Below, in pieces: positions 1-64,000 of a stretch of 64,000 nt of DNA. The position numbers were made by a program, and so were the translations under genes. Within the stretch, counting starts at the first letter, position 1; each line of letters begins with the position of its first letter. The stretch is from positions 29,319 to 93,318 of the forward strand of contig JAGZDZ010000002.1 in NCBI GenBank assembly GCA_018368535.1, given 5' to 3'. The stretch comes from Collinsella sp. (GTDB taxonomy: Bacteria > Actinomycetota > Coriobacteriia > Coriobacteriales > Coriobacteriaceae). The notes below the pieces were generated by a model, which was not told where the DNA came from, did not search any database, and was given only the letters and a program-made list of their open reading frames with translations.

Positions 1-115
1 TCAGCAGCAGACGGATGATGACCACCAGGATGATGATGGACAGGCCCCAGTCGACCGCAAAGGTCTGGATGAGCTTGAGCAGCTCGAAAAGGATGTTAAC
101 GATCCAATCCCACAT
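1..115 (-). CDS. yidC: membrane protein insertase YidC, N-terminal fragment (gene continues beyond window start)
   Basis: ATG at 115..113 preceded by GGAGG. Translation MWDWIVNILFELLKLIQTFAVDWGLSIIILVV is hydrophobic. Position after yidD is as expected. Confidence 0.6.
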   Translation of the reverse strand, partial: MWDWIVNILFELLKLIQTFAVDWGLSIIILVVIIRLLL

Positions 116-144
116 GTAAGTTTTCCTCCGATAGCGAGTGCCCG

Positions 145-369
145 CTAGGGCACAGGGTCATAACCGCCGACGTGCAGGGGATTGCAGCGAGCGATGCGCC
201 CCACGGCAAGCCAGCAGCCTCTCAAAACACCGTGCTTCTCAATCGCCTGGATGGCGTATTGCGAGCACGTTGGGTAATAAATGCAGGCGTCAGGCAATAA
301 GGGCGAAATAACCTGTTGATATATGCGAATAGGAGCGATGGCAACACGTCGCAAAACGTGATTGCTCAT
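145..369 (-). CDS. yidD: membrane protein insertion efficiency factor YidD
   Basis: 74-aa ORF with the conserved Cys-rich YidD pattern (YYPTCSQY...GRIARCNP). ATG overlaps the rnpA stop. Confidence 0.75.
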
Positions 370-704
370 CGCTCCTCCCCGGCAACGCCGGCGCGCTTCA
401 TAAGCGAACGCAACGCCTTGTCCATCTCCTGCGGCGAGGAAACCCTCGTCTTGGGAGTTGCAAACAAGATGATGTCATAACCCGCAACGGGAAATCCGCA
501 GCTGCGGGCGGCCTCGCGCATCACACGCTTAGATCGGTTGCGCACGACGGCACAACCGAGTCGCTTAGCACCAACGAAGGCGACCCTTCCGGAGTCGCCT
601 TCGCCAACCGATTCACATATGGTCATTCGAATCAGAGGGTGATTGAAACGACGCCCCTGACTGAACACATGCTCGAAATCTTGCCGAGACTTAATAGTCT
701 TCAT
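366..704 (-). CDS. rnpA: RNase P protein component
   Basis: 112-aa basic protein immediately downstream of rpmH. Typical RnpA length and placement. Confidence 0.85.
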
Positions 705-724
705 GCGAGATGTGTGTATCGCTG

Positions 725-859
725 CTAGACAGTGAGACGCTTGCGGCCCTTGGCGCGACGACGGGCGAGCACGGCACGACCACCCTTAGTGGCCATACGG
801 GCACGGAAGCCATGGGTCTTGGCACGCTTACGCTTATTAGGCTGATACGTACGCTTCAT
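725..859 (-). CDS. rpmH: 50S ribosomal protein L34
   Basis: [44 protein letters not shown] is the canonical L34 sequence. ATG at 859..857. The listed ORF extends upstream artefactually. Confidence 0.9.
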
Positions 860-1049
860 CTTAAGTTCCTCCTGCTGCATTTCGAGTGTCCGCGGGGACG
901 CGGACGCAGATATAGACACGTGAGCTTGAAGATTGTAGGGAAATCAATGTTCAAATGTCAAGAAATCAAAGGTAAAAGGTTGCGCAGTTCACACGGTTCC
1001 CCCATAAGCCAAGCTCGATTTAGCGGTGCATGGCAACTTTTCACGATAT

Positions 1050-1140
1050 TTCATCGAGTTTTCAACAGGTCATGTTGGCAATGTTGAGAACTTTTCGTCC
1101 GTTTTCCAAAGTTTTCAACAGGTTTTGAAAGTTTGTCGAA
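1050..1140. promoter_or_regulatory. cluster of DnaA-box-like repeats (TTTTCAACA, GTTTTGAAA, GTTTGTCGAAA) upstream of the dnaA operon
   Basis: TTTTCAACAGG occurs at 1059 and 1113. The same motifs recur inverted at 4285-4308 on the other side of dnaA. There are 2 mismatches to the TTATCCACA consensus. Confidence 0.35.
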
Positions 1141-1204
1141 AGATGAGAAACATTGCACGGTGAGCTACTATTTGTTCGAAACCTTTTGGAAGATTGCGAG
1201 CGGC

Positions 1205-2557
1205 ATGTCTGACGACTTTTACACCATGGTCGATTCCGGAGACCCGGCACCCGACAACGAGCACATCACCGGCGTGCGCGAAGAGCGTGACGAAGGTGAA
1301 CAGACGACAACGCAGGCGCCAAAAGCCATGTACGCCGCGCGCATCGCCGTCTATGACGACATGCTGTCGACACCGCGTGTGATCGTCATCGATCCGCAAG
1401 ATGTCCGCACGTATTTGGAAGAGACGACCAACACCGTCTACCAGTGCATGAAAGAACAAGGTGGCCATATCTCGCTCATGGTCATCCGCGAGATTGTCGA
1501 AAACTTTATCCACGCACACTTTGCAGAGCCCATCATCTCGATTCTGGACGGCGGAGACACCATCCGCTTTGCTGACCAAGGACCCGGCATCGACGACAAG
1601 GAACGCGCTTTCGACTTTGGCGTTACCAGCGCAAACAGCAAGATGAAGCGCTATATCCGTGGAACCGGAGCAGGGTTTCCCATGGTGCAGGAGTATTTGG
1701 AAAACGCCGGCGGTGCCGTATCCATCGAGGACAACATGGGCAACGGCACCGTGGTTACGGTAAGCCTGAACCCTAAACGCGTGCAGGAAATCGAGCGTGC
1801 CGGCGGACGTGGCGCTGCCGTGCGGCCCGAGACGGAACAGCCCACATATCCCCTGCCGGGAGCTTTTGCGCAGCAGCCCATGGCAACGCAGCAGATGCAG
1901 CCCCCCGTGGGACAGATGCAGCAGCCCGGAATGCTACCTGCACAAGAACCCCGGGCGGCATCGATGTCGATGCCGCCAAACACGCCAGAGACCATGCCGC
2001 TGGCGGATCAGGATGCAGCAGCAATGCAGCAGGCGACGGGGGCGCCGGGTGGCCAGCAAATGGGCTATCAGCCGTACCAACAGGGATATCCATATCAGCA
2101 GATGCCGTCACTGGGGTATGGCCAGCAGTTCCCGCAGCAGTACCAGCAGGGATATCAGCAGCCGTACCAGCAGATGCCGCAGCAGCAGTACAACCCCTGG
2201 GCCCAGCAGATGCCTCCGCAGCCTTACCAACAGTGGCCTCAAAGTTTTCAACAGCAAATGCCGCCGATGCAGAGTTCTCAACAACCAGCAGCTCAAATGA
2301 TGTATCCTAATGCAGCAAATCAGTATGCGCAGCCACAACCGGACGTGTTCGTAAGCGATCGCGGCAACGCCGCGCTGGGCTATCTGGCGCAAAATCAAGC
2401 GTGCGGTGCAACCGATCTGGCGAGGGCGTTTGGAAACTCGGCCCCCACTTGGTCACGCACGCTCAATGACTTGGCGCAGGCCGGCTTGGTCATCAAGCAT
2501 GGCCAGAAATACCATCTGACCGAACTCGGCGCCGCTCGCGTGCGAGCTCAGGGCTAA
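1205..2557 (+). CDS. unknown protein: N-terminal GHKL/HATPase_c-like ATP-binding domain, long Gln/Pro/Tyr-rich low-complexity linker, C-terminal winged HTH
   Basis: N-box-like EIVENFIHAH, G1 box DQGPGID and G2 box GTGAGF were seen directly. About 165 aa are QQ/PQ/YQ-rich. The C-terminal LARAFGNSAPTWSRTLNDLAQAGLVIKHGQKYHLTELG is wHTH-like. The ORF track starts at 1133; 1205 or 1226 ATG are also possible. The gene ends 16 nt before dnaA on the same strand. Confidence 0.6.
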   Translation: MSDDFYTMVDSGDPAPDNEHITGVREERDEGEQTTTQAPKAMYAARIAVYDDMLSTPRVIVIDPQDVRTYLEETTNTVYQCMKEQGGHISLMVIREIVENFIHAHFAEPIISILDGGDTIRFADQGPGIDDKERAFDFGVTSANSKMKRYIRGTGAGFPMVQEYLENAGGAVSIEDNMGNGTVVTVSLNPKRVQEIERAGGRGAAVRPETEQPTYPLPGAFAQQPMATQQMQPPVGQMQQPGMLPAQEPRAASMSMPPNTPETMPLADQDAAAMQQATGAPGGQQMGYQPYQQGYPYQQMPSLGYGQQFPQQYQQGYQQPYQQMPQQQYNPWAQQMPPQPYQQWPQSFQQQMPPMQSSQQPAAQMMYPNAANQYAQPQPDVFVSDRGNAALGYLAQNQACGATDLARAFGNSAPTWSRTLNDLAQAGLVIKHGQKYHLTELGAARVRAQG

Positions 2558-2572
2558 AGAACGGGAGAGACA

Positions 2573-4267
2573 GTGGACGAGGAAGCAAGCATCATCCTGG
2601 GGGATGCCATCGCCTTTTGCCAGCGCGACGGCCAAGATGCACGCCTCATCAACATGCTGGGGCAATCGCGCGCCATAAGCCTGACCGAAGATACGCTCAC
2701 GATCGAGGCCCCCTCGCGCTTTGCCATCGCGCAGCTCAAAAAGCATCAGCCAACCATTGAGGCCTATCTGGAAGAAATCGCCTTTGCACCGATTACGCTC
2801 GACATCGTGGCACCGCAAGGCGCCGCGACGGAATCCGCTGCTTCCCCGGCGGTGCCGGCCTCCGCAGGCGACGTGCCGACAATCGAGCACCAGCACAGCG
2901 ATGTTTCCCGTGAAACCATGGCACCGTTGCCGACCGCGGCAGCGACGTCAACGAACGCACCCGTCACGCACATGCCCATCGCTCACGACGCAGCGGCGGG
3001 CGCGGATTCGGGCATTGCAATCAAGAACACGCTCTCGGCCGATGATTTTCGTCGCATGATGAACCAGATGAAGGGCGGAGCGCCGACTAAATCCACGCAA
3101 GCTGCGACCCCCGCTTCACCCGTGCCAGCACCGACCGTGCCGGCCGAGCAGAATACGGATGGAGCCCCGCTCGCCGCGAACTCAAAATTTACCTTTGAGA
3201 ACTTTGTCTACGGCCCCGAGAACAGCCATGCCTATCGCTCGGCACTCAAGTTTGCCGCCCTCGCGGACGAGCGCGGCACATGCACATCACTGTTCATCTA
3301 CGGCAAATCGGGCCTGGGCAAGACCCACCTGTTGCTCGCTATCAAAAACGAGCTCGCCGAGAAGTCGCCCGAGATCAAGGTCAAGTATGCCAACTCCCAG
3401 GCATATCTGGACGACCTGATGACCGAGTTCGACCGCCAAAAGAAGAGCAACGCCCCCATCATGCAGGCGTACCACGGCGTGGACGTGCTCATCATCGATG
3501 ACATCCAAAACATCATCGGCAAGCGCGCGAGCGTGGACTACTTTTTCCAGCTCATGGACGAGTTCATCCGCAACAACAAGAAGGTCGTCATCGCGGCAGA
3601 CCGCGCCCCCAAGGACCTGAGCATGGACGAGCGCTTGACCAGCCGCTTCAACGCCGGCATGCTCTGCCTGGTCGCAGAGCCCAGCTACGAGATGAAATAC
3701 AAGATCTTGCAGCGCTATTACGAGAACACCATCGTCGCCGCTCCCGAGGCAGGCGACGACTCGCTGCTGGCAGCCTATGGGGGCGACGGCGGGCACCTGA
3801 CCGACGAGCACTTTAAACACATGGCCGAGGTCTCGGGCACCAACATTCGCGAACTCGAGAGCTTTTGCGAGCGCTGCGCCGGCGAGGCGGGCGACCGCGA
3901 GCGCGAGGGCGGGGAGCTCACCTTTGACGATATCGACGCCATTGCCAGCCAGTACTTCGACACATCGGCCAAAAAAATCAACGTCCAGACGGTTCAGTCC
4001 GTCATTGAAGAGCAGTACGGCGTGACGCACGAGGAGCTCATCGGCCCGCGACGCAACGCCAATATCGCCAAGGCACGCCACATTGCCATCTATCTGGCCA
4101 TCGAGATGTGCGAGATGACGACCACGGCGGTGGGCGCCGAATTTGGCAACCGCAACCACTCGACCGTCAGCACGAGCTACAAAAAGGTCCAGAAGATGAT
4201 CCAGGAAGACCGCGCCGTCACCGAAGACCTCAAGTCGCTGCGCGATAAAATTACACTGCGCTCGTAG
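2573..4267 (+). CDS. dnaA: chromosomal replication initiator protein DnaA
   Basis: GTG start after GGGAGAG. AAA+ Walker A GKSGLGKTHLL, Walker B LIIDDIQ, and the C-terminal DNA-binding domain (HIAIYLAIEM...STVSTSYKKV) are present. Confidence 0.95.
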   Translation: MDEEASIILGDAIAFCQRDGQDARLINMLGQSRAISLTEDTLTIEAPSRFAIAQLKKHQPTIEAYLEEIAFAPITLDIVAPQGAATESAASPAVPASAGDVPTIEHQHSDVSRETMAPLPTAAATSTNAPVTHMPIAHDAAAGADSGIAIKNTLSADDFRRMMNQMKGGAPTKSTQAATPASPVPAPTVPAEQNTDGAPLAANSKFTFENFVYGPENSHAYRSALKFAALADERGTCTSLFIYGKSGLGKTHLLLAIKNELAEKSPEIKVKYANSQAYLDDLMTEFDRQKKSNAPIMQAYHGVDVLIIDDIQNIIGKRASVDYFFQLMDEFIRNNKKVVIAADRAPKDLSMDERLTSRFNAGMLCLVAEPSYEMKYKILQRYYENTIVAAPEAGDDSLLAAYGGDGGHLTDEHFKHMAEVSGTNIRELESFCERCAGEAGDREREGGELTFDDIDAIASQYFDTSAKKINVQTVQSVIEEQYGVTHEELIGPRRNANIAKARHIAIYLAIEMCEMTTTAVGAEFGNRNHSTVSTSYKKVQKMIQEDRAVTEDLKSLRDKITLRS

Positions 4268-4505
4268 GGAAATAGAGACACCTGTTGAAAACTTGTCGAA
4301 ACCACGGGCATAAGGTGTCTAAAACCCAAACCGCGGTGATGAAAAGTTTTGCGCAGGTTTTGAACGTGGAAAACCACCCCTGTTGCACACAGGTTGCTGT
4401 CGATTCTCTTTCTGGGTCTGACCTGCGTCTTTGGGAGTAATCAACAGTTTCGTCAGTGCTATTACTATTATAAAGATATTTATATCTATAGAAAGGTATT
4501 AAAAG
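4268..4505. promoter_or_regulatory. candidate oriC: DnaA-box-like repeats (4285-4400) plus AT-rich unwinding element (4440-4503) between dnaA and dnaN
   Basis: The segment 4446-4503 (tattactattataaagatatttatatctatagaaaggtattaaaag) is strongly AT-rich in a ~60% GC genome. Inverted copies of the 1059/1113 motif lie at 4286-4308. Confidence 0.5.
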
Positions 4506-5609
4506 ATGAAGTTCACCGTCAGCCAGAGCTCGCTCACACAAGCCATCGGCGTCGTTATGAAGGGTGTCGCTTCGGCATCCACCCTTCCCATCCTGTCGGG
4601 CGTGCTCGTCAAGGCGCAAGACGGCATCTTGGAATTCCAGACCTCTAACTACACCATCTCGATCCGTCATCGCATCGCGGCGCATGTCGAAGAAGAGGGC
4701 GAGATGGTTATCCCCTGTAAGATGCTCTCCAATATCACCAAGACCCTCCCCGATGCCCCGGTCACCTTTGAGCTGTCCGAGCGCCAGGTGCTGATTGGTT
4801 GCGAGAAGAGCTCGTTCCGCCTGAACACGCTCGATGCCAATGACTTCCCCGAGTTTCCGGCCTATGCCATCGAGAGCGCCGTGGAGCTGCCGACCGATAT
4901 CTTGTCCGAGATGGTCAGCCGCGTGTGGCGCGTCACCTCAACCGACAAGGCCCGCCCCATCCTGGGTGGCGTGCACATGAAGGTCGAGAACAACACCGTG
5001 CGCCTGGTGGCGACCGATTCCTTCCGCCTGGCCGTGTGCGATACGCAGGTCGAGACCTCGACCCTCGAGGGCTCCTTTGAACTCAACGTTCCGGCCGACG
5101 CCTTTAACGACGCACTGAACATCATGGCCAGCCAGGCGACCATCATGATCGGGGCTACCGACACCCAGGTTGTCTTTGAGGCCGGCAACACCACCTACGT
5201 GTCGCGCCGCATCGAGGGCGTGTACCCCAACTACAAGCAGCTCATCCCCGATTCGTGCGTGACGAGCGTCAAGATCGACGTCGCCGCCTTTAACGCCGCC
5301 CTCAAACGCGTGGCCGTTATCGCGAGCGCCAACCCCGCCGTCAAGTTCGAGATCGATGTCGAGAACGGGCAGATGGGCCTGTCCTCCATTTCCAATGACC
5401 AGGACCTTGCGCAGGAGACGATCGATGTCGAGGCCGAGGGCGAGTCGGGTACCATCGCCTTCAACTACCACTACATCTTCGGCTGCCTCAATGCCCTGTC
5501 CAAAGAGAAGGAGATCACGCTGGAGCTCAAGAGCTACTCGCAGGCGGGCATCTTCAAGTCCTACGACAAGATCAACTACCTGTACCTAGTCATGCCAGTC
5601 CGCATCTAG
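4506..5609 (+). CDS. dnaN: DNA polymerase III beta sliding clamp
   Basis: 367 aa, MKFTVSQSSLTQAIGVV..., three-domain clamp length, located after dnaA. Confidence 0.95.
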   Translation: MKFTVSQSSLTQAIGVVMKGVASASTLPILSGVLVKAQDGILEFQTSNYTISIRHRIAAHVEEEGEMVIPCKMLSNITKTLPDAPVTFELSERQVLIGCEKSSFRLNTLDANDFPEFPAYAIESAVELPTDILSEMVSRVWRVTSTDKARPILGGVHMKVENNTVRLVATDSFRLAVCDTQVETSTLEGSFELNVPADAFNDALNIMASQATIMIGATDTQVVFEAGNTTYVSRRIEGVYPNYKQLIPDSCVTSVKIDVAAFNAALKRVAVIASANPAVKFEIDVENGQMGLSSISNDQDLAQETIDVEAEGESGTIAFNYHYIFGCLNALSKEKEITLELKSYSQAGIFKSYDKINYLYLVMPVRI

Positions 5610-5618
5610 CGCTGCGCC

Positions 5619-6725
5619 ATGACCATGTTCGCCCGCGATCTTTCCGTCGCGCACTACCGCAGTTTCGATAGCTATCGCCTTGCCCTGGACGAGGGCGTGA
5701 CGATACTTGCGGGACCCAACGCGGCGGGAAAGACCAATCTCATAGAGGCGCTGCAGCTGCTGACGAGCGGCGCCTCGTTTAGGCATCCGACCGCAGCCGA
5801 GCTCGTCCATGACGGCGTGGGCTCGTGCAAGGTCGAGCTGAGGCTCGAGGGCGACGGCCGCGTGCTTGATATGGGATTGAACGCGGAGGACGGTAAGCGC
5901 TCGTTTAGCCGCAACGGCAAGAGGTGCTCTGCCGCCGGTGTGCGCGGGGCTCTGCCGAGCGTGCTGTTTTGCCCCGACCATCTGGACATGGTTAAGCGAG
6001 GCGCCAGTGTGCGCCGCGCCGCCCTCGATGACTTTGGCATGCAACTGAGCGCACGCTATGCCGATCTTGCGAGCACCTATGGGCGCTGCGTGACCCAGCG
6101 TAACGCCTTGCTCAAGGAGACCTGGTGCTGCCGCGAGATGCTCGGCGCGTGGAACGATTCGATTGCCCGCGCGGGCTCGGCCCTGCTTGTGCACCGGTTG
6201 GCTCTGCTCGACCGGCTGGCGGGCCATGTGCACACTGCCTACGGGCAAGTGGCATCCGGTGAGGCTGCCAACGTGACCTATACGTCCACGCTGGGGGATT
6301 TGCCCCAGGTCGATGATCGCGAAGAGCTGAAGGGCTGGGCGTACGAGCGCATGCTGGCTGCCCTTGATGAGCACGCCGACGAGGAAATTCGCCGCGGCGT
6401 GACGTTGGTGGGACCGCATCGCGATGAGATTGAGTTTACCGTGGCGGGTCGCTCCGCCCGTTCATTTGCCAGCCAAGGTCAGCAGCGAACGTTGGTTCTG
6501 GCCTGGAAGGTGGCGGAGGTGGCCGTGGCTCGCGATGTCCTGGGCACCGCCCCATTGCTGCTTTTGGACGACGTGATGAGCGAACTCGACGGCGAACGCC
6601 GCGGTGCTTTCCTGCGGCTGATCGGCGATGATATCCAGACGGTCATAACCACGACCAACCTGGGGTACTTTACCGATGATCTGCTTGATCGAGCCAAGGT
6701 GGTGAGCATGGGTGAGACGTGCTAA
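5619..6725 (+). CDS. recF: DNA replication and repair protein RecF
   Basis: Walker A GPNAAGKTNLIEAL, SMC-like signature and C-terminal LLLDDVMSELD. Confidence 0.9.
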   Translation: MTMFARDLSVAHYRSFDSYRLALDEGVTILAGPNAAGKTNLIEALQLLTSGASFRHPTAAELVHDGVGSCKVELRLEGDGRVLDMGLNAEDGKRSFSRNGKRCSAAGVRGALPSVLFCPDHLDMVKRGASVRRAALDDFGMQLSARYADLASTYGRCVTQRNALLKETWCCREMLGAWNDSIARAGSALLVHRLALLDRLAGHVHTAYGQVASGEAANVTYTSTLGDLPQVDDREELKGWAYERMLAALDEHADEEIRRGVTLVGPHRDEIEFTVAGRSARSFASQGQQRTLVLAWKVAEVAVARDVLGTAPLLLLDDVMSELDGERRGAFLRLIGDDIQTVITTTNLGYFTDDLLDRAKVVSMGETC

Positions 6726-7275
6726 TTACGAGCGCGAGAGCGAAACGGTCGCCTTCAGTGGGTTTTTGAACGCAGAGCGCCAGCGCATCCTGGCCGCCGC
6801 GACACCTGAGCGCCGCGCGCAGATGGAGGCTGCGGAGGAATCTCGTGCGGTCTATCACGCCTGGAATGCAGTGTGCTCGGGCACGCGCGAGGGACGCCAT
6901 GTGACCGGCCTGCGCTACCTGCCCGAGTCCAACGAACTGCTGGTGTACCTCGATTCGCCCTCATGGACGCAGGAGATGACGCTTTTGCGCGAGATTATCC
7001 GCGCGCGCATGGAGCGCGCCGGCGCGCACGTCGACGGCCTGGTGTTCAAGACGACTGCCCCCGGCCACACACCGCCCGCTGCAAAAGAGCGCCTGCGTCC
7101 GGCCGTGGCCGAGCGTCCGCCGGCTCCGCATGCCGACCTAAGCGATGCCGAGCGTGCCGAGATCGAGCACCAAGTGGCGCCCATCGAGGACCAAAAACTG
7201 CGCGAGGCCCTCGAGAACGCCATGAGAGCCAGTGCCGAGTGGGCCAAGGGCGCGCAGGGCAAAAAAGAGCCTTAA
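6712..7275 (+). CDS. DUF721/DciA-like protein (Rv0004-position gene between recF and gyrB)
   Basis: Conserved position in Actinobacteria. LVYLDSPSWTQEM segment is typical of DUF721. Overlaps the recF stop. Confidence 0.6.
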   Translation: MRRANYERESETVAFSGFLNAERQRILAAATPERRAQMEAAEESRAVYHAWNAVCSGTREGRHVTGLRYLPESNELLVYLDSPSWTQEMTLLREIIRARMERAGAHVDGLVFKTTAPGHTPPAAKERLRPAVAERPPAPHADLSDAERAEIEHQVAPIEDQKLREALENAMRASAEWAKGAQGKKEP

Positions 7276-7302
7276 ATCGCATCTGGTGGCCTTGTAGAGC
7301 CA

Positions 7303-7332
7303 AATACCCTCGTCCCCGAGGGTATTTTTTTA
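7303..7332 (+). terminator. rho-independent terminator
   Basis: ATACCCTCG-tccc-CGAGGGTAT followed by TTTTTTT. Confidence 0.6.
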
Positions 7333-7338
7333 CGATAA

Positions 7339-9411
<2,073 letters not shown>

Positions 9412-9422
9412 GAGGAGGTAAC

Positions 9423-12164
9423 GTGGCAGACGATATCAACAATAACGAGGGTATGGACGAGGCCGGCGACGCCGGTATGCCCGATGATCTGAAGCGCCTG
9501 CTTGCCCGTGCTGAGCAGGGCGAGGACGGCGACCCGGACGCCTATAACCCCGATGCCGATGATGATGAGGAAGAGGACGACGACGCCGAGCTCGAGGAGA
9601 GCTTTGGCGAAGTCGACCGTGGTGCCTCGGCCGGTGAGGATATCAACGGCGGCCAGCTCCAGATTTCGGAGTTTGGCCGCGAGATGAAGCAGTCGTTCAT
9701 CGAGTATTCGATGTCGGTCATTACGGCCCGCGCCCTGCCGGACGTGCGCGACGGCTTAAAGCCGGTGCACCGCCGCATCCTGTACGCAATGAACGAGAGC
9801 GGCATCTACCCCAACCGCCCACACAAGAAGTCGGCCTGGACGGTCGGCGAAGTTATCGGTAAGTACCACCCGCATGGCGACTTCGCGGTCTATGAGGCCA
9901 TGGTTCGCCTGGCGCAGTGGTTCTCCATGCGCACGCCGCTCATCGACGGTCACGGCAACTTCGGCAACATCGACGGCGACGGCGCGGCAGCCATGCGTTA
10001 CACCGAGAGCCGCCTGGCAAAGCCCGCCATGGAGCTGCTGCGTGACCTGCAGAAGGATACCGTCGACTGGCAGCCCAACTACGACGAATCGCTCGCCGAG
10101 CCTCAGGCGCTGCCTGCGCGCTTCCCCAACCTGCTGGTCAACGGCAGCCAGGGCATCGCCGTCGGCATGGCCACCAATATCGCCCCGCACAACCTCACCG
10201 AGGCGATCGAGGCAACCTGCTACCTGATCGATAATCCCGACGCCACTGTCGACGAGCTCATGCAGATCATGCCCGGTCCGGACTTCCCCACCGGCGCCAT
10301 CATCATGGGCAGTGCCGGTATTAAGCAGAGCTACGAGACCGGCCGCGGCTCCATTACCGTGCGCGCCAAGGCCCACGTGGAGTCCACCAAGACCGGCCGC
10401 AGCCGCCTGGTCTTTACCGAGATTCCCTACATGGTCAACAAGGGCACCCTGCAGGAGAAGATCGCCCAGCTCGTCAACGACAAGCGCATCGAGGGCATCT
10501 CGGATATGCGCGATGAGTCCAACCAGAAGGGTATCCGTCTGGTCATCGAACTCAAGAAGGGCGTCATCCCGCAGGTCGTGCTCAACAACCTGTACAAGTA
10601 CACCTCGCTGCAGACGACCTTTGGCGCCAACAACCTGGCGCTTGTCAACGGCGTTCCCAAATGCCTGAGCCTGCGCGAGATGCTGCAGCACTACATCGAC
10701 CACCAGGTCGACGTCGTCACCCGCCGCACCCGCTTCGACCTTAAAAAGGCCCAGGCCCGCGCGCATATCCTTGAGGGCTACTTGATGGCCCTCGACCATA
10801 TCGACGAGGTCATTAGCATCATCCGCTCCTCGCAGACCGACTCCGAGGCCAGCAGCCGCTTGATTGAGCGCTTTGGCTTTACGCCCGAGCAGACCACGGC
10901 CATCCTCGAGATGAAGCTGCGCCGCCTGACCGGCCTGGAGCGCGACAAGATCCAAGAAGAGTTGGACGGCCTGCGCCGCGCCATCGCCTACTACGAGGAC
11001 CTGCTGGCGCATGAGGAGAAGATCCTGGGCGTCATCAAGGAAGAGATGCGCGAGATCTCCAAGAAGTTTGGCGACAAGCGCCGCACCGAGATCAGCCAGG
11101 TTGAAAAGGACCTGGATGTCGAGGACCTCATCGCCGACGAGGATATGGTCGTGACCATCACCCACACCGGCTACGTTAAACGTATCCCGGTGGCTGCCTA
11201 CCGTGCCCAGAAGCGCGGTGGCAAGGGCGTGTCGGGCGTCAACCTCAAAGAGGACGATGTTATTGACGAGATGTTCATTGCGTCCACGCACGAGTACGTG
11301 CTGTTCTTCTCGAGTAAGGGCAAGGTCTATCGCCTGAAGGTGCACGAGCTGCCGGTGGGTACGCGCCAGGCGCGCGGTACCGCGATCGTCAACCTGCTCC
11401 CCTTCGAGGAGGGCGAGAAGATCGCGAGCGTCATCAGCTGCCGCGAGTTCCCGGCCGACGAGTACCTGATGTTTGCCACCAAGAGCGGCATGGTCAAGAA
11501 GACCGTGATGAGCGCGTATGACCGCAGCCGCCGTGATGGCCTGATCGCTATCAACCTGCGTGACGACGACGCGCTGCTGAACGTGCGCCGCGTGCGCGAG
11601 GGCGACAAGATTATCCTAGCCACCACCGCGGGCAAGGCGATCATGTTCTCCGAGGAGCAGGTGCGCGCTACCGGCCGCGACACCAGCGGCGTTCGCGGTA
11701 TCGGCATGAAGGACGGCGTGAGCGTTCTGGGCATGGAAGTCACTAACGGCAACGGCGATCTATTCGTCATCACCGAGCGCGGCTACGGCAAGCGCACACC
11801 GGTTGCGGATTACCCGGAGCAGAATCGCGGCGGCCAGGGCGTCTACACCATCCAAATGACCGAGCGTAAGGGTAACCTCGCGGCCATGAAGACGGTGGGC
11901 CCGCAGCACGAGCTGTTCATCGTGACGGAGGGCGCGACGGTCATTCGCGTCAAGACCGACGAGATCAGCCAGACCGGCCGCGCCACCCAGGGCGTCAAGA
12001 TGATGACCGTCGACGACAACGACCGCATCTGCGCCGTAGCCCGCATGACGGCCGCCAAGGAGAAGCCCGAAGGCGAAGCTACAGAAGACGGCTCTGCCCC
12101 CGAAGAAACCCCTGTCGATCTGGGCGACGGCAACGACATGCCAGAAGATCTCCTCGACGAGTAA
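9423..12164 (+). CDS. gyrA: DNA gyrase subunit A
   Basis: GTG start after GAGGAGG. Active-site region [10 protein letters not shown] and the C-terminal beta-pinwheel repeats are present. Confidence 0.95.
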
Positions 12165-12202
12165 GAGGCCCTAGCTGGTAGAAAATATCAGACCCCATAT
12201 AT

Positions 12203-12238
12203 CGGCGGTCGGCGCACTGCGCGCCGACCGCTTTTTTG
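12203..12238 (+). terminator. rho-independent terminator after gyrA
   Basis: CGGTCGGCGC-actgc-GCGCCGACCG followed by CTTTTTTG. Confidence 0.65.
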
Positions 12239-12255
12239 AAAACCTTCGGGACCCG

Positions 12256-12394
12256 CGTTCGCCCCGGCCGCACGGCGGCATATGAAGTCGATCGCGAGTT
12301 CCGCACGAGCCGGAGAGCACTTAATGTGCTCTCCGTGCGAGTCAGGACTGTCCGAGCAGGCGACTTCACATGCCGCCGTGCGGCCGGGGCGAAC
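12256..12394. repeat. about 140-nt near-perfect long hairpin: 34-bp outer arms (1 mismatch) enclosing an inner 10-bp stem GGAGAGCAC-ttaat-GTGCTCTCC
   Basis: 12256-12291 pairs with 12361-12394. Inner palindrome at 12311-12337. Confidence 0.5.
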
Positions 12395-12423
12395 ACCCCC
12401 TCAAAGATTTTCAAAAAAGTTGT

Positions 12424-12453
12424 TGACGCGCGCGTAACGACTCGTCTAATATA
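12424..12453 (+). promoter_or_regulatory. putative sigma70-type promoter for the tRNA array (TTGACG, 18 nt spacer, TAATAT)
   Basis: -35 at 12424-12429, -10 at 12448-12453, about 14 nt upstream of tRNA-Ile. Confidence 0.4.
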
Positions 12454-12467
12454 TCCCTTGCGCGATG

Positions 12468-12544
12468 GACCTGTAGCTCAGTTGGTTAGAGCGTCCGGCT
12501 GATAACCGGGAGGTCACAAGTTCGAATCTTGTCAGGTCCACCAC
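12468..12544 (+). tRNA. tRNA-Ile (anticodon GAT), CCA encoded
   Basis: Cloverleaf GGACCTG.../...CAGGTCC-A-CCA, anticodon loop CTGATAA. Confidence 0.9.
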
Positions 12545-12610
12545 TTTCTTTCGCAATAAACACCCCAGCGAGAGCCGAGTCGCCGCTGGGGTGTTTATTA
12601 CTGTCTCCGT

Positions 12611-12686
12611 GGGGGTTTAGCTCAGCTGGGAGAGCGCGGGCTTTGCAAGCCTGAGGTCAGGGGTTCGATCCCCCTAACCTCCACCA
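12611..12686 (+). tRNA. tRNA-Ala (anticodon TGC), CCA encoded
   Basis: Acceptor GGGGGTT/AACCTCC with G3-U70 pair, anticodon loop CTTTGCAA. Confidence 0.9.
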
Positions 12687-12690
12687 TGAT

Positions 12691-12767
12691 GGACCTGTAG
12701 CTCAGTTGGTTAGAGCGTCCGGCTGATAACCGGGAGGTCACAAGTTCGAATCTTGTCAGGTCCACCA
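12691..12767 (+). tRNA. tRNA-Ile (anticodon GAT), second identical copy
   Basis: 77/77 identical to 12468-12544. Confidence 0.9.
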
Positions 12768-12926
12768 TCAAAACTGTGAAGAGCCTCGGGGCATGGCCTC
12801 GGGGCTTTTTTCTTGTGTGTTATAAAACTCATTTTGGTTTTGTGTGCTGTGCGAAAGATTGGGTAGTATAGCTATTCAATGCGGCGAAGGCGCCGTGTGT
12901 TAACCGCTACGTACCGGAGGTGTTCC

Positions 12927-13427
12927 ATGGTTCGTGTCGACATAGAGACCATCGTCATGGCCGCCGGTCCCGTGCCATCGCTTATCGTGCTTCGCGAGCG
13001 CTGCAGCAAATCGGACTCCCCTGCGCCGCTGCGCTCCCTTTCTATCCAAACTGGTTCGTTTGAGGCTGCGGCTATTAGCCGCGGTATTGACAGCGGTCGT
13101 GCCGAGCGCCCGATTGCCCATGACCTGCTGCTCGACACGCTCGATGTCCTGGATGCAAAACTCGAGCGTATCGAGATTGTCCGTGCCGAGCCTCCCGTGT
13201 TTTACGCGACGGTCGTTGTTTTGGCCGACGGCAGCGAGCGCGGTATCGACGCCCGTCCGAGCGACGCCATCGCCCTCGCCGTGCGCAGCAATGCCCCCAT
13301 GTTTGTGGAGGATGACATCATGAACCGCCTGGGGACCGTCTCTCCGGTCGCCGAGGAAATCGATGACGAGCGGGAATTTGAGAAGTTCGACGAGTTCGTC
13401 CATACGCTCTCGCCCGATGATTTTTAA
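12927..13427 (+). CDS. DUF151 bifunctional nuclease domain protein
   Basis: ATG after GGAGG. DARPSDAIALA motif. The ORF track started upstream at 12879. Confidence 0.6.
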   Translation: MVRVDIETIVMAAGPVPSLIVLRERCSKSDSPAPLRSLSIQTGSFEAAAISRGIDSGRAERPIAHDLLLDTLDVLDAKLERIEIVRAEPPVFYATVVVLADGSERGIDARPSDAIALAVRSNAPMFVEDDIMNRLGTVSPVAEEIDDEREFEKFDEFVHTLSPDDF

Positions 13428-13817
13428 ATGACGGGTCGCTATGAGACGGAGTGTACGCTGATGGAGCGTGGCGTCTCGGCCGAGGTCGCCGCCATTGCCC
13501 GCGAGGCCCAGATGCGCTCGGAGGCGTCCGAGGCCGCACGCATCGCCTATGTGACGCAGGCCCGTACGCTTCGCGAGCGCCGTGCCTCCTTTATCAAGAT
13601 GGTTGCCGTCTCCGCACTTGTCGCGGCAATCTCATCGCGCCTTCGTGGTACAGTTGGTGCGCTTGGGTTTTCGATTTCGACGGGCTTGGTCATCTGGGGC
13701 GTGGTCGATGCCGTGATGCTGACTAACCAGATCAAGGTACTCGACAAGCGCGCGGCCGATATGATGCGCGCCCGCGACGCCGCCGCCAAGATCGCTGCCG
13801 AGGCACAAGAGATGTAA
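13428..13817 (+). CDS. hypothetical small membrane protein
   Basis: Contiguous with the DUF151 gene. Predicted TM segments VAVSALVAAI and GLVIWGVVDAVML. Confidence 0.4.
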   Translation: MTGRYETECTLMERGVSAEVAAIAREAQMRSEASEAARIAYVTQARTLRERRASFIKMVAVSALVAAISSRLRGTVGALGFSISTGLVIWGVVDAVMLTNQIKVLDKRAADMMRARDAAAKIAAEAQEM

Positions 13818-13847
13818 CGACGCCGGACTCGATGGGAAGGTCTAAAA

Positions 13848-14297
13848 ATGGCACAGGATATGCAGGACGCCGGAAACGTCTCCGCCGAGCTCGACGCCAT
13901 GGTGTGCGACCTCATCGGGGCCTTTTTGGACGATCTCGCCGCTGGTGAGAATCCGGGCGTTGTCGTTGCGATCGAGGACGCCGCGTCCAACCGCTATCTG
14001 GCGGCACTCGACGAGGACGGCGAGGAGGCATGCCTCGAGGCTGCCACCAACTTTATCTCCGAGCACAAGATGGGCCTTAAGGACGAGGGCCTGGGCCGCA
14101 TCGCCCGTTACGCCATCGGCTATACCGGGTGTGTCGAAATTGACGGCGGCTACCATGACGCCCTGCTCGTGAGTTTCTTTGAGACGACGCTCGAGAGCGG
14201 CTTTTCGGCATACGTACTGTACGAGGGTGCGGGCGCCGGCGATGGTTTTATGTGGAGCGACCCTGAACCTGCAGGTGAGGAAACCCCTCTTATCTAA
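13848..14297 (+). CDS. hypothetical acidic protein
   Basis: GGGAAGG RBS. The protein is highly acidic. Same strand as its neighbours. Confidence 0.4.
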   Translation: MAQDMQDAGNVSAELDAMVCDLIGAFLDDLAAGENPGVVVAIEDAASNRYLAALDEDGEEACLEAATNFISEHKMGLKDEGLGRIARYAIGYTGCVEIDGGYHDALLVSFFETTLESGFSAYVLYEGAGAGDGFMWSDPEPAGEETPLI

Positions 14298-14414
14298 AAT
14301 CGCTAAAATAAACGAGTTTTCGGTAAAAGGCTCAATATTCCCGCCGAGCGTTGTGTTGCTGGGCGGGTCGCATACGCGTGCCGGTTGTATATAGATAGAA
14401 GATAGGGGAACTAC

Positions 14415-16253
14415 ATGCGCGTAGACAATCTGAGGAATATCGCCATCATCGCTCACGTCGACCACGGCAAGACGACGATGGTCGACAAGCTCCTGCGTGC
14501 CACGGACGCCTTCCGTGCCAACCAGCAGGTCGAGGACCGCGTCCTGGATTCTAACGACCAGGAGCGCGAGCGCGGCATTACGATTCTCGCCAAGAACATC
14601 TCTATCGAGTACAAGGACGTCAAGATCAACGTCATCGACACCCCGGGTCACGCCGACTTTGGCGGCGAGGTCGAGCGCGTGCTGCGTATGGCCGACGGCG
14701 CCCTGCTGCTGGTCGACGCTTTTGAGGGCCCCATGCCCCAGACCCGCTTCGTTCTGCGTCATGCCATCGACACCGGCCTCAAGATCATGATCGTCATCAA
14801 CAAGATCGATCGTCCGGGCGCCAACCCCGAGAAGGCCTACAACGACTGCCTGGACCTGATGGCCGACCTGGGCGCCACCGACGACCAGCTTGAGTTTGCC
14901 ATGGAGCACGTGGTCTACGCTAGTGCCATGAATGGCTTTGCCCGCCTTGACCCCAACGACGGAAACATGGACATGTATCCGCTGCTCGATATGATCATCG
15001 ACGACATGCCCGCGCCCGAGGTTGACGAGAACGCCCCGCTGGCCATGCAGTGCGTGACCATCGATCACTCCAACTTCGTTGGCCGCATCGGCATCGGTCG
15101 CGTGTACTCCGGCGCCATCCACCAGGGCGACCAGATCCTGGTCGTCAAGAACGACGGTTCCAGCGCCACCGCTACCGTCAAGCAGCTCTTTACCTTCGAC
15201 TACCTGGGCCGTACCGAGTGCCAGGAAGTCGGCGCCGGCGACATCGCCGCCGTCGTGGGCATCGACCGCACCGATATCGGCGATGTCTACACCGACCCCG
15301 AGAACCCCGTCGAGCTCGAGCCTATCGAGATCGACCCGCCGACCCTGTCCATTGTCTTTGAGGCCTCGACCTCCCCGCTCGTCGGCCGCGACGGCGATAT
15401 CGTGGGCGCCCGTCAGCTCAAGGAGCGTCTGTTCAACGAGGCCGAGAACAACGTGACTATGAAGATCGAGGAGCTCGAGGACAAGAGCGGCGTCGAGGTC
15501 TCGGGCCGCGGCATTCTGCACCTGTCCGTTCTGATGGAGTCCATGCGCCGCGAGGGCTTTGAGTTCCAGGTCGGTCGTCCCCGCGTTCTGTTTAAGAAGG
15601 ACGAGAACGGCAACAAGATGGAGCCCGTCGAGCAGGCCGTCGTCGAGTGCCCGGACGAGTACTCGGGCAAGGTCGTTGAGGTCTTCGGCACCTCCGGCGG
15701 CATCATGACGAGTATGGATACCTCGGGCATCGTGACGCACCTCGAGTTTAAGATCCCGACCCGCGGCATCATGGGCCTTAAGAACCGCATTATGAACGTC
15801 ACCCACGGCGAGGGCGTGTTCTATCACACCTTCCTGGAGTACGGCCCCTACGCCGGCGAGATCGGCAACCGCCAGAACGGTGCCATGATCTCCATGACCA
15901 CCGAGAAAGCCGTTGCCTACGCTCTGGGTACGCTGCAGGAGCGCGGCCAGCTGTTCGTTGAGCCGGGCACCGAGTGCTACGAGGGCATGATCGTGGGCGA
16001 GCGCAGCAAGGCAGGCGACATGGTCGTCAACATCGCCCGTACCAAGAACCTGGGCAACCAGCGTTCCTCGACCTCCGATATCTCCGTCCAGCTGGTGCCG
16101 CCTCGCACCTTCTCGCTGGAGGAGGCGCTGGAGTACATCGCTGACGACGAGCTGGTGGAGATCACTCCCAAGAACATCCGCCTGCGCAAGCGTCTGCTCA
16201 ACGCCACCGACCGCAAGAAGGCCGCCGTCCGCGCCGGTCAGGTCAACAAATAA
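14415..16253 (+). CDS. typA: translational GTPase TypA/BipA
   Basis: G1 [10 protein letters not shown]3 DTPGH, G4 NKID. EF-G-like domains plus BipA C-terminal domain. Confidence 0.95.
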
Positions 16254-16283
16254 GCGCTGGTCTTTATAGCGTCTAACAAGAAA

Positions 16284-16320
16284 GGGCGTCGACCGTGATG
16301 GTCGGCGCCCTTTTTGTGCA
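16284..16320 (+). terminator. rho-independent terminator after typA
   Basis: GGGCGTCGACC-gtgat-GGTCGGCGCCC followed by TTTTTG. Confidence 0.6.
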
Positions 16321-16381
16321 CAGGGACTGAGCTGGTCTGCATCACCACAAAGGTGCCTGGCCCCTTTATGGTGGTTGGCGG

Positions 16382-17527
16382 CTAAGCGGTGGGGAGTTCT
16401 GGCGTGTTAGCCGGCTGCTGCGGCTTAAGGTGGGCGTTGCGCCAGATGATTTGGATGATGTAGCCGAGCATAAAGACAAAGGCCACGCCGCTGATGAAAT
16501 CGCCTACGAGGGGGATTGCCGTAAGCGCGCCCGCGGCGATGCCGCCCACGGCCGCCATGGCGTAGCGGTTCTGACTATGTCCGACCATGCGGGCGATCGC
16601 ACATCCCGCAAAGGCGCTCGACACCAGTGCGATGCCGATAGCGCCGCACAAGAGGGCTCCGGCAAGCGACAGACCAGCGATGGAGATAATCAGCAGTAGG
16701 ACGGCGGGGGCTATAGCAATCGTACCCAGAAGACCGCTCACCCACAGGGGCGTGGGGCGCTGGTGGAGCATGCCGGCGGCGCTGGCGGTCGCGCGCGGAA
16801 AGACGAGCTCGAGTAGCAGGGCGACAAAGCAGGTGGAAAGCGCCGCGGCGACGATACCGCCGATGACATCGTTAACGGTGGAAGTATCCTCGTTCTCGGT
16901 GCGGTCGATCTTGAGCGCGCCTACCTCGGCTCCTGCGGCACGCTCGGGGTCCTCGGAGACGTGCGCGTTCACGGTGCCGGTGATGTGGGCGTTCTTGCCC
17001 AGGATGAGCTTGTCGGTCCAAACCTCAACATCGCCCTCGACGGTGCCATCGATAGTCACCGTATCGCCCGCAAGCGCTGCCGACTTGGTAGAGCCGCGCA
17101 GGGCAACCGTCTCGCCTATCGCGTAAAAACAGTTGGCGGTGCTGCCGGCGTTGAGAACAACGTGCTGGCCAGCGACGGTCACGCTGCCATCAACCGTGGT
17201 CTGGGCGATATCAATCGTGCGCGCCGCAAGACGAACGGCGCCGCCCACCGTGCAGTCGCGAATTGAGAGGGTATCGCCCGCAGCGATGATATCGTGGTCG
17301 ATGGACGCATCATCCAAGTTGAGGGCCTGACCGGCCCAGTACAGGTCACCCTCGACGCCGGACGGATTGGCGTCATTGTCGGTCGCAAGTACGTTGCCTG
17401 CGGTGTCCGTGCCGGCGAACGACGCCGTGGGAAGCGCGGTGATCGCCAGCGCGATGAGCGCGAATGCCATAAGCAGGCAGCGACGCATCTTGTGTGACGG
17501 CGCCGCCGCGGTTTGATTGAAAGCCAT
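16382..17527 (-). CDS. secreted/membrane-anchored protein with bactofilin-like (polymer-forming cytoskeletal) beta-helical repeats and C-terminal multi-TM domain
   Basis: AAGGA RBS, N-terminal signal peptide, repeats (GDTVTIDGTVEGDVEVW, ITGTVNAHV), about 4 C-terminal TM helices. Confidence 0.55.
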   Translation of the reverse strand: MAFNQTAAAPSHKMRRCLLMAFALIALAITALPTASFAGTDTAGNVLATDNDANPSGVEGDLYWAGQALNLDDASIDHDIIAAGDTLSIRDCTVGGAVRLAARTIDIAQTTVDGSVTVAGQHVVLNAGSTANCFYAIGETVALRGSTKSAALAGDTVTIDGTVEGDVEVWTDKLILGKNAHITGTVNAHVSEDPERAAGAEVGALKIDRTENEDTSTVNDVIGGIVAAALSTCFVALLLELVFPRATASAAGMLHQRPTPLWVSGLLGTIAIAPAVLLLIISIAGLSLAGALLCGAIGIALVSSAFAGCAIARMVGHSQNRYAMAAVGGIAAGALTAIPLVGDFISGVAFVFMLGYIIQIIWRNAHLKPQQPANTPELPTA

Positions 17528-17634
17528 GGTTGATCCTTTTGTTAGGTGTTCGGCATATACCTAACAGGGTACCCAACGTGCGGGCGCTCTAAAAGAACCT
17601 CTCGGTTGCATTTCGAAGGGTCGTGCCGTGCTGT

Positions 17635-18306
17635 CTACTTTTTACGGTGCAAGAAGCGCGCGATATCTTCTTCGGTGGGGCTTTTGATGTCAAAGCGCAG
17701 TGAGAGCCAGCGCAGGCCCATGGTCACGACAACGCATACGACCAGCGCGGCGACATTGCTCATGATGCCGCTCATAACGAGACACACATAGCTTGTCGAT
17801 CCGGCGATGGCGGCGATGGCATAAAAGTTAGTGCGTTGGAAAATGCCCGGAACCACGCCCATAAAACCGTCGCGCAACATGCCGCCGCCTACTGCGGTAA
17901 AAAAGCCCATCATGATGCACACCGCCGGCGCAAAGCCGTAGACCAGCGCCTTGTCCGCTCCGGTGGCGGCATAGATGCCGACCGAGATGATGTCGAGCAG
18001 GGGAATGAGTTTTTCGGGTTTGTCGACGATTGCCGGGAAAATGTAGATGATGGCTGCCGTGGCAATGGAAAGCGGGAGCGCCATCGGCTGGTTGAGGATG
18101 TAGACGTTGCCCACCTGCAGCGTCATATCGCGCAAAAGACCGCCGCCCAGGCCGCAAACCACCGCGAGCGCAACTGCACCCACCAGGTCGAGTTTGTGCT
18201 CGCGCGCAACCAGTACACCCGAGATCGATGCAGCGACAACGGCGAACATCTCGAGCCAAAACGGAATAGCGACCATGGCATCCGAGGCATGTGAGGTAAT
18301 GGTCAT
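17635..18306 (-). CDS. UPF0126 (PF03458, TRIC/YicG-like) membrane protein
   Basis: Duplicated hallmark GLGGGLLRD / VGGGMLRD motifs. The ORF track uses a TTG at 18324; ATG at 18306 is more likely. Confidence 0.7.
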   Translation of the reverse strand: MTITSHASDAMVAIPFWLEMFAVVAASISGVLVAREHKLDLVGAVALAVVCGLGGGLLRDMTLQVGNVYILNQPMALPLSIATAAIIYIFPAIVDKPEKLIPLLDIISVGIYAATGADKALVYGFAPAVCIMMGFFTAVGGGMLRDGFMGVVPGIFQRTNFYAIAAIAGSTSYVCLVMSGIMSNVAALVVCVVVTMGLRWLSLRFDIKSPTEEDIARFLHRKK

Positions 18307-18490
18307 AGCGGCGACGACGGGCAAGATGGGGTCCTTTGAGTTACGGGTTTAGACAATGCCCGTACATAGTACATGTTCGGCGCCGATTGCGACCCTATTG
18401 CTCGGCAAACGGTCGGGACTGGGTACGGTCATAGGTTCCATGTTTGGGGATCCGGGTTGATGCTGAACGCGATGGGGGCGTGGTCGAATA

Positions 18491-18632
18491 GGAGGGATGT
18501 CCAAATTTTGAGCTTTGCTCAAAATTTATCCGGTCGGCTTACGCCGACCGCGCTGCGCTAAAAACGCGCCACTGGCGCGTTTTCTTTACGCTTTGCGCCC
18601 TGGCGGGTTCGAATCCCTCCTCCTCCGCCGTA
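18491..18632 (+). other. hairpin-rich tRNA-like element ending in a T-arm/acceptor identical (25 nt) to the 3' end of tRNA-Ser(CGA) but in inverted orientation; lies at the left prophage boundary
   Basis: 5' GGAGGGATG, then three perfect hairpins (18506-18528, 18532-18549, 18560-18584), then GGGTTCGAATCCCTCCTCCTCCGCC at 18600-18624. This is the reverse complement of 56245-56269. Confidence 0.35.
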
Positions 18633-18781
18633 TTTGCTTGTAAGGGACTTAAAAGAAAAAAGCCCCCGATCTGGGAGCTTTCTCAACCAAAATGGCGGGG
18701 TACGTGCGAGTTAGCACGAACACCTACGCCTACGGCATACGCAGGGGCTTCGCGCTCCTGGTCACCGATGTGGCGCTGTGA

Positions 18782-20005
18782 CTATCCTATCACGAGCTGT
18801 TGGCCTGGGTAGATGCGATTGGGGTCTGCGATTCCGTTCGCTGCCGCGATTTCCTGATAGGTCGTGCCGAACTTCGCGGCGATGCCCGAGAGGGTGTCGC
18901 CGCTCTGCACCGTGTACGTGTGCTTGGTCGATACCGTGCCGCCGATCGGGATTGACAGGCGCTGCCCGGTGTAGATGAGGTTCGGGTTTTGGATTCCGTT
19001 CGCCGCCACGATGGCATCGACGGTCACACCATAGTGCGCCGCGATGGCCGACAGCGTGTCGCCTGCTACCACGGTGTATACCGTGCTGTCTCCCGAACCT
19101 CCACCGTTCACGACGGCGCGGACCTCTTCGGCGCGGCCGCAGATGTCGAGCACGGTCGAACGCAGGGGGTCGTTTCCGTACACGCCCTCCCATACCTCGT
19201 CGGCGAGCTCGTCGGCCGACGCATCGTGGATGTGGTTGATCATGTTCTGGACTTCATCGTACCGCGAGCCGCAGTAGTCCCGGCGAGCCTGGTCGTTGAG
19301 CCCGTGCTCGGCGATGTATGCGATGAGGTCGATGGTGCGGCCTGCGGGTGCCGTGGAGGTGTCAGGCTCGACAGGCTCCGGGGCGGGTTCGGGCTCCGCC
19401 CCGTCGGGGCACGCGTATGCCTGCCACGCGCTGCGGTCGCCGTAGAACTTGTTCAGGTCGAGCGGGCCGCCATAGCCGGCGATCCTGCCGTTGGAGGTGT
19501 ACTGGCGCATCGAGCAGGAGTAAGCGCCCTCGTTCCACGGGGAGTCCTGGTAACCCGTGGCGTCGTTGTCGGCATACTGGGCCACCCATGTCCCGGCGTT
19601 GAGCAGCTTCGCGGTGTCCCACGGGAACACGGCCTTCGAGGCGTAGATGAGCGGGATGATTCCTGTGCGCTCAACGATGCGGCGGCACACCGCGTCGAGG
19701 TAGGAGAGGTCCCCCCACGCCGCGTTCTGGTTCTGCTCCCAGTCCACGCAGAGCGTGCCCTTGCCCATCCAGTTCAGCACGCTGTCAACGAAGAAGTCGG
19801 CCTCCGCCTGCGCGTTGCCTCCCGCTACGTAGTGGTATACGCCGAAGAGCTTGCCGACGGAGCGCGCGAGCTCGACCTGCCTAGCGCAGTCTGGGGATGT
19901 GTAGGTAGTGCCCTGCGTCGCCTTGCAGATGGCGAAGTCGCAGGGAACGGCCGCGAGGTCGATGCCCGCCTGCCAGTTCGAGATGTCTATGCCGTTAAGC
20001 GCCAT
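18782..20005 (-). CDS. endolysin: GH25 muramidase with two C-terminal LysM domains
   Basis: GIDISNWQ GH25 start motif. Two LysM repeats (YTVVAGDTLSAIAAHYGVT and YTVQSGDTLSGIAAKFGTT). Confidence 0.85.
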   Translation of the reverse strand: MALNGIDISNWQAGIDLAAVPCDFAICKATQGTTYTSPDCARQVELARSVGKLFGVYHYVAGGNAQAEADFFVDSVLNWMGKGTLCVDWEQNQNAAWGDLSYLDAVCRRIVERTGIIPLIYASKAVFPWDTAKLLNAGTWVAQYADNDATGYQDSPWNEGAYSCSMRQYTSNGRIAGYGGPLDLNKFYGDRSAWQAYACPDGAEPEPAPEPVEPDTSTAPAGRTIDLIAYIAEHGLNDQARRDYCGSRYDEVQNMINHIHDASADELADEVWEGVYGNDPLRSTVLDICGRAEEVRAVVNGGGSGDSTVYTVVAGDTLSAIAAHYGVTVDAIVAANGIQNPNLIYTGQRLSIPIGGTVSTKHTYTVQSGDTLSGIAAKFGTTYQEIAAANGIADPNRIYPGQQLVIG

Positions 20006-20684
20006 AGAGCCCTCCTTTGATCGTGTAGAAGTACTTCCAGTCGATTCCGGCGAGCTCGTCGCGCGTCCACGCGCGCTGCGAGTTCTCGCCGCTCGCCGGG
20101 TCTCTGACCCAGTAGGAGCCGTCTTCGGAGAGCCATATCAGCACGACGTGGCCCTCGTACGCCTCGTCCCCGAGCGCGCCGCTCATGCCCGCGAAGGCGA
20201 GCCATCCGTCATCGACCGCATCGAGAACGGGGTCGAGCTGGTAGGAGATTTCGGAGAACTCGATGCCATACTCCGGGTAGTGCTCCGCTATCCACGCGCA
20301 GAACTTCCCGGGGTCGTTTACCCCGGCCGTGAGGCACGAGTCGCCGACGGCATCGGCGAGCATGAGCGGCGTCACGTCCTGCAGGGTCATGTACTTGATG
20401 GCCATGGACGCGCACACGAGGCCGCAGCCCGCCTCGCCGACGGTTGAGCCCGCGTACGGCACGTCCGCCCACTGCGGGTCGGTCTGCAGCCACAGCGGCA
20501 TCCAATTGCCCTCCGGTATGGGGCGGTCGAGAACTGGTGCCATGGCTTCCTCGCGCCCCTGCTCGCGCGCCTCCGCGAGCGCCTGCGCGTCCTGGCCGGC
20601 ATGCTCGAACATGAGAAGCCCCCACAGGCACGTCGCGACGAGCGCGCCTGTGAGGAGCGATGCGGCGAGCTTAATCCTGCTCAT
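19995..20684 (-). CDS. putative cell-wall peptidase, papain-like (C39/NlpC-P60-like) cysteine peptidase domain, N-terminal signal/TM
   Basis: AGCGLVCASMAI catalytic-Cys context. Located in the lysis cassette. Confidence 0.45.
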   Translation of the reverse strand: MSRIKLAASLLTGALVATCLWGLLMFEHAGQDAQALAEAREQGREEAMAPVLDRPIPEGNWMPLWLQTDPQWADVPYAGSTVGEAGCGLVCASMAIKYMTLQDVTPLMLADAVGDSCLTAGVNDPGKFCAWIAEHYPEYGIEFSEISYQLDPVLDAVDDGWLAFAGMSGALGDEAYEGHVVLIWLSEDGSYWVRDPASGENSQRAWTRDELAGIDWKYFYTIKGGLYGA

Positions 20685-20988
20685 CCTCGCCTCCGACGTT
20701 GCCGAGGGCGAGGAGGGCGTCGAGCCACTTGGAGGTGATGCCCACGCCCTTGAAGAGCGTGTAGGCGGTCTGCACGCCGCCGATGAGGGCGAAGATGCAC
20801 GTCACCCATCCTGCCGGGTCTGCGGGGACGCCGCCGACGAGCGCGGTGACGACGCCAGCGATGACGGATGCGGCGAGCGCGATGACTCGCGCGGCGTTGC
20901 CGGTCAGTGCCTCGGTCTTGATCGCCTGCACGATGAACGGCACGGCGACGGAGAGGACAACCGCTGCGATTGCTTGGATTTCGGTCAT
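20671..20988 (-). CDS. holin
   Basis: 105 aa, three TM segments, charged C-terminus (GGEDEQD), immediately upstream of the lysins. Confidence 0.6.
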   Translation of the reverse strand: MTEIQAIAAVVLSVAVPFIVQAIKTEALTGNAARVIALAASVIAGVVTALVGGVPADPAGWVTCIFALIGGVQTAYTLFKGVGITSKWLDALLALGNVGGEDEQD

Positions 20989-21002
20989 TTCTTGCTCCTT
21001 TC

Positions 21003-21377
21003 TTAGGCCACGTGAGCGGCCATGATCTCCTTGTAGAGGGCGGTGCCGGAGCCGTTACCTCCGAGCACGTCGTGGTACTCGCGGAAGACCTCCTCCGCCT
21101 CCTGCTTGTCGGCAGGCGTGCAGGGAGTGCCGTCAACGACGTATCGGCGGTGCATGTCGGCGAGCCGGCAGTAGAGCAGCGTCTTGAGGATTTGCCGCGT
21201 CGTTTCGCGGTCTTTCGCCGCCTCCTTGCGGGTCTCCTCGCGGGCTTTGTCCGATTCCGCCTTGGCTTGTGCGCGCTCTTTCGCTGCGCCCTTGATTCCG
21301 CCCATCGCCCATCCGACTGCGATGCTCACTGCGGATGTGATTGCCGTGACGGCGATCTGCGAGAGAAACGGGTCCAT
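21003..21377 (-). CDS. hypothetical phage lysis-module protein with N-terminal TM helix
   Basis: N-terminal hydrophobic segment, then a charged coiled region. Position next to the holin. Confidence 0.4.
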   Translation of the reverse strand: MDPFLSQIAVTAITSAVSIAVGWAMGGIKGAAKERAQAKAESDKAREETRKEAAKDRETTRQILKTLLYCRLADMHRRYVVDGTPCTPADKQEAEEVFREYHDVLGGNGSGTALYKEIMAAHVA

Positions 21378-21467
21378 GGGTCACCTCCTTCGGTCCGTAT
21401 TCCTGCGGGCATCATCTCGGAGGTGTCGCCATATGAAAAAAGCGCCCCCGCAGGGGCGCTCGGTGGG

Positions 21468-22184
21468 CTACTCCGCCAGTTCCCACCCGGCTGGGTAGGA
21501 ATCCGGCGACCACGTGTTTCCGTCTATCTTCGATGTGTAGATGGGACCGGATTCGTCAGGGTAATGCACTTGGTCTCCCGTGTTGTACGCATCGTGCGCT
21601 CCGGTCGGCTGCTGCCAGACGGGGATGCTGTCGCCGGCGAGCGTGATCTTCGTGTACAGGCTCTCGGTCCCGGCTCCCGGCTTCCACTGCTCCTGCGATG
21701 TGTGCGCCTGTGCAACGCGATAGATGTCGCCGTCGTACGAGAGCAGTTCGCCTTGGATGTAGCTCTTCCCGATCTCGAAGGGCGGGATGAGGCTCGAAAC
21801 GCTGATGACCTGCTCGTCTGTCAGGTTGATCGCCATGGTCTGGATGGAGAGCGTCGCGGCCGTGCGAAGCTGCGCGAGCTGCGGCGCTGCGGCGCTGAAT
21901 GTCTTGGCGATGGTCTCCAACGCCTTGATGCGCTCGTCCTGCGGGGTCTCCGCTGCTTCCGCCTCGTCCCACAGCTCATCGAAGGAAGCCTCCGCCTCCT
22001 CCTGCGTGATGGCCTTGACGAGATGCACCTCGTCGGCGACCCACTGCTCGCGCTGCTCGCCGGAGGACTCGTCCTCGATCGTCTCCTTGGTGATGTTCTT
22101 GCGGAGCCAAACGTCCGCCTGCCCGTCTGGGCGCTGCTCGATTTTAACGGCGTCGAGCGGTGTCGCCGAAACTGTTTCCTGCAT
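21468..22184 (-). CDS. hypothetical phage protein with C-terminal CBM5/12-like carbohydrate-binding module
   Basis: C-terminal WQQPTGAHDAYNTGDQVHYPDESGPIYTSKIDGNTWSPDSYPAGWEL matches the W...Y..GD.V.Y.G.Y...N.W.P pattern. Confidence 0.45.
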   Translation of the reverse strand: MQETVSATPLDAVKIEQRPDGQADVWLRKNITKETIEDESSGEQREQWVADEVHLVKAITQEEAEASFDELWDEAEAAETPQDERIKALETIAKTFSAAAPQLAQLRTAATLSIQTMAINLTDEQVISVSSLIPPFEIGKSYIQGELLSYDGDIYRVAQAHTSQEQWKPGAGTESLYTKITLAGDSIPVWQQPTGAHDAYNTGDQVHYPDESGPIYTSKIDGNTWSPDSYPAGWELAE

Positions 22185-23235
22185 GCGCGCTCCTCGATAC
22201 GTATCGCCTTGCGGCTCGCATCGTAGCGTGCATGTCGTTTCTCGCGATGAGGTCGTCGCAGTCCGCGTGCTTGAAGTAGCCCATGTAGCTCGTGACGCGG
22301 CGCGCCCTGCGCAGGCACGGCTTCCTGTCGAACCTCCGGAACGCGCGCATGCCGCGCAGGAACGTGCCGGCGCGCACCTCGACGTGCGACGGCCTCACGA
22401 CGTAGCCCGCCATGTCGATGGGCTCGTCCTCTCCGACGCGGCATATCTTCCACGGCTTGAGCTCAAGGTGCAGCTCCTCGCGCATGTACTTCTCAAGGGA
22501 GCGCGCCGCAGCCTTGAGGTCGCGCTTGTCGTTGGACATCAGAAGCACATCGTCCATGTACCAGAGCTGATGCGCAACCAGCGCCCGTTTCTTTCCACGC
22601 CTTTCCTTGTGCAGGCTTTCGACGTGGTGGTATGCGAACGATAGGACGAGCTGTTCGGCGCGGAGCGAGAAGTAGCTCCCGATTTCAAGGCCGCCGCCCG
22701 TGTAGGTGGCGAGCAGGGACTCGATGCAGTAGAGAACGTCAGCCGACGCGACGTACTTGCGGAAGATTCCGAGAACGATGCCGTGCTCGGTCGAGGGGTA
22801 GCACTTCCGAACGTCCATTTTGACAAAGAAGCGCGGACCCCCCCCTGTCACCCATCTGCGGATGGTGCGCATGGTGAAGGTAGCGCCCTTGCCCTTGACG
22901 CTCGATGCCTGGTAGTAGCCGACCCTCGCGTTGAGGAAGTCGGCGCAGCAGTGTACCACGACGTAATCGACCAGCTGCTGCTTGACCGACGAGACACCGA
23001 TAGTGCGGACTTTGCCGTTCGTCGGCTCGATGTGGTCGTAGCGATGGATGGGCTCGAACTTGAGACGCCTCTCCGCGATCTCGCGGGTCACCTCGTCTAT
23101 GAGGTTGTCCAGGCTCCCGTACTCGTGGGCGATGCGCCACGCGTTCTTCTTGCCGGCAGGAGCCTCGCGCCATTCGTGATACGCCTCCTCCACGATGGCG
23201 CGGTCTATCGTGAGGCCCCTGCAATACGTCTTCAT
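22144..23235 (-). CDS. diversity-generating retroelement (DGR) reverse transcriptase
   Basis: RT motifs including catalytic YMDD (HQLWYMDDVLLM). Length 363 aa. Lies immediately 3' of the TR/VR repeat pair. Confidence 0.8.
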   Translation of the reverse strand: MKTYCRGLTIDRAIVEEAYHEWREAPAGKKNAWRIAHEYGSLDNLIDEVTREIAERRLKFEPIHRYDHIEPTNGKVRTIGVSSVKQQLVDYVVVHCCADFLNARVGYYQASSVKGKGATFTMRTIRRWVTGGGPRFFVKMDVRKCYPSTEHGIVLGIFRKYVASADVLYCIESLLATYTGGGLEIGSYFSLRAEQLVLSFAYHHVESLHKERRGKKRALVAHQLWYMDDVLLMSNDKRDLKAAARSLEKYMREELHLELKPWKICRVGEDEPIDMAGYVVRPSHVEVRAGTFLRGMRAFRRFDRKPCLRRARRVTSYMGYFKHADCDDLIARNDMHATMRAARRYVSRSAHAGNSFGDTARRR

Positions 23236-23393
23236 TCCGACCGTGTACCTCTCTGGTTGCCGTCCGAGCGTTCGCTTGTGCTACCAGCCCAGTGGTCGTG
23301 GCCATTTTCGTCGGTTGACGAGGCATGCCCGCTGCCGTCCGCGAGCGGAGGGCGCGGGTAGACGCGGCGTAATGAGAGCGAGGCGCATGTCAA

Positions 23394-23504
23394 CCAGATT
23401 GGCGCGACCCGATGTTCCACCTGGCGTTCGACAGGGCGTTGTTGCCGTTGACGTACCACAAGCCCGCATTCGAGCCGTTGTTCAAGTTGCCCAGAGCGTG
23501 GAAC
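23394..23504 (-). repeat. DGR template repeat (TR), 111 nt
   Basis: 100/111 identical to VR. All 11 mismatches are A in TR on the coding (minus) strand. 8 of them lie in TR AAC/AAT codon triplets. Confidence 0.8.
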
Positions 23505-23558
23505 AGAAGAACATCGGGAGCCGTCGCCGCGAATCCCTGGGCGTGATTATACCCTTTA

Positions 23559-23579
23559 AGAGGGGGCTTCGCCCCCTCT
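23559..23579 (-). promoter_or_regulatory. GC-rich stem-loop (AGAGGGGGC-ttc-GCCCCCTCT) 15 nt downstream of the DGR target stop, between VR and TR
   Basis: Perfect 9-bp GC stem. Position matches the hairpin found 3' of VR in characterised DGRs. Confidence 0.55.
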
Positions 23580-23593
23580 CGCCTTGCGGCGAT

Positions 23594-25135
23594 TCACCCC
23601 CTTGAGCGACCAGTGCCAGAGAGGCGCGACCCGATGCTCCACCGGGCGTACGACAGGGCGCTGCTGCCGCTGACGTACCACAAGCCCGCATCCGAGCCGA
23701 TGATCAAGTTGCCCAGAGCGTGGAACTCTCGCTCCGCGTTGGTCGTCTGGGCGTGCGTGTACGTGCCGTCGCACATGCCGGTCGTGGAGGACGCACCCGT
23801 GCCCGTTCCGACGAGCATGCCCTCCGCGTTCGAGAGCCGCGTCGGGTACTTCCAGCCCTCCGACGCGGCGGTGGGGAGGTCAACACCGCTGTCCACGTAG
23901 TCGGAGCTGATGCTCGACGCCTCCTTCTTGGTGTCGTGGAGCACCATGACGTTGCATGCGGAGCCGTCGTACTTGAGGGCGACGCCGCTCATGACCTCGT
24001 ACATGCCCATGGCGGTCTCGACGCCCTGCAGAACGAACGGCTCCTTGCCGTTGGTGCGGGAGGTCGGGGAGCCGTCGCCTTGAACGCCGTCGCAGCATCC
24101 GGTCGGCCACGGTGCGGTGATGACGTAGTTGTTCACCGCGGTGGTCGCGGCTCGGTCGAGCACGATCTTGTCGTTGTTCGAGTCGTAGCTCTCGATGCGC
24201 TTGATGACTCCGTAGTCCAGCACGTCGTGGGCGGCCGCGTTGCCTCGGTCGGTGTTCTGCGTTCCGATCATGACGGCGCTTCCGACCAGGTACCCCGCGC
24301 TTTTCGCAACGATGACGTAGCTCTGGTTGCTTGCGGCGACGGTCACGGGCTTGATGATGTTGTAGCTCGTGCAGCCTTGGAGCACGCTTTGCGAGTTCTT
24401 TGTCGCGTACTTCATCAGGAACATGACCTTGAGGTACCAGTCGTCCGCGATGGTGCGCCCGCTGTAGCCTGTGGTCGCGGTCTTGCAGATGGTGATGAGC
24501 GAGTTGTGCGATACGTCGCGCGTGCGCGGCTGCGCTCCCGAAACGCTCGCAGCGTTGCCCCCGTAGGTCGAGAGGGCGTACTTCGCGTAGAGCATGCAAG
24601 GGCGCAGGCTTCCGTCTGGCAACATGGCTCCGGGCTGCGGGGAGAATCCCGGGAGCTGCGTATCGGAGATTGAGATGACGGTGTACGCTCCGTCATCGTC
24701 GTCCGCGATCTTCCAGAAGAGCACGGGGGCGAGCACCCATACGTTGCCGTTGCCTCCGGTCCTCGCGAACATTCCGTCCCCGCTCATGGCCGTGACGTGC
24801 GGAACGCCGTCGGCGTCAACGGTCGCGTTCACGTCGATGTGGAAGAATGGCGCGAGCGCAGGATACGGGTCGATGGACGCAGCGGAGTTCGTTCCTGGGG
24901 TTGGCACCGCAACGCCGGCGTTCGCGTCAGCCTTCACGCATGCTACCGCGCTGCCGGTCGGCACCTTGATGGAGTAGATGCGTCCGTCCCTCATGGAGCG
25001 AAGCCACTTGTCGATTCCGACGTACTCGCCGGACTCGTCGTTGTAGGTGAGCAGCGAGCCTCGCGCCATCGCCTCAAGCGCGGATGCGATGCGCTGCCCT
25101 GTCTCGTCGCTCATGATGTGCGTCTTGCTTGCCAT
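23594..25135 (-). CDS. DGR target protein: phage tail fibre/receptor-binding candidate with C-terminal variable region
   Basis: 513 aa in the tail module. C-terminal ...LIIGSDAGLWYVSGSSALSYARWSIGSRLS is encoded by the VR. Confidence 0.75.
   Translation of the reverse strand: MASKTHIMSDETGQRIASALEAMARGSLLTYNDESGEYVGIDKWLRSMRDGRIYSIKVPTGSAVACVKADANAGVAVPTPGTNSAASIDPYPALAPFFHIDVNATVDADGVPHVTAMSGDGMFARTGGNGNVWVLAPVLFWKIADDDDGAYTVISISDTQLPGFSPQPGAMLPDGSLRPCMLYAKYALSTYGGNAASVSGAQPRTRDVSHNSLITICKTATTGYSGRTIADDWYLKVMFLMKYATKNSQSVLQGCTSYNIIKPVTVAASNQSYVIVAKSAGYLVGSAVMIGTQNTDRGNAAAHDVLDYGVIKRIESYDSNNDKIVLDRAATTAVNNYVITAPWPTGCCDGVQGDGSPTSRTNGKEPFVLQGVETAMGMYEVMSGVALKYDGSACNVMVLHDTKKEASSISSDYVDSGVDLPTAASEGWKYPTRLSNAEGMLVGTGTGASSTTGMCDGTYTHAQTTNAEREFHALGNLIIGSDAGLWYVSGSSALSYARWSIGSRLSGTGRSRG
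23616..23726 (-). repeat. DGR variable repeat (VR), covering the last ~37 codons of the target gene
   Basis: Matches the TR alignment. The VR ends 19 nt upstream of the target stop codon. Confidence 0.8.
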
Positions 25136-25138
25136 GTT

Positions 25139-26050
25139 CTAGTCCTCTCCTTGGTCGGTTAGCGTCAGGTAGCTGACATCTCCAACGGTCTCGTATTCCA
25201 GGAAGATGGTCTTGTCTGTAGAAACCATCCCTGCTGCGGCTCTCGCCTCTTCCGCTGCCTCGGCAGCGTCATCCGCCGCCATGCTCGCCGATGCCGCTGC
25301 CGTGTTTGCCGTGCCGGCTGCCGTGTTTGCGGCACCTGCCGCAGTATTAGCGGCCCCTGCTGCGGTGTTCGCCGCGTTCGCCGCATCGGTTGCATCGTCT
25401 GCCGCGCTCAAGGCATCGGATGCTGCTCCGTTCGCGCTGCTCGCCGCATCCTCCGCGGCGTCTGCCGCCGAGTTGGCGCTATTTGCGGCCTGCGTCGCCG
25501 CATCCTTCGCGGCGTTGACTGAATCAGCAGCATCGCGCGCCTCTTCCGCCGCATCGGTCGCATCATCCGCCGCGCTGTTCGCCTTGCCTGCGGCTGTGTT
25601 CGCGGAGCTGGTCGCGGTCTGCATTTGCGACTTGATGCTGTTGAGCTGCGAGATTAGAGCTTCCACCTCGGAGATGTAGGCATCTGTCGGAGCATCCGCC
25701 TGCGACTCCGCATCGGGGAGCACGTTTATCCATATGTCGGGCGTTGTCTCGACCTTTCCCCCGACGGTCACGCGGAAGTAGGCGGTCTTGATGACGCCCT
25801 TGGAGGTCAGGAACTTGGGGTCGAGCGTCACGGTCACAGTGCTTCCCGATACGCTTGCCGACTGGTCGGCGTATGTGCGGTCGGGCTTGAGCGCGATGAA
25901 CCGCGCGTTCGTAGCCCCGGTGAGCGCGGACCCGTCTTTCAGCAGGCTCGCCTTGATGATTGTTCCGCTGTCGCCAGTTCGCGCGGTTATTATCTCCGCT
26001 GCGAGTGCGGCAGACTTGTCAACGTCGAGCGTCAGCTCATGCGTTGCCAT
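25139..26050 (-). CDS. phage tail/baseplate-associated protein with Ala-rich coiled-coil repeats
   Basis: N-terminal beta-rich domain, then AANTAAGAANTAAG repeats. Position between Tal and the DGR target. Confidence 0.5.
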   Translation of the reverse strand: MATHELTLDVDKSAALAAEIITARTGDSGTIIKASLLKDGSALTGATNARFIALKPDRTYADQSASVSGSTVTVTLDPKFLTSKGVIKTAYFRVTVGGKVETTPDIWINVLPDAESQADAPTDAYISEVEALISQLNSIKSQMQTATSSANTAAGKANSAADDATDAAEEARDAADSVNAAKDAATQAANSANSAADAAEDAASSANGAASDALSAADDATDAANAANTAAGAANTAAGAANTAAGTANTAAASASMAADDAAEAAEEARAAAGMVSTDKTIFLEYETVGDVSYLTLTDQGED

Positions 26051-26264
26051 CGCTTGCTCCTTTCATGAGTTTCGCAGCAGCTTCGTTTAGAGCTGCGGCT
26101 TCCGTTGGTTCCATGAGGGTTGCCATGGCCATGGCCATTGAAGCGAACGCTTCCGCAAGAGATGAGTCGCTGGATGAGACAGCTGCTTTCGTGCCAGACT
26201 CCTTGGCGGTAGGTTGATCTTCGTATGTTGGTTCAGGCGTTTCTTTCGGCTCTCTGTATTCCAC
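26037..26264 (-). CDS. hypothetical small phage protein
   Basis: 75-aa ORF in the operon, short overlap with its neighbours. Confidence 0.35.
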   Translation of the reverse strand: MEYREPKETPEPTYEDQPTAKESGTKAAVSSSDSSLAEAFASMAMAMATLMEPTEAAALNEAAAKLMKGASDGNA

Positions 26265-26273
26265 TTTGCTCCC

Positions 26274-28838
26274 TTACGTTGGCCAACTTGTGCATATACC
26301 GTTTATGAAATTGACGGTCCCGTACCGCCAGTTGATTCCGCCATCGTCGCGTCCTGTAATAGAAAGCACGACGCTTCTCGACCCGGTTATCCCGTATGTG
26401 CCACCAGAGTTCGGGTCAGTACCTACCGCGAACTTCGGAGCCCTGATGCGAGCGGTTCCCGTGCTGTCGATGTCGAGACGGCTGTCGTCTATGTAAACCT
26501 GATCGTCGTCGCTGTTGCGCAGAGCGACGTATCCGACGCCTCCTCCGCTGCTGCCAGAAGCCCGCATGTAAAGTTCTTGAGGTGGTTGGCTCATGTATCC
26601 CTTGTATACGGGTGGGTGCAGCCACAGCTGTCGGTAGTACCTGTTTGCGTGGAGGAAGCCGTAGTCTAGAGTCGACATCCCGCAGCCGTCCGTCGAGGAG
26701 GGGTCAGTGCTGTCGACCGCATGAACCGCTTCGATCTCGAAGTAGTTGGTGCTCCCCTTGATGAACGACGCTCCGGAGTTTCCGCTCACGGTTGTCCCGG
26801 TAGTGATGTAGTTGGACGAAGATGTGCCAACCATGTTGCATCGGAACATCGCCGTCCCATCGCTCATGATGACTGTGCCCGCGATGATCCGGTTTCCGCT
26901 GTCTCGAATCTGGAAGCCATTCGTGGCGTTGATGTATACCTTGTTTCCGTTGCTGTCCGTTATGAGGATGTTTCCGCTGCGCAGATATACCGTTCCGCTA
27001 TCGAGGTCGAGGTAGCTGTTGTCTCCGATGAGGACCCTTCCCACCAGCCTGTTCGCGACGATTCCGTCTCCGTCGATGGCGGTCTGGAACACCCAGTTCC
27101 CTGCGGAGTTCTTGCTGTTGGCCACGCCGATGACGCCGCCGCCTATCTTCACGCACTTGGTTGCGTTGGGTGGCTTGAGGTCGTAGACCATGATGCCCTG
27201 GCCGGGCTCCTCGTACACCCAACCGCCGGTCGTGTTGAGCTCGGAGTTGAGCATGTCGACGATCTGATCTCGGATGTCGTCCGGAACCTTCGCGAGGTTC
27301 GCCTCAAGGGCATCGATGGCGTTCGTCGCCGCATCGAGCGATGCATCGAGGGCGTCTGTTATGGATTCAAGGTACTGCTTGTTCGCCTCGTCTATGGCTT
27401 TAAGCGTTTCCTCGCTCTGCTCGATCTTCGTGTTGGTGTAGAGCTTCAAGACCTCCTCAAGGTCGAGCATGCCATCGTCGGCATACTTCTTGAGCAGGTC
27501 TTCGAGGGTGCTGTCACCGTTGGCGGCGTACTCCTTGAGAGCGGTGTCGAGCTCGTCGGCTATGTCGTCGGTGTAGTCTTTGGCCTCCTGCTGCGCGCTG
27601 TCGGCCTTGCCGCTCGCGAACGCCTCAAGGTACGCCTGCGTTTGCGTGAGGTTCGCTCCCCACATGCTCGAAGCTGCGGAGTTTGATGCGTTCACTGCGT
27701 TGGTGATGGTCTGCTTGAGGTTTGAGGTCGCCTTCGAGATGTTCGACTTCTGCGCGGCGAGTATTTCCCCGACCGTCTGGAAGTTCCCGATGGTGTACGT
27801 CGCCTTGCCATCAACGAGCTGGTCTTCCTCCACCTTGGTGATGCGCGCCTGCACGCGCAGGGGAGGGTCGTACACCTTGTCGATGATGGTGACGGTATCG
27901 CCCTCGTCGGCTCCCTCGAAGCCCTCGCCCGCCCTCGCGAGCGATATGGCGTCGACCTCGTAGGAGACCGTCGGCGTGCATCGGCTCTTGAGCTCTTCCT
28001 TCGTGAGGGTAAGCAGCTCGCTCTGGTCCTCGCAGTCCTCGAACTCCACGTCGCCGAAGACGTGCGCCTTGCCGCCGTTCCCGTCGGGCCGTCCCCAGCG
28101 GGCGAGGGCGTCGGCGTCTCCGACCCAGTTCTGCCCGCCGTTGACATCTCCGAAGGTGAGCTTGCGCTCGTAACCTCCCGTGAGGTTGCCTTCTTCGTCT
28201 GTGTTCTCCGGTGCCTTGCCGTACCCGTAGAGGGCGGTGCATACGTTGCCCTCGTCAACCTCGCGCGTGACGCTCACTAGGTCCTTGGTGTACGTGAAAC
28301 GCTTGCCGGTGTCTGTGCCAACGCGCTCTCGCAGATGCACGCGTCTGGCGGTGACCTTGCTGCCCGAGACCGCGATCTCGAACTCAAGCTCTCCGCCCCA
28401 CGTGTCTGCGACATCGTGGATGGCGGCCCATGCGTTCGTGTGGTAGAAGTTCGTGCCGTTCTGCCCGAGGTTGTCAACCGTTCCGACGGTCCATCGGCTC
28501 GCGGACAGGGCGGAGGACGTGGCGACGCTCGCCGTCGTGTCCAGCGGTCTCTTGTCTTCGAGGTAGTCTCCCGACAGCTCGACCTGCGCCGAACTCGGGC
28601 AGTAGTAGGTGTAGACGATTCCCGCGCTCGCGCGCTCCTCGGTCACGCCGTCCACGATGTTCTCGCGCCAGCGTCCCTTCTTGTCCTGCCATACGATTCG
28701 GTCGCCCTTCTCAAGCACTGCGAGACACGTGATTGACAGGCTGTTCTCGCCGTTCACCTCGCGCGTGTCGATGCACTCGAATAGCGTCTTGATGGGGCCC
28801 TTGAAGACCTCCCATCTGTCTGTGACCCAAAGCCTCAT
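26274..28838 (-). CDS. tail-associated protein (Tal/prophage-tail endopeptidase family-like), 854 aa
   Basis: Canonical position after Dit. The N-terminal domain resembles the prophage tail N-terminal domain. Confidence 0.6.
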   Translation of the reverse strand: MRLWVTDRWEVFKGPIKTLFECIDTREVNGENSLSITCLAVLEKGDRIVWQDKKGRWRENIVDGVTEERASAGIVYTYYCPSSAQVELSGDYLEDKRPLDTTASVATSSALSASRWTVGTVDNLGQNGTNFYHTNAWAAIHDVADTWGGELEFEIAVSGSKVTARRVHLRERVGTDTGKRFTYTKDLVSVTREVDEGNVCTALYGYGKAPENTDEEGNLTGGYERKLTFGDVNGGQNWVGDADALARWGRPDGNGGKAHVFGDVEFEDCEDQSELLTLTKEELKSRCTPTVSYEVDAISLARAGEGFEGADEGDTVTIIDKVYDPPLRVQARITKVEEDQLVDGKATYTIGNFQTVGEILAAQKSNISKATSNLKQTITNAVNASNSAASSMWGANLTQTQAYLEAFASGKADSAQQEAKDYTDDIADELDTALKEYAANGDSTLEDLLKKYADDGMLDLEEVLKLYTNTKIEQSEETLKAIDEANKQYLESITDALDASLDAATNAIDALEANLAKVPDDIRDQIVDMLNSELNTTGGWVYEEPGQGIMVYDLKPPNATKCVKIGGGVIGVANSKNSAGNWVFQTAIDGDGIVANRLVGRVLIGDNSYLDLDSGTVYLRSGNILITDSNGNKVYINATNGFQIRDSGNRIIAGTVIMSDGTAMFRCNMVGTSSSNYITTGTTVSGNSGASFIKGSTNYFEIEAVHAVDSTDPSSTDGCGMSTLDYGFLHANRYYRQLWLHPPVYKGYMSQPPQELYMRASGSSGGGVGYVALRNSDDDQVYIDDSRLDIDSTGTARIRAPKFAVGTDPNSGGTYGITGSRSVVLSITGRDDGGINWRYGTVNFINGICTSWPT

Positions 28839-29551
28839 CAGCCTACGTGCCTCTCATCCCACTCGATGGTTCCCGAACCGCTGGACAGCCGCAGGCTGTT
28901 GCGCCCAGGCTGCAGCGCGAAGTAGTCGCTGTCGTATGTGACCGCCTGGTTCTGCCCGTTGACGGTCGTCTGCTCCTCGCCCATGTCGATGATCACGGCG
29001 GAGGAAGAGGCGAGCGATGCGTTGATCTGGACGAACTCACCCGTGTCCATGTTCGTGAGCTTGAGGTAGCTCACGGAGCCGCCGGGCTTGCACGTGATGA
29101 CCGGCCTCGTCTCGTAGGAGCCTCCCACTGCCAGCGAGGTGTTGTATCCGACGCTGCCCTTGTGGTGGGCTCCGTATGCGATGGGGTCGTACGCCGTGAA
29201 CTCAAGCTCTGCGGAGCCGGTGTGCCATAGGTTGTCCAGTTCCTTCGGCGAGGTCAGCACCGCCATGTAGTAGATGCCCAGATGGCGCTCGTCATCGAGG
29301 TAGAGCGGGGCCTCTTTGAGGCATAGCAGCCTCGCCGCCATCGTGCGGCGAAGCACCGCCATGTCGTCGGAAGGACGCGCCCGCCACTCTGCGCGCACCG
29401 TGATGGTGAGCGGTTTCATCTTCGCCCGCATGAACCGCTCGCCGGGTCGGTACGGCACGTTCTGCGTCTCGACATCGTATTCGGGGAGCAGGGAGCGCGT
29501 GATGAGCTTTGTCTTGAACCAGGGGGAGAAGTCGAATCCGTTGTATATCAC
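28838..29551 (-). CDS. distal tail protein (Dit, Sipho_tail family)
   Basis: 237 aa, position between the tape measure protein and Tal. Confidence 0.6.
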   Translation of the reverse strand: MIYNGFDFSPWFKTKLITRSLLPEYDVETQNVPYRPGERFMRAKMKPLTITVRAEWRARPSDDMAVLRRTMAARLLCLKEAPLYLDDERHLGIYYMAVLTSPKELDNLWHTGSAELEFTAYDPIAYGAHHKGSVGYNTSLAVGGSYETRPVITCKPGGSVSYLKLTNMDTGEFVQINASLASSSAVIIDMGEEQTTVNGQNQAVTYDSDYFALQPGRNSLRLSSGSGTIEWDERHVG

Positions 29552-31956
29552 GCGAATGCCCCCTGTCTCATCTCGGCGCGCTTGATCTCCTTTGCGATTT
29601 CGCGCGACAGCTTCTTGATGTCCGCCTCCTCGCGCACGGTCGCGTACACGTTGATTGTCACGTTGGTGTCGCCGCCGCGCCCGATGCCGCCCATCCGCTC
29701 AAGCTGCTCCATGATGCCCTCGGCGAGTGGTGCCGCGCCGCGCTTGTTGAACGGAACGACGCCCTCTGGCCCTGACTCGCCGACGCCGATGACGCTCGGG
29801 CCGTTGAAAACGCCGCCCTTCGCGTACCAGCTGATGGATAGGGTGGCGGGGTTTGGAATGTTCCCGAGCAGCGGGACGTTAATCAGGTCGTAGTGGATGT
29901 GCGGGAGCGGGATGTGCGGCCACGAGATGCGGAAGTTGAAGAATCCCTTGATTGCGCTGATTACGCCGGACACCACGTTCTTCGCGCCGTTCATGGCGTT
30001 GCTCACGGCGGACTCGATGCCGGAGAAGATGCCCTGAACAACGGAGAGTGCGGTGTTAAGGCCGTTCTGCACAGTGGAAACCACTCCGTTGATGGCACCG
30101 CCCACAACGCTCACGACTACATTCCATGCGCCCGATATGATGCCTGTAATGCCGGACATGATTCCCTGGATTCCGGCCTCCATCTGCGAGAAGTCGCCAG
30201 TCACGATTCCGTTGATGAGACCGAGCACCGTCTGGAAGATGCCCTGGATGAGCGACCACGCGCCTTGTATGATCTGCGCTATACCATTCATCACGCCAGT
30301 GATGGTCTGCAGGATGACCTGGAACGTGTTCCCCACATTCTGCAGGAGCTGCTGCAGGATAGGTACCGCCACGGCGATGATGAACTGGAATCCCGCGCTC
30401 ACGATGGGCATGATGACGTTCATGGCTTGCGTAACTGCGTTGGAGATTGCCGCCCACGCCTGCTCGACGTACGGCTGCAGTTGCGCTATGACCGCCTGGA
30501 TGGTTCCCCAGATGGCGTTCCACGCCTCGGTCACTGCCGTGCGGAAGCCTTCGTTCGTGCTCCACAGGTAAACGATGGCCGCAGTTAGCCCGGCCAACAC
30601 GCCCAGCACTATGCCCACCGGACCAGTTAGCGCGGCGAGCGCGCCTCCGAACAGGCCGGCGGCACCGCCTGCTCCGCTCAAGGCGGCAGTTATGGCGGGG
30701 ATGACCGCCACGAGGTTCCCCGCTATCGACAGCACGGGACCTATTGAGGCCAGTATTCCGGCGATGGCGAGAACGGCCATCTGGCCGCCCTCTCCGATGC
30801 CCGCGAACCACTCGCCGAACGCCTTGACGACCCCTGCGACGTTTGTGGCGATGTTGAGCAGCGGCTCTCCCAGGGGCTCGATGGCACCTTGCAGCTCGCG
30901 CATGGCCGACTGCATCTTGCCCGCGAAGCTGTCTGATGCCGCGTCTGCGGCGGCTCCCGCCGCTCCGGCAACGTCCCCGTACTTGTTCTCAACTCCGGCG
31001 AGGCTCGTGATCATGCCCATGGCGTTGTCCTCGCCGAGGCTCGACCACAAGGTCGATGCTAGGTTCGCCTTGTCGTATCCGTCGGGCATCTTCGCGAGCT
31101 CGCCAAGCACCGCCTCGAAAACCTGCTGGCCGGTAGCCCCTCCGGTCTTCCACGCCTCGAACAACTGCTGCGTCGATTCGGAGAAGCGTCCTATGCTCTC
31201 GTCCATGCGCCCGTCAACAAGCGATGTTTGGAACTCGTTGAGGAAGTCGTTCACCTTGTCGAGGTTGTACGCGCCGTTCTCGGTTCCCGCCTTGAGTATG
31301 GAGAAGTAATCCTGCGCGGAGAAGCCCATCTGCGCGAATCGCGGTCCGTACTCCGCGAGGTTGTCTCCCAGCTCGTCGCTGTAGTTGAGGCCGTCCTGCG
31401 CGCCGGCGACGAACAGGTCCATGGCGTCCTGCGCGGACATGCCGAAGCCGTCCATGAGGGCGTTCACGCCGCGAACGCTCTCTCCAACGTCCATTCCGAG
31501 GGTGTCGGAGAGCGTGAGTGCCGCCTGCGTCACATATTCGAGGTCTTGATCGTTGAGGTCACCGAGGTTCTGGCGAACCGTGATGAGGGCGTCGGACACG
31601 AGGTCTAGGGACTGGCCGAAGCCGTTCTCGTAGATTCCCTCTCCGACATCGCCCAGATGTTCTGCCTCCTCGGAGGTTAGTCCGAGCGCGGACTGGATGC
31701 GGGCGGTCGCCTGCTCGTAGCTCGACGCCGTGGTGAACGCGGCTGTGCCCGCCGCGATTATCGGCGCTGTGAGCCCGACGGTCGCCGCCGTTCCCGCCGA
31801 CTTGAGGGAGCCAGACAGCTTCTGCGCTGCCTTGTCTCCCTCCGTGATTCCCTTCCAGCTAACGCCGTTCAGGCTGCTGTTTACGTCTTTTACGCCCTTC
31901 TCGACCTTGCTTGTGTCGAGTATGGCTTCGATGACTACGGAGCCGTCCATGCTCAC
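29548..31956 (-). CDS. tail tape measure protein
   Basis: 802 aa, Gly/Ala-rich hydrophobic repeats in the central third, located after the chaperone pair. Confidence 0.8.
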   Translation of the reverse strand: MSMDGSVVIEAILDTSKVEKGVKDVNSSLNGVSWKGITEGDKAAQKLSGSLKSAGTAATVGLTAPIIAAGTAAFTTASSYEQATARIQSALGLTSEEAEHLGDVGEGIYENGFGQSLDLVSDALITVRQNLGDLNDQDLEYVTQAALTLSDTLGMDVGESVRGVNALMDGFGMSAQDAMDLFVAGAQDGLNYSDELGDNLAEYGPRFAQMGFSAQDYFSILKAGTENGAYNLDKVNDFLNEFQTSLVDGRMDESIGRFSESTQQLFEAWKTGGATGQQVFEAVLGELAKMPDGYDKANLASTLWSSLGEDNAMGMITSLAGVENKYGDVAGAAGAAADAASDSFAGKMQSAMRELQGAIEPLGEPLLNIATNVAGVVKAFGEWFAGIGEGGQMAVLAIAGILASIGPVLSIAGNLVAVIPAITAALSGAGGAAGLFGGALAALTGPVGIVLGVLAGLTAAIVYLWSTNEGFRTAVTEAWNAIWGTIQAVIAQLQPYVEQAWAAISNAVTQAMNVIMPIVSAGFQFIIAVAVPILQQLLQNVGNTFQVILQTITGVMNGIAQIIQGAWSLIQGIFQTVLGLINGIVTGDFSQMEAGIQGIMSGITGIISGAWNVVVSVVGGAINGVVSTVQNGLNTALSVVQGIFSGIESAVSNAMNGAKNVVSGVISAIKGFFNFRISWPHIPLPHIHYDLINVPLLGNIPNPATLSISWYAKGGVFNGPSVIGVGESGPEGVVPFNKRGAAPLAEGIMEQLERMGGIGRGGDTNVTINVYATVREEADIKKLSREIAKEIKRAEMRQGAFA

Positions 31957-32726
31957 CTCGCTGCACGCTTGAGGGCGGCGAACGCATCGCGCATCGCCGC
32001 GTCATTCCCTTCGTTCGTGCCGTGTGAGCTACGGCGTCTTCCGAGTGCGTACGCCCTGTGGAGGCGTTCCCACTCCTCTATTTCCTTCTTGTTCGCGTTC
32101 TTCTTTGCCGGCTTCGGCCTCGTCTTCGGATTCCGGTAGTAGATGGCCCTGCCGAGCGGAGTGTCCATCGAGCATCCGCCGACGAGGGCTATGAACTCCG
32201 AGAATCCGATCTTGTCGCGCACATCGTCCCAGTCGATTCCGTATTCCGCGCGGAAGCTGATGCGGATGTATGCCGCGTCCTCTACTGGGTCCCATAGCGG
32301 TTCCTCGTGAGGCTTGTCGCCTTTTAGGTCGATGCCGCATACATCCCACACTGCCGACTCTATGAGCCTGCCGAACTCGCGCGGGTCGTAGTCGCACGCG
32401 AGGAACGCTTCGCGAACGTCCGCGAAGAACATGGGGATGAACTCCGCGGCCTTATCCTCCTCCGGCTTCTCATCATCCTGCAGTAGCGCGATGCACTTGA
32501 GGATTGTCTGGGCGTCGTCGCGCACCAGCACCTCCTCGCCGTTCCACGGGTAGGGGGTCGCGCTCCCTCCTTCTTCGAGCCTTACGCGCAGGGATGTGAG
32601 GTCGCAGGCGTTCACTTGCGATTCTTCTTCCCCTTGCCGCCCTTGATGACCTTGGGCTGGTTTCCGCGCTGCGCCTGCAGGAACGCCTTGGTCTTCGCGC
32701 TCTCCTGCGAGTAGTAGAGGCCGCAC
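31953..32726 (-). CDS. tail assembly chaperone, frameshift (-1) extension (gpT-like); overlaps the 3' end of 32612..33127
   Basis: The -1 frame is open across the last ~115 nt of the upstream chaperone gene and continues for 220 codons. Canonical gpG/gpGT arrangement upstream of the tape measure protein. Confidence 0.5.
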   Translation of the reverse strand: MRPLLLAGEREDQGVPAGAARKPAQGHQGRQGEEESQVNACDLTSLRVRLEEGGSATPYPWNGEEVLVRDDAQTILKCIALLQDDEKPEEDKAAEFIPMFFADVREAFLACDYDPREFGRLIESAVWDVCGIDLKGDKPHEEPLWDPVEDAAYIRISFRAEYGIDWDDVRDKIGFSEFIALVGGCSMDTPLGRAIYYRNPKTRPKPAKKNANKKEIEEWERLHRAYALGRRRSSHGTNEGNDAAMRDAFAALKRAAR

Positions 32727-33127
32727 CTGCGAAGCTGCTCGTTCGTCGCCTTTCGTCCCAGCATCATGAGGAACGAGGCCATTACCTCGCCGAGCATGCT
32801 GGTGTACTTGGACGGCTCAATAGGCTCTCCGTCTCCCATCCACTTGAGCAGCTGGTCGTATCCCTCGATTCCGATGAACGCGACGATCACGCGCTTCTCA
32901 AGGTGCGTCATCATCTCGATGAGCTCCGCGCGGTCCTCCTCGTTCTCTGCTTTGTCCAGCTTCCGCTGTATCGACTGCGCGCGGTCGATTGCGTCCGATA
33001 CCTTGGACAACATCGTTTCGATGCTGCCGTCATCGAAGTAGACGCGGTAGCGCGGTGTGTCGGGGTTGTCGTTCGGGTCCTCGAAGTAAACGTCCTCGAA
33101 CGGTCTCGATATGCGGAGGATTTCCAT
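32612..33127 (-). CDS. tail assembly chaperone (gpG-like)
   Basis: 171 aa, acidic, located between the major tail and tape measure genes. Confidence 0.6.
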   Translation of the reverse strand: MEILRISRPFEDVYFEDPNDNPDTPRYRVYFDDGSIETMLSKVSDAIDRAQSIQRKLDKAENEEDRAELIEMMTHLEKRVIVAFIGIEGYDQLLKWMGDGEPIEPSKYTSMLGEVMASFLMMLGRKATNEQLRRCGLYYSQESAKTKAFLQAQRGNQPKVIKGGKGKKNRK

Positions 33128-33229
33128 TTGATAGTTCCTTTCTCTGCCCGTGAGCTAGGCATGAAAAAAGGGGCGCGGGCCGCTCACTAGCCCGCGCCCC
33201 CGTGATTCGGAGGTTATGAAACGTGTCGC

Positions 33230-33946
33230 TTACGCCGACTTAGGCCCGACCGTGACCTTCACGCTCTTCATCACGGACGGCTTCGATGCCGCTCGCACGG
33301 TGACGGTGGTCTCGCCCTCTGCGATGCCCTTCACGTTTCCGTCGCTGTCAACGGTCGCGATGTCCGTGTTGCCGGATGCGTAGAAGCATTTCGGGTTCGC
33401 TTCTTCCGGCGTTACGGACGCCTCGATCTTCTTTGTGGCGTCTACCGTCACATCGATGTCCTCTGCCGTAATGCTCTCCGGCAGCTTGAGCTTGTTCGCT
33501 TTCGTGAACTTCGGGGAGCCCGCCGTCGCGATGGTGCATGCGAACGCTCCGAGCCCGGAAGCCTCTCCCTGGCCGCTGTTCGGAGTGAGGTTGAGCAGCG
33601 TGCATCCGCCCTCGATGATGTCGCCGTTCGCGGCGGTGTGGCGGAAGTCGGTCTTGCGCCCCTCACCGGTGAGGAGTGCGCAGGAGGAGATGAAGTCTTG
33701 CGCGGGGTCTCCGTAGCATCGGTCTCCCTCTACCTCGTACTGAATCTGGGTGCTCGTAACGTCCGTGGTGGGCGTTCCGTACCCGTCGTAGTAGTCCTTG
33801 TCCTCGGTGCTCTCGTTTGGCGACGGCGTGATGCTCGTGATGCCTCGGGAGAGGATTGCCCACGTTGGGCTATCCGCGCCGGGGGTGATGTTGATCTCAA
33901 GGGCGTTCGCGTAGTTGCGTGCGAAGCCCAGGTCGCTCTTTGCCAT
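33230..33946 (-). CDS. major tail protein with C-terminal Ig-like (Big_2-type) domain
   Basis: 238 aa. C-terminal DVTVDATKKIEASVTPEEANP...TVTVRAAS is Ig-like. Confidence 0.65.
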   Translation of the reverse strand: MAKSDLGFARNYANALEINITPGADSPTWAILSRGITSITPSPNESTEDKDYYDGYGTPTTDVTSTQIQYEVEGDRCYGDPAQDFISSCALLTGEGRKTDFRHTAANGDIIEGGCTLLNLTPNSGQGEASGLGAFACTIATAGSPKFTKANKLKLPESITAEDIDVTVDATKKIEASVTPEEANPKCFYASGNTDIATVDSDGNVKGIAEGETTVTVRAASKPSVMKSVKVTVGPKSA

Positions 33947-33961
33947 CTATGGCCTCCTTCG

Positions 33962-34360
33962 TTACTGTCTGATGATCTGCACTACTAGGCGAGCAGCCCA
34001 AACGTGCCTCCTGTCGGTTCCCACCTTTATCTCCTCAATGTCGCCGTCGGGCTCCGCAGGAGCCGCGACCTCGTACGAGCCGTTTCCGCTCGACAGGTCT
34101 GCGGCGCGCAGGATGTCGGACGCGCGCTCGCATTCCGACATGGCCACGATGGGGTCGAGGTTCTTAGAGATGACCTGCAGGGTGCAGTTGACTCTCCGCG
34201 AGCCGTCGAAGTACGTGGCGACCGTCCTGGGAGGCATCATGCGGACCACAACTCCGTCCTTGCCGGTTATCCGGTCGATGCGCTGTCCCAGCACACCGTC
34301 CATTCCTGCGGCCTTGAGTGCTTCGACCGCCTTGCTGCAGATGTCTATGGTCTCGGTCAT
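33962..34360 (-). CDS. tail terminator/tail completion protein (by position)
   Basis: 132 aa, in the head-tail joining cluster. Confidence 0.4.
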   Translation of the reverse strand: MTETIDICSKAVEALKAAGMDGVLGQRIDRITGKDGVVVRMMPPRTVATYFDGSRRVNCTLQVISKNLDPIVAMSECERASDILRAADLSSGNGSYEVAAPAEPDGDIEEIKVGTDRRHVWAARLVVQIIRQ

Positions 34361-34716
34361 TTCTCCTCCATGAGCCTATGGGCGAACTCTTCCCACGCGC
34401 TCATGCGCTCATTCTTGGCCTCCTCGGGCCAGTGTGAGCGCGCGTTCGGGTTCTTTGTCTTGCGGATGCTGCCCTGCGGCAGGTCGTGGACGCGCTGGGC
34501 GTACGGCGTGTTCCACTCGATGTTCCCGGTTTCGTAGTCGCTCGCAAGAGCCTCCGAGTCCTGCAGCGTTCCCTCGTCCCTCGGAACGTAGTCGCGCATC
34601 TCGAACGCCACGCGCTCTGCGAACGCCTCCTGCTTCGCCTTGAGCTGTTCCGGGCTGAACCTGCGCTCGATTCCTGACAGGTCGATCTTGATGTTGCATG
34701 CCGCCGCCTTGCTCAC
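34357..34716 (-). CDS. head-tail joining protein (minor capsid/HK97 gp10-like, by position)
   Basis: 119 aa, translationally coupled to its neighbours. Confidence 0.4.
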   Translation of the reverse strand: MSKAAACNIKIDLSGIERRFSPEQLKAKQEAFAERVAFEMRDYVPRDEGTLQDSEALASDYETGNIEWNTPYAQRVHDLPQGSIRKTKNPNARSHWPEEAKNERMSAWEEFAHRLMEEK

Positions 34717-35036
34717 TGCACGTCCACCTCCCAGTGGTGCGGTGTGCCGTCAGGGTGGTCGCACCTCTGCACGCTCGCCACGGCGTGTTTCTCGCCGTCG
34801 AATGCGATCAGGTCTCCTTCCATGACCTCTCCCTGGTACTCCGTCGCGTCTATGAAGACACGGGCGGAGCACCCGGATGTCATCTGGTAGTCGGTTGGTG
34901 ACAGTGCTGCGCTGCGGTCTATGCGGCACCGTGGGATGGCCACGGGCTCACCGAAGCCATCATCAGTCTGCCGTTCAAGCTCGACTCGCTCCTGTCTCAT
35001 GAATGCCGGTATTGGGGGTATTCGCACTCGGCTCAC
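34713..35036 (-). CDS. head closure/head-tail adaptor protein (by position)
   Basis: 107 aa, 4-nt overlaps with its neighbours. Confidence 0.4.
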   Translation of the reverse strand: MSRVRIPPIPAFMRQERVELERQTDDGFGEPVAIPRCRIDRSAALSPTDYQMTSGCSARVFIDATEYQGEVMEGDLIAFDGEKHAVASVQRCDHPDGTPHHWEVDVQ

Positions 35037-35389
35037 CCCATCCCCATGAATAGCAGGCCGCTTCCGACCAGCTCACCGTCTGCTGCGCGCGCCATGTCGG
35101 CCTCCCATGAGGAGCCGCCGCCGTTCCCGCCGAAGCTCATGTTCACTGTGCCAGTGGTTACCGACGCGAGGCTGCCCGCCCCTCCTGTGAAGCCATAGGC
35201 GGCATCTACGTCGCAGGCTGCGCACACGGCACGCATGTACGCGTCCATGTCCTCTTCTGGGGAGTTTGGCCAGATTCGCTTGCGTACGTAGGAGACGGCA
35301 TGGGGGAGGGCGGCGTCGAAGCCGCCCTCGTCGAGTTTGCCACCGTACTGCTCGGAGTAGAAGCTATATGTCGGCTTGGTGCCCGCCAT
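35033..35389 (-). CDS. gp6-like head-tail connector protein
   Basis: MAGTKPTYSFYSEQYGG start, ATG 2 nt after the capsid gene stop. The ORF track began upstream at 35473. Confidence 0.5.
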   Translation of the reverse strand: MAGTKPTYSFYSEQYGGKLDEGGFDAALPHAVSYVRKRIWPNSPEEDMDAYMRAVCAACDVDAAYGFTGGAGSLASVTTGTVNMSFGGNGGGSSWEADMARAADGELVGSGLLFMGMG

Positions 35390-35391
35390 GC

Positions 35392-36282
35392 TTACGCCGC
35401 CGCGATATGGGCATAGATCTTGCCCTTCTGCTGCTCGTAGACGAGCAGGTCGTGGAACAGGCGCAGCTGCCACTTGTGGGCGTCCTTCTCCTGGTTGGTG
35501 TCGGGCGCGAAGTAGCGCAGCTTGCGATGGCGCTGGATGGCCGCTGCGGCGGAGGGATGGACGATCATGAAGTTGATCGCCACCGCGTCGTCAGCCTTCT
35601 TGAAACCGCCGGCCTCCTGGCCGCTGGTGGTGCCGTCAAGCAGCGTGATCTTGTTCTGGAATCGCGCGGAGGGGACGGTCACGATCTTCATCTCGTCGAA
35701 GGTCGCGAACTGTCCGTTCGGGTTCTCTCCCTGACCGATGCGCCAGTTCTGCGCCTTGCGGAGCAGGGTCTTGACGGAGGAGGTGCAGTAGAAGAGGCAG
35801 GTGGACAGGTCGACGCCCATGTCCTGTACGGCCTCCTCGCCCTTAAGCACCGCGTCGAGCGCGGCGTCCTTGTCCTCAAGGGCGGCGGTCACGGTGTTGC
35901 CGGCGTTGCCGGCGAGCGTGGCGAAGCGAACCGCGTCGACCTCGGGGATGACCTTCGTGCGCTCGAACTCCGCCATGACGTTTGCGGACACGATCGCCGC
36001 GCGCTCCTCGTCATCCATGGCGTCGATATTGAACTCGCGGCCACGGTCATAGCGCAGCTTGTAGGTCTCCCAGTCGGTGGACACGGAGCCCTTGACGAAG
36101 CCGTTCTCTCGGCTGTAGTTCGCAAGCCCGTCCATCGCGATTGTGGCGATCTTGATCTCTCCAACTCCGCTGAACTCGCCCAGCAAGTCGCCGTTCATGT
36201 TCAGGTCGTTTGTCAGCGTCTCGCGCTCGATGATCTTGTCGAGTCGCGTAGTGAACTTGGAAGCGTAATCTCCCAGTGCCAT
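35392..36282 (-). CDS. major capsid protein
   Basis: 296 aa, immediately after the scaffolding protein gene. Confidence 0.6.
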   Translation of the reverse strand: MALGDYASKFTTRLDKIIERETLTNDLNMNGDLLGEFSGVGEIKIATIAMDGLANYSRENGFVKGSVSTDWETYKLRYDRGREFNIDAMDDEERAAIVSANVMAEFERTKVIPEVDAVRFATLAGNAGNTVTAALEDKDAALDAVLKGEEAVQDMGVDLSTCLFYCTSSVKTLLRKAQNWRIGQGENPNGQFATFDEMKIVTVPSARFQNKITLLDGTTSGQEAGGFKKADDAVAINFMIVHPSAAAAIQRHRKLRYFAPDTNQEKDAHKWQLRLFHDLLVYEQQKGKIYAHIAAA

Positions 36283-36285
36283 GCG

Positions 36286-36837
36286 TTACTCCTTCTTCTT
36301 TATTCCGAAGGCGCGGTCGAGCTTTTCGTCCAGCGCCTTGTCGGCGTCCCCATCGGGCTTGAGGCCCGTGGAGCCGGTCTGCTTGTTCTTGCCGTCGGAG
36401 AAGAGGTACGGGCAGTCCTCCTTGAGCTTGGCCACGTCGCCGTCGTAGTCGTCGAGGAGAGCCTTTGCCGCCTTGGTGTTGCGGCACCCAGCGAGTTCGA
36501 GTTTGTGCGTTACCCGCTCGTCCTTCTGGTCGGCTTCGAGCTTCGCGATCTTCTCTTCGAGCGCCTTGCGCCCCTCCTCGGTCTTGGCGGCCTCCGCGAT
36601 CTGCGCCTTGAGGTCGGCGATCTCCTTGTCCTTCGCGGCTATGTCGCGCTGGTACTTCTCGCGGTTGATGCCGGGCTGGCCGTGGTTGTCCTTGACTTCG
36701 CCCTCGCCGCCGCCTTGGCCTTCGGCTGCGGGCTTCGGGTCGCCCTCGGTGCCTCCCTGCGTGCCATCGCCCTGTTTGGGCTCGGTCTGCGGGTCGGTGA
36801 CCTGCGGCTCGGTCTGCGTCTTATTCTCGTCTGCCAT
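36286..36837 (-). CDS. scaffolding protein
   Basis: 183 aa, highly charged and helical (KIAKLEADQKDERVTHKLELAG), located upstream of the capsid gene. Confidence 0.6.
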   Translation of the reverse strand: MADENKTQTEPQVTDPQTEPKQGDGTQGGTEGDPKPAAEGQGGGEGEVKDNHGQPGINREKYQRDIAAKDKEIADLKAQIAEAAKTEEGRKALEEKIAKLEADQKDERVTHKLELAGCRNTKAAKALLDDYDGDVAKLKEDCPYLFSDGKNKQTGSTGLKPDGDADKALDEKLDRAFGIKKKE

Positions 36838-37000
36838 GTCCTTCTCCTTACCTAGGTTTGTTTGCGCGCTTCCCTGCGCGGTTTAGGTGGGTTTTTTGCG
36901 CGCTCCCACGCGATACGGAGAAGTTACCGAAGGTGTCGCTTCGCGTACGCCCATGAAAAAAGCCGCCCGCAGGCGGCTCGTGATGCTATTGATTTCCTGC

Positions 37001-37201
37001 CTATGCGCCGTACGGCGTTCCAGCTGGGTAGTCCGGAAACGATTCCTCAAGATAGTCGTGGCCCGTTTCGATGCTTTTGGTCATGAGGTCAAGCGCCTCG
37101 CTCGGAGAGATTCCGCATCCCTCCATTCCCCAGTCTGAATCCGGGAACTCCTTGCGGTAGCGCCCCCACGTCTCGATCAGCTGCTCATCGTTCCATTCCA
37201 T
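37001..37201 (-). CDS. hypothetical small phage protein
   Basis: 66-aa acidic ORF between the head-morphogenesis and scaffold genes. Confidence 0.35.
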   Translation of the reverse strand: MEWNDEQLIETWGRYRKEFPDSDWGMEGCGISPSEALDLMTKSIETGHDYLEESFPDYPAGTPYGA

Positions 37202-37203
37202 GG

Positions 37204-39339
37204 CTAGAATCCTTTCATCATGTTCACGAACACATCATAAGTTTTCGGAAGGTACCGCTTCAACGTCTCAAGTGCCTGCGGGTTCGCCATGGAGCACTCG
37301 AAGAAGTGGGCGAAGGTCTCTGTGGCAAGCGACTGCGCTCCCCACCTTCCCTTCCAGTAGGACTTTCGGTGGGCGGGAAGTGCGTAGTCGCAGCACGTTC
37401 CGCTTGTCGCCCCGTGTATGATGTCCGATAGCCCGCCTATGAGTTCAGGGGTGGAGCGATACAGCGCGATGATCTCGCGGGTCAGATGCTCCTTCGCCTC
37501 GTTGACGCTGCCGTAGCCCATCGTCTTCTTGATGGTGCGCAGCATCGCCTGCACCTCTTTCTTCGCGGTCGCTCCCAGGCCGGCGGCTTCCGACGCGTAC
37601 TGCATGGCCTGCCCGTTCCTGTGGTCGATATAGTGCCCGTATTCGTGGAAGAACGTCTGGTATGGTGCTTTGTCCTTTCGGTAAGCGAAGCCCCTCGCGG
37701 TGTCATCCATGTTCAGCGTTATGCCGTGCGTTCTTGGACTGTAGTACGCCTGGCCTCTCGATGCCGTCGTGCTGTCTAGCTTCAAGTCTGCGAGAGCTCC
37801 GTCGAACGCTCTCTTCACATCGGCATTTTTGCACGAGTCGGCTATCGTAGCTATCTCCTTCGCGCTTGCGTTTGCTATCCCTTTTCCCTGCATCACCTTT
37901 GCAGATGCCGTTGCACTGCGCGGGGCCTTCTTCTTTGCGGTCTTCGCATTTCCCTTCAATCCTGCTATTGCGCGCTTGAATATGCTCTGCTGGTTCGCCT
38001 TGCTCAAGTTCCGCCAGTTCTTAGGGTCTATTCCTTGGCTCTTCAACTCCGCAGACAGGGCCTTCTGCGCTGCCGACTTCGATATGCCTCGCGCCTTGAG
38101 CATCTGCTTGACTCCATCGCCGTCCATGAACTCCTTCATGGTGCGGCGGCTCGCGTCTGTCTTGCGCACCTTCGGCATGTCGCCCGCCCACTCGCGCCTC
38201 GGGCTGCGCTGCAGCACCGGGGCGATTCCTTTTCCGTTCGCCTCGTCGATGTAGCGTCTCATGCCCTCCTGCTGCCCGCGCAGCTTGGCCTTGAGGCGTT
38301 CGACCTCCGCGATGTTTGCGAGGCTCGCGTCCTTGTCCGCTATGATCTGCGCTCCTGACAGCTCGCGCTTGGTTTTCCTGATTTCGCGCTCGCGTCTGCG
38401 CTGCCCCTGCGTGAGACTGTATATCTCGTCGTTGTCCAGTCCGCTCGGGTGGCTCGGCTCCGGCTCGTATTTTCGAGGCGTGCCTGGGAGCCACGGTCCG
38501 AAGCTGTGCCGGCAGTTCGCTCCGCCCAACCCGTCTACCTTGCCGTAGCCTGTCTCCGCGTAGAAGTCGCGGTAGCGCACGCCGTCGATGGTCACGTCTC
38601 CGTTGAGCGAGTAGACGCGACCCTGCCACCGCGCGTGGCTAGGGCGCGCACCTCCATGGCTCGACACCTCCACGAGGCGGATTCCCGCCTGCCCGCACAC
38701 GTCGAGCGTGCGTCGCATGCCGTCCTGCGCTATCTGCGTGCGCACATGACGGCGAACGGCAACGTCGATATTGTTGGTCACTGTTTGCTGCCCTGTGGTC
38801 GGGTCTCGGTAGGTAACGGTGGACACGCCATCGCGCATCATGCGGCGCACCGCCTGGTGTATGGCCCTCTCCGCTGTCTCCGCTCCCGTGTTCACCTTGG
38901 TGACTGCCTCCGCCACGCACCGGTTCCATAGGTCGAGCGCGCCCTGTGTCATGTCAACGTTGTCGCGTTCGAGTATCGCCGCTATGCCTCTGACCGTGAG
39001 CTCGACCTGCCTCGGCATGGTCTCGGCGACCGCGCCCGCCGCAGCGGCCCGCGCGCCTGCCGCAGCCACATCGGAGGCGTCGCTCTTTCCCATGGCTTCC
39101 TCAACGGTCATGCGCACGGCCTCGTTCACCTCGCTGCGGTGGCTTTCGATGAACTCCATGAGGCGAGGGGCGGCGGACTGCGCGAGGAGGTTCACGGCGG
39201 TCGCGCCGCGCTGCCCTAGCTCTTCTATGTCCTGGTCGAGCAGGAGGCGGCACAGGTACGCGAGCATGTCGGCCTCTATCTCGCCGTACACGGCTCCCAC
39301 CATGTCGCCTGCCCTGTCGAGGTATTCCGGGTCGAGCAT
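37204..39339 (-). CDS. MuF/SPP1 gp7-like head morphogenesis protein with C-terminal HExxH (zincin-like) extension
   Basis: ATG at 39339, 2 nt after the portal stop. The central region has MuF-like features. The C-terminal ~250 aa contain FFHEYGHYIDH. The first ~400 aa of the listed 1111-aa ORF are an out-of-frame artefact over the portal gene. Confidence 0.6.
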   Translation of the reverse strand: MLDPEYLDRAGDMVGAVYGEIEADMLAYLCRLLLDQDIEELGQRGATAVNLLAQSAAPRLMEFIESHRSEVNEAVRMTVEEAMGKSDASDVAAAGARAAAAGAVAETMPRQVELTVRGIAAILERDNVDMTQGALDLWNRCVAEAVTKVNTGAETAERAIHQAVRRMMRDGVSTVTYRDPTTGQQTVTNNIDVAVRRHVRTQIAQDGMRRTLDVCGQAGIRLVEVSSHGGARPSHARWQGRVYSLNGDVTIDGVRYRDFYAETGYGKVDGLGGANCRHSFGPWLPGTPRKYEPEPSHPSGLDNDEIYSLTQGQRRREREIRKTKRELSGAQIIADKDASLANIAEVERLKAKLRGQQEGMRRYIDEANGKGIAPVLQRSPRREWAGDMPKVRKTDASRRTMKEFMDGDGVKQMLKARGISKSAAQKALSAELKSQGIDPKNWRNLSKANQQSIFKRAIAGLKGNAKTAKKKAPRSATASAKVMQGKGIANASAKEIATIADSCKNADVKRAFDGALADLKLDSTTASRGQAYYSPRTHGITLNMDDTARGFAYRKDKAPYQTFFHEYGHYIDHRNGQAMQYASEAAGLGATAKKEVQAMLRTIKKTMGYGSVNEAKEHLTREIIALYRSTPELIGGLSDIIHGATSGTCCDYALPAHRKSYWKGRWGAQSLATETFAHFFECSMANPQALETLKRYLPKTYDVFVNMMKGF

Positions 39340-39341
39340 GG

Positions 39342-40748
39342 CTAGAACCCAACGTCGAGGACGGTCTGCTCGGGCATGAGGAGCTGCGCCTCCTCCTCGC
39401 TCTTGCCGTAGAAGCGAACGAGGTACATCCACTTCGGCACGACTCCCGCCGCGATCTCGGAGAGCATCTGCGTCTTCTCCGCCTGCGTGTCTGTGATGAT
39501 GGAGTCGTCCCACACGATGGTCACGGGCTCGAAGCCCTCCGCTATGCTCGCGCCGCAGTTGGCGCGGGCGCACTCGCAGAGCGCCGTGAGAAGCCTGCCC
39601 AGCTCCTTGCCCAGCGCGTTCTCGTGGTTGCGGATGTTGCGCATGAGGGCGGAGTTGTCCGCGCTCACCTCGGTCGCCGTCTTGAGGCCGCCCGACTTGT
39701 CGGGCTTGAAGTACTGCGAGCCGAAGCCGCACTCGTCGCCCAGGGCGGCGCATGCGTCTGCGTACACCTCGTGGATGGCGGAGGTTCGCATCTGCGGCGC
39801 GAAGGCGTAGGGCTTGCCCTCCTCGCCGATGGCGGATGCCGTGAGGCGGAACAGTCGCTGCTCCCGGTTGCCGAACGGCACGGGGCGCTTCTTGCCTTCC
39901 TCGTCGGTCTCCACGTCGATCATGGTATCCGGCACCATGAGCACGGCGCGCAGCAGGTCGGTCTCGTCGTAGAGCGCCGTCCACGCGGTGTCGAGCATGC
40001 GCATGGTGTCGATGGCGTCGTGGAACACACTCACGCCGTAGGGGGAGGTGTCCTGCACGGTGTTGTCGATGGCGGGGGAGAGCAGGCAGAAGGTGCGGAG
40101 AGCGCACCCCGTATCGAAGTCCTCGATGATGCCCAGCCCCTCGGATGCCACGGGCTTGCCGTCGCGCCACACCTTGGTGACGATGTGGTACGTCCCGCTC
40201 TCCGCGTCCATGATGTGCATCTGCAGCTGGACGGCCTGCTTGCCCTTGATGGTGACTCGTGTGCAGAACGCGCACTCCGTGGTGCCGTCCTCGTCCCACG
40301 TGAGCGGGATGACCATCTTCGCGTCGTATCGGCGCACCCTGATGGTCGTGCCTTCGTCTCGCACGTCGAACCACAGCGCCATGGCACCGGTGCCCATGGC
40401 GAAGGCGCGCTCGATGCCGCGCTGGAACAGGGCGTAGAGCCCCGTGTCCTCGCAGTAGTCGCGCACCCACTCGTTGGCGTCCGCGCTCTCGCTCTGCGCC
40501 TGCATCTCGTTGGCGATGAGCGACGCCCACTCGCGGCACACGCGGCGGGCGGGTCGCAGCGAGAGCTTCTGGCGCTCGTGGCTGCGGCCGTCAACGCCCA
40601 GGTACTTCTCCTTGTAGAACGGGTGCGTCGCTGTGTACCACTGGTACCACTCCGCGATGTGCGTGCTCATATCGGGGGGCATGGCGTAGCCGCGCGAGGT
40701 GATCTCCTCGCTCACGTACGCCGGCACCTCGAACTGGTTGTCTGCCAT
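39342..40748 (-). CDS. portal protein (SPP1 gp6-like)
   Basis: 468 aa, located between the terminase and the MuF-like gene. Confidence 0.75.
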   Translation of the reverse strand: MADNQFEVPAYVSEEITSRGYAMPPDMSTHIAEWYQWYTATHPFYKEKYLGVDGRSHERQKLSLRPARRVCREWASLIANEMQAQSESADANEWVRDYCEDTGLYALFQRGIERAFAMGTGAMALWFDVRDEGTTIRVRRYDAKMVIPLTWDEDGTTECAFCTRVTIKGKQAVQLQMHIMDAESGTYHIVTKVWRDGKPVASEGLGIIEDFDTGCALRTFCLLSPAIDNTVQDTSPYGVSVFHDAIDTMRMLDTAWTALYDETDLLRAVLMVPDTMIDVETDEEGKKRPVPFGNREQRLFRLTASAIGEEGKPYAFAPQMRTSAIHEVYADACAALGDECGFGSQYFKPDKSGGLKTATEVSADNSALMRNIRNHENALGKELGRLLTALCECARANCGASIAEGFEPVTIVWDDSIITDTQAEKTQMLSEIAAGVVPKWMYLVRFYGKSEEEAQLLMPEQTVLDVGF

Positions 40749-40754
40749 GGTCTA

Positions 40755-42458
40755 TCACCTTCCTGCGTTCTTGTACGCCCCGCGCCTCGTAACCACGTCC
40801 ATGAACGCGTAGCGGGTCGCATCTATCCAGTGGTCGTTCCCGTCGGGGTAGTCCCCGGAGTACTCTCCCGTGTTCTCGTCCATCTCGAACTCCGCCTCGC
40901 GCACCTCGCGGGCGAGGTTCGGGCACCGCTTCGGGTCGATGACCCACGTGACTGACTGCATGAAGCGGTAGCTCATGGTTCGCAGACCGCCCTTGCCCGC
41001 GCTCCGTGCGTCCACGCCCTCGTCTCGCTGCGCCTGAATCTGGTCGGGGGCGGCGTCATCGGACAGCACGCGCAGCCGGTGGTAAGCAGGCTCCTTCGGG
41101 CTTCCGTCCGGGTTCTTGCCATCGCTCCACGTGAGCGCGGTCCTGATGCGCGCGGCCGCCTCGGTCGGGAGCACCTTGTTTCCGCCCAGCTCCGCGAACG
41201 TGATGATGCGGTGCTGGCCGGGCTGCCACTCGGAGAGCGTGAACGCCCACGGGTCTGGGAACCACCCGAAGTCCTGGCCAGCGTGCAGACGCTCGAACGA
41301 GGCGATCTCCTCGTCGGTCACATCGCGGAACTCAACGCGGTCGAATATCTGCCCTCCGTAGCCAACGGGCTCGCCCAGGTACTCGTGGCGATAGGCTTGC
41401 TCGTCGGTCTCCTTGAGGTCTTCGGCGTCGGCTATGAACTGCGCCCCCAGCCACTCGGGAGGGGCGTCTAGGTAGCAGCTCTCGAACACCTCCTCGCCGG
41501 ATTCCCTGCGGCGGTCGGCCTCGCGGTTCGCCCAGTTGTCCCTCGTGCGCGGCGGGTTGTAGGTGTAGACCACGAACGTGCGCTCTCCTCCTCGGGCGGC
41601 TGACTGGCGCACGGTGCGAATCTCGGACATGCCCTTGAACTGGTCGGTCTCCTCGAACCAGAGGAAGCCGATGTGACCGAAGGGCGGCTTGAGACCCTTC
41701 GACTTGTGCGGGTCGTCGCATCCGGCGAAGAAGATGATCTGTCCCGTTGCCTTCTTGCGAATCTTGAGCGTGGAGACGGGCATCTCGTATTCATCGTCAA
41801 GACCTAGTTCATGTATCGCCCACACCACCTGCGCGTACACTGCATCGCGCAGGCTGTTCTTGCGCTTCATGACTGCGGCGGCGTGCTCGCCAGGGTGGTC
41901 TTCGATGTGGCGCACAAGCTCGATGGATGCCCATGAGCTCTTGAGAGAGCCGCGCCCGCCCTTGCACCAGAACTCTGTCTGCAACTCGCGGGCTATGAGC
42001 ATGTGGGGCCGGAAGAAGTCGCGCCCGATCAGCAGGGCGAAGTCGCGCGTGAACTCCCCGCGTTCCTCGGGCTGCTCCTCCGGCAGCGCGTCGAGCAGCG
42101 TCTTGCCCAACTGCGTCACGGCGTTGACCGCCACGTAGTCGAGTGGCTTGACGTCCTCTGCCCTGCGCACGCGCTCAACGCCTGCCTCGAAGGTCTCGCT
42201 CATTCCGGCTAGGACTTCCGCGCGCGTCGTGGTCGCCTTCTCTGCTGCTGCGCGCTTGAGGGCGGCTATCCTACCCTTGACCTTCCCATCCGCCTCAAGC
42301 TCGCAGGCGCGCTTGTCCACTGTCTCGGGCTTCCATCGCGCTCGGTCCGGATATGCGGAGAGCATGGCCTGCCTCTGCGTCAGGCCCTCCACTCGCTTCT
42401 GGCAGTACACCTCGTGGCGCGGGTTCGCCAGCGGTATGTCCTTGGTGGCGACCTCCAC
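40755..42458 (-). CDS. terminase: N-terminal small-subunit-like HTH domain fused in-frame to large subunit (ATPase and nuclease)
   Basis: Residues ~1-150 are TerS-like (LTQRQAMLSAYPD). Then Walker A KGGRGSLKSSW. The C-terminal nuclease region has DYPDGNDHWIDATRY. No stop between the two parts. Confidence 0.7.
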   Translation of the reverse strand: MEVATKDIPLANPRHEVYCQKRVEGLTQRQAMLSAYPDRARWKPETVDKRACELEADGKVKGRIAALKRAAAEKATTTRAEVLAGMSETFEAGVERVRRAEDVKPLDYVAVNAVTQLGKTLLDALPEEQPEERGEFTRDFALLIGRDFFRPHMLIARELQTEFWCKGGRGSLKSSWASIELVRHIEDHPGEHAAAVMKRKNSLRDAVYAQVVWAIHELGLDDEYEMPVSTLKIRKKATGQIIFFAGCDDPHKSKGLKPPFGHIGFLWFEETDQFKGMSEIRTVRQSAARGGERTFVVYTYNPPRTRDNWANREADRRRESGEEVFESCYLDAPPEWLGAQFIADAEDLKETDEQAYRHEYLGEPVGYGGQIFDRVEFRDVTDEEIASFERLHAGQDFGWFPDPWAFTLSEWQPGQHRIITFAELGGNKVLPTEAAARIRTALTWSDGKNPDGSPKEPAYHRLRVLSDDAAPDQIQAQRDEGVDARSAGKGGLRTMSYRFMQSVTWVIDPKRCPNLAREVREAEFEMDENTGEYSGDYPDGNDHWIDATRYAFMDVVTRRGAYKNAGR

Positions 42459-42579
42459 GCGCCCCTCCTTGTCTCTCTTGTCGAATCCTCCGCATCACAG
42501 CGGGAGCCGCCCCGAAGGACGGCTCCCTGTGCCCCGTGCGGCGGAGGATGACCGCACGGCTATGTTCTCGAAGGTGTCG

Positions 42580-42798
42580 CTAGTCCTCGAACACGATGGT
42601 CCCGTCGTCGTACTCGGCGTCGAGCCACGCGCGGTACTCCTCGGGAGAGGAGAAGCGCGCGATGAGTTCTCTGTGGCAGGTGGCCGCAGACATTCGCCCA
42701 GACCTGTAGACCACGATCGTGACGGGCCAGCTGTGAAAGACCACCTCCATGCCTGCAGCCCTCTCGGGCGTTCCGAAGTAATGCTCCCAGTTCATCAT
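42580..42798 (-). CDS. hypothetical phage protein
   Basis: MMNWEHYFGTPERAAG... start with GAAGGAGGG RBS. The ORF track began at 42933. Confidence 0.4.
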   Translation of the reverse strand: MMNWEHYFGTPERAAGMEVVFHSWPVTIVVYRSGRMSAATCHRELIARFSSPEEYRAWLDAEYDDGTIVFED

Positions 42799-42809
42799 GC
42801 CGCCCTCCT

Positions 42810-42965
42810 TCACGCGCTCGCCATGATGGTCAGGAGCCACCCTACGAACTGGACGATTTGCCATATAGCCCAGACCATCGCGATGTCGATGAGGATGCAC
42901 ACCGCCACGATGGCGAGGCATCCCTTGTTGCACCCTTCGCGCTCATCGCGCTGCGTGGCATCCAT
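42810..42965 (-). CDS. small membrane protein (51 aa; not in the ORF track)
   Basis: ATG at 42965 after GAGGAGG. MDATQRDEREGCNKGCLAIVAVCILIDIAMVWAIWQIVQFVGWLLTIMASA has two TM helices. Confidence 0.4.
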   Translation of the reverse strand: MDATQRDEREGCNKGCLAIVAVCILIDIAMVWAIWQIVQFVGWLLTIMASA

Positions 42966-44051
42966 AGACTTCCTCCTCTATCTCGTCAACCGCTTGGATT
43001 CTCTTGCCCAGCCATCTGATGACAGGCACCGCCATGGAGTTGCCCAGCGCCTGCCATCTCATTCCATCAGGCGTCGCATCGCGTATCCGCGTCCATCCGT
43101 CTGGGAAGCCTTGAAGCCTCTCGCACTCCGTCGGCGTGAGCCTGCGAACGAGGCCGCTCTCTACGACCGCCTTGCCTACCGTCTGCCCATCTCCTCCGAC
43201 GAGCCTCACCTCGTCGCGCTGGTTCTGCGCGAACGCCACCGCATGCCTGTCGGTTGTGGTGAGGGTGGGCGAGAGGCCGTCATCGCCGTAGGGTTTGCCG
43301 TTCGGACCGTTCTCCGACTTCCTTCCGATGGCGTTGCCGAGGATGGAGAACACTTCGACCGTCTGCCCGGAGGTGAGAGTGGGGGACTGCTCTTCCGAGT
43401 AGCCTATCCCGCGCGCACGCGCGCTCACGCCCGCGATGAAGCCTGCGCTAGAAGCGTCTCTTCCAGCTGCGGCGGCAAGCTCTTGCCTCTTCTCTGCGCT
43501 CGACGGAGCAGACCCTTGCACGCACTCGGGCTCAAATAGAACCGCCGAGGCGCACTGGGCTCTAAGATGTCCGACAAGAAAGACACGGCGGCGTCGCTGG
43601 GGTACTCCGAAGAATTGAGCGTCAAGCACTCTCCATGCGAGAGAATACCCGCAGTCTTCCAAGAGCCCGAGGAGGGTACCAAAGGCTGCCCCCCGTCCTG
43701 CGAAAGAACTCCGGGCACGTTTTCCCAGAGAACCCACCTTGGCTCAACGTCTCGGACAGCGCGCGCATATTCGAGCATGAGGCGACCACGCGGGTCATCC
43801 AGTCCCTTGCGGTTGCCAGCGACGCTGAACGCCTGGCACGGGCTCCCTCCGATGATGAGGTCGCATTTTCCACGATATGAACTCCAATCCACCCCGCTCA
43901 CGTCGCCCAGGTTGGGGACTGCGGGGAATCTCTTCTCCAATAGCTCGCAGCAGAACGGCTCGATCTCCGCGAACGCCATGGGTTCCCATCCGAGAGGACC
44001 CCATGCGACGCTCGCCGCCTCTATGCCGGAGAACAGGCTGATGTACCTCAT
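42943..44051 (-). pseudogene. DNA (cytosine-5)-methyltransferase interrupted by a 1-nt frameshift at a C6/G6 homopolymer (43689-43694)
   Basis: N-terminal frame has motif I ISLFSGIEA, motif IV GGSPCQAFS and ENV. C-terminal frame has QRRRVFLVG, RRLTPTECERLQGFPDGW and GNSMAVPV. One extra G would fuse them as ...LSQDGGAAFGTLL.... Confidence 0.7.
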
Positions 44052-44368
44052 CTCCCGCACCACTCCGCCACGGTCTTGAGCGGAATGCCCAGCTGCGCGC
44101 ACACGCCGCGCTCGCATCTCGCTCCCTTCGAGCCGAACACGCCGGGCAGCTCCGCCACGCCGTCGTAGCGAGGCTTGCCACGGTACGTGGACAGCATCTC
44201 CCGTATTGAGGCGCGCATGGCGCTCTGCCACGGCGTTCCCTGCTCGATCTTGTCGTGGGGGATGGCGACCTTGAAGCCGGCCTCCTCAAGCTGCCGGCGG
44301 GCCTCCTCGAACTCCTCGCGGTTGTCCCCCTCGTGCCCCGAAACGGGGCCGATGACGTAAAGCCTCAT
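44048..44368 (-). CDS. DUF4406-like (nucleoside 2-deoxyribosyltransferase-like fold) protein
   Basis: MRLYVIGPVSGHEGDNREEF start after AAGGAGG. ATGA overlaps with both neighbours. Confidence 0.5.
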   Translation of the reverse strand: MRLYVIGPVSGHEGDNREEFEEARRQLEEAGFKVAIPHDKIEQGTPWQSAMRASIREMLSTYRGKPRYDGVAELPGVFGSKGARCERGVCAQLGIPLKTVAEWCGR

Positions 44369-44520
44369 CTCATAGCCTCCTTGAAAAGCGCCTGCGCCTC
44401 CTTTACGGAGCATTGGATGGCGCGCGCTATCTCGTCGAACGTGCAGCCGCTCTTCACCCGCATGCGGTACACATGCTTGGCGAGCTGGTAGCGGTTGCGC
44501 TTCGCTTCCTGTTCCTTCAT
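44365..44520 (-). CDS. small HTH protein (sigma-70 region-4-like)
   Basis: 51 aa, GGAGAG RBS. ATG overlaps the stop of the upstream Zn-ribbon ORF. Confidence 0.35.
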   Translation of the reverse strand: MKEQEAKRNRYQLAKHVYRMRVKSGCTFDEIARAIQCSVKEAQALFKEAMR

Positions 44521-44660
44521 CTCTCTCCGCCCTTCATGCGGTTCTTGCTCGTGAGGTGGAATCCCCCGCAATAAGGGCATCGGTACCAGTCCATCCCCAG
44601 TCGCGAGCCTGCCCTCATGGCTGACAGCTCGCTCGCGAACCGCGTCTTCTCGGAGCACAT
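44517..44660 (-). CDS. small zinc-ribbon protein
   Basis: 47 aa, AAGAGG RBS, contains CPYCGG. Confidence 0.35.
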   Translation of the reverse strand: MCSEKTRFASELSAMRAGSRLGMDWYRCPYCGGFHLTSKNRMKGGER

Positions 44661-44707
44661 GCGCCTCTTGCGCGCAGTGCGCCTCCTGTGGTGGTGCCTG
44701 CCGTTGC

Positions 44708-44935
44708 TCACGATGCATCGCCTTCGGATATGTTCCTGGCAACCGATGCGTTTGCCCACATGACGCACTCTTCCAGCTTCGTCATGGCCAACGACTTCTC
44801 GCGGCTTCCTGGGCATTTATCCTCAATTAGCTCGGCGAGTTCGCGCCCTTTTGCTCTTATCGACTGATAGAGGGAGTCTTGTTCGTCGGTCGGTTTGTGG
44901 TACGTGAAGTTTCTGGCAATCGTCTCTTTACTCAT
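44708..44935 (-). CDS. hypothetical phage protein
   Basis: 75 aa, AAGGGG RBS. Confidence 0.4.
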   Translation of the reverse strand: MSKETIARNFTYHKPTDEQDSLYQSIRAKGRELAELIEDKCPGSREKSLAMTKLEECVMWANASVARNISEGDAS

Positions 44936-44951
44936 GTGCGTTCCCCTTTCA

Positions 44952-45191
44952 TCAATCCTCGAAGCACTCGCAAGCTGGACTCTCCGGGTCTATCTCCTCA
45001 AGGCCGCATCCGTCGCAGGTGCAGACCTTGGCGGTGGTCTTGTCGAGCATCCTGCAGTCGTTGCAGTGGCGGCACTCGCCGCACTTCCGCCCCTCCCATG
45101 GGTCGGGCGCGTTCCACGGAGCCATCGGGTCTCCCTCGAAGCACCCGGGCGGGAGGTTCCATCCGCTTTGAGGCTCGTATGCGCTCATCAT
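44952..45191 (-). CDS. hypothetical Cys-rich small protein
   Basis: GAGGAGG RBS 8 nt upstream of ATGATG. Contains CGECRHCNDC and CTCDGCG. Confidence 0.4.
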   Translation of the reverse strand: MMSAYEPQSGWNLPPGCFEGDPMAPWNAPDPWEGRKCGECRHCNDCRMLDKTTAKVCTCDGCGLEEIDPESPACECFED

Positions 45192-45616
45192 CCGCGCCAC
45201 CTCCTCAACGGCCTCCACCCGTCCATTCCTAGGGCGTCGGCGTAGCTCGCTGGCTCGTCGAGTAGAAGGTACTCAAGGTGTCCCCCGATGCCTCCCGCCA
45301 TGCGTCCGTAGTTTCCGAAGTTCCCAGGCACTGTCTCCTCCGGCACCCAGCGGAAGTGCAGCATGTTCGCGTGCGCGAGGCCGTGGCAGTAGTACCTGCC
45401 GTCGGCGTCTCGCAAGTTGTTTCCGAAGCCGCACAGCGTGATCGTGGGCTTCTTCACCTCGATGCCAGCGCGGTAGAGCTTCCCAGCGCCCCTGCGCACC
45501 ATGTGGTGCTGGTTGAGCGGGTGGTACCTGCCGCATACGGCGCACCTTTCGAGCCTGATGCTCGGCGCGTCCATGAGCGGCACCAGGATGGCGGGGAGGG
45601 TGGTCACTCTAGCCAT
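45188..45616 (-). CDS. putative HNH-type endonuclease / Zn-binding protein
   Basis: CAVCGRYHPLNQHHMVRR ... CHGLAH pattern. The HNH call is tentative. Confidence 0.3.
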   Translation of the reverse strand: MARVTTLPAILVPLMDAPSIRLERCAVCGRYHPLNQHHMVRRGAGKLYRAGIEVKKPTITLCGFGNNLRDADGRYYCHGLAHANMLHFRWVPEETVPGNFGNYGRMAGGIGGHLEYLLLDEPASYADALGMDGWRPLRRWRG

Positions 45617-46337
45617 CTCCCAGCCTCCTGTCCCCGCCGGTCATGGCAACCGTCTCGCAGGAGCCCGCTATGCGCGACGCTATCGCCCGGGCAGTCGATT
45701 CGTCGCACGAGCCCATGCGCGCCGCAAGCTCGCTCAACTTGAAGTTCGACGTGATGACCGTCGGAAGCATGTTCGCGTAGCGCGCGTTGACGATGGCGTA
45801 GAGCCGTGAGACGGTCCATGCCGTCTGCTGCTCCTTGCCCAGGTCGTCTAGCACGAGCACCGGGCACTTCGAGTAGCGCGCGAGCACCGCCGTCTCCTCC
45901 CTCGGGGTGCCGTAGGTGCTTTGGACCTCGACCAGCAGGTCGACGGCGTTGACCATGACGGAGCGCCTTCCGTGGTGCACGAGCCTGCGCATGATGGCCG
46001 ATGCAAGCGTGGTCTTGAAGGTGCCGTTCTCGCCCCAGACGTAGATCGATGCGCCTCCCTCGACCTTCTCCGCCAGCTCCTTAGCCATTGGGTGCTTCGC
46101 GTGCAGGTACCTCTTCGGCACCCCAGACTTTTCGAGCTTTTCGTAGAACTCCCTGCGCTCCTTCTCGCGCTTTTCCTCCTCCTCGCGGCGGAGCTCCCGG
46201 TCGCGCTCCTCGACCGCCTCCGGGCAGTCGCACGGCTCGTATCCGACCACGTGCGGCTTGCCGCCGAAAAGGGCAGGGAGGACGAGCGGTTTCAGCTCCT
46301 TCCCGCAGTGCGGGCACCTACCTGTCGTAGATTCCAT
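45609..46337 (-). CDS. DnaC/IstB-like AAA+ helicase loader with N-terminal zinc ribbon
   Basis: N-terminal CPHCGKEL. Walker A GENGTFKTTLASAI. Walker B VLVLDDLG. Confidence 0.65.
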   Translation of the reverse strand: MESTTGRCPHCGKELKPLVLPALFGGKPHVVGYEPCDCPEAVEERDRELRREEEEKREKERREFYEKLEKSGVPKRYLHAKHPMAKELAEKVEGGASIYVWGENGTFKTTLASAIMRRLVHHGRRSVMVNAVDLLVEVQSTYGTPREETAVLARYSKCPVLVLDDLGKEQQTAWTVSRLYAIVNARYANMLPTVITSNFKLSELAARMGSCDESTARAIASRIAGSCETVAMTGGDRRLGDG

Positions 46338-46992
46338 ATCCGCCTCCTTTCCTCGCCTTCGGGCGGTTGAGATAACCCTCGAACTTCGTGCCGAAAAGCG
46401 TCTCGGGGCGCAGGTAGGCGCTCATCTTGGGGTCTTCGCCCCAGGCGTCCTCCATGGTGTCGATGACGGCGATGAAGTCGGGGAGGCGGAAGCCCTCCTC
46501 CCATCTGGCGTGGATGAGCTGCCTGGTCTTCTTCGAGCTCGGACGGTAGGACGCTCCGACCGCCTCGTTGAGATGCCTAACGATCTCGCCGTAGGGGATT
46601 TCGTCCTCCTCCCCCTGCACCCCCTCCTCGGAAGAGGAATCATGAAGAGGAGTTAAGGAAGAGGAATATATATCGCTTGCCTGTTTGCTCGATGTCTCGT
46701 TATCTCGCATGCTTTCGGCTTTGCTTGCTCGTTTGCTTGTAGTTTTGCTTGGCGGTTTGCTTGTGTTTTTGCTCTGCTGCTCGCTTCCGCCTTTGCTTCC
46801 CGCCACGATGCGCGACCGGCTCTTTTCGAGCACGGGGCGCACCATGGCGAGCGCCATCTTCTGGGAGTCAGTGCGCGGGGATGGATCTGACCCCGTGCGG
46901 AGGTACCGCACGATCATCCCTATGAGCTCGTTGCCCTCGCGCACGTTCCCCAGTTCAAGCGGGCCGTCTATGAGCGAATCAAGCACCTGCAT
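46318..46992 (-). CDS. phage replisome organiser / replication initiation protein (conserved phage C-terminal domain)
   Basis: C-terminal YRPSSKKTRQLIHARWEEGFRLPDFIAVIDTMEDAWGEDPKMSAYLRPETLFG is the conserved phage replication C-terminal domain. The mid-region is S/T/K-rich. Confidence 0.55.
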   Translation of the reverse strand: MQVLDSLIDGPLELGNVREGNELIGMIVRYLRTGSDPSPRTDSQKMALAMVRPVLEKSRSRIVAGSKGGSEQQSKNTSKPPSKTTSKRASKAESMRDNETSSKQASDIYSSSLTPLHDSSSEEGVQGEEDEIPYGEIVRHLNEAVGASYRPSSKKTRQLIHARWEEGFRLPDFIAVIDTMEDAWGEDPKMSAYLRPETLFGTKFEGYLNRPKARKGGGYGIYDR

Positions 46993-46994
46993 GG

Positions 46995-47531
46995 CTAGAA
47001 CGGGATGTCTTCGTCATACAGGTCGTAGGAAGGCTGAATTTGCGCCTGCTGCGGAGCGTATACGGGCTGCTGCGGAGCAGGTGCCTGCGCAACGCGCTGC
47101 GGTGCTGCCGGAGCTTGCTGCGGTGCGTATGCCGGCTGCGGGGCCTGCTGCGGAGCGTAGACGGGCTTCGTGGCGTACTGTTGGTAGCCCTGCTGCTGGT
47201 ACTGCTTCGGCTGCAGAGGCCGGATGACGCCGATCTCGCGCACCTTGAGGTACGCCTTTGAGCGGTTCTGACCTGTCTGCTTGTCCTGCCAGCTGTCGTA
47301 GGCGAGGCTTCCCCACAGGAGGAGCAGAGCGCCCTTGACTATGTTGCGGGCTTTGTCATCGTTCTGCCCGTTGTGCCAGTACTCGCAGTCGAAGAACTGG
47401 GGCGTGTTTGATTTGGTTTCGCGGTTGTAGTTCGGGCTGTTGACAGTGAAGCGCGTCACAAGCTGTCCGCTCTGCGTAGAGCTGGTCTCGACGTTCTTGG
47501 TCACGTAGCCGTCTAGGGTGAAGTCTTTCAC
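46995..47531 (-). CDS. ssb: phage single-stranded DNA-binding protein
   Basis: GTG start 6 nt after AAGGAGG. OB-fold N-terminus. The Q/P-rich tail ends in the acidic DLYDEDIPF. Confidence 0.7.
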   Translation of the reverse strand: MKDFTLDGYVTKNVETSSTQSGQLVTRFTVNSPNYNRETKSNTPQFFDCEYWHNGQNDDKARNIVKGALLLLWGSLAYDSWQDKQTGQNRSKAYLKVREIGVIRPLQPKQYQQQGYQQYATKPVYAPQQAPQPAYAPQQAPAAPQRVAQAPAPQQPVYAPQQAQIQPSYDLYDEDIPF

Positions 47532-47881
47532 AGGTATCCTCCTTGGGTGACGTTCCCGCTGTTCCATATGCGGGTTATCTGCGCGTCCACCATGCGGATG
47601 CGCAGCTTGTAGACGTTGATGGCCTCTTGGCTCGCCTTGTAGATTGCCTCGGAGCAGTCGCGCAGCTTCTTGAGTTCCGCTATGTCCTCGCGCCCACGGC
47701 ACAAGTCGCTCGTGATGGTGACCGGCGTGCCCTTCCGGCGCTCGTCGAGGATGGCGAGGCGGAGCGCCTTGCGATACTCCGCCTCGTTCTCGGCGTACTG
47801 GCAGCCGCTGGTCTTGCAGACCTCAAGCTCCGCCATGAGCTGGTCTGTCAGCTCGTCGAGCTGTTCGTACAGCTCCTGCAT
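47528..47881 (-). CDS. hypothetical coiled-coil phage protein
   Basis: 117 aa, in an operon with ssb and ERF. Confidence 0.4.
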   Translation of the reverse strand: MQELYEQLDELTDQLMAELEVCKTSGCQYAENEAEYRKALRLAILDERRKGTPVTITSDLCRGREDIAELKKLRDCSEAIYKASQEAINVYKLRIRMVDAQITRIWNSGNVTQGGYL

Positions 47882-47884
47882 GGC

Positions 47885-48499
47885 CTACTCGATCTCCCAG
47901 GACGGTGCGGGGCAGCACCCTGGGCTCGCGGTGAAGGCGGCGTACTGCTCGGAGCTCTCGAACTGGTAGCGCGTGCCGCAGCTCCTGCAGTGGGCGATGA
48001 ACGGCCCCTGCTGCGGCGGCTGCTTCTGCTCCTTGGCCGGCGAGAGCTGGTCGGGGTCGCTCTCTCCGTCGATGGCGAACACGCCGCAGAGGGCGTACTT
48101 GCGCGCGTAGCTCGACGCCATGCCGGTAACCTGCGCGTCGTCGCTGCCGTTCTTGTGCTCCGCCTCGCGGGCGAACGCGGAAACGGTGAACATCTCTCCC
48201 GGCTCATCGGTGAAGAACACGCAGACGGTCGACTTCACGTAGTAGCGGTCCCCGACGTTCACCACCTCATCGTGCATGAAGAAGCTGATGCCCGCCTCTT
48301 CGCACGGCTTCTTGAGAGCCGCCACGATGTCCTCGAAGCTGCGGTAGTTGAACTTGCCGAACTCGTTGTACTTGTCCTTCGGAACCACCACAGAACGCTG
48401 AACCTGCGCGATGGCGCTCATGATGCTGCGCGGCTGCTCGTTGCTATCAGGCATTGAAACCTCCGATCTGGCGGCGCTCCTTCTCGTACGCCTGCTCAA
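47885..48499 (-). CDS. ERF-family single-strand annealing protein
   Basis: FGKFNYRSFEDIVAALKKPCEEAGI matches the ERF N-terminal core. C-terminal Zn ribbon. The true start may be at internal MPDSN or MSAIA. Confidence 0.5.
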   Translation of the reverse strand: MSRRTRRSAARSEVSMPDSNEQPRSIMSAIAQVQRSVVVPKDKYNEFGKFNYRSFEDIVAALKKPCEEAGISFFMHDEVVNVGDRYYVKSTVCVFFTDEPGEMFTVSAFAREAEHKNGSDDAQVTGMASSYARKYALCGVFAIDGESDPDQLSPAKEQKQPPQQGPFIAHCRSCGTRYQFESSEQYAAFTASPGCCPAPSWEIE

Positions 48500-49511
48500 G
48501 CGTCCCCGTTACGAACTTGCCGGTCACTCTCGGGTTGAGGCTCCCGCAGAAGCGCCCGATCTGCTGCATCTGCTCGCGCGACGCGGCGGTTATGACCATG
48601 ACGCATGGAACGTACTCTCCGCCCGGTGCCGCTACGGGAACTGGTGCGGGCTGCACCGGTGCCATCGGAACTGGCTCCGGAACGTCCGGTTCCGGCTCCG
48701 GAGCGATAGGCACGGGCTCCGGCGCGATGGGTGCCGTCTCCTCCGTAGGAACCGTCTCCGGCTCCGTGTCCGGCATCGCATCCTCGAACCTGCTGTCCAC
48801 GGCCTCGTGCAGCTCCGCTATGCGCTCGTCTGCCGCTTGCGCCTCGCGCGCGGCGTTGAGCGCGGAGCCGATGTCAAGCGTCTCGAAGAAGACGCGCTCC
48901 GCCGTCTCGTAGTGAGGCATGGCCTTCTGCGACTTCAAGGTCTCCCAGTCGCCAGCGATCTTGGTGACCTTCTCCTCTATCGCGTTCTTGGCCTTCACCT
49001 CTCCGAAGGTCTTGTTCAGCCACCGCTCCTCATGGATGCGGTCGTAGGGGACCACCGGCACGAGGAGGCCGGCGAGGTCTTCGTAGAACTCCTTGAGGAT
49101 GGCGTACGCTCTGTCCTTGCGCTCCTCCTCCGCCTCGTCAAGCTGCTCCTTGATGTTCGCGCTCGCCGCCTTGACCTTCGCGGTGATGGCGTTGGCCTTC
49201 GCCTCGAACTCGTCGTAGGGGCGCATGTACTCGCGCTTCACGGCCTTGCGGCGCTCGTCTATCTCCTTGGCGATGCCGTTGAGGTAGGTGCGGTCGCGTT
49301 TCGCCTGCTTGATGTTCTCCGCATCGGAGAGGTCATAGCGCGCGTCCTTGTAGTCGGCGATCAGCTTGTCCACCCGCGCGTCGAGCGACGCGAAGTTCGC
49401 CTCGATGGCGGCGGGGGTGAACGACACGGCGAGGCCCTTGTCCTCGACCGCCTCGGCCTCGATGACCTCAGCCTCGACCTCTACGGGCTCTTCCTTCTTC
49501 GCCCTAGTCAT
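48447..49511 (-). CDS. hypothetical phage recombination-module protein (possibly DUF1351/Gp157-like), Pro-rich linker
   Basis: 354 aa. Coiled N-terminal half. PEPVPIAPEPEPDVPEPVPMAP linker. Confidence 0.35.
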   Translation of the reverse strand: MTRAKKEEPVEVEAEVIEAEAVEDKGLAVSFTPAAIEANFASLDARVDKLIADYKDARYDLSDAENIKQAKRDRTYLNGIAKEIDERRKAVKREYMRPYDEFEAKANAITAKVKAASANIKEQLDEAEEERKDRAYAILKEFYEDLAGLLVPVVPYDRIHEERWLNKTFGEVKAKNAIEEKVTKIAGDWETLKSQKAMPHYETAERVFFETLDIGSALNAAREAQAADERIAELHEAVDSRFEDAMPDTEPETVPTEETAPIAPEPVPIAPEPEPDVPEPVPMAPVQPAPVPVAAPGGEYVPCVMVITAASREQMQQIGRFCGSLNPRVTGKFVTGTLEQAYEKERRQIGGFNA

Positions 49512-50787
49512 CCTCTTCTCCTTCCATGGCGGTTCGGCAGGCTTCCGCCGTGCGCTTCTCCGCCTCCGTCAGCTCGTAACCGTCTGCCTCCATCGCTTCG
49601 AGCAGCGCGACCATGTCCTGCGCCGCGCCGCGCCATACGTACTCGGCTCCGCCGCCGTTGAGGATGTTCCACACCCCGTACGCGGTCGGAAGCGACAGCG
49701 ACTCGTATCCCAGCGCAGTGGCGAGTGGGCAGGGGCCCGTCTCGATCTCCACGTGCGCCTTCTGCTCGAACTCGGCGACATCTCGACTCTCCACCGCCTT
49801 CTTCGCGAGCATGCGCGAGGTCTTCTTCATGGAGAGCACGTCGCCGATGCGCTCGCTTATCCACGCGATGCGCGCCTTCATGGCGTCATCGAACGCTGCG
49901 TAGAAGTCCGCCTTGTCCTGCGCCTCGCGCTGCGCCTCCTCATCGACCTGCTCGCCGTCGCTCGCGGGCTTCATGAACGTGAGGCCGTACCGGGTCTCCA
50001 CCGCGACGCATCCGTCGCCGTGCCCTTCGAGGAACGAGTCGAGCTGTCCGCTGTCGTAGGTGCTGAACGTGCGCTCCGCCTTGTAGCCCTCCGGGGTCTT
50101 CTCGGCGATCTCCACGCCCGCCTCCTTCGCGGAGGCGACCATCCGCGCCATGACCTCCCTGCGGTTGCGCTCCGCGACAAGGCCCTCGTAGATGCGGTGC
50201 CACTCCTTCGGGGAGCAGTCGCGCAGCTTCGCGACCGCCTCGGGGTCTCCCTCGAACTCTCCGATGGCGATGAGGCGGTCGATGGTCATGTCGTAGGCGG
50301 CGTCCCCTGCGGTCTTAGCCGCCTTACGGGCGCGCTTGACCTTGCCCGCATCCATGCGTGCGACCGCAGCGATCTCGTCGTCGGGGATGTCGAGCGCGAG
50401 CATGGTCTGCACGCCCTTGCTCATCTCCTCCGCCGTGAGCGCGCGCTTCGCGTCGGTCTCGACCATCGCCTTGGCGGCCTCCTGCCGCGCGGTCTCCGCG
50501 TCGGAGAGGTCGTCGAACACGTCGGCGTAGAAACGCTTCGTGCCCAGCTTCTTCATCGCCCAATAGCGGCACTCGCCGTCGATGATCTGGTAGATGCCTC
50601 CGTCCTTGTAGAGGATGGGACGCACCCGGGGCTGGCCTGGGTTGAGCTTGTTGAACTTGAACTGCTCGGCGAGCTGCGCGATGTACTCCTGGCACTCCTT
50701 GCTCGTCACGTCGCGCGGGTTCATCCGCACGTCGCCCTCTTGGTACGGGTAGACATCCTCGATGTCCACAAGCTGCATGAACTGCAC
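49504..50787 (-). CDS. ParB/Srx-like nuclease domain protein
   Basis: ILYKDGGIYQIIDGECRYWAMKKLG matches the ParB N-terminal catalytic motif context. Confidence 0.45.
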   Translation of the reverse strand: MQFMQLVDIEDVYPYQEGDVRMNPRDVTSKECQEYIAQLAEQFKFNKLNPGQPRVRPILYKDGGIYQIIDGECRYWAMKKLGTKRFYADVFDDLSDAETARQEAAKAMVETDAKRALTAEEMSKGVQTMLALDIPDDEIAAVARMDAGKVKRARKAAKTAGDAAYDMTIDRLIAIGEFEGDPEAVAKLRDCSPKEWHRIYEGLVAERNRREVMARMVASAKEAGVEIAEKTPEGYKAERTFSTYDSGQLDSFLEGHGDGCVAVETRYGLTFMKPASDGEQVDEEAQREAQDKADFYAAFDDAMKARIAWISERIGDVLSMKKTSRMLAKKAVESRDVAEFEQKAHVEIETGPCPLATALGYESLSLPTAYGVWNILNGGGAEYVWRGAAQDMVALLEAMEADGYELTEAEKRTAEACRTAMEGEEDD

Positions 50788-51128
50788 TAGCCACGCACCT
50801 CCTTGAGGATGTCCAGAAGCGACGCCGCGCGGGCGAACTCGACCTCGAAGCCGATGCTCCCCTCGGAGCTGTCGATCAGGTACCCGATGGCGGCCATCTT
50901 CCCGAGGCCGCGCGCGTCCTCGCGCATCTCCTCGTATGCCTTCTCGCCACGGTCGCCGTGGATGATCTCGTCCGCCATCGCCGCCGCGCCCAGGGAGATG
51001 CCCCTGCGGACAACGGCGTCGATGAGGTCGCTCGCGTTCTTCTCATCGAACGCCTTGTAGATGCGTTCGAGGCACGCCTCGATGTCCTTTTCGGTCATCA
51101 TCTTGAGCGTGGCCTTCTTCTCACTCAT
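50787..51128 (-). CDS. hypothetical phage protein
   Basis: MSEKKATLKMM start after AGGAGG. The ORF track began far upstream at 51500. Confidence 0.45.
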   Translation of the reverse strand: MSEKKATLKMMTEKDIEACLERIYKAFDEKNASDLIDAVVRRGISLGAAAMADEIIHGDRGEKAYEEMREDARGLGKMAAIGYLIDSSEGSIGFEVEFARAASLLDILKEVRG

Positions 51129-51681
51129 GCTGTTTCCTCCTGATGTTGTCGTTGACCTTCTTCTGTATGCGCTCCTTGCGCTTCTGCGCCGCTTTGACCT
51201 TGCGCTTGAGGTACGCCGCCGCCCACCGCTCCATGGCCTCGTCGTAGTCCTCCGCAGCCTTGGCCCTCTCGTAGGCGTCCATGCCGTCCGTCGGGGGCTT
51301 CTTCGGCATCGGGTCGGCTCTCGACTCCCTCTCCGCCTCCGTCCTCTCGTAGACCGCGCGCTGCTCCGGCGTGAGCTCCGCCATGAGGTCGGAGATGCGC
51401 CACTCGATGTCGGCGAGCTGCTTCTTGAGGCGGCACGGCTCGCATATGCCCGTGTCTCCGAGGGTCGCCCTCCTGCACCCGCAGACCGGGCAGGTCTCAA
51501 GCCTCGGCTCGTAGTAGCGGGTGGTCACGCGGTATCCGAGGCTCCGCAGGCGGTCCACTGCGTACTTGAGCTGGTTCTTCGACAGCTTCAAGCACCTGCG
51601 CAGCTCGCGCTCCGGCATAGTCCCGGCGAGTTCGGCTACCTTCTTGAGTTCTCCCGTGGTCCATGCCTTCGCTTTGGTCAT
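51121..51681 (-). CDS. hypothetical phage protein with N-terminal HTH-like segment and CxxC...CxxC zinc ribbon
   Basis: CPVCGCRR...CEPCR. Confidence 0.4.
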   Translation of the reverse strand: MTKAKAWTTGELKKVAELAGTMPERELRRCLKLSKNQLKYAVDRLRSLGYRVTTRYYEPRLETCPVCGCRRATLGDTGICEPCRLKKQLADIEWRISDLMAELTPEQRAVYERTEAERESRADPMPKKPPTDGMDAYERAKAAEDYDEAMERWAAAYLKRKVKAAQKRKERIQKKVNDNIRRKQHE

Positions 51682-52043
51682 GCCGTGCGCACCTCCACCT
51701 CGATGCGCGGGTGCTGCTTGTCGTAGTCGAACCTGTCGGCGAGCCCTGCCACGTATCTGGGCGTGTCATCGAGTATGACTCCCGCGCGGACGAGGCCGTC
51801 GAGGATGAACTTCTTGGCGAACGCCACGTTGTCCATGTCCCTGCGGCGGTTCTCCTCGACCCACGTGAAGATGATCTCCACGCGCCCGTTGAAGCTGGGC
51901 ATGCGCTGCTCCACGGCGGCGATGCCGGCGCGCTCCGTCTGCTGCTTCTTCATCTTCGAGGCGGCGAAGCGGTTCGACCTCTCGGCGCGCACGTAGTCGT
52001 TCAGACCGGGCATCCTGCCGGGTATGACCATGCGCGCCCTCAT
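51678..52043 (-). CDS. rusA: RusA-family Holliday junction resolvase
   Basis: LNDYVRAERSNRFAASKMKK and RRDMDNVAFAKKFILDGLVRAGVILDD match the RusA catalytic Asp cluster. GAGGGG RBS. ATGA overlap with the upstream gene. Confidence 0.6.
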   Translation of the reverse strand: MRARMVIPGRMPGLNDYVRAERSNRFAASKMKKQQTERAGIAAVEQRMPSFNGRVEIIFTWVEENRRRDMDNVAFAKKFILDGLVRAGVILDDTPRYVAGLADRFDYDKQHPRIEVEVRTA

Positions 52044-52441
52044 CGGACGCCCCTCTGTACGTCCCATACGGCCCGCGCCTCCGCGAGCGAGCTCGCGACG
52101 AACTCGTCCTCGCCCACGATGTCGTTCCAGAACTGGACGAGCGGCACCTGGTCGATGGGAGTGTCGCGGAAGCTGATGGCGGACAGCAGGCTGGGGCGCT
52201 CCATGACCATGTAGCGCGTGAGGACGCTCCACAGGTTGTGGTCGCGCTTGAACTCGCTCGCGAGCCTCACGTCCATGCCGTAGCGCCGCGCGAGCTCGTA
52301 GACGTTGCCGCGCTGGATGAGGTCGCCCTCCTCCATGAGGTAGCCGCAGAAGTCCTTGAGCTTCTGCCACTTGTCTGGGTGCAGCCGCACCCAGTGGCAT
52401 GCCTTGGCCACCATCTGGCGGGCGCGTTCCTCGGAGCTCAT
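52040..52441 (-). CDS. hypothetical phage protein
   Basis: MSSEERARQMVAKACHWV start after GGAGGG. Confidence 0.4.
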   Translation of the reverse strand: MSSEERARQMVAKACHWVRLHPDKWQKLKDFCGYLMEEGDLIQRGNVYELARRYGMDVRLASEFKRDHNLWSVLTRYMVMERPSLLSAISFRDTPIDQVPLVQFWNDIVGEDEFVASSLAEARAVWDVQRGVR

Positions 52442-52638
52442 AGCGCCCTCCACACCCAGACGGCAGCGCCGATCATCGCCGCCATGAAGCCGCCGATGAT
52501 GGTCCACGACGGCACGGGCTCAAACAGCCAGATGAGGAACGCCGCCGCGAGCATGGGCAGGATGCCCGTCATCGTCAGCGCCATGAACGCCGTGAGCAGC
52601 CATTCCTTGGGGCCGTGCGGCCATCCGTCTGCTAACAT
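52438..52638 (-). CDS. small membrane protein
   Basis: 66 aa, two TM helices, weak RBS. Confidence 0.3.
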   Translation of the reverse strand: MLADGWPHGPKEWLLTAFMALTMTGILPMLAAAFLIWLFEPVPSWTIIGGFMAAMIGAAVWVWRAL

Positions 52639-52819
52639 GGTTCTCGGCTCAACTCCGAGCCGATCTTGGCGGGGGCGCGCGTGATGCTGGCAGGCTGTGG
52701 CGCGCCCCCTCTCTGTCTTGATCGTCTCCATTCTTTGAATCTCCTCTCGTTTTCGGGGCACTTGTAGAACTCGGTCATAGAGGCTCGTATCTGCCTGCAC
52801 ATGGCCGCCTGCTTTGGCG

Positions 52820-53032
52820 TCACTCCGCCTCCTCGCAGATGGACAGCTTGCCGTCGTTGACCTGGTACTGGACGCCGCAGACCTCGAACATGCAGTAGGC
52901 GCTGGGGTCGTTGCCGTCGGCTTCGAGGGGCGTGACGCGGAACGCGTGGAAGCCGAACTGCTTGTCGGCGTAGCGTTTGACGGCATCAATCGTGTCGGTC
53001 GCATCGCGCAGGTTCTTGGGTTTCGTTGCCAT
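52820..53032 (-). CDS. hypothetical phage protein
   Basis: 70-aa ORF downstream of cro. Confidence 0.4.
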   Translation of the reverse strand: MATKPKNLRDATDTIDAVKRYADKQFGFHAFRVTPLEADGNDPSAYCMFEVCGVQYQVNDGKLSICEEAE

Positions 53033-53056
53033 GTGTGGCTCCTTCCAGCTATAGGT

Positions 53057-53257
53057 TTAATTATCGTTCGTAGCGAAAAAAATATCCCGAACATCGACCT
53101 TGAACAGATGGGCCAACTTACGGGCATCATCGAGCGTGATGTCTCCCGGGTTCTTCTCCATCTTGGCGTAGGTAGCGCGGGAAACTCCCAGATAATCAGC
53201 CGCTTGCTGCTGGGTATAACGCTCTTTCTTTCGTGCTTCGATGAGCTCCATATACAC
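53057..53257 (-). CDS. cro: Cro-like XRE-family HTH regulator
   Basis: YTQQQAADYLGVSRATYAKMEKN is an XRE HTH. Divergent from cI. Confidence 0.7.
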   Translation of the reverse strand: MYMELIEARKKERYTQQQAADYLGVSRATYAKMEKNPGDITLDDARKLAHLFKVDVRDIFFATNDN

Positions 53258-53356
53258 CTCCTCCCGTTGTCAAAAAACTATAGTCAAACCTATATGAAAT
53301 GTAAAGAGATTTTCTCATATAATGTAGAAAAAGTTTAGCATCAGGAAGGCACTGCT
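53258..53356. promoter_or_regulatory. cI/cro intergenic switch region with palindromic operator candidate TATAGTCAAACCTATA (53280-53295) and -10-like TATAAT
   Basis: 99-nt AT-rich divergent-promoter region. Confidence 0.45.
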
Positions 53357-54004
53357 ATGACTATCGGCGCAAACATACGAAGAATCAGGGAGCGCCATGA
53401 CATGACGCAAGAGGAGTTTGGGCGAATTGCCAACGTCTCCTCGATGGCGGTCTCTCAATGGGAAAACGACCGTGCCGTTCCGCGTATGGGAGCGGTTCAG
53501 GCCATCGCCGATTATTTCAAGATCAGCAAGGGCGAGATTATAGACGATGAACCCGTTCCTGCAGCACAGCCCGCAGGTGCCATCCCCGTCTACTCGTCCG
53601 GCGAGGCGACCGTGCCGCTCCTCACCCTTGGGCGCGTCCACGCGGGCGCGCTCACGGACGAGGAGGAGGCGGAGGTCCGCGTCGAGGTTCCAGCGTCCGT
53701 GTGCTCGCGCCACCCGCGCGCCTTCGCGCTTGTGGTCGAGGGAACCTGCATGGACAGGGTGATACCGGAGGGCGCGCACGTCCTCGTTGACCCCGACCGC
53801 GAGCCGCAGAACGGCTCCATAGCGGTGGTCGAGACGGAGGCGTACCAGGCGGTCATGCGCCGCTGGTATCGCGGCAGCAACACGCTCATGCTCGCGGCTG
53901 ATAGCCACGAGGAGCAGGACGACATGGTGTTCGGCATGGACGACGGGCCGGTGCGCGTGATCGGCACCGTGGTCTGGTGGCAGGCACCCGAGGAGATGGA
54001 GTAG
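53357..54004 (+). CDS. cI: CI-like repressor (XRE HTH plus S24/LexA-like peptidase domain)
   Basis: N-terminal HTH MTQEEFGRIANVSSMAVSQWEN. C-terminal S24 fold with a conserved Ser...Lys spacing context. Confidence 0.75.
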   Translation: MTIGANIRRIRERHDMTQEEFGRIANVSSMAVSQWENDRAVPRMGAVQAIADYFKISKGEIIDDEPVPAAQPAGAIPVYSSGEATVPLLTLGRVHAGALTDEEEAEVRVEVPASVCSRHPRAFALVVEGTCMDRVIPEGAHVLVDPDREPQNGSIAVVETEAYQAVMRRWYRGSNTLMLAADSHEEQDDMVFGMDDGPVRVIGTVVWWQAPEEME

Positions 54005-54006
54005 CC

Positions 54007-54720
54007 ATGGGACTGCTCGACTTTTTCAGGAAGAAGCCGAAGGAGCCGACGGCGAAGGTAACTTTGAAAATGACCTACCGAACTCCGGACGGCAGGGAGA
54101 TTGACACCGACAGTGACGAGTTTCGCGCGATTCAAGCAAATGCTGCGCGGCAGCGCGAGGAGGAGCTGCGCCAACGTGAGGAGAGGCAGGAGCGAAACAA
54201 GGCGTTCTTGTCTGATAACGGCGTGGACGTCGATGGGTTCTATCCGGAGAAGGTTGTGGCCGATGCCTTCGCAATCATCGACGGGATATGCCCTCCCATG
54301 ACGCGATTCGACCACGGCATGCGGTACGAGATGCCGGTCGTTACGTTCTCGTCGCCGACGAGAACAGGGAAGGTTCCAAAGAACGTGGTGACCGCGCACT
54401 TGAGCCATGAAGACGTCCGCGAGGTGCCTACCGAGTTCCCAGGGGTGACGGTTCCTGAATACGGCGACATGATCAACATCACGCTGCACTACCTCGCGAG
54501 CGGACTGGTCAACAAGGCTGATGTGAACGCCTCTCATGGGAATACGTTCATATCGGTCAATATTAGAAACGTATCGGGAAACCTGCGGATAACAGGCGGC
54601 CAGGTCACTCTCATGAAGACCAACGAAGTTTTTGCCCTCTTCCCGGGCGAGGTCCCGGAAGACCCGGGCGAGGCGGTCGCTGTGCTAGAGAACGAGGTCG
54701 ACTCGGCTTTCAAGCGGTGA
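54007..54720 (+). CDS. hypothetical protein in lysogeny module (moron/superinfection-exclusion candidate)
   Basis: ATG 2 nt after the cI stop. 237 aa. No motif I recognise. Confidence 0.45.
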   Translation: MGLLDFFRKKPKEPTAKVTLKMTYRTPDGREIDTDSDEFRAIQANAARQREEELRQREERQERNKAFLSDNGVDVDGFYPEKVVADAFAIIDGICPPMTRFDHGMRYEMPVVTFSSPTRTGKVPKNVVTAHLSHEDVREVPTEFPGVTVPEYGDMINITLHYLASGLVNKADVNASHGNTFISVNIRNVSGNLRITGGQVTLMKTNEVFALFPGEVPEDPGEAVAVLENEVDSAFKR

Positions 54721-54808
54721 CGGAATAAGGCCCCGCGCATATGGGCGGCAACCCTGCGCGAGGCCCTGCAAAAGTACCAACCCGACGAGCGGGAGGTGAA
54801 CCCATTAT

Positions 54809-56275
54809 ATGGCAAGCGCGGTGATCTACGCGCGGTACTCCTCGTCCGGACAGCGCGAGGAGTCTATAGAGGACCAGGTGCGCGTCTGCACGGAGGAGGC
54901 GCGCCGAAACGGCGACCGCATCGTGCGCGTGTACGCCGACAGGGCGACCTCCGGCACCACGACGAACCACCGCGCCGCGTTCGCGGAGATGGTGGCGGAC
55001 AGCGCGCGCGGGTGGTTCGAGAAGGTCTACGTCTACAAGACCGACAGATTCGCCCGCAACAGGTATGACAGCGCGATCTACAAGACGAAGCTCAAGCGCA
55101 ACGGCGTGCGCGTGGTCTCGGCCACGGAGCGCATAGAGGACGGCCCGGACGGCATCCTGTTGGAGGCCGTGCTTGAGGGCATGGCCGAGTACTACTCCGC
55201 GAACCTCGCGGAGAACGTGAAGCGCGGCCTGCACGGCAACGCCCTCAAATGCAAGCACAACGGCGTTAGGGTATACGGCCTTGACCTCGGCGGCGACGGC
55301 TTCTACCACGTCAACGAGGAGCAGGCGCGCGTGGTGCGCACAATGTTCGAGATGTACGACGCCGGCAGCGGCTTCCCCGAGATAGTGGACGCCTTGAGGC
55401 CGTGGCGCACGCTCATGGGCAAGCCGTTCGACATGCGCACGATCTCGAAGATGCTGCGCAACGAGAAGTACGCGGGCGTCTACGAGTACGGTGGCACGCG
55501 GGTCGAGGACGGCGTGCCAGCCATCATCGACCGTGAGCTGTTCGACCGCGTGCAGCGCAAGCTCGCGCTGCGTACGAGGAAGAGGATGGGCACCGTGGAG
55601 TACCTGCTTTCCGGCAAGCTGTTCGACGTGGACGGCAACCGTTACCAGAGCAGCAGCGGGCACGGCAAGAGCGGCAGGAAGTACACGTACTACCGATGCC
55701 CGGCCACGGGTCACATCGTCCCGCAGGAGAAACTGGAACGAGCGGTCGCCGAGGAGGTGCGCGCGTTCCTCGACTCCGACCACGTGGCGGGCATCATCGC
55801 CGACCTCGTGATGGAGGAGCAGGAGGCCGCGCTGTCCGACGACCTCGACGCCATGGACGCGATGCGCAAGCGTCTCGCGGACAACGAGCGCGAGCAGGCG
55901 CGGATGGTCGATCTCGCCGCGAAGACTGGTGCGACGGACGCGGTCGCCGCGAAGCTGGACGAGCTGGTGGCGGAGCGCGAGGCGGTCGCCGACGAGCTCG
56001 CGGAGCTTGAGAAGGGCACGCCGGTGTTCGACCGTGACCACGTTGAGTTCTGGGTCCACGAGGTAGTCGGCAAGAGGGACCCGCTTGAGGTCATCGCGCT
56101 GTTCGTGCGGCGCGTGGTGCTCGACCGCGAGGGCGAGCGGTTCCACGTCGAGTTCATAATCGACGGCGGCGGGGGAGACGGCGGCGGAAACGCAACGAAC
56201 CCCCTCCCGGACGCGCCGGATGGGGGTTCGTGTAAGTCGCGACTGGCGGAGGAGGAGGGATTCGAACCCTCGTGA
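54809..56275 (+). CDS. int: large serine recombinase (phage integrase)
   Basis: Resolvase-type N-terminus with catalytic Ser (VIYARYSSSGQ). Large C-terminal domain with CxxC zinc ribbon (YYRCPATGH) and coiled coil. The last 32 nt overlap the tRNA-Ser(CGA) 3' end. Confidence 0.85.
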   Translation: MASAVIYARYSSSGQREESIEDQVRVCTEEARRNGDRIVRVYADRATSGTTTNHRAAFAEMVADSARGWFEKVYVYKTDRFARNRYDSAIYKTKLKRNGVRVVSATERIEDGPDGILLEAVLEGMAEYYSANLAENVKRGLHGNALKCKHNGVRVYGLDLGGDGFYHVNEEQARVVRTMFEMYDAGSGFPEIVDALRPWRTLMGKPFDMRTISKMLRNEKYAGVYEYGGTRVEDGVPAIIDRELFDRVQRKLALRTRKRMGTVEYLLSGKLFDVDGNRYQSSSGHGKSGRKYTYYRCPATGHIVPQEKLERAVAEEVRAFLDSDHVAGIIADLVMEEQEAALSDDLDAMDAMRKRLADNEREQARMVDLAAKTGATDAVAAKLDELVAEREAVADELAELEKGTPVFDRDHVEFWVHEVVGKRDPLEVIALFVRRVVLDREGERFHVEFIIDGGGGDGGGNATNPLPDAPDGGSCKSRLAEEEGFEPS

Positions 56276-56334
56276 CCTTATACAGGCCAAACGGTTTTCG
56301 AGACCGCCGCATTCAACCACTCTGCCACCCCTCC
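56244..56334 (-). tRNA. tRNA-Ser (anticodon CGA), class II with long variable arm, CCA encoded
   Basis: Acceptor GGAGGGG/CTCCTCC (one G-U), anticodon loop CTCGAAA, variable arm TGGCCtgtataaGGTCA, T-arm GAGGGttcgaatCCCTC. Confidence 0.85.
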
Positions 56335-56349
56335 GCGTGGGGTAAAAAC

Positions 56350-56378
56350 AAAGCAGGCTCAAAGGCCTGCTTTGGAAT
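56350..56378 (-). terminator. rho-independent terminator between the two tRNA-Ser genes
   Basis: On the minus strand: AAAGCAGGC-ctttga-GCCTGCTTT followed by GTTTTT. Confidence 0.5.
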
Positions 56379-56382
56379 TAAC

Positions 56383-56473
56383 TGGCGGAGAGTCAGGGAT
56401 TTGAACCCTGGAGACGCTTTTGACGCCTACACGATTTCCAATCGTGCTCCTTCGGCCACTCGGACAACTCTCC
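56383..56473 (-). tRNA. tRNA-Ser (anticodon GGA), class II, CCA encoded
   Basis: GGAGAGT acceptor, anticodon loop ATTGGAAAT, long variable arm. Confidence 0.85.
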
Positions 56474-56484
56474 GTTAAATGCGA

Positions 56485-56515
56485 AAGTTAGTATACACGA
56501 GGAATCGCAAGGTGC
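56485..56515 (-). promoter_or_regulatory. putative promoter for the tRNA-Ser pair (TTGCAC, 16 nt spacer, TATACT)
   Basis: On the minus strand, immediately upstream of tRNA-Ser(GGA). Confidence 0.4.
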
Positions 56516-56923
56516 AAGCCGAAAACTTAGCATTTTTTAAAACGCTTGGCCGCACTTGGCGTTGCAGTGGGGTTTGAGGTGCCAAAAAACGGCTTCCGAC
56601 CAGCGTGGTTGATCAACTCAATTGTTCAAAAAGGGTATTCATAAGCGACTTGGCAATGAATTTAAAAATCTTTGATTGGTGCTGTGGGCCACTGGTATGC
56701 ATTTTGCGACCACAGCCTTGTGCCCGTTGACCTGCGGCTTGGCTCAGCTTGTCCCCGCGGCACCGTATCTTGTCCACAAATCCGTCAAGCATTTGGTCGG
56801 CATTTGGTTGGAATGCGCATGAAACACCGTGCGAGTATGGGCATATGTGGAGGTCATGAGGTTGTAGCTGCATATTCTTGCAGCCTAGGAGGTTGAAAGA
56901 TATTATTACCAAGTCTTTTCCTG

Positions 56924-56977
56924 CTTCAGGCGCACCTTCACGACCTGAAGCCACATTTGCCCAGAGGAGGTGACAAT
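56924..56977 (+). promoter_or_regulatory. rpsF leader hairpin (candidate S6:S18 autoregulatory element)
   Basis: CTTCAGG-cgcaccttcacga-CCTGAAG located 27 nt upstream of the rpsF ATG. Confidence 0.35.
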
Positions 56978-57271
56978 ATGAAGGCTTATGAACTGCTGTT
57001 CTTTGTTGACCCGTCGCTCGACCCCGAGACTCGTCTCGCTGTTATGAAGCGTATCGATACCACGATCGCTGAGGGCGCTGGCAAGGTCGACTCCGTTGAC
57101 GAGTGGGGCAAGCGCAAGCTCGCCTACGAGATCAACGACCTCACCGATGGTGACTACACCCTCATCAACTTCCACGCAGATCCTACCCAGATCGCCGAGC
57201 TTGATCGCGTCCTGCGCATCACCGACGCTGTGGTCCGCCACATGATCGTCCGTCGCGACGACCAGGAGTAA
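56978..57271 (+). CDS. rpsF: 30S ribosomal protein S6
   Basis: MKAYELLFFVDPSLD start after GGAGGTG. The ORF track started upstream at 56957. Confidence 0.9.
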   Translation: MKAYELLFFVDPSLDPETRLAVMKRIDTTIAEGAGKVDSVDEWGKRKLAYEINDLTDGDYTLINFHADPTQIAELDRVLRITDAVVRHMIVRRDDQE

Positions 57272-57319
57272 GACTGTCGTTTTGGACTGGGCTTGTGCCC
57301 CAAGAGGAAGTAGTGAGTT

Positions 57320-57772
57320 ATGAGCATCAATCGAGTGAACATCACCGGTAACCTCACCCGCGATCCCGAGCTGCGCGCCACCGCCGGCGGAACCCAGGTT
57401 CTGTCCTTTGGCGTCGCCGTGAACGATCGTCGCCGCAACGCGCAGACTGGCGAGTGGGAGGACTATCCCAACTTTGTCGACTGCACCATGTTCGGCACCC
57501 GCGCCGAGGCCGTGAGCCGTTTCCTGGCAAAGGGAAACAAGGTCGCGATCGAGGGCAAGCTGCGCTACAGCTCTTGGGAGCGCGACGGCCAGCGCCGGAG
57601 CAAGCTTGAGGTCATCGTCGATGAGATCGAGTTTATGAGCTCCCGTGGTGGCCAGGGTGGCTACGACCAGGGCGGTTACGCCCCCGCAGCTTCCGCGCCC
57701 GCAGCACGTCCTGCCGCGCCGGTGGCTACGCCGCCCGCGGTCGACGTCTACGATGAGGACATCCCGTTCTAA
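57320..57772 (+). CDS. ssb: single-stranded DNA-binding protein (chromosomal)
   Basis: MSINRVNITGNLTRDPELR OB fold. Gly-rich tail ending DVYDEDIPF. Confidence 0.9.
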   Translation: MSINRVNITGNLTRDPELRATAGGTQVLSFGVAVNDRRRNAQTGEWEDYPNFVDCTMFGTRAEAVSRFLAKGNKVAIEGKLRYSSWERDGQRRSKLEVIVDEIEFMSSRGGQGGYDQGGYAPAASAPAARPAAPVATPPAVDVYDEDIPF

Positions 57773-57844
57773 GGGTTGTTCACCTATTTTTGAGTGAGAG
57801 GCGGCTTCGGTTCGCCGAAGTTGCCAAATGAAAGGTATTTTGAC

Positions 57845-58111
57845 ATGGCTAATGATTTTTCTGCACGTCAGCCGCGTCGTAAGTACTGCCAGTTCTGCAA
57901 GGAGAACACTGAGTTCATCGACTATAAGGACACTCAGCTTCTCCGTAAGTACATGACCGACCGTGGCAAGATCAAGCCCCGTCGCGTCACTGGCGCTTGC
58001 ACGCAGCATCAGCATGACATCGCCAACGCCATCAAGCGCGCCCGCGAGATGGCTCTCCTGCCGTACACCGTCCCCGTGGTTTCCTCTCGTGGCAACCGCG
58101 ACCGCGGCTAA
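57845..58111 (+). CDS. rpsR: 30S ribosomal protein S18
   Basis: [40 protein letters not shown]. Confidence 0.9.
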
Positions 58112-58126
58112 GAAGGGAGACGCATC

Positions 58127-58666
58127 ATGAAGGTTATTCTTCTCGATGAGATCAAGGGCAAGGGCGGCGAGGGTGACGTCGTAGAGGTCGCTCAGGGTTA
58201 CGCTGAGAACTTCCTGTTCCCCAAGAAGCTCGCTGTTGCCGCCACCAAGGGCAACCTCAAGCAGCTTGACGAGCGTCGCAACAACATCGCCAAGCGCGAG
58301 GCCGTCCGTCTGGCTACCGCCAACGAGACCAAGGCTGCCTTCGAGGGCAAGACGGTCACCGTTGACGTCAAGGTCGGCGACGAGGGCATCCTCTTTGGCT
58401 CCGTTACCGCCGCTATGATCGCTGATGCCATCAAGGCTCAGCTCGGTATGGACATCGACCGCAAGCGCGTCGAGCTCGGTAAGCCCATCAAGGTTGCCGG
58501 TGCCCACACCGTTGCCATCTCGCTGTACCGCGAGATCAAGGCCGAGGTTGTCGTTCTCGTCGGCGTTACCGCCGAGGAGCTCGCTGCCGAGGCTGAGGTC
58601 GAGGAGGCCGCTGAGGTCGCCGAGGCCGAGACCGCCGAGGTCGAGACTGAGGCTGCTGCCGAGTAG
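58127..58666 (+). CDS. rplI: 50S ribosomal protein L9
   Basis: MKVILLDEIKGKGGEGDVVEVAQGYAENFLFPKKLA. Confidence 0.9.
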   Translation: MKVILLDEIKGKGGEGDVVEVAQGYAENFLFPKKLAVAATKGNLKQLDERRNNIAKREAVRLATANETKAAFEGKTVTVDVKVGDEGILFGSVTAAMIADAIKAQLGMDIDRKRVELGKPIKVAGAHTVAISLYREIKAEVVVLVGVTAEELAAEAEVEEAAEVAEAETAEVETEAAAE

Positions 58667-58700
58667 CATTTGCTGCAACGCAACAATCTTGTTCTAAGAA

Positions 58701-58740
58701 GGGCGCTCTGGGAAACCAGGGCGCCCTTTTGTTTTTTGCG
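58701..58740 (+). terminator. rho-independent terminator after rplI
   Basis: AGGGCGCTCTGG-gaaa-CCAGGGCGCCCT followed by TTTTGTTTTTTG. Confidence 0.65.
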
Positions 58741-58890
58741 CTGAGTGAGTGTCATGGTGAACGTTGCGTCGAAGTCCTATATACAGGACCGTTCATCCGT
58801 TTGGTTCGGTGATGATTGGCGGCGCGCGGCGCGTTTTGGGACCGTAGCTGATACTATGGATGCTCGCAAGCGATATGAATGAGGATGCTC

Positions 58891-60282
58891 ATGGCATATG
58901 ACGATAGGGAGACCGGGCTGACGGTCGAGGACCGCGGCTCAAAGTTGGGTCTTCCCCAAAACCAAGATGCAGAGGCCAATGTGCTGGCCGCTATGCTGCT
59001 ATCGCCCGAGGTGGTCGAAGAAGCCCAGGTCGAGCTGCAGCCCGATGACTTCTACCGGCCCATTCATAAGACCATCTATACCGCGATGGTCGATATGTAC
59101 AACAGCCGCATTCCCATCGACTCCATCTCGCTGATCGATTACCTGCGAAGCATCAACAAGCTCGATGCCGTGGGCGGCGAAGCGTACATTTTGGAGTTGA
59201 TGGGTCAGACCCTGTCGCTCGTCAACTGGCAGCATCATGCCGCCATCGTTCGCCGCGATTCGATGCTGCGTGAGCTGATCGGCGCCACCAACGAGATCAA
59301 CGCGCTGGCATATAATGCCCCCACCGACACCAAAGAGGTTGTCGAGCTGGCCGAGAGCAAGCTGCTCAAGGTTACGGCGCGCGAGGTCAAGTCGAGTTAC
59401 AAGACGTTGACCGAGTTTATGGTCGAGGCCTATAACGAGGCCGAGGAAGTGTGCCAGGCCGGTGGCCAGGCTGCGGGCGTGCCCACGGGCTTCCCGTCGC
59501 TCGACCGCATGCTCATGGGCTTCCGCGAGGGTCAGCTCATCATTATCGGCGCCCGTCCTGCTGTAGGTAAGACGTCGTTCGCTCTGAACCTGGCACTTAA
59601 CGCTGCCGCTGCTGGTTATACCGTCGGCTTCTTCTCGCTGGAGATGTCGGGCAAGGAAATTGCCCAGCGTCTGATTTGCGCCTACGCCATGATCTCGATC
59701 AGTGACTTCCGCATGGGCCGTATTAGCCCCGAACAGTGGGCCAATATCAACGAGGCCACGCAGACCTTGTCCAAGCTCGATATTCTGATTGACGATACGC
59801 CCGGCACCACAGTGACCGAGATTCGCGCCAAGAGCCGCCGTATGCTCCATAACAAGGAGAAGGCAATCATCATCCTGGACTACCTGCAGCTGGTGAGTCC
59901 TCCGCCGGGACGCCGCTCCGAGAGCCGTACCGTCGAGGTTTCGGAGATGTCGCGTGGTCTGAAGATCATGGCCAAGGAGCTCAAGATCCCGCTCATCGCG
60001 CTGTCGCAGCTCTCGCGTCAGGTCGAATCCCGTACCGGCAAGCGCCCGCAGCTTTCCGACCTTCGTGAATCGGGCTCCATCGAGCAGGACGCCGATATCG
60101 TCATGTTCTTGGACCGCTCCGCCGACGAGGCCGAAGCCTCGCGCGACGATCGACCCGACGAGGGCGTTACGCGTATCGTCGTGGCCAAGAACCGTTCGGG
60201 CCCGATCGGCGACGTCGACCTGATGTTCCTGCCGGCATCCACCAAGTTCTATGAGCTTGATGGGGCACATGCCGAGGAGTAG
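58891..60282 (+). CDS. dnaB: replicative DNA helicase DnaB
   Basis: Walker A GARPAVGKTSFALN. Walker B IIILDYLQL. Arg finger region. The ORF track used 58879; 58891 has GAGGA upstream. Confidence 0.9.
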   Translation: MAYDDRETGLTVEDRGSKLGLPQNQDAEANVLAAMLLSPEVVEEAQVELQPDDFYRPIHKTIYTAMVDMYNSRIPIDSISLIDYLRSINKLDAVGGEAYILELMGQTLSLVNWQHHAAIVRRDSMLRELIGATNEINALAYNAPTDTKEVVELAESKLLKVTAREVKSSYKTLTEFMVEAYNEAEEVCQAGGQAAGVPTGFPSLDRMLMGFREGQLIIIGARPAVGKTSFALNLALNAAAAGYTVGFFSLEMSGKEIAQRLICAYAMISISDFRMGRISPEQWANINEATQTLSKLDILIDDTPGTTVTEIRAKSRRMLHNKEKAIIILDYLQLVSPPPGRRSESRTVEVSEMSRGLKIMAKELKIPLIALSQLSRQVESRTGKRPQLSDLRESGSIEQDADIVMFLDRSADEAEASRDDRPDEGVTRIVVAKNRSGPIGDVDLMFLPASTKFYELDGAHAEE

Positions 60283-60366
60283 GACAGGCGCCCGTTGCAC
60301 GGGTATACTGGGAATGTTTTGTGCTTCTGCGTGCCGGCATGGCGCGTAGACAGTCCATGAATGTGA

Positions 60367-61662
<1,296 letters not shown>

Positions 61663-61779
61663 TCGGTTTATACGGTTATTGCGATATACCCCTTTGCAGC
61701 CCAGACGGGCGGCCGAGGGGTATATTTGCTTGCAAAGGGCTCGCGCGGAGCGGGCCATTCATCCATAGAGGAGGCACCC

Positions 61780-63084
61780 TTGAAGGCGGACACTCAAACC
61801 ATCGACATCCTGTTGTTGGGCAGCGGCGGCCGTGAGCATGCTTTGGCAGCTAAGCTCGCGGCATCACCGCGCGCCGGCAAGCTCTACATCGCGCCGGGTA
61901 ACGGCGGTACCGCGAGCTGCGGCGAGAACGTTGTTCTCGACGACTGCGATCCTGCGGCCGTGGCGGCGTTTGCGCAGAGCCACGGATGCGGACTCGTGGT
62001 GATTGGCCCCGAGGCTCCGCTCGTGGCGGGCGTGGCCGACGCCGTGCGCGCGGCGGGTATTCCCTGCTTTGGCCCGGGTGCCGAGGGCGCCCAGATGGAG
62101 GGCTCCAAGCTGTTCTCCAAGCAGCTCATGGAGCGCGCCGGTATCCCGACGGCAGCCTATGGTTCGTTTACCGACGAATCTTCGGCTCTTGCCTATGTGC
62201 GTGAGCAGGGCGCCCCGCTGGTCGTGAAGGCCGACGGCCTTGCTGCGGGCAAGGGCGTTATCGTGGCGACCGAACTTGAGCAGGCCGAGGAGGCCGTGCG
62301 CGAGTGCTTTGGCGGCACCTTTGGCGATGCCGGCAATACCGTGGTCATCGAGGAGATGCTGACCGGTCCCGAGTGCTCGCTGCTGGCCTTTACCGACGGC
62401 AAGACCGTGCGCCCCATGGCCACCTCGCAGGACCACAAGCGCGCGCTCGAGGGCGACAAGGGCCCCAACACCGGCGGCATGGGCGTCTACAGCCCGGTGC
62501 CCATCGTGACTGACGAGGAGCACGCCACCATGGTGAAGGTCATGGAGCAGACCGTGGCCGAGCTCGCTGCCGAGGGTATCGACTACCGCGGCTGCCTGTA
62601 CGGCGGCTTTATGCTCACGCCTGCCGGCCCCAAGGTGCTGGAGTTCAATGCCCGCTTTGGCGACCCCGAGACGCAGGTCGTGCTGCCGCGCCTTAAGAAC
62701 GACCTGGTCGAGGTCATGCTGGCTTGTGCCAACTGCGAGCTCGATCAGATTGAGCTCGACTGGCGTGACGAGTGGGCCGTGGCCGTTGTCCTGACGAGCG
62801 CGGGCTATCCCGGCAGCTACGAGAAGGGCAAGGTCATCACCGGTATCGCCAATGCCGAGGCCATGGAGAACGTGACCGTATACCACGCGGGCACCGCCGT
62901 GGTGGACGGCCAGCTCGTGACCAATGGTGGCCGCGTGCTTGCCGTGACCGCTCTGGGCGACACGTTCGAGAACGCTCGCAACCTTGCCTACGAGGCCTGC
63001 GAGAAGATTGATTTTGAGGGCAAGACCCTGCGTCACGACATCGGCCTGCGCGCGCTGCGCGGCCGCGACGCCTGGGATGCCTAA
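61780..63084 (+). CDS. purD: phosphoribosylamine--glycine ligase
   Basis: ATP-grasp motifs. [17 protein letters not shown] start 5 nt after GGAGG. The alternative ATG at 61726 from the ORF track is possible. Confidence 0.85.
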
Positions 63085-63096
63085 AATCCGAGAGGA

Positions 63097-63801
63097 ATGA
63101 GACGGATGGACGAGAAGAACGAAGAGCTCGTGGACGCGCAGATCGTCGAAGAGGACAGCCGCATGTATGGGCACGCCGAGGGCGAGCCTGGTGGCGAGGT
63201 CGCTGACGAGCCGGCACTGGTGCTGGGCGACGACGACCCGCACGATGCCGAGCTGCACGAGAAGATTCTTTCGGAGGAGTGCGCCTGGAAGGGCAAGATT
63301 CTCGACGTCCACCGTCTTGAGGTTGAGCTGCCCAACGGTCACCGCAGCGCCCGCGATATCGTTCGCCATCCGGGTGCGGCGGCCGTTGTGGCACTGACCG
63401 AGAGCGGCAAGATCGTACTGGTGCGTCAGTACCGCACCGCCATCGACCGCGTGACGGTCGAGATTCCCGCCGGCAAGCTCGATCCAGGCGAGGACCCGCT
63501 CGATTGCGCCAAGCGCGAACTGCATGAGGAGACGGGCTTTAGGGCCGGTCGCATTCGCTTTTTGACGTCGATTGTCACGTCCTGCGGTTTTTGCGATGAG
63601 ATCATCCACATCTACTTGGCTACCAAGCTCGAGTTTGATGCGCCCAACCCCGATGATGACGAGTTTGTCAACGTGGACCTGGTGCCGCTGCACGAGCTGA
63701 TCGACGCCGTGCTCGACGGCAAGATCGAAGACGCCAAGACCGTCGTAGGCGCCTTGGCCTGTGACAGCATCGCACACAGGCTGGGCGGAACTGAGCTTTA
63801 A
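63097..63801 (+). CDS. NUDIX hydrolase (ADP-ribose pyrophosphatase-like)
   Basis: Nudix box GKLDPGEDPLDCAKRELHEETGF. Confidence 0.8.
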   Translation: MRRMDEKNEELVDAQIVEEDSRMYGHAEGEPGGEVADEPALVLGDDDPHDAELHEKILSEECAWKGKILDVHRLEVELPNGHRSARDIVRHPGAAAVVALTESGKIVLVRQYRTAIDRVTVEIPAGKLDPGEDPLDCAKRELHEETGFRAGRIRFLTSIVTSCGFCDEIIHIYLATKLEFDAPNPDDDEFVNVDLVPLHELIDAVLDGKIEDAKTVVGALACDSIAHRLGGTEL

Positions 63802-63812
63802 AAGCGAGGGCG

Positions 63813-63870
63813 ACCCTGGGGCAAACGCTACTGATTATTTGCCCCAGGGTCTTACGTTATTGTTTTATCT
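63813..63870 (+). terminator. rho-independent terminator after the NUDIX gene
   Basis: ACCCTGGGGCAAA / TTTGCCCCAGGGT 13-bp stem, then a T-rich tract. Confidence 0.5.
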
Positions 63871-63881
63871 CCGAGGACTGC

Positions 63882-64000
63882 ATGTTTAAGAGGTTTCTTT
63901 CGTATTACGAGCCCCAGATGGGGCTTTTTGTTGCTGATACTGTTTGTGCTCTGGTGCTTGCCGCCATTGACCTGGCGTTCCCCATTATCCTGCGCAATTT
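63882..64000 (+). CDS. ABC exporter permease/ATPase, N-terminal fragment (continues past window end)
   Basis: MFKRFLSYYEPQMGLFVADTVCALVLAAIDLAFPIILRN is a typical type-I ABC exporter TM1 start. Confidence 0.5.
   Translation, partial: MFKRFLSYYEPQMGLFVADTVCALVLAAIDLAFPIILRN

Follow-up and report, generated by a model that had tools for sequence, protein, structure and literature searches.

The 64,000-nt stretch of Collinsella DNA that we analysed (hereafter, the window) very probably contains a functional diversity-generating retroelement (DGR) of the accessory-free "target-TR-RT" architecture. The cassette is carried by a siphovirus-type prophage of Collinsella of ~38 kb. The adenine pattern of the mismatches between its two repeats, a reverse transcriptase (RT) resembling bRT, the CLec-type fold predicted for the target, the variation of the variable repeat (VR) and the tail context all agree with the DGR assignment made in the original prediction. 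The components of the cassette are as follows:

23594 to 25135, minus strand: DGR target gene, encoding a 513-aa tail-module protein with a predicted C-terminal CLec/FGE-type fold that contains the VR.
23616 to 23726, minus strand: VR, target codons 470-507, identical to the template repeat (TR) at 100 of 111 positions.
23394 to 23504, minus strand: TR, a non-coding copy with 24 A (22 of them mutable) and nine AAY codons in the VR frame.
23236 to 23393, minus strand: spacer between TR and RT, containing a conserved structured RNA; positions 23263-23362 resemble Rfam RT-19 (RF03073).
22144 to 23235, minus strand: DGR reverse transcriptase, 363 aa, YMDD, motif IGSYFS-LRAE-Q, Pfam RVT_1.

A repeat search returned the TR and the VR as a 111-nt repeat pair of 90% identity on the minus strand, which is the same pair, with the same coordinates and number of identical positions, as had been proposed; a search of the whole window did not reveal further VR copies. 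A scripted comparison also agreed with the claim that all 11 mismatches fall on TR adenines: each is an A in the TR (coding strand, here the minus strand) and a G, T or C in the VR. With 24 A in the 111 nt of the TR, the hypergeometric probability of finding 11 out of 11 mismatches on A is 5.3e-9. Eight of the mismatches are located in AAC or AAT codons, where they affect the first or second base, and the VR residues that result (Ile, Ile, Asp, Ser, Ser, Ser, Tyr and Ser) are those listed previously. One of the other three is a silent AGG to CGG change, and two are in a CAA codon that reads CTC in the VR. The computed diversity accessible from the 22 mutable adenines is 1.8e13 DNA variants and 7.4e12 protein variants. 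The TR lies 111 nt from the end of the VR homology and about 90 nt from the target stop codon. The VR had been described as the last ~37 codons of the target; it is indeed located in the C-terminal region but not at the extreme end, as it stops 20 nt short of the stop codon, with six residues (GTGRSRG) still to come.

The 363-aa minus-strand ORF with its YMDD motif was confirmed as an RT gene by matches to RVT_1 of Pfam (E 1.3e-9) and to reverse transcriptase family 1423 of PHROG (E 2e-49). It is intact and full length, and equals its homologues in length. The best match among solved structures in the PDB is bRT, the RT of the BPP-1 DGR (8ub7_A; 46.4 bits, E 3.4e-11), which exceeds the group II and retron-type RTs (20.7 and 20.3 bits, E about 2e-3) by 26 bits. 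DGR RTs have the signature motif [I/V/L]GxxxSQ instead of QGxxxSP (PMC7826257). This signature is not literally matched in the window, a point that counts against the assignment: in the HMMER alignment, the sequence IGSYFS-LRAE-QL stands opposite the IGSLTS-QL of bRT (motif IGSLTSQ), with the Ile, Gly and Ser of IGSYFSL in place and the Gln four residues later. The variant IGSYFS-LRAE-Q is conserved throughout the family of RT homologues, all of which, down to 35% identity, adjoin TR/VR pairs. The PDB match and the TR/VR neighbours of its homologues place the RT, on sequence comparison, in the DGR clade. The alternative, in which the RT belongs to a group II intron, a retron or a defence system and the repeats are an ordinary duplication, is contradicted by the evidence, and we give it next to no credence. 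The weak generic matches to the NCBIfam group II maturase model and the PADLOC DRT models might be taken in its favour, but the former (TIGR04416) scored 44.5 bits where 300 is the cut-off, PADLOC returned nothing beyond those weak matches, and Rfam scans of the window found neither group II intron nor retron RNA. The closeness to bRT, the recurrence of the adenine-only pattern in about 45 loci and the DGR variable-protein fold predicted for the target likewise argue against it.

The target protein belongs to no family in Pfam or NCBIfam. It was identified by structure prediction alone, and the predicted structure of its C-terminus resembles TaqVP, TvpA, Mtd and FGE proteins. Its sequence identity to TaqVP, the variable protein of a Thermus aquaticus prophage DGR (PDB 5vf4), is 11-15%; TaqVP is 130 residues shorter, and the window target has additional N-terminal beta domains resembling phage tail proteins. 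The surroundings of the cassette are those of a siphovirus tail module, with a BppU_N tail protein on one side and the lysis genes on the other. Judging from its position and modelled fold, the target is presumably the receptor-binding tip. Direct att repeats were not found, the sole trace being a 25-nt inverted copy of the 3' end of tRNA-Ser. The cassette had no blastn match among the phage records of INPHARED, and our literature search found no published description of this particular Collinsella prophage.

About 45 related loci from Collinsella, Coprousia, Bifidobacterium and viral contigs, with RT identities of 35-99%, have the same target-TR-RT layout and almost exclusively adenine mismatches; homologues of the window cassette include L054, a locus of Bifidobacterium imperatoris, as well as many loci in IMG/VR. 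In seven close loci the VR departs from its own TR at adenines alone, except for one T-to-G change in L007, and changes were seen at 21 of the 22 mutable adenines. Close relatives have almost the same TR, and at the few positions other than A where it varies, the cognate VR shows the same change. The 90% cluster of the target has 376 members, of which 14 were sampled; nine of these, near-identical copies from other samples, differ from the window target solely at TR-adenine codons, with substitutions that fit A to N. Apart from the change in L007, VR variation in other genomes is restricted to TR-adenine codons or positions. Targets that are otherwise identical differ in 6-12 VR residues, all at adenine codons, which implies recent turnover.

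These data bear on whether the cassette is a fossil, that is, a DGR that was once active, whose TR/VR differences are historical and which no longer mutagenizes in this lineage. Such a state could explain why L049, from a C. aerofaciens MAG with a 99% identical RT, has no TR, why the VR is fused to the TR in L052 and L053, why the exact VR protein of the window is present on five contigs and why no Avd was found. The TR-less locus and the fused copies may be dead, or their assemblies may be wrong: they come from short-read MAGs, in which a repeat of 111 nt is often artefactually collapsed. The intact RT ORF, the conserved TR and the recent turnover of the VR argue further against a fossil, which we regard as improbable.

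Several elements at and beyond the 3' end of the VR resemble those of known phage DGRs:

23616 to 23632, minus strand: 3' end of the VR, a putative IMH-like directionality element consisting of GC-rich GGGTCGCGCC, TC and TCTGG.
23579 to 23592, minus strand: small hairpin TCGCC-GCAA-GGCGA with a GNRA-type loop, directly past the target stop codon.
23559 to 23579, minus strand: GC-rich hairpin or cruciform AGAGGGGGC-GAA-GCCCCCTCT, 37 nt past the end of the VR homology.
23546 to 23551, minus strand: TATAAT, a candidate -10 box for a transcript of the TR, spacer and RT.

In the first of these elements, GGGTCGCGCC occupies 23623-23632 and is followed by TC at 23621-23622, where the TR has AA, and then by TCTGG. 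In the close loci compared, TC is present in 8 of 8 VRs and AA in 7 of 7 TRs. All full-length homologues with a VR have Leu at residue 505; Gln is seen there solely in P0129, P0134 and P0140, which are assemblies that end in the TR or are aberrant, and P0123 is frameshifted. TC is fixed in every VR; the last two mismatches are not the product of random mutagenesis and probably mark the direction of transfer. The earlier assignment to a DGR is upheld, but two of the 11 mismatches on which it drew are a fixed TR/VR difference. The small hairpin is kept in relatives with different stems (TTGCCGC-GTGA-GCGGCAA in L005; loop GTGA in L001). The GC-rich hairpin, with 9 bp and -17.3 kcal/mol computed as RNA, is kept in all relatives and reads GAGGGGGC-GAAA-GCCCCCTC in Bifidobacterium-type loci. 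It matches the type published for regions downstream of phage VRs, namely a GC stem of 7-10 bp with a GRNA loop (PMC3240598). The GC-rich VR element, the AA/TC difference and the downstream hairpins are thus all present, and we infer that they have a role in direction. A consensus scan of 23150-23700 for promoters and terminators gave no match, and hence the GC-rich hairpin is no canonical terminator. The TATAAT box is kept in Collinsella-type loci despite indels on either side; since the scan of this region gave no full sigma-70 site, we treat the box as a lead.

The TR had been reported to abut the RT gene directly. This proved incorrect: a structured spacer of 158 nt separates the TR, which ends at 23394, from the RT start codon at 23235. 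The spacer matches RT-19 with 41.2 bits (E 4e-7), below the gathering score of 78.3, whereas the relatives L011 and L054 exceed that score with 102 and 98 bits, so that Bifidobacterium-type relatives of the cassette pass it and the window copy does not. Like RT-19, it lies 5' to an RT gene and has a two-helix core, and on sequence similarity it is a divergent relative of this RNA. The original description of RT-19 assigned it no function and tied RT-10 alone to DGRs (Weinberg et al. 2017, PMC5737381). The predicted secondary structure of the spacer is shown by covariation: 97% of cells are paired, versus 29-40% in slid controls, and compensatory changes occur in 10 of 20 pairs among sequences that form about three clades, that is, few independent events. 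Two small ORFs over the TR and spacer (23232-23459 and 23281-23469) were considered as accessory genes and rejected, because relatives differ by 1- or 2-nt indels and by compensatory changes of the RNA type. We also searched for a duplex between the TR 3' end and the spacer like the template:primer helix of BPP-1. In Collinsella-type loci UCUGGUUG pairs with CAACCAGA; this duplex was set aside, as it is lost in Bifidobacterium-type loci and overlaps the ribosome-binding region of the RT.

A Pfam-type scan did not find Avd in the cassette or among the about 38 prophage ORFs. The VR-TR-RT arrangement leaves no room for an Avd gene, in line with the earlier claim that no Avd-like ORF lies between VR and TR, the gap being 111 nt. 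All relatives, including those with RT identities as low as 35%, have a gap of only 110-150 nt. Avd is present in 74% of DGRs and is not universal; 29% of 372 DGRs have no accessory genes, and a profile search found no remote avd for them (Wu et al. 2018, PMC5758913). Its absence here is consistent with Architecture A of that study. In the sole DGR studied biochemically, however, Avd is essential, bRT being inactive when it is missing (PMC6182149; bioRxiv 10.1101/2023.10.23.563531), and Avd proteins are so poorly conserved that they may escape a Pfam scan (PMC5758913). It may be that the cassette is not self-sufficient and works by a BPP-1-like mechanism with an Avd-like or other partner encoded elsewhere, on the host chromosome or in an unrecognised phage ORF. 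The short gaps in all relatives, the scan of the prophage ORFs and the published accessory-free DGRs speak against such a partner, which we consider unlikely. We see an even chance that, in this clade of DGRs from Collinsella, Coprousia, Olsenella and Bifidobacterium prophages, mutagenic retrohoming proceeds without Avd, positioning and priming being performed instead by the RT, with its four-residue insertion in the signature motif, and the RT-19 spacer RNA. If so, these would be minimal DGRs of two components, RT and RNA, and Rfam RT-19 would acquire a function.

For a functional, accessory-free DGR we propose the following sequence of events. The TR-spacer-RT region would be transcribed, and the RT would bind the RNA through the RT-19-like spacer, whose putative role in positioning or priming is modelled on the Bordetella phage spacer. 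The RT would then copy the TR into cDNA, with misincorporation opposite adenines, as the adenine-only pattern indirectly shows. The cDNA would take the place of the VR near the 3' terminus of the tail-protein gene, with the AA/TC difference, the GC-rich 3' element of the VR and the GC-rich hairpins downstream probably setting the direction. Up to about 7e12 variants could arise over 13 surface codons of the C-type-lectin-fold domain, by which the phage may track changes of the host surface. By this reading the DGR may still be active in this lysogen.

The cassette resembles the BPP-1 DGR (mtd-avd-TR-brt), whose RT is its best PDB match, in several respects: a phage tail-protein target with the VR in a C-terminal CLec fold, a TR that precedes the RT and is separated from it by a structured spacer of ~140-160 nt, adenine-specific mutagenesis of an AAY-rich TR, a VR whose 3' end has a GC-rich element and differs from the TR at fixed positions, and a GC-rich hairpin further downstream. 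However, BPP-1 has avd, whereas only about 90 nt lie between the target stop codon and the TR of the window cassette; its spacer RNA is RT-10 instead of RT-19-like; its hairpin loop is a 4-nt GRNA, and that of the window copy GAA (or CGAAG); and the window host is a Gram-positive actinobacterium. The accessory-free DGRs of "Architecture A1" (Wu et al. 2018, PMC5758913) likewise consist of target, TR and RT and lack avd, HRDC or other accessory genes. The Avd-less Lineage 3A was reported solely in Bacteroides and relatives (PMC5758913). DGRs are known in prophages of Eggerthella lenta (PMC8778435) and Bifidobacterium (PMC8705816), and Collinsella and Bifidobacterium DGRs are listed by Roux et al. 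(bioRxiv 10.1101/2020.04.01.020958). These prophage DGRs of Coriobacteriia and Bifidobacterium share the host group and the siting beside tail genes with ours, and a VR change has been demonstrated experimentally for E. lenta DSM2243phi4 (PMC8778435). In the drawings of most E. lenta clades, mtd and TR are separated by a putative avd, unlike in the window family.

General knowledge of DGRs is unchanged by this cassette: its architecture, fold, host group and placement near tail genes have all been reported before. Collinsella is an abundant actinobacterium of the gut, and the cassette offers a clean and well-populated case of hypervariation in the host range of its phages. From TR to RT stop this accessory-free DGR measures about 1.6 kb and has a defined structured spacer RNA; it might be of use as a minimal targeted-mutagenesis system, or for probing how DGRs work without Avd. 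Hundreds of natural VR variants are already available in public data.

A repeat search recovered a two-copy, 111-nt direct repeat whose copies, the template repeat (TR) and the variable repeat (VR), are 90% identical. They lie beside and within two ORFs:

23394-23504, minus strand: TR, the copy of the 111-nt direct repeat adjoining the reverse transcriptase (RT) gene
23616-23726, minus strand: VR, the copy within the 513-aa ORF
minus strand: target ORF, 513 aa, carrying VR
22144-23235, minus strand: RT ORF, 363 aa, with YMDD and a Pfam RVT_1 match

On the minus strand, TR and VR differ at 11 positions, at all of which TR has an A and VR a G, T or C. The original prediction of a repeat pair with 11 mismatches, all at TR adenines, is thereby borne out: with 24 As in the 111 nt of TR, the probability that 11 of 11 differences fall on adenines by chance is 5.3e-9. 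Eight differences are at position 1 or 2 of AAC or AAT codons, one is silent (AGG to CGG), and two change CAA into CTC. VR was predicted to form the last ~37 codons of the target; it does lie near the C-terminus (residues 470-507), but is followed by six residues.

The last two mismatches (window 23621-23622), AA in TR and TC in VR, adjoin a GC-rich GGGTCGCGCC. Because the close-loci comparison showed TC in every VR, and all full-length VR-bearing target homologues have Leu at residue 505, this pair is a fixed TR/VR difference, not stochastic mutagenesis. It is analogous to the distinction between IMH and IMH* in the Bordetella element. Nine of the 11 mismatches are counted as mutagenic. At the DNA level the 22 mutable TR adenines allow 1.8e13 variants and, at the protein level, 7.4e12, with no stop codon arising.

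The 90%-identity cluster of the target holds 376 sequences. Nine of the 14 members read have 6-12 residues unlike those of the window target, all at codons holding a TR adenine (472, 476, 478, 479, 482, 487, 489, 491, 492, 496, 498 and 500), and the residues found there are compatible with A-to-N changes. RT scans yielded 48 viral loci and six genome loci, the latter from Collinsella aerofaciens, uncultured Collinsella, Candidatus Coprousia, Olsenella and Bifidobacterium imperatoris. In about 45 of these loci (RT identity 35% to 93%), a TR/VR pair of 104-112 nt lies just ahead of the RT; its two copies differ at 5-18 positions, nearly all of them TR adenines. In seven close loci, all differences between a VR and the TR of its own locus are at adenines, bar one T-to-G change, and 21 of the 22 mutable adenines were found altered. 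Where these TRs have one of their few non-adenine polymorphisms (positions 7, 9, 31, 36 and 43), the cognate VR has it too, a sequence signature of TR-to-VR information transfer. At the level of sequence comparison, these data demonstrate adenine-specific, TR-directed and recurrent rewriting of 13 codons in the CLec-fold domain of a tail-module protein.

Some relatives have altered repeats. At L049:5500-6003 (a Collinsella aerofaciens MAG locus whose RT is 99% identical to the window RT), TR is wholly absent (junction ...GGCTCCCGAT/CTGGTTGACATG...) and VR is short by one codon; this is either a true TR deletion freezing VR or an assembly collapse. In two Olsenella MAG loci (L052 and L053) and three 507-aa target homologues ending in ...RQSG (P0129, P0134 and P0247), a VR-like 5' part is joined to the TR 3' end and spacer, with 222 nt lost; short-read repeat collapse is a more likely cause of these fusions than VR/TR recombination. 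The homologue P0123 has a frameshift within VR.

Among all PDB sequences, the best match of the RT is 8ub7 chain A (E 3.4e-11, residues 18-330). Numbering along this alignment gives D138, I181 and Q187, and because these agree with the published residue numbers of the Bordetella phage DGR RT (bRT), we identify 8ub7 chain A as bRT. Group II and 'retron-type' RTs scored 26 bits lower. The NCBIfam group II maturase model gave 44.5 bits (cut-off 300), PADLOC defence RT models gave weak generic matches only, and the RT matched PHROGs phrog_1423 'Reverse transcriptase' (E 2e-49). The signature of RTs of diversity-generating retroelements (DGRs) is [I/V/L]GxxxSQ (PMC7826257). This region reads IGSYFSL here, and the bRT alignment sets the Gln four residues further on (IGSYFS-LRAE-QL), a variant kept in 115 RT homologues.

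The adenine-only mismatches, bRT as best RT match and the variation of relatives at TR-adenine codons support the original prediction of a DGR, which is very probably active or recently active. It has the defining features of the family, bar Avd, which is not universal, and the literal SQ of the RT motif. By analogy with the Bordetella system, it would work like the BPP-1 DGR: TR, spacer and RT would be transcribed, cDNA synthesis would be RNA-guided and cis-primed, and the VR 3' element and hairpins would direct cDNA integration. Downstream of VR lie two hairpins and a candidate promoter box:

23579-23592, 3' of VR: hairpin 1, TCGCC-GCAA-GGCGA, retained in relatives with a different stem
23559-23579, 3' of VR: hairpin 2, AGAGGGGGC-GAA-GCCCCCTCT, a 9-bp GC hairpin
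23546-23551, after the hairpins: TATAAT box, conserved among Collinsella-type loci

In place of hairpin 2, Bifidobacterium-type loci have GAGGGGGC-GAAA-GCCCCCTC. This is the hairpin type published for phage DGRs and needed for BPP-1 homing (PMC3240598), in which a GC stem of 7-10 bp, located 4-34 bp downstream of VR, carries a GRNA loop; hairpin 2 of the window differs from it in lying 37 nt after VR and in its GAA loop. A consensus scan detected no complete promoter around the TATAAT box, so the TR-RT promoter that we place there is a putative one.

TR had been thought to abut the RT directly; instead, 158 nt separate it from the RT start codon. This spacer matches the Rfam RNA family RT-19 (RF03073) with 41.2 bits (E 4e-7), below the gathering score of 78.3, and the homologous spacers of Bifidobacterium-type loci score 98-102 bits. 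In the consensus structure of 23 distinct aligned spacers, 97% of cells are paired, versus 29-40% in controls with slid partners. Compensatory changes occur in 10 of 20 pairs, the sequences representing only about three clades, so that independent events are few. A conserved ORF in the spacer was ruled out by 1- and 2-nt indels among relatives. For Weinberg et al. (PMC5737381), RT-10 was the only such RNA with a link to a DGR, as the spacer of BPP-1, and RT-19 had no assignment; here, RT-19 sits in a DGR at the position held by RT-10 in BPP-1.

Pfam scans of ~38 ORFs covering the prophage revealed no Avd-type family. All relatives have 110-150 nt between the end of VR homology and TR, and the interval from TR to the RT is taken up by the structured spacer. 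Wu et al. (PMC5758913) reported no accessory gene in 29% of 372 DGRs (Architecture A); their profile search for a remote avd was negative, and they suggested that the mechanism does not depend on Avd. Given the empty scans, the short gaps and Architecture A, the absence of Avd is real as far as testable here, and a known architecture.

Eggerthella lenta prophages are known to carry DGRs beside tail genes, with VR change seen experimentally (PMC8778435), and Bifidobacterium prophages have been suspected of carrying them (PMC8705816); Roux et al. (bioRxiv 10.1101/2020.04.01.020958) list DGRs for Bifidobacterium and Collinsella. Our small additions are the link of RT-19 RNA to a DGR spacer, the fixed AA/TC difference as a putative directionality mark, and the clade-wide RT motif insertion and lack of Avd.

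The target is identical to NCBI MBS5438357.1 (Collinsella sp. MAG), and Pfam and NCBIfam scans assigned it to no family. Its AlphaFold2 model, from 92 homologues, is confident (pLDDT 93.1, pTM 0.91). Structurally, it comes closest to DGR variable proteins, then to formylglycine-generating-enzyme-type proteins, and the N-terminal part of the predicted model matches phage tail proteins. Its position and predicted fold suggest that the target is the receptor-binding protein. The surrounding prophage genes, in 5'-3' order, are:

29548-31956, minus strand: tape measure protein
28838-29551, minus strand: Dit
26274-28838, minus strand: Prophage_tail/Tal protein
25139-26050, minus strand: BppU_N protein, followed by the target, TR and RT in this order
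21468-22184, minus strand: 238-aa protein with a CBM5/12 carbohydrate-binding module, after the RT
minus strand: two small holin-like ORFs
minus strand: C39-like peptidase
18782-20005, minus strand: GH25-LysM endolysin

The prophage spans ~38 kb (roughly 18.6-56.3 kb of the window), and the rest of it encodes terminase, portal, capsid, ERF, SSB, a cytosine methylase and a large serine recombinase beside tRNA-Ser. The start of the CBM5/12 protein, whose gene separates the DGR from the holin-like genes, lies 41 nt ahead of the RT stop codon; the protein may be a tail accessory or act in lysis. The BppU_N protein has a long Ala-rich region of degenerate 21-nt (7-codon) repeats, with a below-threshold match to Pfam Alanine_zipper (18.2 bits, cut-off 23.1); this region is probably a coiled-coil stalk bearing the variable protein.

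A cluster of tRNA-Ile, tRNA-Ala and tRNA-Ile lies at window 12467-12767; its two tRNA-Ile(gat) copies are identical, and an Rfam scan gave no rRNA match close by. The ERF-family single-strand annealing protein and SSB (46995-48499, minus strand) could, as pure speculation, help DGR cDNA anneal to its target. The left prophage border (18605-18629) has an inverted, exact 25-nt match to the 3' end of tRNA-Ser(cga) (56245-56269), an orientation unlike that expected from simple att duplication; the large serine recombinase gene (54809-56275, plus strand) overlaps this tRNA. Minor capsid protein 2 (Phage_min_cap2; 37204-39342, minus strand) has a C-terminal extension of ~350 aa with a faint match to zincin-like MPTase-PolyVal.
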